Shown here: piece by piece, positions 1-64,000 of the stretch | Position numbering within the stretch: the first letter of the stretch is position 1 | Layout: each line of letters starts with the position of its first letter | NCBI GenBank assembly: GCA_965202585.1 | Contig: CBDBBG010000067.1 | Span: forward strand, 1-64,000 | Length of the DNA: 64,000 nt | Reading direction: 5' to 3' | Origin: Thalia democratica | Taxonomy: Eukaryota | Position numbers and translations under genes: made by a program | The notes under the pieces: generated by a model | Told to the model about the DNA's origin: nothing | Database searches by the model: none | What the model saw: the letters and a program-made list of their open reading frames with translations, nothing else

Positions 1-331
1 CTCTGCCTTTCCTCATGAACAAATCTCGGACCGATCTTCGGAATGCCGCGAACGTTTTCCTGTTGGAGAATTTTCAGGAACTCGTACTCCCGCAAAATGT
101 ATTTGTCTTTGCTTTGAGCTGACGAAGTCTTGACCACGACATGTTTGTTTTTATAAGTGGCGTTGTACACGCAGCCGCACCCTCCTTCTTCTAACAACTC
201 TTTCACTACTAAATCTTCTCTGTCAAACAAAATTGGTTTTTCAATTTTTTTTCTGAATCTTCTTCCGACGTTTTGCTGGTTTCTTCGTCGGAATTTCGTG
301 GTGCTAAGTATTTTTCTTCGTTTTGTTTCAT
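1..331 (-). pseudogene. Partial type-A kinase copy at the window edge with an apparent 1-bp deletion
   Basis: ATG at 331-329; the ggT6caa run reads T5 at 237-241, shifting the frame to an early TAG; may be a homopolymer sequencing error. Confidence 0.5.
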
Positions 332-1110
332 AGCTTTATTATAGATTATTATCTTTAAAAAAAAAAACTTAAAATTATTTAGTGAATTATATTGCTATTG
401 TAATTGAATGTCAAACTTTAATTAACAATTAATTTTAAACTCAGAAAGAAACATTTTATTGAGAATAGCTATCGCTATCTATTATATAAAGATAAGTGTG
501 CATATATTTTACTTTCTAAATACTAGTTAAAATATATTATTTAAGAACTTGATAACAGCAACTTCGTCGAATTTTCACAAGTCGAATGTTTAGTGTTGTC
601 AACGCAAGCTATACAAAATTATGCAAATTTTTTCAACATAAAATTGTATGATTCTATGCACATGCCTGTGGACCAAATTTTTTCCAAATAAAAGAGGATT
701 AACTGTGCGAATACATTGAAACATCACTTTTAAATGACTTTAACCAACAAATAGCTTGTTTTTCACCATGTTTAAGTGAAAGAATTGTGAAAAACAAGCA
801 AAAACTAAGAAAATTAGTGAAAATTCATTTTTTGCACTTTTAAGTGGAAAATGCACTATAAAATGCTTAATAAAACAATTTTTGAACATTTAAATGTACT
901 AAAAATACACAATTATTGCTCATGTTGGCCATGGCCTGCTTTCTAGCATGTTTTTGGGTTTGGTTGAAAAATTGAAAATATCACGCTGACGTGCTAGTTT
1001 GACCATTTTTTAAACTGGCCCATCAAACAAGGCTGATTCTTAATAGAACTCTTTTGAACTGTTATTGTGTAAATTTTCAGTCAACCTTTCATTTTATAAT
1101 TTCACAGTTT

Positions 1111-1158
1111 TTACAACTTCCTTAATTTTTCATTTTCTGTCCGCAGATCATCAAATTT
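1111..1158 (-). other. Vestigial coding tail KFDDLRTENEKLRKL* behind the type-A stop (present in the A units)
   Basis: Same frame as the A ORF; matches the B C-terminus KFDDMRTENEKSKKL* with 3 substitutions in 48 nt. Confidence 0.85.
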
Positions 1159-1188
1159 CAGTTTAAAATATAGAAGTTTAGTAATTCA

Positions 1189-1788
1189 TTAGCTTTTCCA
1201 ATAAATCCGACTATCGACCTTCACGTAGAATGTTGAATACCCGAAGTCAATCAGGTAGATCGTGTTTTGATCGAACAATCCTGTCATGAGGTTCTCGGAT
1301 TTGATGTCGTTGTGAACGATGCCACAGCTGTGAACGTGATTCAGTATTTTCAACACTTGCAAGGCTACCTTCACCGTGGTCTTCAACGAAAACTTGTCCT
1401 TTCTCGTCTCTTCTCTTTTATCAAACAGGTCCTTTCCGAGTATTTCGACAACAAAACTCTGCCTTTCCTCATGAACAAATCTCGGACCGATCTTCGGAAT
1501 GCCGCGAACGTTTTCCTGTTGGAGAATTTTCAGGAACTCGTACTCCCGCAAAATGTATTTGTCTTTGCTTTGAGCTGACGAAGTCTTGACCACGACATGT
1601 TTGTTTTTATAAGTGGCGTTGTACACGCAGCCGCACCCTCCTTCTTCTAACAACTCTTTCACTACTAAATCTTCTCTGTCAAACAAAATTGGTTTTTTCA
1701 ATTTTTTTTCTGAATCTTCTTCCGACGTTTTGCTGGTTTCTTCGTCGGAATTTCGTGGTGCTAAGTATTTTTCTTCGTTTTGTTTCAT
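1189..1788 (-). CDS. Truncated CK1-like Ser/Thr kinase, type A (199 aa)
   Basis: ATG start; motifs EEGGCGCVY, VVVK, LREYE, EILGKDL, FSLKT, HNDIKSEN, LIDFG resemble CK1 (ELLGPSL, FSLKT, HRDVKPDN, IDFG); no subdomains VIII-XI. Confidence 0.8.
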   Translation of the reverse strand: MKQNEEKYLAPRNSDEETSKTSEEDSEKKLKKPILFDREDLVVKELLEEGGCGCVYNATYKNKHVVVKTSSAQSKDKYILREYEFLKILQQENVRGIPKIGPRFVHEERQSFVVEILGKDLFDKREETRKDKFSLKTTVKVALQVLKILNHVHSCGIVHNDIKSENLMTGLFDQNTIYLIDFGYSTFYVKVDSRIYWKS

Positions 1789-1938
1789 AGCTTTATTATA
1801 GATTATTATCTTTAAAAAAAAAAAACTTAAAATTATTTAGTGAATTATATTGCTATTGTAATTGAATGTCAAACTTTAATTAACAATTAATTTTAAACTC
1901 AGAAAGAAACATTTTATTGAGAATAGCTATCGCTATCT

Positions 1939-1949
1939 ATTATATAAAG
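1939..1949. promoter_or_regulatory. Bidirectional TATA-like element (TATATAAAG on +, TATATAAT on -), about 150 bp upstream of the ATG; repeated in each unit
   Basis: Motif match only, in AT-rich DNA. Confidence 0.25.
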
Positions 1950-2648
1950 ATAAGTGTGCATATATTTTACTTTCTAAATACTAGTTAAAATATATTATTT
2001 AAGAACTTGATAACAGCAACTTCGTCGAATTTTCACAAGTCGAATGTTTAGTGTTGTCAACGCAAGCTATACAAAATTATGCAAATTTTTTCAACATAAA
2101 ATTGTATGATTCTATGCACATGCCTGTGGACCAAATTTTTTCCAAATAAAAGAGGATTAACTGTGCGAATACATTGAAACATCACTTTTAAATGACTTTA
2201 ACCAACAAATAGCTTGTTTTTCACCATGTTTAAGTGAAAAAGAATTGTGAAAAACAAGCAAAAACTAGAAAATTAGTGAAAATTCATTTTTTTGCACTTT
2301 TAAGTGGAAAATGCACTATAAAATGCTTAATAAAACAATTTTTGAACATTTAAATGTACTAAAAATACACAATTATTGCTCATGTTGGCCATGGCCTGCT
2401 TTCTAGCATGTTTTTGGGTTTGGTTGAAAAATTGAAAATATCACGCTGACGTGCTAGTTTGACCATTTTTTAAACTGGCCCATCAAACAAGGCTGATTCT
2501 TAATAGAACTCTTTTGAACTGTTATTGTGTAAATTTTCAGTCAACCTTTCATTTTATAATTTCACAGTTTTTACAACTTCCTTAATTTTTCATTTTCTGT
2601 CCGCAGATCATCAAATTTCAGTTTAAAATATAGAAGTTTAGTAATTCA

Positions 2649-3248
2649 TTAGCTTTTCCAATAAATCCGACTATCGACCTTCACGTAGAATGTTGAATAC
2701 CCGAAGTCAATCAGGTAGATCGTGTTTTGATCGAACAATCCTGTCATGAGGTTCTCGGATTTGATGTCGTTGTGAACGATGCCACAGCTGTGAACGTGAT
2801 TCAGTATTTTCAACACTTGCAAGGCTACCTTCACCGTGGTCTTCAACGAAAACTTGTCCTTTCTCGTCTCTTCTCTTTTATCAAACAGGTCCTTTCCGAG
2901 TATTTCGACAACAAAACTCTGCCTTTCCTCATGAACAAATCTCGGACCGATCTTCGGAATGCCGCGAACGTTTTCCTGTTGGAGAATTTTCAGGAACTCG
3001 TACTCCCGCAAAATGTATTTGTCTTTGCTTTGAGCTGACGAAGTCTTGACCACGACATGTTTGTTTTTATAAGTGGCGTTGTACACGCAGCCGCACCCTC
3101 CTTCTTCTAACAACTCTTTCACTACTAAATCTTCTCTGTCAAACAAAATTGGTTTTTTCAATTTTTTTTCTGAATCTTCTTCCGACGTTTTGCTGGTTTC
3201 TTCGTCGGAATTTCGTGGTGCTAAGTATTTTTCTTCGTTTTGTTTCAT
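2649..3248 (-). CDS. Truncated CK1-like kinase, type A (199 aa)
   Basis: Protein identical to 1189-1788. Confidence 0.8.
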   Translation of the reverse strand: MKQNEEKYLAPRNSDEETSKTSEEDSEKKLKKPILFDREDLVVKELLEEGGCGCVYNATYKNKHVVVKTSSAQSKDKYILREYEFLKILQQENVRGIPKIGPRFVHEERQSFVVEILGKDLFDKREETRKDKFSLKTTVKVALQVLKILNHVHSCGIVHNDIKSENLMTGLFDQNTIYLIDFGYSTFYVKVDSRIYWKS

Positions 3249-4106
3249 AGCTTTATTATAGATTATTATCTTTAAAAAAAAAAACTTAAAATTATTTAGT
3301 GAATTATATTGCTATTGTAATTGAATGTCAAACTTTAATTAACAATTAATTTTAAACTCAGAAAGAAACATTTTATTGAGAATAGCTATCGCTATCTATT
3401 ATATAAAGATAAGTGTGCATATATTTTACTTTCTAAATACTAGTTAAAATATATTATTTAAGAACTTGATAACAGCAACTTCGTCGAATTTTCACAAGTC
3501 GAATGTTTAGTGTTGTCAACGCAAGCTATACAAAATTATGCAAATTTTTTCAACATAAAATTGTATGATTCTATGCACATGCCTGTGGACCAAATTTTTT
3601 CCAAATAAAAGAGGATTAACTGTGCGAATACATTGAAACATCACTTTTAAATGACTTTAACCAACAAATAGCTTGTTTTTCACCATGTTTAAGTGAAAGA
3701 ATTGTGAAAAACAAGCAAAAACTAAGAAAATTAGTGAAAATTCATTTTTTTGCACTTTTAAGTGGAAAATGCACTATAAAATGCTTAATAAAACAATTTT
3801 TGAACATTTAAATGTACTAAAAATACACAATTATTGCTCATGTTGGCCATGGCCTGCTTTCTAGCATGTTTTTGGGTTTGGTTGAAAAATTGAAAATATC
3901 ACGCTGACGTGCTAGTTTGACCATTTTTTAAACTGGCCCATCAAACAAGGCTGATTCTTAATAGAACTCTTTTGAACTGTTATTGTGTAAATTTTCAGTC
4001 AACCTTTCATTTTATAATTTCACAGTTTTTACAACTTCCTTAATTTTTCATTTTCTGTCCGCAGATCATCAAATTTCAGTTTAAAATATAGAAGTTTAGT
4101 AATTCA

Positions 4107-4706
4107 TTAGCTTTTCCAATAAATCCGACTATCGACCTTCACGTAGAATGTTGAATACCCGAAGTCAATCAGGTAGATCGTGTTTTGATCGAACAATCCT
4201 GTCATGAGGTTCTCGGATTTGATGTCGTTGTGAACGATGCCACAGCTGTGAACGTGATTCAGTATTTTCAACACTTGCAAGGCTACCTTCACCGTGGTCT
4301 TCAACGAAAACTTGTCCTTTCTCGTCTCTTCTCTTTTATCAAACAGGTCCTTTCCGAGTATTTCGACAACAAAACTCTGCCTTTCCTCATGAACAAATCT
4401 CGGACCGATCTTCGGAATGCCGCGAACGTTTTCCTGTTGGAGAATTTTCAGGAACTCGTACTCCCGCAAAATGTATTTGTCTTTGCTTTGAGCTGACGAA
4501 GTCTTGACCACGACATGTTTGTTTTTATAAGTGGCGTTGTACACGCAGCCGCACCCTCCTTCTTCTAACAACTCTTTCACTACTAAATCTTCTCTGTCAA
4601 ACAAAATTGGTTTTTTCAATTTTTTTTCTGAATCTTCTTCCGACGTTTTGCTGGTTTCTTCGTCGGAATTTCGTGGTGCTAAGTATTTTTCTTCGTTTTG
4701 TTTCAT
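4107..4706 (-). CDS. Truncated CK1-like kinase, type A (199 aa)
   Basis: Protein identical to 1189-1788. Confidence 0.8.
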   Translation of the reverse strand: MKQNEEKYLAPRNSDEETSKTSEEDSEKKLKKPILFDREDLVVKELLEEGGCGCVYNATYKNKHVVVKTSSAQSKDKYILREYEFLKILQQENVRGIPKIGPRFVHEERQSFVVEILGKDLFDKREETRKDKFSLKTTVKVALQVLKILNHVHSCGIVHNDIKSENLMTGLFDQNTIYLIDFGYSTFYVKVDSRIYWKS

Positions 4707-5565
4707 AGCTTTATTATAGATTATTATCTTTAAAAAAAAAAAACTTAAAATTATTTAGTGAATTATATTGCTATTGTAATTGAATGTCAAACTTTAATTA
4801 ACAATTAATTTTAAACTCAGAAAGAAACATTTTATTGAGAATAGCTATCGCTATCTATTATATAAAGATAAGTGTGCATATATTTTACTTTCTAAATACT
4901 AGTTAAAATATATTATTTAAGAACTTGATAACAGCAACTTCGTCGAATTTTCACAAGTCGAATGTTTAGTGTTGTCAACGCAAGCTATACAAAATTATGC
5001 AAATTTTTTCAACATAAAATTGTATGATTCTATGCACATGCCTGTGGACCAAATTTTTTCCAAATAAAAGAGGATTAACTGTGCGAATACATTGAAACAT
5101 CACTTTTAAATGACTTTAACCAACAAATAGCTTGTTTTTCACCATGTTTAAGTGAAAGAATTGTGAAAAACAAGCAAAAACTAAGAAAATTAGTGAAAAT
5201 TCATTTTTTTGCACTTTTAAGTGGAAAATGCACTATAAAATGCTTAATAAAACAATTTTTGAACATTTAAATGTACTAAAAATACACAATTATTGCTCAT
5301 GTTGGCCATGGCCTGCTTTCTAGCATGTTTTTGGGTTTGGTTGAAAAATTGAAAATATCACGCTGACGTGCTAGTTTGACCATTTTTTAAACTGGCCCAT
5401 CAAACAAGGCTGATTCTTAATAGAACTCTTTTGAACTGTTATTGTGTAAATTTTCAGTCAACCTTTCATTTTATAATTTCACAGTTTTTACAACTTCCTT
5501 AATTTTTCATTTTCTGTCCGCAGATCATCAAATTTCAGTTTAAAATATAGAAGTTTAGTAATTCA

Positions 5566-6165
5566 TTAGCTTTTCCAATAAATCCGACTATCGACCTTCA
5601 CGTAGAATGTTGAATACCCGAAGTCAATCAGGTAGATCGTGTTTTGATCGAACAATCCTGTCATGAGGTTCTCGGATTTGATGTCGTTGTGAACGATGCC
5701 ACAGCTGTGAACGTGATTCAGTATTTTCAACACTTGCAAGGCTACCTTCACCGTGGTCTTCAACGAAAACTTGTCCTTTCTCGTCTCTTCTCTTTTATCA
5801 AACAGGTCCTTTCCGAGTATTTCGACAACAAAACTCTGCCTTTCCTCATGAACAAATCTCGGACCGATCTTCGGAATGCCGCGAACGTTTTCCTGTTGGA
5901 GAATTTTCAGGAACTCGTACTCCCGCAAAATGTATTTGTCTTTGCTTTGAGCTGACGAAGTCTTGACCACGACATGTTTGTTTTTATAAGTGGCGTTGTA
6001 CACGCAGCCGCACCCTCCTTCTTCTAACAACTCTTTCACTACTAAATCTTCTCTGTCAAACAAAATTGGTTTTTTCAATTTTTTTTCTGAATCTTCTTCC
6101 GACGTTTTGCTGGTTTCTTCGTCGGAATTTCGTGGTGCTAAGTATTTTTCTTCGTTTTGTTTCAT
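5566..6165 (-). CDS. Truncated CK1-like kinase, type A (199 aa)
   Basis: Protein identical to 1189-1788. Confidence 0.8.
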   Translation of the reverse strand: MKQNEEKYLAPRNSDEETSKTSEEDSEKKLKKPILFDREDLVVKELLEEGGCGCVYNATYKNKHVVVKTSSAQSKDKYILREYEFLKILQQENVRGIPKIGPRFVHEERQSFVVEILGKDLFDKREETRKDKFSLKTTVKVALQVLKILNHVHSCGIVHNDIKSENLMTGLFDQNTIYLIDFGYSTFYVKVDSRIYWKS

Positions 6166-7024
6166 AGCTTTATTATAGATTATTATCTTTAAAAAAAAAA
6201 AACTTAAAATTATTTAGTGAATTATATTGCTATTGTAATTGAATGTCAAACTTTAATTAACAATTAATTTTAAACTCAGAAAGAAACATTTTATTGAGAA
6301 TAGCTATCGCTATCTATTATATAAAGATAAGTGTGCATATATTTTACTTTCTAAATACTAGTTAAAATATATTATTTAAGAACTTGATAACAGCAACTTC
6401 GTCGAATTTTCACAAGTCGAATGTTTAGTGTTGTCAACGCAAGCTATACAAAATTATGCAAATTTTTTCAACATAAAATTGTATGATTCTATGCACATGC
6501 CTGTGGACCAAATTTTTTCCAAATAAAAGAGGATTAACTGTGCGAATACATTGAAACATCACTTTTAAATGACTTTAACCAACAAATAGCTTGTTTTTCA
6601 CCATGTTTAAGTGAAAGAATTGTGAAAAACAAGCAAAAACTAAGAAAATTAGTGAAAATTCATTTTTTTGCACTTTTAAGTGGAAAATGCACTATAAAAT
6701 GCTTAATAAAACAATTTTTGAACATTTAAATGTACTAAAAATACACAATTATTGCTCATGTTGGCCATGGCCTGCTTTCTAGCATGTTTTTGGGTTTGGT
6801 TGAAAAATTGAAAATATCACGCTGACGTGCTAGTTTGACCATTTTTTAAACTGGCCCATCAAACAAGGCTGATTCTTAATAGAACTCTTTTGAACTGTTA
6901 TTGTGTAAATTTTCAGTCAACCTTTCATTTTATAATTTCACAGTTTTTACAACTTCCTTAATTTTTCATTTTCTGTCCGCAGATCATCAAATTTCAGTTT
7001 AAAATATAGAAGTTTAGTAATTCA

Positions 7025-7624
7025 TTAGCTTTTCCAATAAATCCGACTATCGACCTTCACGTAGAATGTTGAATACCCGAAGTCAATCAGGTAGATCGTG
7101 TTTTGATCGAACAATCCTGTCATGAGGTTCTCGGATTTGATGTCGTTGTGAACGATGCCACAGCTGTGAACGTGATTCAGTATTTTCAACACTTGCAAGG
7201 CTACCTTCACCGTGGTCTTCAACGAAAACTTGTCCTTTCTCGTCTCTTCTCTTTTATCAAACAGGTCCTTTCCGAGTATTTCGACAACAAAACTCTGCCT
7301 TTCCTCATGAACAAATCTCGGACCGATCTTCGGAATGCCGCGAACGTTTTCCTGTTGGAGAATTTTCAGGAACTCGTACTCCCGCAAAATGTATTTGTCT
7401 TTGCTTTGAGCTGACGAAGTCTTGACCACGACATGTTTGTTTTTATAAGTGGCGTTGTACACGCAGCCGCACCCTCCTTCTTCTAACAACTCTTTCACTA
7501 CTAAATCTTCTCTGTCAAACAAAATTGGTTTTTTCAATTTTTTTTCTGAATCTTCTTCCGACGTTTTGCTGGTTTCTTCGTCGGAATTTCGTGGTGCTAA
7601 GTATTTTTCTTCGTTTTGTTTCAT
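7025..7624 (-). CDS. Truncated CK1-like kinase, type A (199 aa)
   Basis: Protein identical to 1189-1788. Confidence 0.8.
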   Translation of the reverse strand: MKQNEEKYLAPRNSDEETSKTSEEDSEKKLKKPILFDREDLVVKELLEEGGCGCVYNATYKNKHVVVKTSSAQSKDKYILREYEFLKILQQENVRGIPKIGPRFVHEERQSFVVEILGKDLFDKREETRKDKFSLKTTVKVALQVLKILNHVHSCGIVHNDIKSENLMTGLFDQNTIYLIDFGYSTFYVKVDSRIYWKS

Positions 7625-8482
7625 AGCTTTATTATAGATTATTATCTTTAAAAAAAAAAACTTAAAATTATTTAGTGAATTATATTGCTATTGTAATTGA
7701 ATGTCAAACTTTAATTAACAATTAATTTTAAACTCAGAAAGAAACATTTTATTGAGAATAGCTATCGCTATCTATTATATAAAGATAAGTGTGCATATAT
7801 TTTACTTTCTAAATACTAGTTAAAATATATTATTTAAGAACTTGATAACAGCAACTTCGTCGAATTTTCACAAGTCGAATGTTTAGTGTTGTCAACGCAA
7901 GCTATACAAAATTATGCAAATTTTTTCAACATAAAATTGTATGATTCTATGCACATGCCTGTGGACCAAATTTTTTCCAAATAAAAGAGGATTAACTGTG
8001 CGAATACATTGAAACATCACTTTTAAATGACTTTAACCAACAAATAGCTTGTTTTTCACCATGTTTAAGTGAAAGAATTGTGAAAAACAAGCAAAAACTA
8101 AGAAAATTAGTGAAAATTCATTTTTTTGCACTTTTAAGTGGAAAATGCACTATAAAATGCTTAATAAAACAATTTTTGAACATTTAAATGTACTAAAAAT
8201 ACACAATTATTGCTCATGTTGGCCATGGCCTGCTTTCTAGCATGTTTTTGGGTTTGGTTGAAAAATTGAAAATATCACGCTGACGTGCTAGTTTGACCAT
8301 TTTTTAAACTGGCCCATCAAACAAGGCTGATTCTTAATAGAACTCTTTTGAACTGTTATTGTGTAAATTTTCAGTCAACCTTTCATTTTATAATTTCACA
8401 GTTTTTACAACTTCCTTAATTTTTCATTTTCTGTCCGCAGATCATCAAATTTCAGTTTAAAATATAGAAGTTTAGTAATTCA

Positions 8483-9082
8483 TTAGCTTTTCCAATAAAT
8501 CCGACTATCGACCTTCACGTAGAATGTTGAATACCCGAAGTCAATCAGGTAGATCGTGTTTTGATCGAACAATCCTGTCATGAGGTTCTCGGATTTGATG
8601 TCGTTGTGAACGATGCCACAGCTGTGAACGTGATTCAGTATTTTCAACACTTGCAAGGCTACCTTCACCGTGGTCTTCAACGAAAACTTGTCCTTTCTCG
8701 TCTCTTCTCTTTTATCAAACAGGTCCTTTCCGAGTATTTCGACAACAAAACTCTGCCTTTCCTCATGAACAAATCTCGGACCGATCTTCGGAATGCCGCG
8801 AACGTTTTCCTGTTGGAGAATTTTCAGGAACTCGTACTCCCGCAAAATGTATTTGTCTTTGCTTTGAGCTGACGAAGTCTTGACCACGACATGTTTGTTT
8901 TTATAAGTGGCGTTGTACACGCAGCCGCACCCTCCTTCTTCTAACAACTCTTTCACTACTAAATCTTCTCTGTCAAACAAAATTGGTTTTTTCAATTTTT
9001 TTTCTGAATCTTCTTCCGACGTTTTGCTGGTTTCTTCGTCGGAATTTCGTGGTGCTAAGTATTTTTCTTCGTTTTGTTTCAT
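8483..9082 (-). CDS. Truncated CK1-like kinase, type A (199 aa)
   Basis: Protein identical to 1189-1788. Confidence 0.8.
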   Translation of the reverse strand: MKQNEEKYLAPRNSDEETSKTSEEDSEKKLKKPILFDREDLVVKELLEEGGCGCVYNATYKNKHVVVKTSSAQSKDKYILREYEFLKILQQENVRGIPKIGPRFVHEERQSFVVEILGKDLFDKREETRKDKFSLKTTVKVALQVLKILNHVHSCGIVHNDIKSENLMTGLFDQNTIYLIDFGYSTFYVKVDSRIYWKS

Positions 9083-9941
9083 AGCTTTATTATAGATTAT
9101 TATCTTTAAAAAAAAAAAACTTAAAATTATTTAGTGAATTATATTGCTATTGTAATTGAATGTCAAACTTTAATTAACAATTAATTTTAAACTCAGAAAG
9201 AAACATTTTATTGAGAATAGCTATCGCTATCTATTATATAAAGATAAGTGTGCATATATTTTACTTTCTAAATACTAGTTAAAATATATTATTTAAGAAC
9301 TTGATAACAGCAACTTCGTCGAATTTTCACAAGTCGAATGTTTAGTGTTGTCAACGCAAGCTATACAAAATTATGCAAATTTTTTCAACATAAAATTGTA
9401 TGATTCTATGCACATGCCTGTGGACCAAATTTTTTCCAAATAAAAGAGGATTAACTGTGCGAATACATTGAAACATCACTTTTAAATGACTTTAACCAAC
9501 AAATAGCTTGTTTTTCACCATGTTTAAGTGAAAGAATTGTGAAAAACAAGCAAAAACTAAGAAAATTAGTGAAAATTCATTTTTTTGCACTTTTAAGTGG
9601 AAAATGCACTATAAAATGCTTAATAAAACAATTTTTGAACATTTAAATGTACTAAAAATACACAATTATTGCTCATGTTGGCCATGGCCTGCTTTCTAGC
9701 ATGTTTTTGGGTTTGGTTGAAAAATTGAAAATATCACGCTGACGTGCTAGTTTGACCATTTTTTAAACTGGCCCATCAAACAAGGCTGATTCTTAATAGA
9801 ACTCTTTTGAACTGTTATTGTGTAAATTTTCAGTCAACCTTTCATTTTATAATTTCACAGTTTTTACAACTTCCTTAATTTTTCATTTTCTGTCCGCAGA
9901 TCATCAAATTTCAGTTTAAAATATAGAAGTTTAGTAATTCA

Positions 9942-10541
9942 TTAGCTTTTCCAATAAATCCGACTATCGACCTTCACGTAGAATGTTGAATACCCGAAGT
10001 CAATCAGGTAGATCGTGTTTTGATCGAACAATCCTGTCATGAGGTTCTCGGATTTGATGTCGTTGTGAACGATGCCACAGCTGTGAACGTGATTCAGTAT
10101 TTTCAACACTTGCAAGGCTACCTTCACCGTGGTCTTCAACGAAAACTTGTCCTTTCTCGTCTCTTCTCTTTTATCAAACAGGTCCTTTCCGAGTATTTCG
10201 ACAACAAAACTCTGCCTTTCCTCATGAACAAATCTCGGACCGATCTTCGGAATGCCGCGAACGTTTTCCTGTTGGAGAATTTTCAGGAACTCGTACTCCC
10301 GCAAAATGTATTTGTCTTTGCTTTGAGCTGACGAAGTCTTGACCACGACATGTTTGTTTTTATAAGTGGCGTTGTACACGCAGCCGCACCCTCCTTCTTC
10401 TAACAACTCTTTCACTACTAAATCTTCTCTGTCAAACAAAATTGGTTTTTTCAATTTTTTTTCTGAATCTTCTTCCGACGTTTTGCTGGTTTCTTCGTCG
10501 GAATTTCGTGGTGCTAAGTATTTTTCTTCGTTTTGTTTCAT
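9942..10541 (-). CDS. Truncated CK1-like kinase, type A (199 aa)
   Basis: Protein identical to 1189-1788. Confidence 0.8.
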   Translation of the reverse strand: MKQNEEKYLAPRNSDEETSKTSEEDSEKKLKKPILFDREDLVVKELLEEGGCGCVYNATYKNKHVVVKTSSAQSKDKYILREYEFLKILQQENVRGIPKIGPRFVHEERQSFVVEILGKDLFDKREETRKDKFSLKTTVKVALQVLKILNHVHSCGIVHNDIKSENLMTGLFDQNTIYLIDFGYSTFYVKVDSRIYWKS

Positions 10542-11399
10542 AGCTTTATTATAGATTATTATCTTTAAAAAAAAAAACTTAAAATTATTTAGTGAATTAT
10601 ATTGCTATTGTAATTGAATGTCAAACTTTAATTAACAATTAATTTTAAACTCAGAAAGAAACATTTTATTGAGAATAGCTATCGCTATCTATTATATAAA
10701 GATAAGTGTGCATATATTTTACTTTCTAAATACTAGTTAAAATATATTATTTAAGAACTTGATAACAGCAACTTCGTCGAATTTTCACAAGTCGAATGTT
10801 TAGTGTTGTCAACGCAAGCTATACAAAATTATGCAAATTTTTTCAACATAAAATTGTATGATTCTATGCACATGCCTGTGGACCAAATTTTTTCCAAATA
10901 AAAGAGGATTAACTGTGCGAATACATTGAAACATCACTTTTAAATGACTTTAACCAACAAATAGCTTGTTTTTCACCATGTTTAAGTGAAAGAATTGTGA
11001 AAAACAAGCAAAAACTAAGAAAATTAGTGAAAATTCATTTTTTTGCACTTTTAAGTGGAAAATGCACTATAAAATGCTTAATAAAACAATTTTTGAACAT
11101 TTAAATGTACTAAAAATACACAATTATTGCTCATGTTGGCCATGGCCTGCTTTCTAGCATGTTTTTGGGTTTGGTTGAAAAATTGAAAATATCACGCTGA
11201 CGTGCTAGTTTGACCATTTTTTAAACTGGCCCATCAAACAAGGCTGATTCTTAATAGAACTCTTTTGAACTGTTATTGTGTAAATTTTCAGTCAACCTTT
11301 CATTTTATAATTTCACAGTTTTTACAACTTCCTTAATTTTTCATTTTCTGTCCGCAGATCATCAAATTTCAGTTTAAAATATAGAAGTTTAGTAATTCA

Positions 11400-11999
11400 T
11401 TAGCTTTTCCAATAAATCCGACTATCGACCTTCACGTAGAATGTTGAATACCCGAAGTCAATCAGGTAGATCGTGTTTTGATCGAACAATCCTGTCATGA
11501 GGTTCTCGGATTTGATGTCGTTGTGAACGATGCCACAGCTGTGAACGTGATTCAGTATTTTCAACACTTGCAAGGCTACCTTCACCGTGGTCTTCAACGA
11601 AAACTTGTCCTTTCTCGTCTCTTCTCTTTTATCAAACAGGTCCTTTCCGAGTATTTCGACAACAAAACTCTGCCTTTCCTCATGAACAAATCTCGGACCG
11701 ATCTTCGGAATGCCGCGAACGTTTTCCTGTTGGAGAATTTTCAGGAACTCGTACTCCCGCAAAATGTATTTGTCTTTGCTTTGAGCTGACGAAGTCTTGA
11801 CCACGACATGTTTGTTTTTATAAGTGGCGTTGTACACGCAGCCGCACCCTCCTTCTTCTAACAACTCTTTCACTACTAAATCTTCTCTGTCAAACAAAAT
11901 TGGTTTTTTCAATTTTTTTTCTGAATCTTCTTCCGACGTTTTGCTGGTTTCTTCGTCGGAATTTCGTGGTGCTAAGTATTTTTCTTCGTTTTGTTTCAT
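11400..11999 (-). CDS. Truncated CK1-like kinase, type A (199 aa)
   Basis: Protein identical to 1189-1788. Confidence 0.8.
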   Translation of the reverse strand: MKQNEEKYLAPRNSDEETSKTSEEDSEKKLKKPILFDREDLVVKELLEEGGCGCVYNATYKNKHVVVKTSSAQSKDKYILREYEFLKILQQENVRGIPKIGPRFVHEERQSFVVEILGKDLFDKREETRKDKFSLKTTVKVALQVLKILNHVHSCGIVHNDIKSENLMTGLFDQNTIYLIDFGYSTFYVKVDSRIYWKS

Positions 12000-12857
12000 A
12001 GCTTTATTATAGATTATTATCTTTAAAAAAAAAAACTTAAAATTATTTAGTGAATTATATTGCTATTGTAATTGAATGTCAAACTTTAATTAACAATTAA
12101 TTTTAAACTCAGAAAGAAACATTTTATTGAGAATAGCTATCGCTATCTATTATATAAAGATAAGTGTGCATATATTTTACTTTCTAAATACTAGTTAAAA
12201 TATATTATTTAAGAACTTGATAACAGCAACTTCGTCGAATTTTCACAAGTCGAATGTTTAGTGTTGTCAACGCAAGCTATACAAAATTATGCAAATTTTT
12301 TCAACATAAAATTGTATGATTCTATGCACATGCCTGTGGACCAAATTTTTTCCAAATAAAAGAGGATTAACTGTGCGAATACATTGAAACATCACTTTTA
12401 AATGACTTTAACCAACAAATAGCTTGTTTTTCACCATGTTTAAGTGAAAGAATTGTGAAAAACAAGCAAAAACTAAGAAAATTAGTGAAAATTCATTTTT
12501 TTGCACTTTTAAGTGGAAAATGCACTATAAAATGCTTAATAAAACAATTTTTGAACATTTAAATGTACTAAAAATACACAATTATTGCTCATGTTGGCCA
12601 TGGCCTGCTTTCTAGCATGTTTTTGGGTTTGGTTGAAAAATTGAAAATATCACGCTGACGTGCTAGTTTGACCATTTTTTAAACTGGCCCATCAAACAAG
12701 GCTGATTCTTAATAGAACTCTTTTGAACTGTTATTGTGTAAATTTTCAGTCAACCTTTCATTTTATAATTTCACAGTTTTTACAACTTCCTTAATTTTTC
12801 ATTTTCTGTCCGCAGATCATCAAATTTCAGTTTAAAATATAGAAGTTTAGTAATTCA

Positions 12858-13457
12858 TTAGCTTTTCCAATAAATCCGACTATCGACCTTCACGTAGAAT
12901 GTTGAATACCCGAAGTCAATCAGGTAGATCGTGTTTTGATCGAACAATCCTGTCATGAGGTTCTCGGATTTGATGTCGTTGTGAACGATGCCACAGCTGT
13001 GAACGTGATTCAGTATTTTCAACACTTGCAAGGCTACCTTCACCGTGGTCTTCAACGAAAACTTGTCCTTTCTCGTCTCTTCTCTTTTATCAAACAGGTC
13101 CTTTCCGAGTATTTCGACAACAAAACTCTGCCTTTCCTCATGAACAAATCTCGGACCGATCTTCGGAATGCCGCGAACGTTTTCCTGTTGGAGAATTTTC
13201 AGGAACTCGTACTCCCGCAAAATGTATTTGTCTTTGCTTTGAGCTGACGAAGTCTTGACCACGACATGTTTGTTTTTATAAGTGGCGTTGTACACGCAGC
13301 CGCACCCTCCTTCTTCTAACAACTCTTTCACTACTAAATCTTCTCTGTCAAACAAAATTGGTTTTTTCAATTTTTTTTCTGAATCTTCTTCCGACGTTTT
13401 GCTGGTTTCTTCGTCGGAATTTCGTGGTGCTAAGTATTTTTCTTCGTTTTGTTTCAT
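12858..13457 (-). CDS. Truncated CK1-like kinase, type A (199 aa)
   Basis: Protein identical to 1189-1788. Confidence 0.8.
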   Translation of the reverse strand: MKQNEEKYLAPRNSDEETSKTSEEDSEKKLKKPILFDREDLVVKELLEEGGCGCVYNATYKNKHVVVKTSSAQSKDKYILREYEFLKILQQENVRGIPKIGPRFVHEERQSFVVEILGKDLFDKREETRKDKFSLKTTVKVALQVLKILNHVHSCGIVHNDIKSENLMTGLFDQNTIYLIDFGYSTFYVKVDSRIYWKS

Positions 13458-14316
13458 AGCTTTATTATAGATTATTATCTTTAAAAAAAAAAAACTTAAA
13501 ATTATTTAGTGAATTATATTGCTATTGTAATTGAATGTCAAACTTTAATTAACAATTAATTTTAAACTCAGAAAGAAACATTTTATTGAGAATAGCTATC
13601 GCTATCTATTATATAAAGATAAGTGTGCATATATTTTACTTTCTAAATACTAGTTAAAATATATTATTTAAGAACTTGATAACAGCAACTTCGTCGAATT
13701 TTCACAAGTCGAATGTTTAGTGTTGTCAACGCAAGCTATACAAAATTATGCAAATTTTTTCAACATAAAATTGTATGATTCTATGCACATGCCTGTGGAC
13801 CAAATTTTTTCCAAATAAAAGAGGATTAACTGTGCGAATACATTGAAACATCACTTTTAAATGACTTTAACCAACAAATAGCTTGTTTTTCACCATGTTT
13901 AAGTGAAAGAATTGTGAAAAACAAGCAAAAACTAAGAAAATTAGTGAAAATTCATTTTTTTGCACTTTTAAGTGGAAAATGCACTATAAAATGCTTAATA
14001 AAACAATTTTTGAACATTTAAATGTACTAAAAATACACAATTATTGCTCATGTTGGCCATGGCCTGCTTTCTAGCATGTTTTTGGGTTTGGTTGAAAAAT
14101 TGAAAATATCACGCTGACGTGCTAGTTTGACCATTTTTTAAACTGGCCCATCAAACAAGGCTGATTCTTAATAGAACTCTTTTGAACTGTTATTGTGTAA
14201 ATTTTCAGTCAACCTTTCATTTTATAATTTCACAGTTTTTACAACTTCCTTAATTTTTCATTTTCTGTCCGCAGATCATCAAATTTCAGTTTAAAATATA
14301 GAAGTTTAGTAATTCA

Positions 14317-14916
14317 TTAGCTTTTCCAATAAATCCGACTATCGACCTTCACGTAGAATGTTGAATACCCGAAGTCAATCAGGTAGATCGTGTTTTGATC
14401 GAACAATCCTGTCATGAGGTTCTCGGATTTGATGTCGTTGTGAACGATGCCACAGCTGTGAACGTGATTCAGTATTTTCAACACTTGCAAGGCTACCTTC
14501 ACCGTGGTCTTCAACGAAAACTTGTCCTTTCTCGTCTCTTCTCTTTTATCAAACAGGTCCTTTCCGAGTATTTCGACAACAAAACTCTGCCTTTCCTCAT
14601 GAACAAATCTCGGACCGATCTTCGGAATGCCGCGAACGTTTTCCTGTTGGAGAATTTTCAGGAACTCGTACTCCCGCAAAATGTATTTGTCTTTGCTTTG
14701 AGCTGACGAAGTCTTGACCACGACATGTTTGTTTTTATAAGTGGCGTTGTACACGCAGCCGCACCCTCCTTCTTCTAACAACTCTTTCACTACTAAATCT
14801 TCTCTGTCAAACAAAATTGGTTTTTTCAATTTTTTTTCTGAATCTTCTTCCGACGTTTTGCTGGTTTCTTCGTCGGAATTTCGTGGTGCTAAGTATTTTT
14901 CTTCGTTTTGTTTCAT
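14317..14916 (-). CDS. Truncated CK1-like kinase, type A (199 aa)
   Basis: Protein identical to 1189-1788. Confidence 0.8.
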   Translation of the reverse strand: MKQNEEKYLAPRNSDEETSKTSEEDSEKKLKKPILFDREDLVVKELLEEGGCGCVYNATYKNKHVVVKTSSAQSKDKYILREYEFLKILQQENVRGIPKIGPRFVHEERQSFVVEILGKDLFDKREETRKDKFSLKTTVKVALQVLKILNHVHSCGIVHNDIKSENLMTGLFDQNTIYLIDFGYSTFYVKVDSRIYWKS

Positions 14917-15774
14917 AGCTTTATTATAGATTATTATCTTTAAAAAAAAAAACTTAAAATTATTTAGTGAATTATATTGCTATTGTAATTGAATGTCAAA
15001 CTTTAATTAACAATTAATTTTAAACTCAGAAAGAAACATTTTATTGAGAATAGCTATCGCTATCTATTATATAAAGATAAGTGTGCATATATTTTACTTT
15101 CTAAATACTAGTTAAAATATATTATTTAAGAACTTGATAACAGCAACTTCGTCGAATTTTCACAAGTCGAATGTTTAGTGTTGTCAACGCAAGCTATACA
15201 AAATTATGCAAATTTTTTCAACATAAAATTGTATGATTCTATGCACATGCCTGTGGACCAAATTTTTTCCAAATAAAAGAGGATTAACTGTGCGAATACA
15301 TTGAAACATCACTTTTAAATGACTTTAACCAACAAATAGCTTGTTTTTCACCATGTTTAAGTGAAAGAATTGTGAAAAACAAGCAAAAACTAAGAAAATT
15401 AGTGAAAATTCATTTTTTTGCACTTTTAAGTGGAAAATGCACTATAAAATGCTTAATAAAACAATTTTTGAACATTTAAATGTACTAAAAATACACAATT
15501 ATTGCTCATGTTGGCCATGGCCTGCTTTCTAGCATGTTTTTGGGTTTGGTTGAAAAATTGAAAATATCACGCTGACGTGCTAGTTTGACCATTTTTTAAA
15601 CTGGCCCATCAAACAAGGCTGATTCTTAATAGAACTCTTTTGAACTGTTATTGTGTAAATTTTCAGTCAACCTTTCATTTTATAATTTCACAGTTTTTAC
15701 AACTTCCTTAATTTTTCATTTTCTGTCCGCAGATCATCAAATTTCAGTTTAAAATATAGAAGTTTAGTAATTCA

Positions 15775-16374
15775 TTAGCTTTTCCAATAAATCCGACTAT
15801 CGACCTTCACGTAGAATGTTGAATACCCGAAGTCAATCAGGTAGATCGTGTTTTGATCGAACAATCCTGTCATGAGGTTCTCGGATTTGATGTCGTTGTG
15901 AACGATGCCACAGCTGTGAACGTGATTCAGTATTTTCAACACTTGCAAGGCTACCTTCACCGTGGTCTTCAACGAAAACTTGTCCTTTCTCGTCTCTTCT
16001 CTTTTATCAAACAGGTCCTTTCCGAGTATTTCGACAACAAAACTCTGCCTTTCCTCATGAACAAATCTCGGACCGATCTTCGGAATGCCGCGAACGTTTT
16101 CCTGTTGGAGAATTTTCAGGAACTCGTACTCCCGCAAAATGTATTTGTCTTTGCTTTGAGCTGACGAAGTCTTGACCACGACATGTTTGTTTTTATAAGT
16201 GGCGTTGTACACGCAGCCGCACCCTCCTTCTTCTAACAACTCTTTCACTACTAAATCTTCTCTGTCAAACAAAATTGGTTTTTTCAATTTTTTTTCTGAA
16301 TCTTCTTCCGACGTTTTGCTGGTTTCTTCGTCGGAATTTCGTGGTGCTAAGTATTTTTCTTCGTTTTGTTTCAT
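15775..16374 (-). CDS. Truncated CK1-like kinase, type A (199 aa)
   Basis: Protein identical to 1189-1788. Confidence 0.8.
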   Translation of the reverse strand: MKQNEEKYLAPRNSDEETSKTSEEDSEKKLKKPILFDREDLVVKELLEEGGCGCVYNATYKNKHVVVKTSSAQSKDKYILREYEFLKILQQENVRGIPKIGPRFVHEERQSFVVEILGKDLFDKREETRKDKFSLKTTVKVALQVLKILNHVHSCGIVHNDIKSENLMTGLFDQNTIYLIDFGYSTFYVKVDSRIYWKS

Positions 16375-17232
16375 AGCTTTATTATAGATTATTATCTTTA
16401 AAAAAAAAAACTTAAAATTATTTAGTGAATTATATTGCTATTGTAATTGAATGTCAAACTTTAATTAACAATTAATTTTAAACTCAGAAAGAAACATTTT
16501 ATTGAGAATAGCTATCGCTATCTATTATATAAAGATAAGTGTGCATATATTTTACTTTCTAAATACTAGTTAAAATATATTATTTAAGAACTTGATAACA
16601 GCAACTTCGTCGAATTTTCACAAGTCGAATGTTTAGTGTTGTCAACGCAAGCTATACAAAATTATGCAAATTTTTTCAACATAAAATTGTATGATTCTAT
16701 GCACATGCCTGTGGACCAAATTTTTTCCAAATAAAAGAGGATTAACTGTGCGAATACATTGAAACATCACTTTTAAATGACTTTAACCAACAAATAGCTT
16801 GTTTTTCACCATGTTTAAGTGAAAGAATTGTGAAAAACAAGCAAAAACTAAGAAAATTAGTGAAAATTCATTTTTTTGCACTTTTAAGTGGAAAATGCAC
16901 TATAAAATGCTTAATAAAACAATTTTTGAACATTTAAATGTACTAAAAATACACAATTATTGCTCATGTTGGCCATGGCCTGCTTTCTAGCATGTTTTTG
17001 GGTTTGGTTGAAAAATTGAAAATATCACGCTGACGTGCTAGTTTGACCATTTTTTAAACTGGCCCATCAAACAAGGCTGATTCTTAATAGAACTCTTTTG
17101 AACTGTTATTGTGTAAATTTTCAGTCAACCTTTCATTTTATAATTTCACAGTTTTTACAACTTCCTTAATTTTTCATTTTCTGTCCGCAGATCATCAAAT
17201 TTCAGTTTAAAATATAGAAGTTTAGTAATTCA

Positions 17233-17832
17233 TTAGCTTTTCCAATAAATCCGACTATCGACCTTCACGTAGAATGTTGAATACCCGAAGTCAATCAGGT
17301 AGATCGTGTTTTGATCGAACAATCCTGTCATGAGGTTCTCGGATTTGATGTCGTTGTGAACGATGCCACAGCTGTGGACTTGATTCAGTATTTTCAACAC
17401 TTGCAAGGCTACCTTCACCGTGGTCTTCAACGAAAACTTGTCCTTTCTCGTCTCTCCTCTTTTGTCAAACAGGTCCTTTCCGAGTTTTTCGACAACAAAA
17501 CTCTGTCTTTCTTCATGAACGAATCTAGGACCGATCTTTGGAATGCCGCGAACGTTTCCCTTTTGGAGAATTTTCAGGAACTCGTACTCCTGCAAAATAT
17601 ATTTGTCTTTGCTTTCAGCTAATGAAGTCTTGACCACGACAGGTTTGTTTTTATAAGTGGCATTGTAAACATAGCCGCACCCTCCTTCTTGTAACAACTC
17701 TTTCACTACTAAATCTTCTCTGTCAAACAAAATTGGTTTTTCCAACTCTTTTTCTGAATCTTCTTTCGACGTTTTGCTGGTTTCTTCGTCGGAGTTTCGT
17801 GGTACTAAGTGTTTTTCTTCGTTTCGTTTCAT
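17233..17832 (-). CDS. Truncated CK1-like kinase, divergent haplotype C inside an A unit (199 aa)
   Basis: 17 aa differences from A (Q3R Y8H A10V E23K K29E K31E E48Q C54Y H64P S71L Q73E R81Q Q91K E92G I116K E126G H151Q); ORF intact; A-type C-terminus. Confidence 0.8.
   Translation of the reverse strand: MKRNEEKHLVPRNSDEETSKTSKEDSEKELEKPILFDREDLVVKELLQEGGCGYVYNATYKNKPVVVKTSLAESKDKYILQEYEFLKILQKGNVRGIPKIGPRFVHEERQSFVVEKLGKDLFDKRGETRKDKFSLKTTVKVALQVLKILNQVHSCGIVHNDIKSENLMTGLFDQNTIYLIDFGYSTFYVKVDSRIYWKS
17377..17825. other. Divergent tract (probable gene-conversion patch or relic copy)
   Basis: 31 substitutions against neighbouring A copies in 449 bp, no indels; both flanks are A-type. Confidence 0.8.
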
Positions 17833-18691
17833 AGCTTTATTATAGATTATTATCTTTAAAAAAAAAAAACTTAAAATTATTTAGTGAATTATATTGCTAT
17901 TGTAATTGAATGTCAAACTTTAATTAACAATTAATTTTAAACTCAGAAAGAAACATTTTATTGAGAATAGCTATCGCTATCTATTATATAAAGATAAGTG
18001 TGCATATATTTTACTTTCTAAATACTAGTTAAAATATATTATTTAAGAACTTGATAACAGCAACTTCGTCGAATTTTCACAAGTCGAATGTTTAGTGTTG
18101 TCAACGCAAGCTATACAAAATTATGCAAATTTTTTCAACATAAAATTGTATGATTCTATGCACATGCCTGTGGACCAAATTTTTTCCAAATAAAAGAGGA
18201 TTAACTGTGCGAATACATTGAAACATCACTTTTAAATGACTTTAACCAACAAATAGCTTGTTTTTCACCATGTTTAAGTGAAAGAATTGTGAAAAACAAG
18301 CAAAAACTAAGAAAATTAGTGAAAATTCATTTTTTTGCACTTTTAAGTGGAAAATGCACTATAAAATGCTTAATAAAACAATTTTTGAACATTTAAATGT
18401 ACTAAAAATACACAATTATTGCTCATGTTGGCCATGGCCTGCTTTCTAGCATGTTTTTGGGTTTGGTTGAAAAATTGAAAATATCACGCTGACGTGCTAG
18501 TTTGACCATTTTTTAAACTGGCCCATCAAACAAGGCTGATTCTTAATAGAACTCTTTTGAACTGTTATTGTGTAAATTTTCAGTCAACCTTTCATTTTAT
18601 AATTTCACAGTTTTTACAACTTCCTTAATTTTTCATTTTCTGTCCGCAGATCATCAAATTTCAGTTTAAAATATAGAAGTTTAGTAATTCA

Positions 18692-19291
18692 TTAGCTTTT
18701 CCAATAAATCCGACTATCGACCTTCACGTAGAATGTTGAATACCCGAAGTCAATCAGGTAGATCGTGTTTTGATCGAACAATCCTGTCATGAGGTTCTCG
18801 GATTTGATGTCGTTGTGAACGATGCCACAGCTGTGAACGTGATTCAGTATTTTCAACACTTGCAAGGCTACCTTCACCGTGGTCTTCAACGAAAACTTGT
18901 CCTTTCTCGTCTCTTCTCTTTTATCAAACAGGTCCTTTCCGAGTATTTCGACAACAAAACTCTGCCTTTCCTCATGAACAAATCTCGGACCGATCTTCGG
19001 AATGCCGCGAACGTTTTCCTGTTGGAGAATTTTCAGGAACTCGTACTCCCGCAAAATGTATTTGTCTTTGCTTTGAGCTGACGAAGTCTTGACCACGACA
19101 TGTTTGTTTTTATAAGTGGCGTTGTACACGCAGCCGCACCCTCCTTCTTCTAACAACTCTTTCACTACTAAATCTTCTCTGTCAAACAAAATTGGTTTTT
19201 TCAATTTTTTTTCTGAATCTTCTTCCGACGTTTTGCTGGTTTCTTCGTCGGAATTTCGTGGTGCTAAGTATTTTTCTTCGTTTTGTTTCAT
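18692..19291 (-). CDS. Truncated CK1-like kinase, type A (199 aa)
   Basis: Protein identical to 1189-1788. Confidence 0.8.
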   Translation of the reverse strand: MKQNEEKYLAPRNSDEETSKTSEEDSEKKLKKPILFDREDLVVKELLEEGGCGCVYNATYKNKHVVVKTSSAQSKDKYILREYEFLKILQQENVRGIPKIGPRFVHEERQSFVVEILGKDLFDKREETRKDKFSLKTTVKVALQVLKILNHVHSCGIVHNDIKSENLMTGLFDQNTIYLIDFGYSTFYVKVDSRIYWKS

Positions 19292-20149
19292 AGCTTTATT
19301 ATAGATTATTATCTTTAAAAAAAAAAACTTAAAATTATTTAGTGAATTATATTGCTATTGTAATTGAATGTCAAACTTTAATTAACAATTAATTTTAAAC
19401 TCAGAAAGAAACATTTTATTGAGAATAGCTATCGCTATCTATTATATAAAGATAAGTGTGCATATATTTTACTTTCTAAATACTAGTTAAAATATATTAT
19501 TTAAGAACTTGATAACAGCAACTTCGTCGAATTTTCACAAGTCGAATGTTTAGTGTTGTCAACGCAAGCTATACAAAATTATGCAAATTTTTTCAACATA
19601 AAATTGTATGATTCTATGCACATGCCTGTGGACCAAATTTTTTCCAAATAAAAGAGGATTAACTGTGCGAATACATTGAAACATCACTTTTAAATGACTT
19701 TAACCAACAAATAGCTTGTTTTTCACCATGTTTAAGTGAAAGAATTGTGAAAAACAAGCAAAAACTAAGAAAATTAGTGAAAATTCATTTTTTTGCACTT
19801 TTAAGTGGAAAATGCACTATAAAATGCTTAATAAAACAATTTTTGAACATTTAAATGTACTAAAAATACACAATTATTGCTCATGTTGGCCATGGCCTGC
19901 TTTCTAGCATGTTTTTGGGTTTGGTTGAAAAATTGAAAATATCACGCTGACGTGCTAGTTTGACCATTTTTTAAACTGGCCCATCAAACAAGGCTGATTC
20001 TTAATAGAACTCTTTTGAACTGTTATTGTGTAAATTTTCAGTCAACCTTTCATTTTATAATTTCACAGTTTTTACAACTTCCTTAATTTTTCATTTTCTG
20101 TCCGCAGATCATCAAATTTCAGTTTAAAATATAGAAGTTTAGTAATTCA

Positions 20150-20749
20150 TTAGCTTTTCCAATAAATCCGACTATCGACCTTCACGTAGAATGTTGAATA
20201 CCCGAAGTCAATCAGGTAGATCGTGTTTTGATCGAACAATCCTGTCATGAGGTTCTCGGATTTGATGTCGTTGTGAACGATGCCACAGCTGTGAACGTGA
20301 TTCAGTATTTTCAACACTTGCAAGGCTACCTTCACCGTGGTCTTCAACGAAAACTTGTCCTTTCTCGTCTCTTCTCTTTTATCAAACAGGTCCTTTCCGA
20401 GTATTTCGACAACAAAACTCTGCCTTTCCTCATGAACAAATCTCGGACCGATCTTCGGAATGCCGCGAACGTTTTCCTGTTGGAGAATTTTCAGGAACTC
20501 GTACTCCCGCAAAATGTATTTGTCTTTGCTTTGAGCTGACGAAGTCTTGACCACGACATGTTTGTTTTTATAAGTGGCGTTGTACACGCAGCCGCACCCT
20601 CCTTCTTCTAACAACTCTTTCACTACTAAATCTTCTCTGTCAAACAAAATTGGTTTTTTCAATTTTTTTTCTGAATCTTCTTCCGACGTTTTGCTGGTTT
20701 CTTCGTCGGAATTTCGTGGTGCTAAGTATTTTTCTTCGTTTTGTTTCAT
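20150..20749 (-). CDS. Truncated CK1-like kinase, type A (199 aa)
   Basis: Protein identical to 1189-1788. Confidence 0.8.
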   Translation of the reverse strand: MKQNEEKYLAPRNSDEETSKTSEEDSEKKLKKPILFDREDLVVKELLEEGGCGCVYNATYKNKHVVVKTSSAQSKDKYILREYEFLKILQQENVRGIPKIGPRFVHEERQSFVVEILGKDLFDKREETRKDKFSLKTTVKVALQVLKILNHVHSCGIVHNDIKSENLMTGLFDQNTIYLIDFGYSTFYVKVDSRIYWKS

Positions 20750-21607
20750 AGCTTTATTATAGATTATTATCTTTAAAAAAAAAAACTTAAAATTATTTAG
20801 TGAATTATATTGCTATTGTAATTGAATGTCAAACTTTAATTAACAATTAATTTTAAACTCAGAAAGAAACATTTTATTGAGAATAGCTATCGCTATCTAT
20901 TATATAAAGATAAGTGTGCATATATTTTACTTTCTAAATACTAGTTAAAATATATTATTTAAGAACTTGATAACAGCAACTTCGTCGAATTTTCACAAGT
21001 CGAATGTTTAGTGTTGTCAACGCAAGCTATACAAAATTATGCAAATTTTTTCAACATAAAATTGTATGATTCTATGCACATGCCTGTGGACCAAATTTTT
21101 TCCAAATAAAAGAGGATTAACTGTGCGAATACATTGAAACATCACTTTTAAATGACTTTAACCAACAAATAGCTTGTTTTTCACCATGTTTAAGTGAAAG
21201 AATTGTGAAAAACAAGCAAAAACTAAGAAAATTAGTGAAAATTCATTTTTTTGCACTTTTAAGTGGAAAATGCACTATAAAATGCTTAATAAAACAATTT
21301 TTGAACATTTAAATGTACTAAAAATACACAATTATTGCTCATGTTGGCCATGGCCTGCTTTCTAGCATGTTTTTGGGTTTGGTTGAAAAATTGAAAATAT
21401 CACGCTGACGTGCTAGTTTGACCATTTTTTAAACTGGCCCATCAAACAAGGCTGATTCTTAATAGAACTCTTTTGAACTGTTATTGTGTAAATTTTCAGT
21501 CAACCTTTCATTTTATAATTTCACAGTTTTTACAACTTCCTTAATTTTTCATTTTCTGTCCGCAGATCATCAAATTTCAGTTTAAAATATAGAAGTTTAG
21601 TAATTCA

Positions 21608-22207
21608 TTAGCTTTTCCAATAAATCCGACTATCGACCTTCACGTAGAATGTTGAATACCCGAAGTCAATCAGGTAGATCGTGTTTTGATCGAACAATCC
21701 TGTCATGAGGTTCTCGGATTTGATGTCGTTGTGAACGATGCCACAGCTGTGAACGTGATTCAGTATTTTCAACACTTGCAAGGCTACCTTCACCGTGGTC
21801 TTCAACGAAAACTTGTCCTTTCTCGTCTCTTCTCTTTTATCAAACAGGTCCTTTCCGAGTATTTCGACAACAAAACTCTGCCTTTCCTCATGAACAAATC
21901 TCGGACCGATCTTCGGAATGCCGCGAACGTTTTCCTGTTGGAGAATTTTCAGGAACTCGTACTCCCGCAAAATGTATTTGTCTTTGCTTTGAGCTGACGA
22001 AGTCTTGACCACGACATGTTTGTTTTTATAAGTGGCGTTGTACACGCAGCCGCACCCTCCTTCTTCTAACAACTCTTTCACTACTAAATCTTCTCTGTCA
22101 AACAAAATTGGTTTTTTCAATTTTTTTTCTGAATCTTCTTCCGACGTTTTGCTGGTTTCTTCGTCGGAATTTCGTGGTGCTAAGTATTTTTCTTCGTTTT
22201 GTTTCAT
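21608..22207 (-). CDS. Truncated CK1-like kinase, type A (199 aa)
   Basis: Protein identical to 1189-1788. Confidence 0.8.
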   Translation of the reverse strand: MKQNEEKYLAPRNSDEETSKTSEEDSEKKLKKPILFDREDLVVKELLEEGGCGCVYNATYKNKHVVVKTSSAQSKDKYILREYEFLKILQQENVRGIPKIGPRFVHEERQSFVVEILGKDLFDKREETRKDKFSLKTTVKVALQVLKILNHVHSCGIVHNDIKSENLMTGLFDQNTIYLIDFGYSTFYVKVDSRIYWKS

Positions 22208-23065
22208 AGCTTTATTATAGATTATTATCTTTAAAAAAAAAAACTTAAAATTATTTAGTGAATTATATTGCTATTGTAATTGAATGTCAAACTTTAATTA
22301 ACAATTAATTTTAAACTCAGAAAGAAACATTTTATTGAGAATAGCTATCGCTATCTATTATATAAAGATAAGTGTGCATATATTTTACTTTCTAAATACT
22401 AGTTAAAATATATTATTTAAGAACTTGATAACAGCAACTTCGTCGAATTTTCACAAGTCGAATGTTTAGTGTTGTCAACGCAAGCTATACAAAATTATGC
22501 AAATTTTTTCAACATAAAATTGTATGATTCTATGCACATGCCTGTGGACCAAATTTTTTCCAAATAAAAGAGGATTAACTGTGCGAATACATTGAAACAT
22601 CACTTTTAAATGACTTTAACCAACAAATAGCTTGTTTTTCACCATGTTTAAGTGAAAGAATTGTGAAAAACAAGCAAAAACTAAGAAAATTAGTGAAAAT
22701 TCATTTTTTTGCACTTTTAAGTGGAAAATGCACTATAAAATGCTTAATAAAACAATTTTTGAACATTTAAATGTACTAAAAATACACAATTATTGCTCAT
22801 GTTGGCCATGGCCTGCTTTCTAGCATGTTTTTGGGTTTGGTTGAAAAATTGAAAATATCACGCTGACGTGCTAGTTTGACCATTTTTTAAACTGGCCCAT
22901 CAAACAAGGCTGATTCTTAATAGAACTCTTTTGAACTGTTATTGTGTAAATTTTCAGTCAACCTTTCATTTTATAATTTCACAGTTTTTACAACTTCCTT
23001 AATTTTTCATTTTCTGTCCGCAGATCATCAAATTTCAGTTTAAAATATAGAAGTTTAGTAATTCA

Positions 23066-23665
23066 TTAGCTTTTCCAATAAATCCGACTATCGACCTTCA
23101 CGTAGAATGTTGAATACCCGAAGTCAATCAGGTAGATCGTGTTTTGATCGAACAATCCTGTCATGAGGTTCTCGGATTTGATGTCGTTGTGAACGATGCC
23201 ACAGCTGTGAACGTGATTCAGTATTTTCAACACTTGCAAGGCTACCTTCACCGTGGTCTTCAACGAAAACTTGTCCTTTCTCGTCTCTTCTCTTTTATCA
23301 AACAGGTCCTTTCCGAGTATTTCGACAACAAAACTCTGCCTTTCCTCATGAACAAATCTCGGACCGATCTTCGGAATGCCGCGAACGTTTTCCTGTTGGA
23401 GAATTTTCAGGAACTCGTACTCCCGCAAAATGTATTTGTCTTTGCTTTGAGCTGACGAAGTCTTGACCACGACATGTTTGTTTTTATAAGTGGCGTTGTA
23501 CACGCAGCCGCACCCTCCTTCTTCTAACAACTCTTTCACTACTAAATCTTCTCTGTCAAACAAAATTGGTTTTTTCAATTTTTTTTCTGAATCTTCTTCC
23601 GACGTTTTGCTGGTTTCTTCGTCGGAATTTCGTGGTGCTAAGTATTTTTCTTCGTTTTGTTTCAT
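23066..23665 (-). CDS. Truncated CK1-like kinase, type A (199 aa)
   Basis: Protein identical to 1189-1788. Confidence 0.8.
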   Translation of the reverse strand: MKQNEEKYLAPRNSDEETSKTSEEDSEKKLKKPILFDREDLVVKELLEEGGCGCVYNATYKNKHVVVKTSSAQSKDKYILREYEFLKILQQENVRGIPKIGPRFVHEERQSFVVEILGKDLFDKREETRKDKFSLKTTVKVALQVLKILNHVHSCGIVHNDIKSENLMTGLFDQNTIYLIDFGYSTFYVKVDSRIYWKS

Positions 23666-24523
23666 AGCTTTATTATAGATTATTATCTTTAAAAAAAAAA
23701 ACTTAAAATTATTTAGTGAATTATATTGCTATTGTAATTGAATGTCAAACTTTAATTAACAATTAATTTTAAACTCAGAAAGAAACATTTTATTGAGAAT
23801 AGCTATCGCTATCTATTATATAAAGATAAGTGTGCATATATTTTACTTTCTAAATACTAGTTAAAATATATTATTTAAGAACTTGATAACAGCAACTTCG
23901 TCGAATTTTCACAAGTCGAATGTTTAGTGTTGTCAACGCAAGCTATACAAAATTATGCAAATTTTTTCAACATAAAATTGTATGATTCTATGCACATGCC
24001 TGTGGACCAAATTTTTTCCAAATAAAAGAGGATTAACTGTGCGAATACATTGAAACATCACTTTTAAATGACTTTAACCAACAAATAGCTTGTTTTTCAC
24101 CATGTTTAAGTGAAAGAATTGTGAAAAACAAGCAAAAACTAAGAAAATTAGTGAAAATTCATTTTTTTGCACTTTTAAGTGGAAAATGCACTATAAAATG
24201 CTTAATAAAACAATTTTTGAACATTTAAATGTACTAAAAATACACAATTATTGCTCATGTTGGCCATGGCCTGCTTTCTAGCATGTTTTTGGGTTTGGTT
24301 GAAAAATTGAAAATATCACGCTGACGTGCTAGTTTGACCATTTTTTAAACTGGCCCATCAAACAAGGCTGATTCTTAATAGAACTCTTTTGAACTGTTAT
24401 TGTGTAAATTTTCAGTCAACCTTTCATTTTATAATTTCACAGTTTTTACAACTTCCTTAATTTTTCATTTTCTGTCCGCAGATCATCAAATTTCAGTTTA
24501 AAATATAGAAGTTTAGTAATTCA

Positions 24524-25123
24524 TTAGCTTTTCCAATAAATCCGACTATCGACCTTCACGTAGAATGTTGAATACCCGAAGTCAATCAGGTAGATCGTGT
24601 TTTGATCGAACAATCCTGTCATGAGGTTCTCGGATTTGATGTCGTTGTGAACGATGCCACAGCTGTGAACGTGATTCAGTATTTTCAACACTTGCAAGGC
24701 TACCTTCACCGTGGTCTTCAACGAAAACTTGTCCTTTCTCGTCTCTTCTCTTTTATCAAACAGGTCCTTTCCGAGTATTTCGACAACAAAACTCTGCCTT
24801 TCCTCATGAACAAATCTCGGACCGATCTTCGGAATGCCGCGAACGTTTTCCTGTTGGAGAATTTTCAGGAACTCGTACTCCCGCAAAATGTATTTGTCTT
24901 TGCTTTGAGCTGACGAAGTCTTGACCACGACATGTTTGTTTTTATAAGTGGCGTTGTACACGCAGCCGCACCCTCCTTCTTCTAACAACTCTTTCACTAC
25001 TAAATCTTCTCTGTCAAACAAAATTGGTTTTTTCAATTTTTTTTCTGAATCTTCTTCCGACGTTTTGCTGGTTTCTTCGTCGGAATTTCGTGGTGCTAAG
25101 TATTTTTCTTCGTTTTGTTTCAT
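24524..25123 (-). CDS. Truncated CK1-like kinase, type A (199 aa)
   Basis: Protein identical to 1189-1788. Confidence 0.8.
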   Translation of the reverse strand: MKQNEEKYLAPRNSDEETSKTSEEDSEKKLKKPILFDREDLVVKELLEEGGCGCVYNATYKNKHVVVKTSSAQSKDKYILREYEFLKILQQENVRGIPKIGPRFVHEERQSFVVEILGKDLFDKREETRKDKFSLKTTVKVALQVLKILNHVHSCGIVHNDIKSENLMTGLFDQNTIYLIDFGYSTFYVKVDSRIYWKS

Positions 25124-25981
25124 AGCTTTATTATAGATTATTATCTTTAAAAAAAAAAACTTAAAATTATTTAGTGAATTATATTGCTATTGTAATTGAA
25201 TGTCAAACTTTAATTAACAATTAATTTTAAACTCAGAAAGAAACATTTTATTGAGAATAGCTATCGCTATCTATTATATAAAGATAAGTGTGCATATATT
25301 TTACTTTCTAAATACTAGTTAAAATATATTATTTAAGAACTTGATAACAGCAACTTCGTCGAATTTTCACAAGTCGAATGTTTAGTGTTGTCAACGCAAG
25401 CTATACAAAATTATGCAAATTTTTTCAACATAAAATTGTATGATTCTATGCACATGCCTGTGGACCAAATTTTTTCCAAATAAAAGAGGATTAACTGTGC
25501 GAATACATTGAAACATCACTTTTAAATGACTTTAACCAACAAATAGCTTGTTTTTCACCATGTTTAAGTGAAAGAATTGTGAAAAACAAGCAAAAACTAA
25601 GAAAATTAGTGAAAATTCATTTTTTTGCACTTTTAAGTGGAAAATGCACTATAAAATGCTTAATAAAACAATTTTTGAACATTTAAATGTACTAAAAATA
25701 CACAATTATTGCTCATGTTGGCCATGGCCTGCTTTCTAGCATGTTTTTGGGTTTGGTTGAAAAATTGAAAATATCACGCTGACGTGCTAGTTTGACCATT
25801 TTTTAAACTGGCCCATCAAACAAGGCTGATTCTTAATAGAACTCTTTTGAACTGTTATTGTGTAAATTTTCAGTCAACCTTTCATTTTATAATTTCACAG
25901 TTTTTACAACTTCCTTAATTTTTCATTTTCTGTCCGCAGATCATCAAATTTCAGTTTAAAATATAGAAGTTTAGTAATTCA

Positions 25982-26581
25982 TTAGCTTTTCCAATAAATC
26001 CGACTATCGACCTTCACGTAGAATGTTGAATACCCGAAGTCAATCAGGTAGATCGTGTTTTGATCGAACAATCCTGTCATGAGGTTCTCGGATTTGATGT
26101 CGTTGTGAACGATGCCACAGCTGTGAACGTGATTCAGTATTTTCAACACTTGCAAGGCTACCTTCACCGTGGTCTTCAACGAAAACTTGTCCTTTCTCGT
26201 CTCTTCTCTTTTATCAAACAGGTCCTTTCCGAGTATTTCGACAACAAAACTCTGCCTTTCCTCATGAACAAATCTCGGACCGATCTTCGGAATGCCGCGA
26301 ACGTTTTCCTGTTGGAGAATTTTCAGGAACTCGTACTCCCGCAAAATGTATTTGTCTTTGCTTTGAGCTGACGAAGTCTTGACCACGACATGTTTGTTTT
26401 TATAAGTGGCGTTGTACACGCAGCCGCACCCTCCTTCTTCTAACAACTCTTTCACTACTAAATCTTCTCTGTCAAACAAAATTGGTTTTTTCAATTTTTT
26501 TTCTGAATCTTCTTCCGACGTTTTGCTGGTTTCTTCGTCGGAATTTCGTGGTGCTAAGTATTTTTCTTCGTTTTGTTTCAT
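25982..26581 (-). CDS. Truncated CK1-like kinase, type A (199 aa)
   Basis: Protein identical to 1189-1788. Confidence 0.8.
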   Translation of the reverse strand: MKQNEEKYLAPRNSDEETSKTSEEDSEKKLKKPILFDREDLVVKELLEEGGCGCVYNATYKNKHVVVKTSSAQSKDKYILREYEFLKILQQENVRGIPKIGPRFVHEERQSFVVEILGKDLFDKREETRKDKFSLKTTVKVALQVLKILNHVHSCGIVHNDIKSENLMTGLFDQNTIYLIDFGYSTFYVKVDSRIYWKS

Positions 26582-27439
26582 AGCTTTATTATAGATTATT
26601 ATCTTTAAAAAAAAAAACTTAAAATTATTTAGTGAATTATATTGCTATTGTAATTGAATGTCAAACTTTAATTAACAATTAATTTTAAACTCAGAAAGAA
26701 ACATTTTATTGAGAATAGCTATCGCTATCTATTATATAAAGATAAGTGTGCATATATTTTACTTTCTAAATACTAGTTAAAATATATTATTTAAGAACTT
26801 GATAACAGCAACTTCGTCGAATTTTCACAAGTCGAATGTTTAGTGTTGTCAACGCAAGCTATACAAAATTATGCAAATTTTTTCAACATAAAATTGTATG
26901 ATTCTATGCACATGCCTGTGGACCAAATTTTTTCCAAATAAAAGAGGATTAACTGTGCGAATACATTGAAACATCACTTTTAAATGACTTTAACCAACAA
27001 ATAGCTTGTTTTTCACCATGTTTAAGTGAAAGAATTGTGAAAAACAAGCAAAAACTAAGAAAATTAGTGAAAATTCATTTTTTTGCACTTTTAAGTGGAA
27101 AATGCACTATAAAATGCTTAATAAAACAATTTTTGAACATTTAAATGTACTAAAAATACACAATTATTGCTCATGTTGGCCATGGCCTGCTTTCTAGCAT
27201 GTTTTTGGGTTTGGTTGAAAAATTGAAAATATCACGCTGACGTGCTAGTTTGACCATTTTTTAAACTGGCCCATCAAACAAGGCTGATTCTTAATAGAAC
27301 TCTTTTGAACTGTTATTGTGTAAATTTTCAGTCAACCTTTCATTTTATAATTTCACAGTTTTTACAACTTCCTTAATTTTTCATTTTCTGTCCGCAGATC
27401 ATCAAATTTCAGTTTAAAATATAGAAGTTTAGTAATTCA

Positions 27440-28039
27440 TTAGCTTTTCCAATAAATCCGACTATCGACCTTCACGTAGAATGTTGAATACCCGAAGTCA
27501 ATCAGGTAGATCGTGTTTTGATCGAACAATCCTGTCATGAGGTTCTCGGATTTGATGTCGTTGTGAACGATGCCACAGCTGTGAACGTGATTCAGTATTT
27601 TCAACACTTGCAAGGCTACCTTCACCGTGGTCTTCAACGAAAACTTGTCCTTTCTCGTCTCTTCTCTTTTATCAAACAGGTCCTTTCCGAGTATTTCGAC
27701 AACAAAACTCTGCCTTTCCTCATGAACAAATCTCGGACCGATCTTCGGAATGCCGCGAACGTTTTCCTGTTGGAGAATTTTCAGGAACTCGTACTCCCGC
27801 AAAATGTATTTGTCTTTGCTTTGAGCTGACGAAGTCTTGACCACGACATGTTTGTTTTTATAAGTGGCGTTGTACACGCAGCCGCACCCTCCTTCTTCTA
27901 ACAACTCTTTCACTACTAAATCTTCTCTGTCAAACAAAATTGGTTTTTTCAATTTTTTTTCTGAATCTTCTTCCGACGTTTTGCTGGTTTCTTCGTCGGA
28001 ATTTCGTGGTGCTAAGTATTTTTCTTCGTTTTGTTTCAT
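27440..28039 (-). CDS. Truncated CK1-like kinase, type A (199 aa)
   Basis: Protein identical to 1189-1788. Confidence 0.8.
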   Translation of the reverse strand: MKQNEEKYLAPRNSDEETSKTSEEDSEKKLKKPILFDREDLVVKELLEEGGCGCVYNATYKNKHVVVKTSSAQSKDKYILREYEFLKILQQENVRGIPKIGPRFVHEERQSFVVEILGKDLFDKREETRKDKFSLKTTVKVALQVLKILNHVHSCGIVHNDIKSENLMTGLFDQNTIYLIDFGYSTFYVKVDSRIYWKS

Positions 28040-28897
28040 AGCTTTATTATAGATTATTATCTTTAAAAAAAAAAACTTAAAATTATTTAGTGAATTATAT
28101 TGCTATTGTAATTGAATGTCAAACTTTAATTAACAATTAATTTTAAACTCAGAAAGAAACATTTTATTGAGAATAGCTATCGCTATCTATTATATAAAGA
28201 TAAGTGTGCATATATTTTACTTTCTAAATACTAGTTAAAATATATTATTTAAGAACTTGATAACAGCAACTTCGTCGAATTTTCACAAGTCGAATGTTTA
28301 GTGTTGTCAACGCAAGCTATACAAAATTATGCAAATTTTTTCAACATAAAATTGTATGATTCTATGCACATGCCTGTGGACCAAATTTTTTCCAAATAAA
28401 AGAGGATTAACTGTGCGAATACATTGAAACATCACTTTTAAATGACTTTAACCAACAAATAGCTTGTTTTTCACCATGTTTAAGTGAAAGAATTGTGAAA
28501 AACAAGCAAAAACTAAGAAAATTAGTGAAAATTCATTTTTTTGCACTTTTAAGTGGAAAATGCACTATAAAATGCTTAATAAAACAATTTTTGAACATTT
28601 AAATGTACTAAAAATACACAATTATTGCTCATGTTGGCCATGGCCTGCTTTCTAGCATGTTTTTGGGTTTGGTTGAAAAATTGAAAATATCACGCTGACG
28701 TGCTAGTTTGACCATTTTTTAAACTGGCCCATCAAACAAGGCTGATTCTTAATAGAACTCTTTTGAACTGTTATTGTGTAAATTTTCAGTCAACCTTTCA
28801 TTTTATAATTTCACAGTTTTTACAACTTCCTTAATTTTTCATTTTCTGTCCGCAGATCATCAAATTTCAGTTTAAAATATAGAAGTTTAGTAATTCA

Positions 28898-29497
28898 TTA
28901 GCTTTTCCAATAAATCCGACTATCGACCTTCACGTAGAATGTTGAATACCCGAAGTCAATCAGGTAGATCGTGTTTTGATCGAACAATCCTGTCATGAGG
29001 TTCTCGGATTTGATGTCGTTGTGAACGATGCCACAGCTGTGAACGTGATTCAGTATTTTCAACACTTGCAAGGCTACCTTCACCGTGGTCTTCAACGAAA
29101 ACTTGTCCTTTCTCGTCTCTTCTCTTTTATCAAACAGGTCCTTTCCGAGTATTTCGACAACAAAACTCTGCCTTTCCTCATGAACAAATCTCGGACCGAT
29201 CTTCGGAATGCCGCGAACGTTTTCCTGTTGGAGAATTTTCAGGAACTCGTACTCCCGCAAAATGTATTTGTCTTTGCTTTGAGCTGACGAAGTCTTGACC
29301 ACGACATGTTTGTTTTTATAAGTGGCGTTGTACACGCAGCCGCACCCTCCTTCTTCTAACAACTCTTTCACTACTAAATCTTCTCTGTCAAACAAAATTG
29401 GTTTTTTCAATTTTTTTTCTGAATCTTCTTCCGACGTTTTGCTGGTTTCTTCGTCGGAATTTCGTGGTGCTAAGTATTTTTCTTCGTTTTGTTTCAT
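28898..29497 (-). CDS. Truncated CK1-like kinase, type A (199 aa)
   Basis: Protein identical to 1189-1788. Confidence 0.8.
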   Translation of the reverse strand: MKQNEEKYLAPRNSDEETSKTSEEDSEKKLKKPILFDREDLVVKELLEEGGCGCVYNATYKNKHVVVKTSSAQSKDKYILREYEFLKILQQENVRGIPKIGPRFVHEERQSFVVEILGKDLFDKREETRKDKFSLKTTVKVALQVLKILNHVHSCGIVHNDIKSENLMTGLFDQNTIYLIDFGYSTFYVKVDSRIYWKS

Positions 29498-30355
29498 AGC
29501 TTTATTATAGATTATTATCTTTAAAAAAAAAAACTTAAAATTATTTAGTGAATTATATTGCTATTGTAATTGAATGTCAAACTTTAATTAACAATTAATT
29601 TTAAACTCAGAAAGAAACATTTTATTGAGAATAGCTATCGCTATCTATTATATAAAGATAAGTGTGCATATATTTTACTTTCTAAATACTAGTTAAAATA
29701 TATTATTTAAGAACTTGATAACAGCAACTTCGTCGAATTTTCACAAGTCGAATGTTTAGTGTTGTCAACGCAAGCTATACAAAATTATGCAAATTTTTTC
29801 AACATAAAATTGTATGATTCTATGCACATGCCTGTGGACCAAATTTTTTCCAAATAAAAGAGGATTAACTGTGCGAATACATTGAAACATCACTTTTAAA
29901 TGACTTTAACCAACAAATAGCTTGTTTTTCACCATGTTTAAGTGAAAGAATTGTGAAAAACAAGCAAAAACTAAGAAAATTAGTGAAAATTCATTTTTTT
30001 GCACTTTTAAGTGGAAAATGCACTATAAAATGCTTAATAAAACAATTTTTGAACATTTAAATGTACTAAAAATACACAATTATTGCTCATGTTGGCCATG
30101 GCCTGCTTTCTAGCATGTTTTTGGGTTTGGTTGAAAAATTGAAAATATCACGCTGACGTGCTAGTTTGACCATTTTTTAAACTGGCCCATCAAACAAGGC
30201 TGATTCTTAATAGAACTCTTTTGAACTGTTATTGTGTAAATTTTCAGTCAACCTTTCATTTTATAATTTCACAGTTTTTACAACTTCCTTAATTTTTCAT
30301 TTTCTGTCCGCAGATCATCAAATTTCAGTTTAAAATATAGAAGTTTAGTAATTCA

Positions 30356-30955
30356 TTAGCTTTTCCAATAAATCCGACTATCGACCTTCACGTAGAATGT
30401 TGAATACCCGAAGTCAATCAGGTAGATCGTGTTTTGATCGAACAATCCTGTCATGAGGTTCTCGGATTTGATGTCGTTGTGAACGATGCCACAGCTGTGA
30501 ACGTGATTCAGTATTTTCAACACTTGCAAGGCTACCTTCACCGTGGTCTTCAACGAAAACTTGTCCTTTCTCGTCTCTTCTCTTTTATCAAACAGGTCCT
30601 TTCCGAGTATTTCGACAACAAAACTCTGCCTTTCCTCATGAACAAATCTCGGACCGATCTTCGGAATGCCGCGAACGTTTTCCTGTTGGAGAATTTTCAG
30701 GAACTCGTACTCCCGCAAAATGTATTTGTCTTTGCTTTGAGCTGACGAAGTCTTGACCACGACATGTTTGTTTTTATAAGTGGCGTTGTACACGCAGCCG
30801 CACCCTCCTTCTTCTAACAACTCTTTCACTACTAAATCTTCTCTGTCAAACAAAATTGGTTTTTTCAATTTTTTTTCTGAATCTTCTTCCGACGTTTTGC
30901 TGGTTTCTTCGTCGGAATTTCGTGGTGCTAAGTATTTTTCTTCGTTTTGTTTCAT
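30356..30955 (-). CDS. Truncated CK1-like kinase, type A (199 aa)
   Basis: Protein identical to 1189-1788. Confidence 0.8.
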   Translation of the reverse strand: MKQNEEKYLAPRNSDEETSKTSEEDSEKKLKKPILFDREDLVVKELLEEGGCGCVYNATYKNKHVVVKTSSAQSKDKYILREYEFLKILQQENVRGIPKIGPRFVHEERQSFVVEILGKDLFDKREETRKDKFSLKTTVKVALQVLKILNHVHSCGIVHNDIKSENLMTGLFDQNTIYLIDFGYSTFYVKVDSRIYWKS

Positions 30956-31814
30956 AGCTTTATTATAGATTATTATCTTTAAAAAAAAAAAACTTAAAAT
31001 TATTTAGTGAATTATATTGCTATTGTAATTGAATGTCAAACTTTAATTAACAATTAATTTTAAACTCAGAAAGAAACATTTTATTGAGAATAGCTATCGC
31101 TATCTATTATATAAAGATAAGTGTGCATATATTTTACTTTCTAAATACTAGTTAAAATATATTATTTAAGAACTTGATAACAGCAACTTCGTCGAATTTT
31201 CACAAGTCGAATGTTTAGTGTTGTCAACGCAAGCTATACAAAATTATGCAAATTTTTTCAACATAAAATTGTATGATTCTATGCACATGCCTGTGGACCA
31301 AATTTTTTCCAAATAAAAGAGGATTAACTGTGCGAATACATTGAAACATCACTTTTAAATGACTTTAACCAACAAATAGCTTGTTTTTCACCATGTTTAA
31401 GTGAAAGAATTGTGAAAAACAAGCAAAAACTAAGAAAATTAGTGAAAATTCATTTTTTTGCACTTTTAAGTGGAAAATGCACTATAAAATGCTTAATAAA
31501 ACAATTTTTGAACATTTAAATGTACTAAAAATACACAATTATTGCTCATGTTGGCCATGGCCTGCTTTCTAGCATGTTTTTGGGTTTGGTTGAAAAATTG
31601 AAAATATCACGCTGACGTGCTAGTTTGACCATTTTTTAAACTGGCCCATCAAACAAGGCTGATTCTTAATAGAACTCTTTTGAACTGTTATTGTGTAAAT
31701 TTTCAGTCAACCTTTCATTTTATAATTTCACAGTTTTTACAACTTCCTTAATTTTTCATTTTCTGTCCGCAGATCATCAAATTTCAGTTTAAAATATAGA
31801 AGTTTAGTAATTCA

Positions 31815-32414
31815 TTAGCTTTTCCAATAAATCCGACTATCGACCTTCACGTAGAATGTTGAATACCCGAAGTCAATCAGGTAGATCGTGTTTTGATCGA
31901 ACAATCCTGTCATGAGGTTCTCGGATTTGATGTCGTTGTGAACGATGCCACAGCTGTGAACGTGATTCAGTATTTTCAACACTTGCAAGGCTACCTTCAC
32001 CGTGGTCTTCAACGAAAACTTGTCCTTTCTCGTCTCTTCTCTTTTATCAAACAGGTCCTTTCCGAGTATTTCGACAACAAAACTCTGCCTTTCCTCATGA
32101 ACAAATCTCGGACCGATCTTCGGAATGCCGCGAACGTTTTCCTGTTGGAGAATTTTCAGGAACTCGTACTCCCGCAAAATGTATTTGTCTTTGCTTTGAG
32201 CTGACGAAGTCTTGACCACGACATGTTTGTTTTTATAAGTGGCGTTGTACACGCAGCCGCACCCTCCTTCTTCTAACAACTCTTTCACTACTAAATCTTC
32301 TCTGTCAAACAAAATTGGTTTTTTCAATTTTTTTTCTGAATCTTCTTCCGACGTTTTGCTGGTTTCTTCGTCGGAATTTCGTGGTGCTAAGTATTTTTCT
32401 TCGTTTTGTTTCAT
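31815..32414 (-). CDS. Truncated CK1-like kinase, type A (199 aa)
   Basis: Protein identical to 1189-1788. Confidence 0.8.
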   Translation of the reverse strand: MKQNEEKYLAPRNSDEETSKTSEEDSEKKLKKPILFDREDLVVKELLEEGGCGCVYNATYKNKHVVVKTSSAQSKDKYILREYEFLKILQQENVRGIPKIGPRFVHEERQSFVVEILGKDLFDKREETRKDKFSLKTTVKVALQVLKILNHVHSCGIVHNDIKSENLMTGLFDQNTIYLIDFGYSTFYVKVDSRIYWKS

Positions 32415-33272
32415 AGCTTTATTATAGATTATTATCTTTAAAAAAAAAAACTTAAAATTATTTAGTGAATTATATTGCTATTGTAATTGAATGTCAAACT
32501 TTAATTAACAATTAATTTTAAACTCAGAAAGAAACATTTTATTGAGAATAGCTATCGCTATCTATTATATAAAGATAAGTGTGCATATATTTTACTTTCT
32601 AAATACTAGTTAAAATATATTATTTAAGAACTTGATAACAGCAACTTCGTCGAATTTTCACAAGTCGAATGTTTAGTGTTGTCAACGCAAGCTATACAAA
32701 ATTATGCAAATTTTTTCAACATAAAATTGTATGATTCTATGCACATGCCTGTGGACCAAATTTTTTCCAAATAAAAGAGGATTAACTGTGCGAATACATT
32801 GAAACATCACTTTTAAATGACTTTAACCAACAAATAGCTTGTTTTTCACCATGTTTAAGTGAAAGAATTGTGAAAAACAAGCAAAAACTAAGAAAATTAG
32901 TGAAAATTCATTTTTTTGCACTTTTAAGTGGAAAATGCACTATAAAATGCTTAATAAAACAATTTTTGAACATTTAAATGTACTAAAAATACACAATTAT
33001 TGCTCATGTTGGCCATGGCCTGCTTTCTAGCATGTTTTTGGGTTTGGTTGAAAAATTGAAAATATCACGCTGACGTGCTAGTTTGACCATTTTTTAAACT
33101 GGCCCATCAAACAAGGCTGATTCTTAATAGAACTCTTTTGAACTGTTATTGTGTAAATTTTCAGTCAACCTTTCATTTTATAATTTCACAGTTTTTACAA
33201 CTTCCTTAATTTTTCATTTTCTGTCCGCAGATCATCAAATTTCAGTTTAAAATATAGAAGTTTAGTAATTCA

Positions 33273-33872
33273 TTAGCTTTTCCAATAAATCCGACTATCG
33301 ACCTTCACGTAGAATGTTGAATACCCGAAGTCAATCAGGTAGATCGTGTTTTGATCGAACAATCCTGTCATGAGGTTCTCGGATTTGATGTCGTTGTGAA
33401 CGATGCCACAGCTGTGAACGTGATTCAGTATTTTCAACACTTGCAAGGCTACCTTCACCGTGGTCTTCAACGAAAACTTGTCCTTTCTCGTCTCTTCTCT
33501 TTTATCAAACAGGTCCTTTCCGAGTATTTCGACAACAAAACTCTGCCTTTCCTCATGAACAAATCTCGGACCGATCTTCGGAATGCCGCGAACGTTTTCC
33601 TGTTGGAGAATTTTCAGGAACTCGTACTCCCGCAAAATGTATTTGTCTTTGCTTTGAGCTGACGAAGTCTTGACCACGACATGTTTGTTTTTATAAGTGG
33701 CGTTGTACACGCAGCCGCACCCTCCTTCTTCTAACAACTCTTTCACTACTAAATCTTCTCTGTCAAACAAAATTGGTTTTTTCAATTTTTTTTCTGAATC
33801 TTCTTCCGACGTTTTGCTGGTTTCTTCGTCGGAATTTCGTGGTGCTAAGTATTTTTCTTCGTTTTGTTTCAT
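33273..33872 (-). CDS. Truncated CK1-like kinase, type A (199 aa)
   Basis: Protein identical to 1189-1788. Confidence 0.8.
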   Translation of the reverse strand: MKQNEEKYLAPRNSDEETSKTSEEDSEKKLKKPILFDREDLVVKELLEEGGCGCVYNATYKNKHVVVKTSSAQSKDKYILREYEFLKILQQENVRGIPKIGPRFVHEERQSFVVEILGKDLFDKREETRKDKFSLKTTVKVALQVLKILNHVHSCGIVHNDIKSENLMTGLFDQNTIYLIDFGYSTFYVKVDSRIYWKS

Positions 33873-34730
33873 AGCTTTATTATAGATTATTATCTTTAAA
33901 AAAAAAAACTTAAAATTATTTAGTGAATTATATTGCTATTGTAATTGAATGTCAAACTTTAATTAACAATTAATTTTAAACTCAGAAAGAAACATTTTAT
34001 TGAGAATAGCTATCGCTATCTATTATATAAAGATAAGTGTGCATATATTTTACTTTCTAAATACTAGTTAAAATATATTATTTAAGAACTTGATAACAGC
34101 AACTTCGTCGAATTTTCACAAGTCGAATGTTTAGTGTTGTCAACGCAAGCTATACAAAATTATGCAAATTTTTTCAACATAAAATTGTATGATTCTATGC
34201 ACATGCCTGTGGACCAAATTTTTTCCAAATAAAAGAGGATTAACTGTGCGAATACATTGAAACATCACTTTTAAATGACTTTAACCAACAAATAGCTTGT
34301 TTTTCACCATGTTTAAGTGAAAGAATTGTGAAAAACAAGCAAAAACTAAGAAAATTAGTGAAAATTCATTTTTTTGCACTTTTAAGTGGAAAATGCACTA
34401 TAAAATGCTTAATAAAACAATTTTTGAACATTTAAATGTACTAAAAATACACAATTATTGCTCATGTTGGCCATGGCCTGCTTTCTAGCATGTTTTTGGG
34501 TTTGGTTGAAAAATTGAAAATATCACGCTGACGTGCTAGTTTGACCATTTTTTAAACTGGCCCATCAAACAAGGCTGATTCTTAATAGAACTCTTTTGAA
34601 CTGTTATTGTGTAAATTTTCAGTCAACCTTTCATTTTATAATTTCACAGTTTTTACAACTTCCTTAATTTTTCATTTTCTGTCCGCAGATCATCAAATTT
34701 CAGTTTAAAATATAGAAGTTTAGTAATTCA

Positions 34731-35330
34731 TTAGCTTTTCCAATAAATCCGACTATCGACCTTCACGTAGAATGTTGAATACCCGAAGTCAATCAGGTAG
34801 ATCGTGTTTTGATCGAACAATCCTGTCATGAGGTTCTCGGATTTGATGTCGTTGTGAACGATGCCACAGCTGTGAACGTGATTCAGTATTTTCAACACTT
34901 GCAAGGCTACCTTCACCGTGGTCTTCAACGAAAACTTGTCCTTTCTCGTCTCTTCTCTTTTATCAAACAGGTCCTTTCCGAGTATTTCGACAACAAAACT
35001 CTGCCTTTCCTCATGAACAAATCTCGGACCGATCTTCGGAATGCCGCGAACGTTTTCCTGTTGGAGAATTTTCAGGAACTCGTACTCCCGCAAAATGTAT
35101 TTGTCTTTGCTTTGAGCTGACGAAGTCTTGACCACGACATGTTTGTTTTTATAAGTGGCGTTGTACACGCAGCCGCACCCTCCTTCTTCTAACAACTCTT
35201 TCACTACTAAATCTTCTCTGTCAAACAAAATTGGTTTTTTCAATTTTTTTTCTGAATCTTCTTCCGACGTTTTGCTGGTTTCTTCGTCGGAATTTCGTGG
35301 TGCTAAGTATTTTTCTTCGTTTTGTTTCAT
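34731..35330 (-). CDS. Truncated CK1-like kinase, type A (199 aa)
   Basis: Protein identical to 1189-1788. Confidence 0.8.
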   Translation of the reverse strand: MKQNEEKYLAPRNSDEETSKTSEEDSEKKLKKPILFDREDLVVKELLEEGGCGCVYNATYKNKHVVVKTSSAQSKDKYILREYEFLKILQQENVRGIPKIGPRFVHEERQSFVVEILGKDLFDKREETRKDKFSLKTTVKVALQVLKILNHVHSCGIVHNDIKSENLMTGLFDQNTIYLIDFGYSTFYVKVDSRIYWKS

Positions 35331-36188
35331 AGCTTTATTATAGATTATTATCTTTAAAAAAAAAAACTTAAAATTATTTAGTGAATTATATTGCTATTGT
35401 AATTGAATGTCAAACTTTAATTAACAATTAATTTTAAACTCAGAAAGAAACATTTTATTGAGAATAGCTATCGCTATCTATTATATAAAGATAAGTGTGC
35501 ATATATTTTACTTTCTAAATACTAGTTAAAATATATTATTTAAGAACTTGATAACAGCAACTTCGTCGAATTTTCACAAGTCGAATGTTTAGTGTTGTCA
35601 ACGCAAGCTATACAAAATTATGCAAATTTTTTCAACATAAAATTGTATGATTCTATGCACATGCCTGTGGACCAAATTTTTTCCAAATAAAAGAGGATTA
35701 ACTGTGCGAATACATTGAAACATCACTTTTAAATGACTTTAACCAACAAATAGCTTGTTTTTCACCATGTTTAAGTGAAAGAATTGTGAAAAACAAGCAA
35801 AAACTAAGAAAATTAGTGAAAATTCATTTTTTTGCACTTTTAAGTGGAAAATGCACTATAAAATGCTTAATAAAACAATTTTTGAACATTTAAATGTACT
35901 AAAAATACACAATTATTGCTCATGTTGGCCATGGCCTGCTTTCTAGCATGTTTTTGGGTTTGGTTGAAAAATTGAAAATATCACGCTGACGTGCTAGTTT
36001 GACCATTTTTTAAACTGGCCCATCAAACAAGGCTGATTCTTAATAGAACTCTTTTGAACTGTTATTGTGTAAATTTTCAGTCAACCTTTCATTTTATAAT
36101 TTCACAGTTTTTACAACTTCCTTAATTTTTCATTTTCTGTCCGCAGATCATCAAATTTCAGTTTAAAATATAGAAGTTTAGTAATTCA

Positions 36189-36788
36189 TTAGCTTTTCCA
36201 ATAAATCCGACTATCGACCTTCACGTAGAATGTTGAATACCCGAAGTCAATCAGGTAGATCGTGTTTTGATCGAACAATCCTGTCATGAGGTTCTCGGAT
36301 TTGATGTCGTTGTGAACGATGCCACAGCTGTGAACGTGATTCAGTATTTTCAACACTTGCAAGGCTACCTTCACCGTGGTCTTCAACGAAAACTTGTCCT
36401 TTCTCGTCTCTTCTCTTTTATCAAACAGGTCCTTTCCGAGTATTTCGACAACAAAACTCTGCCTTTCCTCATGAACAAATCTCGGACCGATCTTCGGAAT
36501 GCCGCGAACGTTTTCCTGTTGGAGAATTTTCAGGAACTCGTACTCCCGCAAAATGTATTTGTCTTTGCTTTGAGCTGACGAAGTCTTGACCACGACATGT
36601 TTGTTTTTATAAGTGGCGTTGTACACGCAGCCGCACCCTCCTTCTTCTAACAACTCTTTCACTACTAAATCTTCTCTGTCAAACAAAATTGGTTTTTTCA
36701 ATTTTTTTTCTGAATCTTCTTCCGACGTTTTGCTGGTTTCTTCGTCGGAATTTCGTGGTGCTAAGTATTTTTCTTCGTTTTGTTTCAT
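36189..36788 (-). CDS. Truncated CK1-like kinase, type A (199 aa), last A copy
   Basis: Protein identical to 1189-1788. Confidence 0.8.
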   Translation of the reverse strand: MKQNEEKYLAPRNSDEETSKTSEEDSEKKLKKPILFDREDLVVKELLEEGGCGCVYNATYKNKHVVVKTSSAQSKDKYILREYEFLKILQQENVRGIPKIGPRFVHEERQSFVVEILGKDLFDKREETRKDKFSLKTTVKVALQVLKILNHVHSCGIVHNDIKSENLMTGLFDQNTIYLIDFGYSTFYVKVDSRIYWKS

Positions 36789-37568
36789 AGCTTTATTATA
36801 GATTATTATCTTTAAAAAAAAAAACTTAAAATTATTTAGTGAATTATATTGCTATTGTAATTGAATGTCAAACTTTAATTAACAATTAATTTTAAACTCA
36901 GAAAGAAACATTTTATTGAGAATAGCTATCGCTATCTATTATATAAAGATAAGTGTGCATATATTTTACTTTCTAAATACTAGTTAAAATATATTATTTA
37001 AGAACTTGATAACAGCAACTTCGTCGAATTTTCACAAGTCGAATGTTTAGTGTTGTCAACGCAAGCTATACAAAATTATGCAAATTTTTTCAACATAAAA
37101 TTGTATGATTCTATGCACATGCCTGTGGACCAAATTTTTTCCAAATAAAAGAGGATTAACTGTATGAATACATTGAAACATCACTTTTAAATGACTTGAA
37201 GCAACAAATAGCTTGTTTTTCACCATGTTTAAGTGAAAGAATTGTGAAAAACAAGCAAAAACTAAGAAAATTAGTGAAAATTCATTTTTTTGCACTTTTA
37301 AGTGGAAAATGCACTATAAAATGCTTAATAAAACAATTTTTGAACATTTAAATGAACTAAAAATACACAATTATTGCTCATGTTGGCCATGGCCTGCTTT
37401 CTAGCATGTTTTTGGGTTTGGTTGAAAAATTGAAAATATCACGCTGACGTGCTAGTTTGACCATTTTTTAAACTGGCCCATCCAACCAGGCTGATTCTTA
37501 ATAAAACTCTTTTAAACTGTTATTGTGTAAATTTTCAGTCAACCTTTCATTTTATAATTTCACAGTTT
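36789..37568. other. Chimeric A/B spacer at the block junction
   Basis: A-type to 36993, B-type 37164-37201, A-type base at 37223, B-type from 37355. Confidence 0.85.
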
Positions 37569-38261
37569 TTACAACTTCTTTGATTTTTCATTTTCTGTCC
37601 GCATATCATCAAATTTCGGCTCCGATTTCTCAGTTTCAGGCTGTTCACTGCGCGATTCACCGCTGTGCTCGTCTCTAACGTGCTCTCCGTCTTTCACGTA
37701 GAATGTTGAATACCCGAAATCAATCAGGTAGATCGTGTTTTGATCGAATAATCCTGTCATGAGGTTCTCAGATTTGATGTCGTTGTGAACGATGCCACAG
37801 CTGTGGACGTGATTCAGTATTTTCAACACTTGCAAGGCTACCTTCACCGTGGTCTTCAACGAAAACTTGTCCTTTCTCGTCTCTTCTCTTTTATCAAACA
37901 GGTCCTTTCCGAGTTTTTCAAAAACGAAACTCTGCCTTTCCTCATGAACAAAGCTCGGACCGATCTTTGGAATGCCGCGAACGTTTTCCTGTTGGAGAAT
38001 TTTCAGGAACTCGTACTCCCGCAAAATGTATTTGTCTTTGCTTTCAGCTGATGAAGTCTTGACCACGACAGGTTTGTTTTTAAAAGTGGCGTTGTACACA
38101 CAGCCGCACCCTCCTTCTTCTAACAACTCTTTCACTACTAAATCTTCTCTGTCAAACAAAATTGGTTTTTCCGATTCTTTTTCTGAATCTTCTTTCGACG
38201 TTTTGCTGGTTTCTTCGTCGGAGTTTCGTGGTGCTAAGTGTTTTTCATCGTTTTGAAACAT
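37569..38261 (-). CDS. Truncated CK1-like kinase, type B (230 aa, charged C-terminal tail)
   Basis: Same kinase motifs as A; continues after DFG with YVKDGEHV and a charged tail ending KSKKL; no subdomains VIII-XI. Confidence 0.82.
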   Translation of the reverse strand: MFQNDEKHLAPRNSDEETSKTSKEDSEKESEKPILFDREDLVVKELLEEGGCGCVYNATFKNKPVVVKTSSAESKDKYILREYEFLKILQQENVRGIPKIGPSFVHEERQSFVFEKLGKDLFDKREETRKDKFSLKTTVKVALQVLKILNHVHSCGIVHNDIKSENLMTGLFDQNTIYLIDFGYSTFYVKDGEHVRDEHSGESRSEQPETEKSEPKFDDMRTENEKSKKL

Positions 38262-39041
38262 AGATTTATTATAGATTATTATCTTTAAAAAATTAAAAAA
38301 CTTAAAATTATTTAGTGAATTATATTGCTGTAATTGAATATCAAATTTTAATTAACAATTAATTTTAAACTCAGAAAGAAACATTTTATTGAGAATAGCT
38401 ATCGCTATCTATTATATAAAGATAAGTGTGCATATATTTTACTTTCTAAATACTAGTTAAAATATGTTATTTAAGAACTTGATAACAGCAACTTCGTCGA
38501 ATTTTCACAAGTCGAATGTTTAGTGTTGTCAACGCAAGCTATACAAAATTATGCAAATTTTTTCAACATAAAATTGTATGATTCTATGCACATGCCTGTG
38601 GACCAAATTTTTTCCAAATAAAAGAGGATTAACTGTATGAATACATTGAAACATCACTTTTAAATGACTTGAAGCAACAAATAGCTTGTTTTTCAACATG
38701 TTTAAGTGAAAGAATTGTGAAAAACAAGCAAAAACTAAGAAAATTAGTGAAAATTCATTTTTTTGCACTTTTAAGTGGAAAATGCACTATAAAATGCTTA
38801 ATAAAACAATTTTTGAACATTTAAATGAACTAAAAATACACAATTATTGCTCATGTTGGCCATGGCCTGCTTTCTAGCATGTTTTTGGGTTTGGTTGAAA
38901 AATTGAAAATATCACGCTGACGTGCTAGTTTGACCATTTTTTAAACTGGCCCATCCAACCAGGCTGATTCTTAATAAAACTCTTTTAAACTGTTATTGTG
39001 TAAATTTTCAGTCAACCTTTCATTTTATAATTTCACAGTTT

Positions 39042-39734
39042 TTACAACTTCTTTGATTTTTCATTTTCTGTCCGCATATCATCAAATTTCGGCTCCGATT
39101 TCTCAGTTTCAGGCTGTTCACTGCGCGATTCACCGCTGTGCTCGTCTCTAACGTGCTCTCCGTCTTTCACGTAGAATGTTGAATACCCGAAATCAATCAG
39201 GTAGATCGTGTTTTGATCGAATAATCCTGTCATGAGGTTCTCAGATTTGATGTCGTTGTGAACGATGCCACAGCTGTGGACTTGATTCAGTATTTTCAAC
39301 ACTTGCAAGGCTACCTTCACCGTGGTCTTCAACGAAAACTTGTCCTTTCTCGTCTCTTCTCTTTTATCAAACAGGTCCTTTCCGAGTTTTTCAAAAACGA
39401 AACTCTGCCTTTCCTCATGAACAAAGCTCGGACCGATCTTTGGAATGCCGCGAACGTTTTCCTGTTGGAGAATTTTCAGGAACTCGTACTCCCGCAAAAT
39501 GTATTTGTCTTTGCTTTCAGCTGATGAAGTCTTGACCACGACAGGTTTGTTTTTAAAAGTGGCGTTGTACACACAGCCGCACCCTCCTTCTTCTAACAAC
39601 TCTTTCACTACTAAATCTTCTCTGTCAAACAAAATTGGTTTTTCCGATTCTTTTTCTGAATCTTCTTTCGACGTTTTGCTGGTTTCTTCGTCGGAGTTTC
39701 GTGGTGCTAAGTGTTTTTCATCGTTTTGAAACAT
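39042..39734 (-). CDS. Truncated CK1-like kinase, type B (230 aa), H151Q variant
   Basis: Same as 37569-38261 except the SNP at 39282. Confidence 0.82.
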   Translation of the reverse strand: MFQNDEKHLAPRNSDEETSKTSKEDSEKESEKPILFDREDLVVKELLEEGGCGCVYNATFKNKPVVVKTSSAESKDKYILREYEFLKILQQENVRGIPKIGPSFVHEERQSFVFEKLGKDLFDKREETRKDKFSLKTTVKVALQVLKILNQVHSCGIVHNDIKSENLMTGLFDQNTIYLIDFGYSTFYVKDGEHVRDEHSGESRSEQPETEKSEPKFDDMRTENEKSKKL

Positions 39735-40514
39735 AGATTTATTATAGATTATTATCTTTAAAAAATTAAAAAACTTAAAATTATTTAGTGAATTATATTG
39801 CTGTAATTGAATATCAAATTTTAATTAACAATTAATTTTAAACTCAGAAAGAAACATTTTATTGAGAATAGCTATCGCTATCTATTATATAAAGATAAGT
39901 GTGCATATATTTTACTTTCTAAATACTAGTTAAAATATGTTATTTAAGAACTTGATAACAGCAACTTCGTCGAATTTTCACAAGTCGAATGTTTAGTGTT
40001 GTCAACGCAAGCTATACAAAATTATGCAAATTTTTTCAACATAAAATTGTATGATTCTATGCACATGCCTGTGGACCAAATTTTTTCCAAATAAAAGAGG
40101 ATTAACTGTATGAATACATTGAAACATCACTTTTAAATGACTTGAAGCAACAAATAGCTTGTTTTTCAACATGTTTAAGTGAAAGAATTGTGAAAAACAA
40201 GCAAAAACTAAGAAAATTAGTGAAAATTCATTTTTTTGCACTTTTAAGTGGAAAATGCACTATAAAATGCTTAATAAAACAATTTTTGAACATTTAAATG
40301 AACTAAAAATACACAATTATTGCTCATGTTGGCCATGGCCTGCTTTCTAGCATGTTTTTGGGTTTGGTTGAAAAATTGAAAATATCACGCTGACGTGCTA
40401 GTTTGACCATTTTTTAAACTGGCCCATCCAACCAGGCTGATTCTTAATAAAACTCTTTTAAACTGTTATTGTGTAAATTTTCAGTCAACCTTTCATTTTA
40501 TAATTTCACAGTTT

Positions 40515-41207
40515 TTACAACTTCTTTGATTTTTCATTTTCTGTCCGCATATCATCAAATTTCGGCTCCGATTTCTCAGTTTCAGGCTGTTCACTGCGCG
40601 ATTCACCGCTGTGCTCGTCTCTAACGTGCTCTCCGTCTTTCACGTAGAATGTTGAATACCCGAAATCAATCAGGTAGATCGTGTTTTGATCGAATAATCC
40701 TGTCATGAGGTTCTCAGATTTGATGTCGTTGTGAACGATGCCACAGCTGTGGACGTGATTCAGTATTTTCAACACTTGCAAGGCTACCTTCACCGTGGTC
40801 TTCAACGAAAACTTGTCCTTTCTCGTCTCTTCTCTTTTATCAAACAGGTCCTTTCCGAGTTTTTCAAAAACGAAACTCTGCCTTTCCTCATGAACAAAGC
40901 TCGGACCGATCTTTGGAATGCCGCGAACGTTTTCCTGTTGGAGAATTTTCAGGAACTCGTACTCCCGCAAAATGTATTTGTCTTTGCTTTCAGCTGATGA
41001 AGTCTTGACCACGACAGGTTTGTTTTTAAAAGTGGCGTTGTACACACAGCCGCACCCTCCTTCTTCTAACAACTCTTTCACTACTAAATCTTCTCTGTCA
41101 AACAAAATTGGTTTTTCCGATTCTTTTTCTGAATCTTCTTTCGACGTTTTGCTGGTTTCTTCGTCGGAGTTTCGTGGTGCTAAGTGTTTTTCATCGTTTT
41201 GAAACAT
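40515..41207 (-). CDS. Truncated CK1-like kinase, type B (230 aa)
   Basis: Protein identical to 37569-38261. Confidence 0.82.
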   Translation of the reverse strand: MFQNDEKHLAPRNSDEETSKTSKEDSEKESEKPILFDREDLVVKELLEEGGCGCVYNATFKNKPVVVKTSSAESKDKYILREYEFLKILQQENVRGIPKIGPSFVHEERQSFVFEKLGKDLFDKREETRKDKFSLKTTVKVALQVLKILNHVHSCGIVHNDIKSENLMTGLFDQNTIYLIDFGYSTFYVKDGEHVRDEHSGESRSEQPETEKSEPKFDDMRTENEKSKKL

Positions 41208-41987
41208 AGATTTATTATAGATTATTATCTTTAAAAAATTAAAAAACTTAAAATTATTTAGTGAATTATATTGCTGTAATTGAATATCAAATTTTAATTA
41301 ACAATTAATTTTAAACTCAGAAAGAAACATTTTATTGAGAATAGCTATCGCTATCTATTATATAAAGATAAGTGTGCATATATTTTACTTTCTAAATACT
41401 AGTTAAAATATGTTATTTAAGAACTTGATAACAGCAACTTCGTCGAATTTTCACAAGTCGAATGTTTAGTGTTGTCAACGCAAGCTATACAAAATTATGC
41501 AAATTTTTTCAACATAAAATTGTATGATTCTATGCACATGCCTGTGGACCAAATTTTTTCCAAATAAAAGAGGATTAACTGTATGAATACATTGAAACAT
41601 CACTTTTAAATGACTTGAAGCAACAAATAGCTTGTTTTTCAACATGTTTAAGTGAAAGAATTGTGAAAAACAAGCAAAAACTAAGAAAATTAGTGAAAAT
41701 TCATTTTTTTGCACTTTTAAGTGGAAAATGCACTATAAAATGCTTAATAAAACAATTTTTGAACATTTAAATGAACTAAAAATACACAATTATTGCTCAT
41801 GTTGGCCATGGCCTGCTTTCTAGCATGTTTTTGGGTTTGGTTGAAAAATTGAAAATATCACGCTGACGTGCTAGTTTGACCATTTTTTAAACTGGCCCAT
41901 CCAACCAGGCTGATTCTTAATAAAACTCTTTTAAACTGTTATTGTGTAAATTTTCAGTCAACCTTTCATTTTATAATTTCACAGTTT

Positions 41988-42680
41988 TTACAACTTCTTT
42001 GATTTTTCATTTTCTGTCCGCATATCATCAAATTTCGGCTCCGATTTCTCAGTTTCAGGCTGTTCACTGCGCGATTCACCGCTGTGCTCGTCTCTAACGT
42101 GCTCTCCGTCTTTCACGTAGAATGTTGAATACCCGAAATCAATCAGGTAGATCGTGTTTTGATCGAATAATCCTGTCATGAGGTTCTCAGATTTGATGTC
42201 GTTGTGAACGATGCCACAGCTGTGGACGTGATTCAGTATTTTCAACACTTGCAAGGCTACCTTCACCGTGGTCTTCAACGAAAACTTGTCCTTTCTCGTC
42301 TCTTCTCTTTTATCAAACAGGTCCTTTCCGAGTTTTTCAAAAACGAAACTCTGCCTTTCCTCATGAACAAAGCTCGGACCGATCTTTGGAATGCCGCGAA
42401 CGTTTTCCTGTTGGAGAATTTTCAGGAACTCGTACTCCCGCAAAATGTATTTGTCTTTGCTTTCAGCTGATGAAGTCTTGACCACGACAGGTTTGTTTTT
42501 AAAAGTGGCGTTGTACACACAGCCGCACCCTCCTTCTTCTAACAACTCTTTCACTACTAAATCTTCTCTGTCAAACAAAATTGGTTTTTCCGATTCTTTT
42601 TCTGAATCTTCTTTCGACGTTTTGCTGGTTTCTTCGTCGGAGTTTCGTGGTGCTAAGTGTTTTTCATCGTTTTGAAACAT
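41988..42680 (-). CDS. Truncated CK1-like kinase, type B (230 aa)
   Basis: Protein identical to 37569-38261. Confidence 0.82.
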   Translation of the reverse strand: MFQNDEKHLAPRNSDEETSKTSKEDSEKESEKPILFDREDLVVKELLEEGGCGCVYNATFKNKPVVVKTSSAESKDKYILREYEFLKILQQENVRGIPKIGPSFVHEERQSFVFEKLGKDLFDKREETRKDKFSLKTTVKVALQVLKILNHVHSCGIVHNDIKSENLMTGLFDQNTIYLIDFGYSTFYVKDGEHVRDEHSGESRSEQPETEKSEPKFDDMRTENEKSKKL

Positions 42681-43460
42681 AGATTTATTATAGATTATTA
42701 TCTTTAAAAAATTAAAAAACTTAAAATTATTTAGTGAATTATATTGCTGTAATTGAATATCAAATTTTAATTAACAATTAATTTTAAACTCAGAAAGAAA
42801 CATTTTATTGAGAATAGCTATCGCTATCTATTATATAAAGATAAGTGTGCATATATTTTACTTTCTAAATACTAGTTAAAATATGTTATTTAAGAACTTG
42901 ATAACAGCAACTTCGTCGAATTTTCACAAGTCGAATGTTTAGTGTTGTCAACGCAAGCTATACAAAATTATGCAAATTTTTTCAACATAAAATTGTATGA
43001 TTCTATGCACATGCCTGTGGACCAAATTTTTTCCAAATAAAAGAGGATTAACTGTATGAATACATTGAAACATCACTTTTAAATGACTTGAAGCAACAAA
43101 TAGCTTGTTTTTCAACATGTTTAAGTGAAAGAATTGTGAAAAACAAGCAAAAACTAAGAAAATTAGTGAAAATTCATTTTTTTGCACTTTTAAGTGGAAA
43201 ATGCACTATAAAATGCTTAATAAAACAATTTTTGAACATTTAAATGAACTAAAAATACACAATTATTGCTCATGTTGGCCATGGCCTGCTTTCTAGCATG
43301 TTTTTGGGTTTGGTTGAAAAATTGAAAATATCACGCTGACGTGCTAGTTTGACCATTTTTTAAACTGGCCCATCCAACCAGGCTGATTCTTAATAAAACT
43401 CTTTTAAACTGTTATTGTGTAAATTTTCAGTCAACCTTTCATTTTATAATTTCACAGTTT

Positions 43461-44153
43461 TTACAACTTCTTTGATTTTTCATTTTCTGTCCGCATATCA
43501 TCAAATTTCGGCTCCGATTTCTCAGTTTCAGGCTGTTCACTGCGCGATTCACCGCTGTGCTCGTCTCTAACGTGCTCTCCGTCTTTCACGTAGAATGTTG
43601 AATACCCGAAATCAATCAGGTAGATCGTGTTTTGATCGAATAATCCTGTCATGAGGTTCTCAGATTTGATGTCGTTGTGAACGATGCCACAGCTGTGGAC
43701 GTGATTCAGTATTTTCAACACTTGCAAGGCTACCTTCACCGTGGTCTTCAACGAAAACTTGTCCTTTCTCGTCTCTTCTCTTTTATCAAACAGGTCCTTT
43801 CCGAGTTTTTCAAAAACGAAACTCTGCCTTTCCTCATGAACAAAGCTCGGACCGATCTTTGGAATGCCGCGAACGTTTTCCTGTTGGAGAATTTTCAGGA
43901 ACTCGTACTCCCGCAAAATGTATTTGTCTTTGCTTTCAGCTGATGAAGTCTTGACCACGACAGGTTTGTTTTTAAAAGTGGCGTTGTACACACAGCCGCA
44001 CCCTCCTTCTTCTAACAACTCTTTCACTACTAAATCTTCTCTGTCAAACAAAATTGGTTTTTCCGATTCTTTTTCTGAATCTTCTTTCGACGTTTTGCTG
44101 GTTTCTTCGTCGGAGTTTCGTGGTGCTAAGTGTTTTTCATCGTTTTGAAACAT
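43461..44153 (-). CDS. Truncated CK1-like kinase, type B (230 aa)
   Basis: Protein identical to 37569-38261. Confidence 0.82.
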   Translation of the reverse strand: MFQNDEKHLAPRNSDEETSKTSKEDSEKESEKPILFDREDLVVKELLEEGGCGCVYNATFKNKPVVVKTSSAESKDKYILREYEFLKILQQENVRGIPKIGPSFVHEERQSFVFEKLGKDLFDKREETRKDKFSLKTTVKVALQVLKILNHVHSCGIVHNDIKSENLMTGLFDQNTIYLIDFGYSTFYVKDGEHVRDEHSGESRSEQPETEKSEPKFDDMRTENEKSKKL

Positions 44154-44933
44154 AGATTTATTATAGATTATTATCTTTAAAAAATTAAAAAACTTAAAAT
44201 TATTTAGTGAATTATATTGCTGTAATTGAATATCAAATTTTAATTAACAATTAATTTTAAACTCAGAAAGAAACATTTTATTGAGAATAGCTATCGCTAT
44301 CTATTATATAAAGATAAGTGTGCATATATTTTACTTTCTAAATACTAGTTAAAATATGTTATTTAAGAACTTGATAACAGCAACTTCGTCGAATTTTCAC
44401 AAGTCGAATGTTTAGTGTTGTCAACGCAAGCTATACAAAATTATGCAAATTTTTTCAACATAAAATTGTATGATTCTATGCACATGCCTGTGGACCAAAT
44501 TTTTTCCAAATAAAAGAGGATTAACTGTATGAATACATTGAAACATCACTTTTAAATGACTTGAAGCAACAAATAGCTTGTTTTTCAACATGTTTAAGTG
44601 AAAGAATTGTGAAAAACAAGCAAAAACTAAGAAAATTAGTGAAAATTCATTTTTTTGCACTTTTAAGTGGAAAATGCACTATAAAATGCTTAATAAAACA
44701 ATTTTTGAACATTTAAATGAACTAAAAATACACAATTATTGCTCATGTTGGCCATGGCCTGCTTTCTAGCATGTTTTTGGGTTTGGTTGAAAAATTGAAA
44801 ATATCACGCTGACGTGCTAGTTTGACCATTTTTTAAACTGGCCCATCCAACCAGGCTGATTCTTAATAAAACTCTTTTAAACTGTTATTGTGTAAATTTT
44901 CAGTCAACCTTTCATTTTATAATTTCACAGTTT

Positions 44934-45626
44934 TTACAACTTCTTTGATTTTTCATTTTCTGTCCGCATATCATCAAATTTCGGCTCCGATTTCTCAGTT
45001 TCAGGCTGTTCACTGCGCGATTCACCGCTGTGCTCGTCTCTAACGTGCTCTCCGTCTTTCACGTAGAATGTTGAATACCCGAAATCAATCAGGTAGATCG
45101 TGTTTTGATCGAATAATCCTGTCATGAGGTTCTCAGATTTGATGTCGTTGTGAACGATGCCACAGCTGTGGACGTGATTCAGTATTTTCAACACTTGCAA
45201 GGCTACCTTCACCGTGGTCTTCAACGAAAACTTGTCCTTTCTCGTCTCTTCTCTTTTATCAAACAGGTCCTTTCCGAGTTTTTCAAAAACGAAACTCTGC
45301 CTTTCCTCATGAACAAAGCTCGGACCGATCTTTGGAATGCCGCGAACGTTTTCCTGTTGGAGAATTTTCAGGAACTCGTACTCCCGCAAAATGTATTTGT
45401 CTTTGCTTTCAGCTGATGAAGTCTTGACCACGACAGGTTTGTTTTTAAAAGTGGCGTTGTACACACAGCCGCACCCTCCTTCTTCTAACAACTCTTTCAC
45501 TACTAAATCTTCTCTGTCAAACAAAATTGGTTTTTCCGATTCTTTTTCTGAATCTTCTTTCGACGTTTTGCTGGTTTCTTCGTCGGAGTTTCGTGGTGCT
45601 AAGTGTTTTTCATCGTTTTGAAACAT
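44934..45626 (-). CDS. Truncated CK1-like kinase, type B (230 aa)
   Basis: Protein identical to 37569-38261. Confidence 0.82.
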   Translation of the reverse strand: MFQNDEKHLAPRNSDEETSKTSKEDSEKESEKPILFDREDLVVKELLEEGGCGCVYNATFKNKPVVVKTSSAESKDKYILREYEFLKILQQENVRGIPKIGPSFVHEERQSFVFEKLGKDLFDKREETRKDKFSLKTTVKVALQVLKILNHVHSCGIVHNDIKSENLMTGLFDQNTIYLIDFGYSTFYVKDGEHVRDEHSGESRSEQPETEKSEPKFDDMRTENEKSKKL

Positions 45627-46406
45627 AGATTTATTATAGATTATTATCTTTAAAAAATTAAAAAACTTAAAATTATTTAGTGAATTATATTGCTGTAATT
45701 GAATATCAAATTTTAATTAACAATTAATTTTAAACTCAGAAAGAAACATTTTATTGAGAATAGCTATCGCTATCTATTATATAAAGATAAGTGTGCATAT
45801 ATTTTACTTTCTAAATACTAGTTAAAATATGTTATTTAAGAACTTGATAACAGCAACTTCGTCGAATTTTCACAAGTCGAATGTTTAGTGTTGTCAACGC
45901 AAGCTATACAAAATTATGCAAATTTTTTCAACATAAAATTGTATGATTCTATGCACATGCCTGTGGACCAAATTTTTTCCAAATAAAAGAGGATTAACTG
46001 TATGAATACATTGAAACATCACTTTTAAATGACTTGAAGCAACAAATAGCTTGTTTTTCAACATGTTTAAGTGAAAGAATTGTGAAAAACAAGCAAAAAC
46101 TAAGAAAATTAGTGAAAATTCATTTTTTTGCACTTTTAAGTGGAAAATGCACTATAAAATGCTTAATAAAACAATTTTTGAACATTTAAATGAACTAAAA
46201 ATACACAATTATTGCTCATGTTGGCCATGGCCTGCTTTCTAGCATGTTTTTGGGTTTGGTTGAAAAATTGAAAATATCACGCTGACGTGCTAGTTTGACC
46301 ATTTTTTAAACTGGCCCATCCAACCAGGCTGATTCTTAATAAAACTCTTTTAAACTGTTATTGTGTAAATTTTCAGTCAACCTTTCATTTTATAATTTCA
46401 CAGTTT

Positions 46407-47099
46407 TTACAACTTCTTTGATTTTTCATTTTCTGTCCGCATATCATCAAATTTCGGCTCCGATTTCTCAGTTTCAGGCTGTTCACTGCGCGATTCACCG
46501 CTGTGCTCGTCTCTAACGTGCTCTCCGTCTTTCACGTAGAATGTTGAATACCCGAAATCAATCAGGTAGATCGTGTTTTGATCGAATAATCCTGTCATGA
46601 GGTTCTCAGATTTGATGTCGTTGTGAACGATGCCACAGCTGTGGACGTGATTCAGTATTTTCAACACTTGCAAGGCTACCTTCACCGTGGTCTTCAACGA
46701 AAACTTGTCCTTTCTCGTCTCTTCTCTTTTATCAAACAGGTCCTTTCCGAGTTTTTCAAAAACGAAACTCTGCCTTTCCTCATGAACAAAGCTCGGACCG
46801 ATCTTTGGAATGCCGCGAACGTTTTCCTGTTGGAGAATTTTCAGGAACTCGTACTCCCGCAAAATGTATTTGTCTTTGCTTTCAGCTGATGAAGTCTTGA
46901 CCACGACAGGTTTGTTTTTAAAAGTGGCGTTGTACACACAGCCGCACCCTCCTTCTTCTAACAACTCTTTCACTACTAAATCTTCTCTGTCAAACAAAAT
47001 TGGTTTTTCCGATTCTTTTTCTGAATCTTCTTTCGACGTTTTGCTGGTTTCTTCGTCGGAGTTTCGTGGTGCTAAGTGTTTTTCATCGTTTTGAAACAT
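46407..47099 (-). CDS. Truncated CK1-like kinase, type B (230 aa)
   Basis: Protein identical to 37569-38261. Confidence 0.82.
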   Translation of the reverse strand: MFQNDEKHLAPRNSDEETSKTSKEDSEKESEKPILFDREDLVVKELLEEGGCGCVYNATFKNKPVVVKTSSAESKDKYILREYEFLKILQQENVRGIPKIGPSFVHEERQSFVFEKLGKDLFDKREETRKDKFSLKTTVKVALQVLKILNHVHSCGIVHNDIKSENLMTGLFDQNTIYLIDFGYSTFYVKDGEHVRDEHSGESRSEQPETEKSEPKFDDMRTENEKSKKL

Positions 47100-47879
47100 A
47101 GATTTATTATAGATTATTATCTTTAAAAAATTAAAAAACTTAAAATTATTTAGTGAATTATATTGCTGTAATTGAATATCAAATTTTAATTAACAATTAA
47201 TTTTAAACTCAGAAAGAAACATTTTATTGAGAATAGCTATCGCTATCTATTATATAAAGATAAGTGTGCATATATTTTACTTTCTAAATACTAGTTAAAA
47301 TATGTTATTTAAGAACTTGATAACAGCAACTTCGTCGAATTTTCACAAGTCGAATGTTTAGTGTTGTCAACGCAAGCTATACAAAATTATGCAAATTTTT
47401 TCAACATAAAATTGTATGATTCTATGCACATGCCTGTGGACCAAATTTTTTCCAAATAAAAGAGGATTAACTGTATGAATACATTGAAACATCACTTTTA
47501 AATGACTTGAAGCAACAAATAGCTTGTTTTTCAACATGTTTAAGTGAAAGAATTGTGAAAAACAAGCAAAAACTAAGAAAATTAGTGAAAATTCATTTTT
47601 TTGCACTTTTAAGTGGAAAATGCACTATAAAATGCTTAATAAAACAATTTTTGAACATTTAAATGAACTAAAAATACACAATTATTGCTCATGTTGGCCA
47701 TGGCCTGCTTTCTAGCATGTTTTTGGGTTTGGTTGAAAAATTGAAAATATCACGCTGACGTGCTAGTTTGACCATTTTTTAAACTGGCCCATCCAACCAG
47801 GCTGATTCTTAATAAAACTCTTTTAAACTGTTATTGTGTAAATTTTCAGTCAACCTTTCATTTTATAATTTCACAGTTT

Positions 47880-48572
47880 TTACAACTTCTTTGATTTTTC
47901 ATTTTCTGTCCGCATATCATCAAATTTCGGCTCCGATTTCTCAGTTTCAGGCTGTTCACTGCGCGATTCACCGCTGTGCTCGTCTCTAACGTGCTCTCCG
48001 TCTTTCACGTAGAATGTTGAATACCCGAAATCAATCAGGTAGATCGTGTTTTGATCGAATAATCCTGTCATGAGGTTCTCAGATTTGATGTCGTTGTGAA
48101 CGATGCCACAGCTGTGGACGTGATTCAGTATTTTCAACACTTGCAAGGCTACCTTCACCGTGGTCTTCAACGAAAACTTGTCCTTTCTCGTCTCTTCTCT
48201 TTTATCAAACAGGTCCTTTCCGAGTTTTTCAAAAACGAAACTCTGCCTTTCCTCATGAACAAAGCTCGGACCGATCTTTGGAATGCCGCGAACGTTTTCC
48301 TGTTGGAGAATTTTCAGGAACTCGTACTCCCGCAAAATGTATTTGTCTTTGCTTTCAGCTGATGAAGTCTTGACCACGACAGGTTTGTTTTTAAAAGTGG
48401 CGTTGTACACACAGCCGCACCCTCCTTCTTCTAACAACTCTTTCACTACTAAATCTTCTCTGTCAAACAAAATTGGTTTTTCCGATTCTTTTTCTGAATC
48501 TTCTTTCGACGTTTTGCTGGTTTCTTCGTCGGAGTTTCGTGGTGCTAAGTGTTTTTCATCGTTTTGAAACAT
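47880..48572 (-). CDS. Truncated CK1-like kinase, type B (230 aa)
   Basis: Protein identical to 37569-38261. Confidence 0.82.
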   Translation of the reverse strand: MFQNDEKHLAPRNSDEETSKTSKEDSEKESEKPILFDREDLVVKELLEEGGCGCVYNATFKNKPVVVKTSSAESKDKYILREYEFLKILQQENVRGIPKIGPSFVHEERQSFVFEKLGKDLFDKREETRKDKFSLKTTVKVALQVLKILNHVHSCGIVHNDIKSENLMTGLFDQNTIYLIDFGYSTFYVKDGEHVRDEHSGESRSEQPETEKSEPKFDDMRTENEKSKKL

Positions 48573-49352
48573 AGATTTATTATAGATTATTATCTTTAAA
48601 AAATTAAAAAACTTAAAATTATTTAGTGAATTATATTGCTGTAATTGAATATCAAATTTTAATTAACAATTAATTTTAAACTCAGAAAGAAACATTTTAT
48701 TGAGAATAGCTATCGCTATCTATTATATAAAGATAAGTGTGCATATATTTTACTTTCTAAATACTAGTTAAAATATGTTATTTAAGAACTTGATAACAGC
48801 AACTTCGTCGAATTTTCACAAGTCGAATGTTTAGTGTTGTCAACGCAAGCTATACAAAATTATGCAAATTTTTTCAACATAAAATTGTATGATTCTATGC
48901 ACATGCCTGTGGACCAAATTTTTTCCAAATAAAAGAGGATTAACTGTATGAATACATTGAAACATCACTTTTAAATGACTTGAAGCAACAAATAGCTTGT
49001 TTTTCAACATGTTTAAGTGAAAGAATTGTGAAAAACAAGCAAAAACTAAGAAAATTAGTGAAAATTCATTTTTTTGCACTTTTAAGTGGAAAATGCACTA
49101 TAAAATGCTTAATAAAACAATTTTTGAACATTTAAATGAACTAAAAATACACAATTATTGCTCATGTTGGCCATGGCCTGCTTTCTAGCATGTTTTTGGG
49201 TTTGGTTGAAAAATTGAAAATATCACGCTGACGTGCTAGTTTGACCATTTTTTAAACTGGCCCATCCAACCAGGCTGATTCTTAATAAAACTCTTTTAAA
49301 CTGTTATTGTGTAAATTTTCAGTCAACCTTTCATTTTATAATTTCACAGTTT

Positions 49353-50045
49353 TTACAACTTCTTTGATTTTTCATTTTCTGTCCGCATATCATCAAATTT
49401 CGGCTCCGATTTCTCAGTTTCAGGCTGTTCACTGCGCGATTCACCGCTGTGCTCGTCTCTAACGTGCTCTCCGTCTTTCACGTAGAATGTTGAATACCCG
49501 AAATCAATCAGGTAGATCGTGTTTTGATCGAATAATCCTGTCATGAGGTTCTCAGATTTGATGTCGTTGTGAACGATGCCACAGCTGTGGACGTGATTCA
49601 GTATTTTCAACACTTGCAAGGCTACCTTCACCGTGGTCTTCAACGAAAACTTGTCCTTTCTCGTCTCTTCTCTTTTATCAAACAGGTCCTTTCCGAGTTT
49701 TTCAAAAACGAAACTCTGCCTTTCCTCATGAACAAAGCTCGGACCGATCTTTGGAATGCCGCGAACGTTTTCCTGTTGGAGAATTTTCAGGAACTCGTAC
49801 TCCCGCAAAATGTATTTGTCTTTGCTTTCAGCTGATGAAGTCTTGACCACGACAGGTTTGTTTTTAAAAGTGGCGTTGTACACACAGCCGCACCCTCCTT
49901 CTTCTAACAACTCTTTCACTACTAAATCTTCTCTGTCAAACAAAATTGGTTTTTCCGATTCTTTTTCTGAATCTTCTTTCGACGTTTTGCTGGTTTCTTC
50001 GTCGGAGTTTCGTGGTGCTAAGTGTTTTTCATCGTTTTGAAACAT
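49353..50045 (-). CDS. Truncated CK1-like kinase, type B (230 aa)
   Basis: Protein identical to 37569-38261. Confidence 0.82.
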   Translation of the reverse strand: MFQNDEKHLAPRNSDEETSKTSKEDSEKESEKPILFDREDLVVKELLEEGGCGCVYNATFKNKPVVVKTSSAESKDKYILREYEFLKILQQENVRGIPKIGPSFVHEERQSFVFEKLGKDLFDKREETRKDKFSLKTTVKVALQVLKILNHVHSCGIVHNDIKSENLMTGLFDQNTIYLIDFGYSTFYVKDGEHVRDEHSGESRSEQPETEKSEPKFDDMRTENEKSKKL

Positions 50046-50825
50046 AGATTTATTATAGATTATTATCTTTAAAAAATTAAAAAACTTAAAATTATTTAGT
50101 GAATTATATTGCTGTAATTGAATATCAAATTTTAATTAACAATTAATTTTAAACTCAGAAAGAAACATTTTATTGAGAATAGCTATCGCTATCTATTATA
50201 TAAAGATAAGTGTGCATATATTTTACTTTCTAAATACTAGTTAAAATATGTTATTTAAGAACTTGATAACAGCAACTTCGTCGAATTTTCACAAGTCGAA
50301 TGTTTAGTGTTGTCAACGCAAGCTATACAAAATTATGCAAATTTTTTCAACATAAAATTGTATGATTCTATGCACATGCCTGTGGACCAAATTTTTTCCA
50401 AATAAAAGAGGATTAACTGTATGAATACATTGAAACATCACTTTTAAATGACTTGAAGCAACAAATAGCTTGTTTTTCAACATGTTTAAGTGAAAGAATT
50501 GTGAAAAACAAGCAAAAACTAAGAAAATTAGTGAAAATTCATTTTTTTGCACTTTTAAGTGGAAAATGCACTATAAAATGCTTAATAAAACAATTTTTGA
50601 ACATTTAAATGAACTAAAAATACACAATTATTGCTCATGTTGGCCATGGCCTGCTTTCTAGCATGTTTTTGGGTTTGGTTGAAAAATTGAAAATATCACG
50701 CTGACGTGCTAGTTTGACCATTTTTTAAACTGGCCCATCCAACCAGGCTGATTCTTAATAAAACTCTTTTAAACTGTTATTGTGTAAATTTTCAGTCAAC
50801 CTTTCATTTTATAATTTCACAGTTT

Positions 50826-51518
50826 TTACAACTTCTTTGATTTTTCATTTTCTGTCCGCATATCATCAAATTTCGGCTCCGATTTCTCAGTTTCAGGCTG
50901 TTCACTGCGCGATTCACCGCTGTGCTCGTCTCTAACGTGCTCTCCGTCTTTCACGTAGAATGTTGAATACCCGAAATCAATCAGGTAGATCGTGTTTTGA
51001 TCGAATAATCCTGTCATGAGGTTCTCAGATTTGATGTCGTTGTGAACGATGCCACAGCTGTGGACGTGATTCAGTATTTTCAACACTTGCAAGGCTACCT
51101 TCACCGTGGTCTTCAACGAAAACTTGTCCTTTCTCGTCTCTTCTCTTTTATCAAACAGGTCCTTTCCGAGTTTTTCAAAAACGAAACTCTGCCTTTCCTC
51201 ATGAACAAAGCTCGGACCGATCTTTGGAATGCCGCGAACGTTTTCCTGTTGGAGAATTTTCAGGAACTCGTACTCCCGCAAAATGTATTTGTCTTTGCTT
51301 TCAGCTGATGAAGTCTTGACCACGACAGGTTTGTTTTTAAAAGTGGCGTTGTACACACAGCCGCACCCTCCTTCTTCTAACAACTCTTTCACTACTAAAT
51401 CTTCTCTGTCAAACAAAATTGGTTTTTCCGATTCTTTTTCTGAATCTTCTTTCGACGTTTTGCTGGTTTCTTCGTCGGAGTTTCGTGGTGCTAAGTGTTT
51501 TTCATCGTTTTGAAACAT
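50826..51518 (-). CDS. Truncated CK1-like kinase, type B (230 aa)
   Basis: Protein identical to 37569-38261. Confidence 0.82.
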   Translation of the reverse strand: MFQNDEKHLAPRNSDEETSKTSKEDSEKESEKPILFDREDLVVKELLEEGGCGCVYNATFKNKPVVVKTSSAESKDKYILREYEFLKILQQENVRGIPKIGPSFVHEERQSFVFEKLGKDLFDKREETRKDKFSLKTTVKVALQVLKILNHVHSCGIVHNDIKSENLMTGLFDQNTIYLIDFGYSTFYVKDGEHVRDEHSGESRSEQPETEKSEPKFDDMRTENEKSKKL

Positions 51519-52298
51519 AGATTTATTATAGATTATTATCTTTAAAAAATTAAAAAACTTAAAATTATTTAGTGAATTATATTGCTGTAATTGAATATCA
51601 AATTTTAATTAACAATTAATTTTAAACTCAGAAAGAAACATTTTATTGAGAATAGCTATCGCTATCTATTATATAAAGATAAGTGTGCATATATTTTACT
51701 TTCTAAATACTAGTTAAAATATGTTATTTAAGAACTTGATAACAGCAACTTCGTCGAATTTTCACAAGTCGAATGTTTAGTGTTGTCAACGCAAGCTATA
51801 CAAAATTATGCAAATTTTTTCAACATAAAATTGTATGATTCTATGCACATGCCTGTGGACCAAATTTTTTCCAAATAAAAGAGGATTAACTGTATGAATA
51901 CATTGAAACATCACTTTTAAATGACTTGAAGCAACAAATAGCTTGTTTTTCAACATGTTTAAGTGAAAGAATTGTGAAAAACAAGCAAAAACTAAGAAAA
52001 TTAGTGAAAATTCATTTTTTTGCACTTTTAAGTGGAAAATGCACTATAAAATGCTTAATAAAACAATTTTTGAACATTTAAATGAACTAAAAATACACAA
52101 TTATTGCTCATGTTGGCCATGGCCTGCTTTCTAGCATGTTTTTGGGTTTGGTTGAAAAATTGAAAATATCACGCTGACGTGCTAGTTTGACCATTTTTTA
52201 AACTGGCCCATCCAACCAGGCTGATTCTTAATAAAACTCTTTTAAACTGTTATTGTGTAAATTTTCAGTCAACCTTTCATTTTATAATTTCACAGTTT

Positions 52299-52991
52299 TT
52301 ACAACTTCTTTGATTTTTCATTTTCTGTCCGCATATCATCAAATTTCGGCTCCGATTTCTCAGTTTCAGGCTGTTCACTGCGCGATTCACCGCTGTGCTC
52401 GTCTCTAACGTGCTCTCCGTCTTTCACGTAGAATGTTGAATACCCGAAATCAATCAGGTAGATCGTGTTTTGATCGAATAATCCTGTCATGAGGTTCTCA
52501 GATTTGATGTCGTTGTGAACGATGCCACAGCTGTGGACGTGATTCAGTATTTTCAACACTTGCAAGGCTACCTTCACCGTGGTCTTCAACGAAAACTTGT
52601 CCTTTCTCGTCTCTTCTCTTTTATCAAACAGGTCCTTTCCGAGTTTTTCAAAAACGAAACTCTGCCTTTCCTCATGAACAAAGCTCGGACCGATCTTTGG
52701 AATGCCGCGAACGTTTTCCTGTTGGAGAATTTTCAGGAACTCGTACTCCCGCAAAATGTATTTGTCTTTGCTTTCAGCTGATGAAGTCTTGACCACGACA
52801 GGTTTGTTTTTAAAAGTGGCGTTGTACACACAGCCGCACCCTCCTTCTTCTAACAACTCTTTCACTACTAAATCTTCTCTGTCAAACAAAATTGGTTTTT
52901 CCGATTCTTTTTCTGAATCTTCTTTCGACGTTTTGCTGGTTTCTTCGTCGGAGTTTCGTGGTGCTAAGTGTTTTTCATCGTTTTGAAACAT
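52299..52991 (-). CDS. Truncated CK1-like kinase, type B (230 aa)
   Basis: Protein identical to 37569-38261. Confidence 0.82.
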   Translation of the reverse strand: MFQNDEKHLAPRNSDEETSKTSKEDSEKESEKPILFDREDLVVKELLEEGGCGCVYNATFKNKPVVVKTSSAESKDKYILREYEFLKILQQENVRGIPKIGPSFVHEERQSFVFEKLGKDLFDKREETRKDKFSLKTTVKVALQVLKILNHVHSCGIVHNDIKSENLMTGLFDQNTIYLIDFGYSTFYVKDGEHVRDEHSGESRSEQPETEKSEPKFDDMRTENEKSKKL

Positions 52992-53771
52992 AGATTTATT
53001 ATAGATTATTATCTTTAAAAAATTAAAAAACTTAAAATTATTTAGTGAATTATATTGCTGTAATTGAATATCAAATTTTAATTAACAATTAATTTTAAAC
53101 TCAGAAAGAAACATTTTATTGAGAATAGCTATCGCTATCTATTATATAAAGATAAGTGTGCATATATTTTACTTTCTAAATACTAGTTAAAATATGTTAT
53201 TTAAGAACTTGATAACAGCAACTTCGTCGAATTTTCACAAGTCGAATGTTTAGTGTTGTCAACGCAAGCTATACAAAATTATGCAAATTTTTTCAACATA
53301 AAATTGTATGATTCTATGCACATGCCTGTGGACCAAATTTTTTCCAAATAAAAGAGGATTAACTGTATGAATACATTGAAACATCACTTTTAAATGACTT
53401 GAAGCAACAAATAGCTTGTTTTTCAACATGTTTAAGTGAAAGAATTGTGAAAAACAAGCAAAAACTAAGAAAATTAGTGAAAATTCATTTTTTTGCACTT
53501 TTAAGTGGAAAATGCACTATAAAATGCTTAATAAAACAATTTTTGAACATTTAAATGAACTAAAAATACACAATTATTGCTCATGTTGGCCATGGCCTGC
53601 TTTCTAGCATGTTTTTGGGTTTGGTTGAAAAATTGAAAATATCACGCTGACGTGCTAGTTTGACCATTTTTTAAACTGGCCCATCCAACCAGGCTGATTC
53701 TTAATAAAACTCTTTTAAACTGTTATTGTGTAAATTTTCAGTCAACCTTTCATTTTATAATTTCACAGTTT

Positions 53772-54464
53772 TTACAACTTCTTTGATTTTTCATTTTCTG
53801 TCCGCATATCATCAAATTTCGGCTCCGATTTCTCAGTTTCAGGCTGTTCACTGCGCGATTCACCGCTGTGCTCGTCTCTAACGTGCTCTCCGTCTTTCAC
53901 GTAGAATGTTGAATACCCGAAATCAATCAGGTAGATCGTGTTTTGATCGAATAATCCTGTCATGAGGTTCTCAGATTTGATGTCGTTGTGAACGATGCCA
54001 CAGCTGTGGACGTGATTCAGTATTTTCAACACTTGCAAGGCTACCTTCACCGTGGTCTTCAACGAAAACTTGTCCTTTCTCGTCTCTTCTCTTTTATCAA
54101 ACAGGTCCTTTCCGAGTTTTTCAAAAACGAAACTCTGCCTTTCCTCATGAACAAAGCTCGGACCGATCTTTGGAATGCCGCGAACGTTTTCCTGTTGGAG
54201 AATTTTCAGGAACTCGTACTCCCGCAAAATGTATTTGTCTTTGCTTTCAGCTGATGAAGTCTTGACCACGACAGGTTTGTTTTTAAAAGTGGCGTTGTAC
54301 ACACAGCCGCACCCTCCTTCTTCTAACAACTCTTTCACTACTAAATCTTCTCTGTCAAACAAAATTGGTTTTTCCGATTCTTTTTCTGAATCTTCTTTCG
54401 ACGTTTTGCTGGTTTCTTCGTCGGAGTTTCGTGGTGCTAAGTGTTTTTCATCGTTTTGAAACAT
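53772..54464 (-). CDS. Truncated CK1-like kinase, type B (230 aa)
   Basis: Protein identical to 37569-38261. Confidence 0.82.
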   Translation of the reverse strand: MFQNDEKHLAPRNSDEETSKTSKEDSEKESEKPILFDREDLVVKELLEEGGCGCVYNATFKNKPVVVKTSSAESKDKYILREYEFLKILQQENVRGIPKIGPSFVHEERQSFVFEKLGKDLFDKREETRKDKFSLKTTVKVALQVLKILNHVHSCGIVHNDIKSENLMTGLFDQNTIYLIDFGYSTFYVKDGEHVRDEHSGESRSEQPETEKSEPKFDDMRTENEKSKKL

Positions 54465-55244
54465 AGATTTATTATAGATTATTATCTTTAAAAAATTAAA
54501 AAACTTAAAATTATTTAGTGAATTATATTGCTGTAATTGAATATCAAATTTTAATTAACAATTAATTTTAAACTCAGAAAGAAACATTTTATTGAGAATA
54601 GCTATCGCTATCTATTATATAAAGATAAGTGTGCATATATTTTACTTTCTAAATACTAGTTAAAATATGTTATTTAAGAACTTGATAACAGCAACTTCGT
54701 CGAATTTTCACAAGTCGAATGTTTAGTGTTGTCAACGCAAGCTATACAAAATTATGCAAATTTTTTCAACATAAAATTGTATGATTCTATGCACATGCCT
54801 GTGGACCAAATTTTTTCCAAATAAAAGAGGATTAACTGTATGAATACATTGAAACATCACTTTTAAATGACTTGAAGCAACAAATAGCTTGTTTTTCAAC
54901 ATGTTTAAGTGAAAGAATTGTGAAAAACAAGCAAAAACTAAGAAAATTAGTGAAAATTCATTTTTTTGCACTTTTAAGTGGAAAATGCACTATAAAATGC
55001 TTAATAAAACAATTTTTGAACATTTAAATGAACTAAAAATACACAATTATTGCTCATGTTGGCCATGGCCTGCTTTCTAGCATGTTTTTGGGTTTGGTTG
55101 AAAAATTGAAAATATCACGCTGACGTGCTAGTTTGACCATTTTTTAAACTGGCCCATCCAACCAGGCTGATTCTTAATAAAACTCTTTTAAACTGTTATT
55201 GTGTAAATTTTCAGTCAACCTTTCATTTTATAATTTCACAGTTT

Positions 55245-55937
55245 TTACAACTTCTTTGATTTTTCATTTTCTGTCCGCATATCATCAAATTTCGGCTCCG
55301 ATTTCTCAGTTTCAGGCTGTTCACTGCGCGATTCACCGCTGTGCTCGTCTCTAACGTGCTCTCCGTCTTTCACGTAGAATGTTGAATACCCGAAATCAAT
55401 CAGGTAGATCGTGTTTTGATCGAATAATCCTGTCATGAGGTTCTCAGATTTGATGTCGTTGTGAACGATGCCACAGCTGTGGACGTGATTCAGTATTTTC
55501 AACACTTGCAAGGCTACCTTCACCGTGGTCTTCAACGAAAACTTGTCCTTTCTCGTCTCTTCTCTTTTATCAAACAGGTCCTTTCCGAGTTTTTCAAAAA
55601 CGAAACTCTGCCTTTCCTCATGAACAAAGCTCGGACCGATCTTTGGAATGCCGCGAACGTTTTCCTGTTGGAGAATTTTCAGGAACTCGTACTCCCGCAA
55701 AATGTATTTGTCTTTGCTTTCAGCTGATGAAGTCTTGACCACGACAGGTTTGTTTTTAAAAGTGGCGTTGTACACACAGCCGCACCCTCCTTCTTCTAAC
55801 AACTCTTTCACTACTAAATCTTCTCTGTCAAACAAAATTGGTTTTTCCGATTCTTTTTCTGAATCTTCTTTCGACGTTTTGCTGGTTTCTTCGTCGGAGT
55901 TTCGTGGTGCTAAGTGTTTTTCATCGTTTTGAAACAT
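55245..55937 (-). CDS. Truncated CK1-like kinase, type B (230 aa)
   Basis: Protein identical to 37569-38261. Confidence 0.82.
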   Translation of the reverse strand: MFQNDEKHLAPRNSDEETSKTSKEDSEKESEKPILFDREDLVVKELLEEGGCGCVYNATFKNKPVVVKTSSAESKDKYILREYEFLKILQQENVRGIPKIGPSFVHEERQSFVFEKLGKDLFDKREETRKDKFSLKTTVKVALQVLKILNHVHSCGIVHNDIKSENLMTGLFDQNTIYLIDFGYSTFYVKDGEHVRDEHSGESRSEQPETEKSEPKFDDMRTENEKSKKL

Positions 55938-56717
55938 AGATTTATTATAGATTATTATCTTTAAAAAATTAAAAAACTTAAAATTATTTAGTGAATTATA
56001 TTGCTGTAATTGAATATCAAATTTTAATTAACAATTAATTTTAAACTCAGAAAGAAACATTTTATTGAGAATAGCTATCGCTATCTATTATATAAAGATA
56101 AGTGTGCATATATTTTACTTTCTAAATACTAGTTAAAATATGTTATTTAAGAACTTGATAACAGCAACTTCGTCGAATTTTCACAAGTCGAATGTTTAGT
56201 GTTGTCAACGCAAGCTATACAAAATTATGCAAATTTTTTCAACATAAAATTGTATGATTCTATGCACATGCCTGTGGACCAAATTTTTTCCAAATAAAAG
56301 AGGATTAACTGTATGAATACATTGAAACATCACTTTTAAATGACTTGAAGCAACAAATAGCTTGTTTTTCAACATGTTTAAGTGAAAGAATTGTGAAAAA
56401 CAAGCAAAAACTAAGAAAATTAGTGAAAATTCATTTTTTTGCACTTTTAAGTGGAAAATGCACTATAAAATGCTTAATAAAACAATTTTTGAACATTTAA
56501 ATGAACTAAAAATACACAATTATTGCTCATGTTGGCCATGGCCTGCTTTCTAGCATGTTTTTGGGTTTGGTTGAAAAATTGAAAATATCACGCTGACGTG
56601 CTAGTTTGACCATTTTTTAAACTGGCCCATCCAACCAGGCTGATTCTTAATAAAACTCTTTTAAACTGTTATTGTGTAAATTTTCAGTCAACCTTTCATT
56701 TTATAATTTCACAGTTT

Positions 56718-57410
56718 TTACAACTTCTTTGATTTTTCATTTTCTGTCCGCATATCATCAAATTTCGGCTCCGATTTCTCAGTTTCAGGCTGTTCACTGC
56801 GCGATTCACCGCTGTGCTCGTCTCTAACGTGCTCTCCGTCTTTCACGTAGAATGTTGAATACCCGAAATCAATCAGGTAGATCGTGTTTTGATCGAATAA
56901 TCCTGTCATGAGGTTCTCAGATTTGATGTCGTTGTGAACGATGCCACAGCTGTGGACGTGATTCAGTATTTTCAACACTTGCAAGGCTACCTTCACCGTG
57001 GTCTTCAACGAAAACTTGTCCTTTCTCGTCTCTTCTCTTTTATCAAACAGGTCCTTTCCGAGTTTTTCAAAAACGAAACTCTGCCTTTCCTCATGAACAA
57101 AGCTCGGACCGATCTTTGGAATGCCGCGAACGTTTTCCTGTTGGAGAATTTTCAGGAACTCGTACTCCCGCAAAATGTATTTGTCTTTGCTTTCAGCTGA
57201 TGAAGTCTTGACCACGACAGGTTTGTTTTTAAAAGTGGCGTTGTACACACAGCCGCACCCTCCTTCTTCTAACAACTCTTTCACTACTAAATCTTCTCTG
57301 TCAAACAAAATTGGTTTTTCCGATTCTTTTTCTGAATCTTCTTTCGACGTTTTGCTGGTTTCTTCGTCGGAGTTTCGTGGTGCTAAGTGTTTTTCATCGT
57401 TTTGAAACAT
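56718..57410 (-). CDS. Truncated CK1-like kinase, type B (230 aa)
   Basis: Protein identical to 37569-38261. Confidence 0.82.
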   Translation of the reverse strand: MFQNDEKHLAPRNSDEETSKTSKEDSEKESEKPILFDREDLVVKELLEEGGCGCVYNATFKNKPVVVKTSSAESKDKYILREYEFLKILQQENVRGIPKIGPSFVHEERQSFVFEKLGKDLFDKREETRKDKFSLKTTVKVALQVLKILNHVHSCGIVHNDIKSENLMTGLFDQNTIYLIDFGYSTFYVKDGEHVRDEHSGESRSEQPETEKSEPKFDDMRTENEKSKKL

Positions 57411-58190
57411 AGATTTATTATAGATTATTATCTTTAAAAAATTAAAAAACTTAAAATTATTTAGTGAATTATATTGCTGTAATTGAATATCAAATTTTAA
57501 TTAACAATTAATTTTAAACTCAGAAAGAAACATTTTATTGAGAATAGCTATCGCTATCTATTATATAAAGATAAGTGTGCATATATTTTACTTTCTAAAT
57601 ACTAGTTAAAATATGTTATTTAAGAACTTGATAACAGCAACTTCGTCGAATTTTCACAAGTCGAATGTTTAGTGTTGTCAACGCAAGCTATACAAAATTA
57701 TGCAAATTTTTTCAACATAAAATTGTATGATTCTATGCACATGCCTGTGGACCAAATTTTTTCCAAATAAAAGAGGATTAACTGTATGAATACATTGAAA
57801 CATCACTTTTAAATGACTTGAAGCAACAAATAGCTTGTTTTTCAACATGTTTAAGTGAAAGAATTGTGAAAAACAAGCAAAAACTAAGAAAATTAGTGAA
57901 AATTCATTTTTTTGCACTTTTAAGTGGAAAATGCACTATAAAATGCTTAATAAAACAATTTTTGAACATTTAAATGAACTAAAAATACACAATTATTGCT
58001 CATGTTGGCCATGGCCTGCTTTCTAGCATGTTTTTGGGTTTGGTTGAAAAATTGAAAATATCACGCTGACGTGCTAGTTTGACCATTTTTTAAACTGGCC
58101 CATCCAACCAGGCTGATTCTTAATAAAACTCTTTTAAACTGTTATTGTGTAAATTTTCAGTCAACCTTTCATTTTATAATTTCACAGTTT

Positions 58191-58883
58191 TTACAACTTC
58201 TTTGATTTTTCATTTTCTGTCCGCATATCATCAAATTTCGGCTCCGATTTCTCAGTTTCAGGCTGTTCACTGCGCGATTCACCGCTGTGCTCGTCTCTAA
58301 CGTGCTCTCCGTCTTTCACGTAGAATGTTGAATACCCGAAATCAATCAGGTAGATCGTGTTTTGATCGAATAATCCTGTCATGAGGTTCTCAGATTTGAT
58401 GTCGTTGTGAACGATGCCACAGCTGTGGACGTGATTCAGTATTTTCAACACTTGCAAGGCTACCTTCACCGTGGTCTTCAACGAAAACTTGTCCTTTCTC
58501 GTCTCTTCTCTTTTATCAAACAGGTCCTTTCCGAGTTTTTCAAAAACGAAACTCTGCCTTTCCTCATGAACAAAGCTCGGACCGATCTTTGGAATGCCGC
58601 GAACGTTTTCCTGTTGGAGAATTTTCAGGAACTCGTACTCCCGCAAAATGTATTTGTCTTTGCTTTCAGCTGATGAAGTCTTGACCACGACAGGTTTGTT
58701 TTTAAAAGTGGCGTTGTACACACAGCCGCACCCTCCTTCTTCTAACAACTCTTTCACTACTAAATCTTCTCTGTCAAACAAAATTGGTTTTTCCGATTCT
58801 TTTTCTGAATCTTCTTTCGACGTTTTGCTGGTTTCTTCGTCGGAGTTTCGTGGTGCTAAGTGTTTTTCATCGTTTTGAAACAT
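58191..58883 (-). CDS. Truncated CK1-like kinase, type B (230 aa)
   Basis: Protein identical to 37569-38261. Confidence 0.82.
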   Translation of the reverse strand: MFQNDEKHLAPRNSDEETSKTSKEDSEKESEKPILFDREDLVVKELLEEGGCGCVYNATFKNKPVVVKTSSAESKDKYILREYEFLKILQQENVRGIPKIGPSFVHEERQSFVFEKLGKDLFDKREETRKDKFSLKTTVKVALQVLKILNHVHSCGIVHNDIKSENLMTGLFDQNTIYLIDFGYSTFYVKDGEHVRDEHSGESRSEQPETEKSEPKFDDMRTENEKSKKL

Positions 58884-59663
58884 AGATTTATTATAGATTA
58901 TTATCTTTAAAAAATTAAAAAACTTAAAATTATTTAGTGAATTATATTGCTGTAATTGAATATCAAATTTTAATTAACAATTAATTTTAAACTCAGAAAG
59001 AAACATTTTATTGAGAATAGCTATCGCTATCTATTATATAAAGATAAGTGTGCATATATTTTACTTTCTAAATACTAGTTAAAATATGTTATTTAAGAAC
59101 TTGATAACAGCAACTTCGTCGAATTTTCACAAGTCGAATGTTTAGTGTTGTCAACGCAAGCTATACAAAATTATGCAAATTTTTTCAACATAAAATTGTA
59201 TGATTCTATGCACATGCCTGTGGACCAAATTTTTTCCAAATAAAAGAGGATTAACTGTATGAATACATTGAAACATCACTTTTAAATGACTTGAAGCAAC
59301 AAATAGCTTGTTTTTCAACATGTTTAAGTGAAAGAATTGTGAAAAACAAGCAAAAACTAAGAAAATTAGTGAAAATTCATTTTTTTGCACTTTTAAGTGG
59401 AAAATGCACTATAAAATGCTTAATAAAACAATTTTTGAACATTTAAATGAACTAAAAATACACAATTATTGCTCATGTTGGCCATGGCCTGCTTTCTAGC
59501 ATGTTTTTGGGTTTGGTTGAAAAATTGAAAATATCACGCTGACGTGCTAGTTTGACCATTTTTTAAACTGGCCCATCCAACCAGGCTGATTCTTAATAAA
59601 ACTCTTTTAAACTGTTATTGTGTAAATTTTCAGTCAACCTTTCATTTTATAATTTCACAGTTT

Positions 59664-60356
59664 TTACAACTTCTTTGATTTTTCATTTTCTGTCCGCATA
59701 TCATCAAATTTCGGCTCCGATTTCTCAGTTTCAGGCTGTTCACTGCGCGATTCACCGCTGTGCTCGTCTCTAACGTGCTCTCCGTCTTTCACGTAGAATG
59801 TTGAATACCCGAAATCAATCAGGTAGATCGTGTTTTGATCGAATAATCCTGTCATGAGGTTCTCAGATTTGATGTCGTTGTGAACGATGCCACAGCTGTG
59901 GACGTGATTCAGTATTTTCAACACTTGCAAGGCTACCTTCACCGTGGTCTTCAACGAAAACTTGTCCTTTCTCGTCTCTTCTCTTTTATCAAACAGGTCC
60001 TTTCCGAGTTTTTCAAAAACGAAACTCTGCCTTTCCTCATGAACAAAGCTCGGACCGATCTTTGGAATGCCGCGAACGTTTTCCTGTTGGAGAATTTTCA
60101 GGAACTCGTACTCCCGCAAAATGTATTTGTCTTTGCTTTCAGCTGATGAAGTCTTGACCACGACAGGTTTGTTTTTAAAAGTGGCGTTGTACACACAGCC
60201 GCACCCTCCTTCTTCTAACAACTCTTTCACTACTAAATCTTCTCTGTCAAACAAAATTGGTTTTTCCGATTCTTTTTCTGAATCTTCTTTCGACGTTTTG
60301 CTGGTTTCTTCGTCGGAGTTTCGTGGTGCTAAGTGTTTTTCATCGTTTTGAAACAT
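59664..60356 (-). CDS. Truncated CK1-like kinase, type B (230 aa)
   Basis: Protein identical to 37569-38261. Confidence 0.82.
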   Translation of the reverse strand: MFQNDEKHLAPRNSDEETSKTSKEDSEKESEKPILFDREDLVVKELLEEGGCGCVYNATFKNKPVVVKTSSAESKDKYILREYEFLKILQQENVRGIPKIGPSFVHEERQSFVFEKLGKDLFDKREETRKDKFSLKTTVKVALQVLKILNHVHSCGIVHNDIKSENLMTGLFDQNTIYLIDFGYSTFYVKDGEHVRDEHSGESRSEQPETEKSEPKFDDMRTENEKSKKL

Positions 60357-61136
60357 AGATTTATTATAGATTATTATCTTTAAAAAATTAAAAAACTTAA
60401 AATTATTTAGTGAATTATATTGCTGTAATTGAATATCAAATTTTAATTAACAATTAATTTTAAACTCAGAAAGAAACATTTTATTGAGAATAGCTATCGC
60501 TATCTATTATATAAAGATAAGTGTGCATATATTTTACTTTCTAAATACTAGTTAAAATATGTTATTTAAGAACTTGATAACAGCAACTTCGTCGAATTTT
60601 CACAAGTCGAATGTTTAGTGTTGTCAACGCAAGCTATACAAAATTATGCAAATTTTTTCAACATAAAATTGTATGATTCTATGCACATGCCTGTGGACCA
60701 AATTTTTTCCAAATAAAAGAGGATTAACTGTATGAATACATTGAAACATCACTTTTAAATGACTTGAAGCAACAAATAGCTTGTTTTTCAACATGTTTAA
60801 GTGAAAGAATTGTGAAAAACAAGCAAAAACTAAGAAAATTAGTGAAAATTCATTTTTTTGCACTTTTAAGTGGAAAATGCACTATAAAATGCTTAATAAA
60901 ACAATTTTTGAACATTTAAATGAACTAAAAATACACAATTATTGCTCATGTTGGCCATGGCCTGCTTTCTAGCATGTTTTTGGGTTTGGTTGAAAAATTG
61001 AAAATATCACGCTGACGTGCTAGTTTGACCATTTTTTAAACTGGCCCATCCAACCAGGCTGATTCTTAATAAAACTCTTTTAAACTGTTATTGTGTAAAT
61101 TTTCAGTCAACCTTTCATTTTATAATTTCACAGTTT

Positions 61137-61829
61137 TTACAACTTCTTTGATTTTTCATTTTCTGTCCGCATATCATCAAATTTCGGCTCCGATTTCTCA
61201 GTTTCAGGCTGTTCACTGCGCGATTCACCGCTGTGCTCGTCTCTAACGTGCTCTCCGTCTTTCACGTAGAATGTTGAATACCCGAAATCAATCAGGTAGA
61301 TCGTGTTTTGATCGAATAATCCTGTCATGAGGTTCTCAGATTTGATGTCGTTGTGAACGATGCCACAGCTGTGGACGTGATTCAGTATTTTCAACACTTG
61401 CAAGGCTACCTTCACCGTGGTCTTCAACGAAAACTTGTCCTTTCTCGTCTCTTCTCTTTTATCAAACAGGTCCTTTCCGAGTTTTTCAAAAACGAAACTC
61501 TGCCTTTCCTCATGAACAAAGCTCGGACCGATCTTTGGAATGCCGCGAACGTTTTCCTGTTGGAGAATTTTCAGGAACTCGTACTCCCGCAAAATGTATT
61601 TGTCTTTGCTTTCAGCTGATGAAGTCTTGACCACGACAGGTTTGTTTTTAAAAGTGGCGTTGTACACACAGCCGCACCCTCCTTCTTCTAACAACTCTTT
61701 CACTACTAAATCTTCTCTGTCAAACAAAATTGGTTTTTCCGATTCTTTTTCTGAATCTTCTTTCGACGTTTTGCTGGTTTCTTCGTCGGAGTTTCGTGGT
61801 GCTAAGTGTTTTTCATCGTTTTGAAACAT
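61137..61829 (-). CDS. Truncated CK1-like kinase, type B (230 aa)
   Basis: Protein identical to 37569-38261. Confidence 0.82.
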   Translation of the reverse strand: MFQNDEKHLAPRNSDEETSKTSKEDSEKESEKPILFDREDLVVKELLEEGGCGCVYNATFKNKPVVVKTSSAESKDKYILREYEFLKILQQENVRGIPKIGPSFVHEERQSFVFEKLGKDLFDKREETRKDKFSLKTTVKVALQVLKILNHVHSCGIVHNDIKSENLMTGLFDQNTIYLIDFGYSTFYVKDGEHVRDEHSGESRSEQPETEKSEPKFDDMRTENEKSKKL

Positions 61830-62609
61830 AGATTTATTATAGATTATTATCTTTAAAAAATTAAAAAACTTAAAATTATTTAGTGAATTATATTGCTGTA
61901 ATTGAATATCAAATTTTAATTAACAATTAATTTTAAACTCAGAAAGAAACATTTTATTGAGAATAGCTATCGCTATCTATTATATAAAGATAAGTGTGCA
62001 TATATTTTACTTTCTAAATACTAGTTAAAATATGTTATTTAAGAACTTGATAACAGCAACTTCGTCGAATTTTCACAAGTCGAATGTTTAGTGTTGTCAA
62101 CGCAAGCTATACAAAATTATGCAAATTTTTTCAACATAAAATTGTATGATTCTATGCACATGCCTGTGGACCAAATTTTTTCCAAATAAAAGAGGATTAA
62201 CTGTATGAATACATTGAAACATCACTTTTAAATGACTTGAAGCAACAAATAGCTTGTTTTTCAACATGTTTAAGTGAAAGAATTGTGAAAAACAAGCAAA
62301 AACTAAGAAAATTAGTGAAAATTCATTTTTTTGCACTTTTAAGTGGAAAATGCACTATAAAATGCTTAATAAAACAATTTTTGAACATTTAAATGAACTA
62401 AAAATACACAATTATTGCTCATGTTGGCCATGGCCTGCTTTCTAGCATGTTTTTGGGTTTGGTTGAAAAATTGAAAATATCACGCTGACGTGCTAGTTTG
62501 ACCATTTTTTAAACTGGCCCATCCAACCAGGCTGATTCTTAATAAAACTCTTTTAAACTGTTATTGTGTAAATTTTCAGTCAACCTTTCATTTTATAATT
62601 TCACAGTTT

Positions 62610-63302
62610 TTACAACTTCTTTGATTTTTCATTTTCTGTCCGCATATCATCAAATTTCGGCTCCGATTTCTCAGTTTCAGGCTGTTCACTGCGCGATTCA
62701 CCGCTGTGCTCGTCTCTAACGTGCTCTCCGTCTTTCACGTAGAATGTTGAATACCCGAAATCAATCAGGTAGATCGTGTTTTGATCGAATAATCCTGTCA
62801 TGAGGTTCTCAGATTTGATGTCGTTGTGAACGATGCCACAGCTGTGGACGTGATTCAGTATTTTCAACACTTGCAAGGCTACCTTCACCGTGGTCTCCAA
62901 CGAAAACTTGTCCTTTCTCGTCTCTTCTCTTTTATCAAACAGGTCCTTTCCGAGTTTTTCAAAAACGAAACTCTGCCTTTCCTCATGAACAAAGCTCGGA
63001 CCGATCTTTGGAATGCCGCGAACGTTTTCCTGTTGGAGAATTTTCAGGAACTCGTACTCCCGCAAAATGTATTTGTCTTTGCTTTCAGCTGATGAAGTCT
63101 TGACCACGACAGGTTTGTTTTTAAAAGTGGCGTTGTACACACAGCCGCACCCTCCTTCTTCTAACAACTCTTTCACTACTAAATCTTCTCTGTCAAACAA
63201 AATTGGTTTTTCCGATTCTTTTTCTGAATCTTCTTTCGACGTTTTGCTGGTTTCTTCGTCGGAGTTTCGTGGTGCTAAGTGTTTTTCATCGTTTTGAAAC
63301 AT
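62610..63302 (-). CDS. Truncated CK1-like kinase, type B (230 aa), K136E variant
   Basis: Same as 37569-38261 except the SNP at 62897 (FSLKT to FSLET). Confidence 0.82.
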   Translation of the reverse strand: MFQNDEKHLAPRNSDEETSKTSKEDSEKESEKPILFDREDLVVKELLEEGGCGCVYNATFKNKPVVVKTSSAESKDKYILREYEFLKILQQENVRGIPKIGPSFVHEERQSFVFEKLGKDLFDKREETRKDKFSLETTVKVALQVLKILNHVHSCGIVHNDIKSENLMTGLFDQNTIYLIDFGYSTFYVKDGEHVRDEHSGESRSEQPETEKSEPKFDDMRTENEKSKKL

Positions 63303-64000
63303 AGATTTATTATAGATTATTATCTTTAAAAAATTAAAAAACTTAAAATTATTTAGTGAATTATATTGCTGTAATTGAATATCAAATTTTAATTAACAAT
63401 TAATTTTAAACTCAGAAAGAAACATTTTATTGAGAATAGCTATCGCTATCTATTATATAAAGATAAGTGTGCATATATTTTACTTTCTAAATACTAGTTA
63501 AAATATGTTATTTAAGAACTTGATAACAGCAACTTCGTCGAATTTTCACAAGTCGAATGTTTAGTGTTGTCAACGCAAGCTATACAAAATTATGCAAATT
63601 TTTTCAACATAAAATTGTATGATTCTATGCACATGCCTGTGGACCAAATTTTTTCCAAATAAAAGAGGATTAACTGTATGAATACATTGAAACATCACTT
63701 TTAAATGACTTGAAGCAACAAATAGCTTGTTTTTCAACATGTTTAAGTGAAAGAATTGTGAAAAACAAGCAAAAACTAAGAAAATTAGTGAAAATTCATT
63801 TTTTTGCACTTTTAAGTGGAAAATGCACTATAAAATGCTTAATAAAACAATTTTTGAACATTTAAATGAACTAAAAATACACAATTATTGCTCATGTTGG
63901 CCATGGCCTGCTTTCTAGCATGTTTTTGGGTTTGGTTGAAAAATTGAAAATATCACGCTGACGTGCTAGTTTGACCATTTTTTAAACTGGCCCATCCAAC

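Follow-up and report, generated by a model that had tools for sequence, protein, structure and literature searches.

The locus described here raises the question why genes for a protein kinase that has lost most of its C-lobe should still carry the conserved residues of the catalytic core. The window, by which we mean the whole stretch of 64 kb that was analysed, is a single head-to-tail array on the minus strand which extends past both window ends. Twenty-five short-type units with an ORF of 199 aa are followed by 18 long-type units with an ORF of 230 aa, and each ORF covers a CK1-group kinase from its N-lobe to a point shortly past the DFG motif. A preliminary description of the first long-type ORF had offered two answers: either the half-domain is itself under selection, as a scaffold, decoy or split-kinase partner, or the constraint was inherited from full-length ancestors. 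We consider it probable that the window holds relics of a CK1-like gene, truncated twice independently and recently amplified into a gene-derived array, in which the conserved core is inherited and has not yet decayed.

The array and its truncated kinase ORFs

All 43 units point in the same direction, without inverted or antisense organisation, and the G+C content of the window is 32-35% throughout. The positions of the array, its blocks and the features of the first long-type ORF are given in Table 1. Three-frame translation of the spacer revealed no additional kinase exon, and Rfam detected no structured RNA in the three units searched. Every unit contains a TATATAA-like box (38400-38425 on the minus strand in the first long-type unit), about 150 nt upstream of the ATG, a candidate for the core promoter. 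Within the kinase ORF of every unit there are also antisense ORFs of 88 and 94 aa (37785-38256 on the plus strand, and equivalents); these are probably a by-product of codon composition.

Table 1. Positions of the array, its blocks and the features discussed in the text.
Feature	Position	Strand	Evidence and remarks
Tandem array	1..64000	-	ORF list, unit lengths, near-identity within each type
Short-type block	ORFs 1189..36788	-	25 units, period 1458-1460 nt
Variant short unit; 31 substitutions limited to ORF nt 8-456, other ~1000 nt as in its neighbours	17233..17832	-	Unit comparison
Neighbouring short-type ORF, 199 aa; deletion junction at 36214/36215	36189..36788	-	Comparison with parent
Spacer	36789..37568	-	Parental 3'UTR, intergenic and upstream region
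Long-type block	ORFs 37569..63302	-	18 units, period 1473 nt
First long-type ORF, 230 aa, open (the ORF of the preliminary description)	37569..38261	-	Pfam Pkinase, E = 4e-20, profile positions 3-153 of 263
Codons 1-40, acidic Ser-rich N-terminal extension outside the kinase domain	38142..38261	-	N:S 21:3, pLDDT ~29
Codons 41-190, kinase N-lobe, hinge, alphaD-alphaE, HNDIKSEN catalytic loop, DFG	37692..38141	-	Collinear with full-length relatives (alignment to P0019 and others)
Codons 191-204 (DGEHVRDEHSGESR), native start of activation segment, parental frame kept	37650..37691	-	Alignment with L001 and L008
20-nt deletion (parent ORF nt 613-632), upstream edge of the 32-nt remnant	37649/37650	-	L003 retains these 20 nt
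32-nt remnant of activation segment (parental SVNSLKLRNQSR), read out of frame as SEQPETEKSEP	37618..37649	-	Comparison with parent
GAAA microhomology at junction of 334-nt deletion (parent nt 665-998)	37614..37617	-	Comparison with parent; loose contig ends at 37617 and 37614
Tail codons KFDDMRTENEKSKKL and stop, 3'UTR in the full-length gene	37569..37617	-	Comparison with 3'UTR of L008 and L001

The kinase motifs were confirmed as they had been described. K68, E82, D161/K163/N166 and D181-F182-G183 are identical in the long, the short and the variant short haplotypes, the first position of the Gly-loop is E48 (Q48 in the variant short unit), and the catalytic loop reads HND. K68 is the ATP-anchoring lysine (VAIK) and E82 the alphaC glutamate, both of which are present in all haplotypes; the catalytic loop HNDIKSEN comprises residues 159-166 and the Mg-binding DFG residues 181-183.

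The loss of the C-lobe was likewise borne out, since the Pfam match is confined to positions 3-153 of the 263 in the profile and the 64 kb contain no coding sequence for alphaF-alphaI. A complete activation segment (the CK1-type GT.RY.S/SIN region) is absent: the long type continues for 14 residues past codon 190 and is then frameshifted, and the short type has none of it. The C-lobe helices alphaF-alphaI including the SRRDDLESLGY-type motif are absent from the window ORFs as well. A tblastn search of the whole window with residues 191-322 of the full-length relative P0019 found no C-lobe coding sequence except short remnants. C-lobe exons hidden behind an intron were also considered and were rejected, as both the three-frame translation of the spacer and the window-wide tblastn search were empty in this respect. 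The earlier argument that a CK1 kinase requires the activation segment and the helices F-I is judged to be sound. At the C-terminus of the long type, residues 191-204 are native, residues ~205-215 are out-of-frame SVNSLKLRNQSR codons, and 3'UTR sequence supplies the last 15 residues.

Full-length relatives and the origin of the two deletions

Relatives were searched for with a word-based protein search and were located only in marine metagenome assemblies, Tara Oceans included. The closest cluster, defined at an identity of at least 90%, includes an intact protein of 322 aa (P0019, encoded on contig L008). Over the whole kinase domain this protein can be aligned with CK1 gamma/delta/epsilon (E ~1e-37), with TTBK1/2 (E 1e-32) and more weakly with VRK, and its best PDB matches are CK1 gamma/delta/epsilon. 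More distant full-length relatives (P0004-P0011) have 268-352 aa and are 43-70% identical. An exact look-up of the three window proteins in a collection of 15 billion proteins found none of them.

Compared to the catalytic domains of the CK1 group (CK1 gamma/Gilgamesh 4nt4, CK1 delta/epsilon, TTBK1/2), P0019 has the CK1-type SRKDDLESLAY motif and a GT..F.S activation segment, and the window ORFs retain K68, E82, HxDxKxxN and DFG. In contrast to these domains, however, the window ORFs stop 7-21 native residues past DFG, without activation segment and alphaF-alphaI, and the array family has HND instead of HRD, S instead of the P of the catalytic loop, and a residue other than Gly at the first Gly-loop position. 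Full-length relatives also have HND, S164 and the non-Gly residue, which are therefore family traits and not signs of decay.

A near-full-length gene is found on contig L001. L001 and L008 match the array spacer in both their 5' and their 3' flanks, and therefore the full-length gene occupies the same kind of unit. The array family appears to be a lineage-specific, apparently intronless and tandemly arrayed CK1-group subfamily, which is so far known from marine metagenomes only.

With respect to the intact ORF of L008, whose numbering is used here for all deletion coordinates, the disabling lesion is a 369-nt deletion in the short type and a 20-nt plus a 334-nt deletion in the long type. The 369-nt deletion (nt 575-943) is a single in-frame event between two ACG triplets (microhomology). 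FYVK-D191 is thereby fused to the eight codons at the native C-terminal end, with native stop codon and 3'UTR preserved, and codon 191 was changed from D to V after the deletion. In the long type, the 334-nt deletion (nt 665-998, GAAA microhomology) eliminated the remaining C-lobe together with the stop codon and 29 nt of the 3'UTR, and the additional 20-nt deletion (nt 613-632) shifts the frame. The metagenome contig L003 is an intermediate in which the 334-nt deletion is present and the 20-nt deletion is absent, which indicates that the large deletion came first. Because each type keeps sequence that is missing from the other, the two types are independent derivatives of the full-length unit, and neither arose from the other. 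A non-homologous swap after DFG had to be rejected as the cause of the difference between long and short type; two independent deletions of a full-length parent fit instead.

A fourth architecture was observed in the Tara metagenome contig L006 (546-1310) and in P0013 (Logan). Here the kinase extends up to GMPKELA in the C-lobe and is followed by a second copy of the AGTGAACAGCC... segment and by the long-type tail. This arrangement, which comes from two independent sources and also carries a stop at codon 6 (E6*), looks as if a full-length unit and a large-deletion unit had undergone illegitimate exchange.

The unit is present in public runs of two organism labels and in many marine metagenomes. 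Both long-type junctions are crossed by a 96-nt unitig of run X1 (37593-37688, 0 mismatches, very high k-mer depth) and by a 237-nt contig of run X12 (37456-37692), and they also occur in the metagenome contigs L003 and L007. The loose contig end at 37617 continues into the parental 3'UTR, as in short or full-length units. The one at 37614 continues into KDDLESLAYNL codons, and therefore full-length units exist in the runs of the second organism label. The summed k-mer depth of the unit is 1e4-3e5, a figure that is not a copy number and that fits a very abundant repeat family. For the spacer segment 37100-37350 the summed depth is several-fold higher than for the ORF (6e4-3e5 versus 6e3-5e4 in X1 and X3), and this segment may also occur in other repeat families of the genome that are of greater abundance. 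One metatranscriptome (X23) contained no contig of the unit, which is no proof of silence, and no RNA run was among the public runs listed for the unit. Among the JGI metagenome contigs the short-type junction was not found, but neither was a 27-mer of the conserved kinase core, so that this search is uninformative on the short type in the wild.

Origin of the conserved catalytic core

The absence of stops and frameshifts through codon 190 was part of the preliminary description and is true for all 43 complete units, but the near-identity of the copies leaves almost no information in it. Seventeen long units that were compared show 2 substitutions in ~25 kb, both of them nonsynonymous. Among the short units there are no substitutions outside one conversion patch; they differ in poly-T length and, in one unit, in a few spacer indels. 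The patch is that of the variant short unit, and it is the confinement of its substitutions to one part of the ORF that indicates gene conversion. Since the divergence among units is tiny, about zero disabling mutations are expected under neutrality, and the open frames are therefore uninformative. In effect, the 43 open ORFs represent about three independent haplotypes.

Within 570 nt, 174 of the 276 informative site pairs fail the four-gamete test; recombination between units is pervasive, and the units are mosaics. The long type has an F60-P64-R81-Q91 block in common with the full-length haplotype L009 and nt 453-570 in common with L001, and nt 162-217 of the short type are shared with the long-type L007. 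A stretch of 15 nt of the 3'UTR (TAAAAAGATGCTTGA) is deleted in long, short and variant units (at 37520-37535, just downstream of GGTTGAC, and equivalents), and is present in every wild contig that covers this region (L001, L003, L006, L007 and L008). The loss of TAAAAAGATGCTTGA is thus common to both blocks, which shows homogenisation across the blocks after their C-lobe deletions. In one long unit (39042-39734) H151Q is due to the same C>A exchange at unit nt 453 as in the variant short unit 22 kb away, which is due either to conversion of a very short tract or to a mutation that occurred twice.

The differences between long and short type that had been reported could be reproduced. In codons 117-190 there are five, all of them synonymous (nt 456, 492, 513, 543 and 570, corresponding to V152, S164, L171, D181 and K190), and in codons 1-116 there are 13 amino-acid differences (codons 2, 5, 8, 23, 29, 30, 31, 60, 64, 73, 103, 114 and 116). 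The two types diverge at 21 sites in ORF nt 1-348 (6.0%), at 5 sites in nt 349-570 (2.3%) and at 17 sites in the 828 nt of shared 3'UTR and spacer (2.05%). That all five differences in codons 117-190 are synonymous has a probability of ~4e-4 under neutrality; this is very unlikely to be neutral, and hence selection acted on that divergence. At four of the five sites (456, 513, 543 and 570), the long-type state is also found in the full-length haplotypes L001, L009, L010 and L006, and at two of them in L008, and therefore these differences predate the truncation. At the fifth site (492) the two short-type haplotypes have the same state. Of the 13 amino-acid differences in codons 1-116, seven fall in the N-terminal extension (codons 1-40). 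The segregating changes of close haplotypes have an N:S ratio of 21:3 in codons 1-40, compared to 20:15 in one and 11:9 in the other half of the kinase domain, and the extension is effectively unconstrained across the cluster.

As the failures of the four-gamete test block a clean assignment of changes to branches, a branch-wise dN/dS on a tree was dropped, and pairwise NG86 estimates and counts of private changes were used. Long-term comparisons within the family give an omega of 0.2-0.3, and the short type compared to L008 gives 0.26. For the long type and the intact L008 we obtained an omega of 0.97 (Sd 3.7, Nd 14.3), a value which is based on few changes and blurred by recombination. The preliminary description had taken a branch dN/dS near 1 after the truncation as evidence against a selected half-domain; the long-type value lies close to this, as a pairwise and not a per-branch estimate.

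The private changes comprise 5 amino-acid events and no synonymous one in the long type, and 4 and 2, respectively, in the short type. Pooled, these 9-11 nonsynonymous and 2 synonymous changes match the neutral proportion of 80:20 and are unlikely at an omega of 0.25 (p = 0.01-0.03), although the events are few and recombination interferes. All private changes of both types are located within codons 1-116 and none in codons 117-190, an absence that is only partly explained by conversion or homogenisation. The kinase domain proper has received ~5 nonsynonymous changes and 1 synonymous change since the truncation, including two within-block variants, which is too few to reject constraint.

Dead relatives of the array units serve as a control. 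Among the haplotypes of the cluster with at least 90% identity for which DNA was obtained, L008 is the sole intact one. The stop E6* (GAA>TAA) is common to L001, L006 and L009, which come from three different metagenome samples, and L001 additionally carries a 1-nt deletion. The long-type L007 has a TGA at codon 50 (G50*), L003 and L004 from two samples have the same 1-nt insertion (+1 frameshift) within the codons of HND, L010 is frameshifted at the C-terminus, and L006 has the rearranged C-terminus in which the C-lobe is followed by the long-type tail after GMPKELA. The dead full-length variant with E6* has itself become widespread, be it by amplification of the unit or as a common allele. 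The dead copies are unchanged in the codons of K68, E82, D161, K163, N166 and DFG, save for one synonymous change in D181. Since the catalytic residues are invariant in dead copies too, this invariance is a property of the whole young family and not a sign of selection on the half protein. Of the two answers offered initially, inheritance of the constraint from full-length ancestors is thus favoured, by the synonymous states that predate the truncation as well as by the dead copies, and selection on the half-domain gains no evidence.

Structure prediction of the truncated form alone, which had been proposed as a further check, was performed with AlphaFold2, using the same alignment of 14 sequences for full-length P0019 and for the long truncated form. 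The model of P0019 has a mean pLDDT of 73.3 and a pTM of 0.73, and the means of 10-residue blocks over residues 41-190 are 62-91. In the truncated form the confidence collapses without the C-lobe to a mean pLDDT of 40.6 and a pTM of 0.28, with 39-68 over residues 41-190 and 27-29 in the tail, although low AlphaFold confidence does not prove that a protein is unfolded. The N-terminal extension has a pLDDT of ~29 in both models. Protein kinases rely on the alphaF helix as the anchor of their two hydrophobic spines, and their substrate site is formed by the activation segment together with alphaG-alphaI. As all of these elements are missing, we judge an autonomous, active half-domain to be unlikely.

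Explanations and comparison with known systems

According to the reading preferred here, in which the array is made of inherited relics, the ancestor would have been a unit of ~1.8 kb with an apparently intronless gene for a full-length (322 aa), divergent CK1-group kinase, itself organised in tandem arrays. Two separate microhomology-mediated deletions took the C-lobe, one of 369 nt in frame in the short type and one of 334 nt reaching into the 3'UTR, followed by the loss of 20 nt, in the long type. Each damaged unit would then have multiplied very recently into a homogeneous block, presumably by unequal crossing-over, and gene conversion keeps moving patches between the units. The clean motifs and open frames are best accounted for by purifying selection on the full-length ancestors together with too little time for decay since the amplification, and the half protein is most likely unable to fold as a stand-alone kinase. 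The organisation of the array, the deletions, the near-identity and mosaic make-up of the copies and the dead relatives with unchanged motifs are read directly from the sequences; the mechanism of spread and the non-functionality are what we infer. Two independent C-lobe losses at high copy, both with an open frame and an intact upstream region, could nevertheless hint at an advantage.

Such an advantage would exist if the truncated protein were expressed and useful, as a decoy, dominant-negative partner or scaffold for full-length CK1-like kinases, and had been amplified for dosage. The frames are open in 43 of 43 units and the upstream region is kept, both of the independent C-lobe deletions were amplified, and the types show no amino-acid difference in codons 117-190; however, open frames are uninformative in near-identical copies, and the synonymous differences in this region are older than the truncation. 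Considering also that long-type or intermediate copies from the wild carry G50* or a frameshift, that dN/dS compared to the intact relative is ~1, and that alphaF is missing and the AlphaFold2 confidence collapses, we regard a useful half kinase as unlikely. It is very unlikely that expression of the half-kinase units, for instance in the germline, yields dosage-amplified dominant-negative or decoy proteins directed against the full-length CK1-like kinases of the same array, in the manner of a Stellate- or Smok-Tcr-like selfish or sexually selected system that would here be made from a kinase truncated directly behind DFG. If true, the dominant-negative or decoy reading would explain why two independent C-lobe deletions are each found at high copy number. 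The importance of the array would rise only if the truncated product is expressed and active against its full-length relatives.

The ORF might also be incidental, with the array acting at the level of DNA or RNA or as a selfish element, be it as a source of small RNAs that regulate full-length paralogues, as a Stellate- or Smok-Tcr-like drive system or as a structural satellite. The very high summed k-mer depth in two organism-labelled runs and the homogeneous blocks, which are longer than 64 kb, would be in line with this, and Drosophila Stellate offers a precedent of an amplified kinase-related gene array with a role in the germline. We nevertheless think this quite unlikely, as the uniform direction of the 43 units leaves no inverted or antisense organisation, Rfam detected no structured RNA in three units, and a high copy number is predicted by neutral amplification by itself. 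Long near-identical arrays are hard to assemble, and the number and order of the units may be inexact. That the array or its junctions are an artefact of repeat mis-assembly is hardly credible, however, given that unitigs of the independent public runs X1 and X12 cross both long-type junctions exactly, that loose ends lie exactly at the junctions and that L003 and L007 have the same junctions.

As an array of truncated, inherited relics, the case is a fairly ordinary one. It documents a CK1-group subfamily, apparently lineage-specific and intronless, that forms large arrays in a widespread marine animal with AT-rich DNA, and the active unequal exchange, gene conversion and microhomology deletions make it a good natural system for the transition from a gene to satellite DNA. 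It also calls for caution, as dozens of "intact" ORFs with perfect catalytic motifs in a young tandem array may represent two or three haplotypes and be uninformative on selection.

A literature search for truncated CK1 arrays found nothing relevant. Gene-derived satellites and birth-and-death arrays resemble the array in their head-to-tail units (here ~1.5 kb), homogeneous blocks with sharp boundaries and conversion patches, nonsense, frameshift and deletion variants that are frequent in closely related copies, and near-zero divergence within blocks. In contrast to them, every unit of the window keeps an open frame of 199 or 230 aa and an intact upstream region, and two deletions of the same protein half were each amplified.

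Stellate and Su(Ste) of Drosophila consist of ~kilobase units, originate from a casein-kinase-related gene and are present in many copies in one lineage. The window array shares the ~kilobase units, the casein-kinase-related origin and the many copies. Stellate is derived from the regulatory subunit CK2 beta, encodes a complete protein, has a testis phenotype and is under piRNA control by the antisense Su(Ste), whereas the window array derives from a CK1-like catalytic subunit cut in half, and all of its units are co-oriented. The mouse t-complex responder Smok1-Tcr is a rearranged, partly deleted gene of an amplified sperm-kinase family, the altered product of which has a biological effect. 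It is a single chimeric gene that keeps a kinase domain with reduced activity, and its function was proven genetically. The window array, which is known from its sequence alone, resembles Smok1-Tcr in being built from a rearranged, partly deleted kinase gene of an amplified family.
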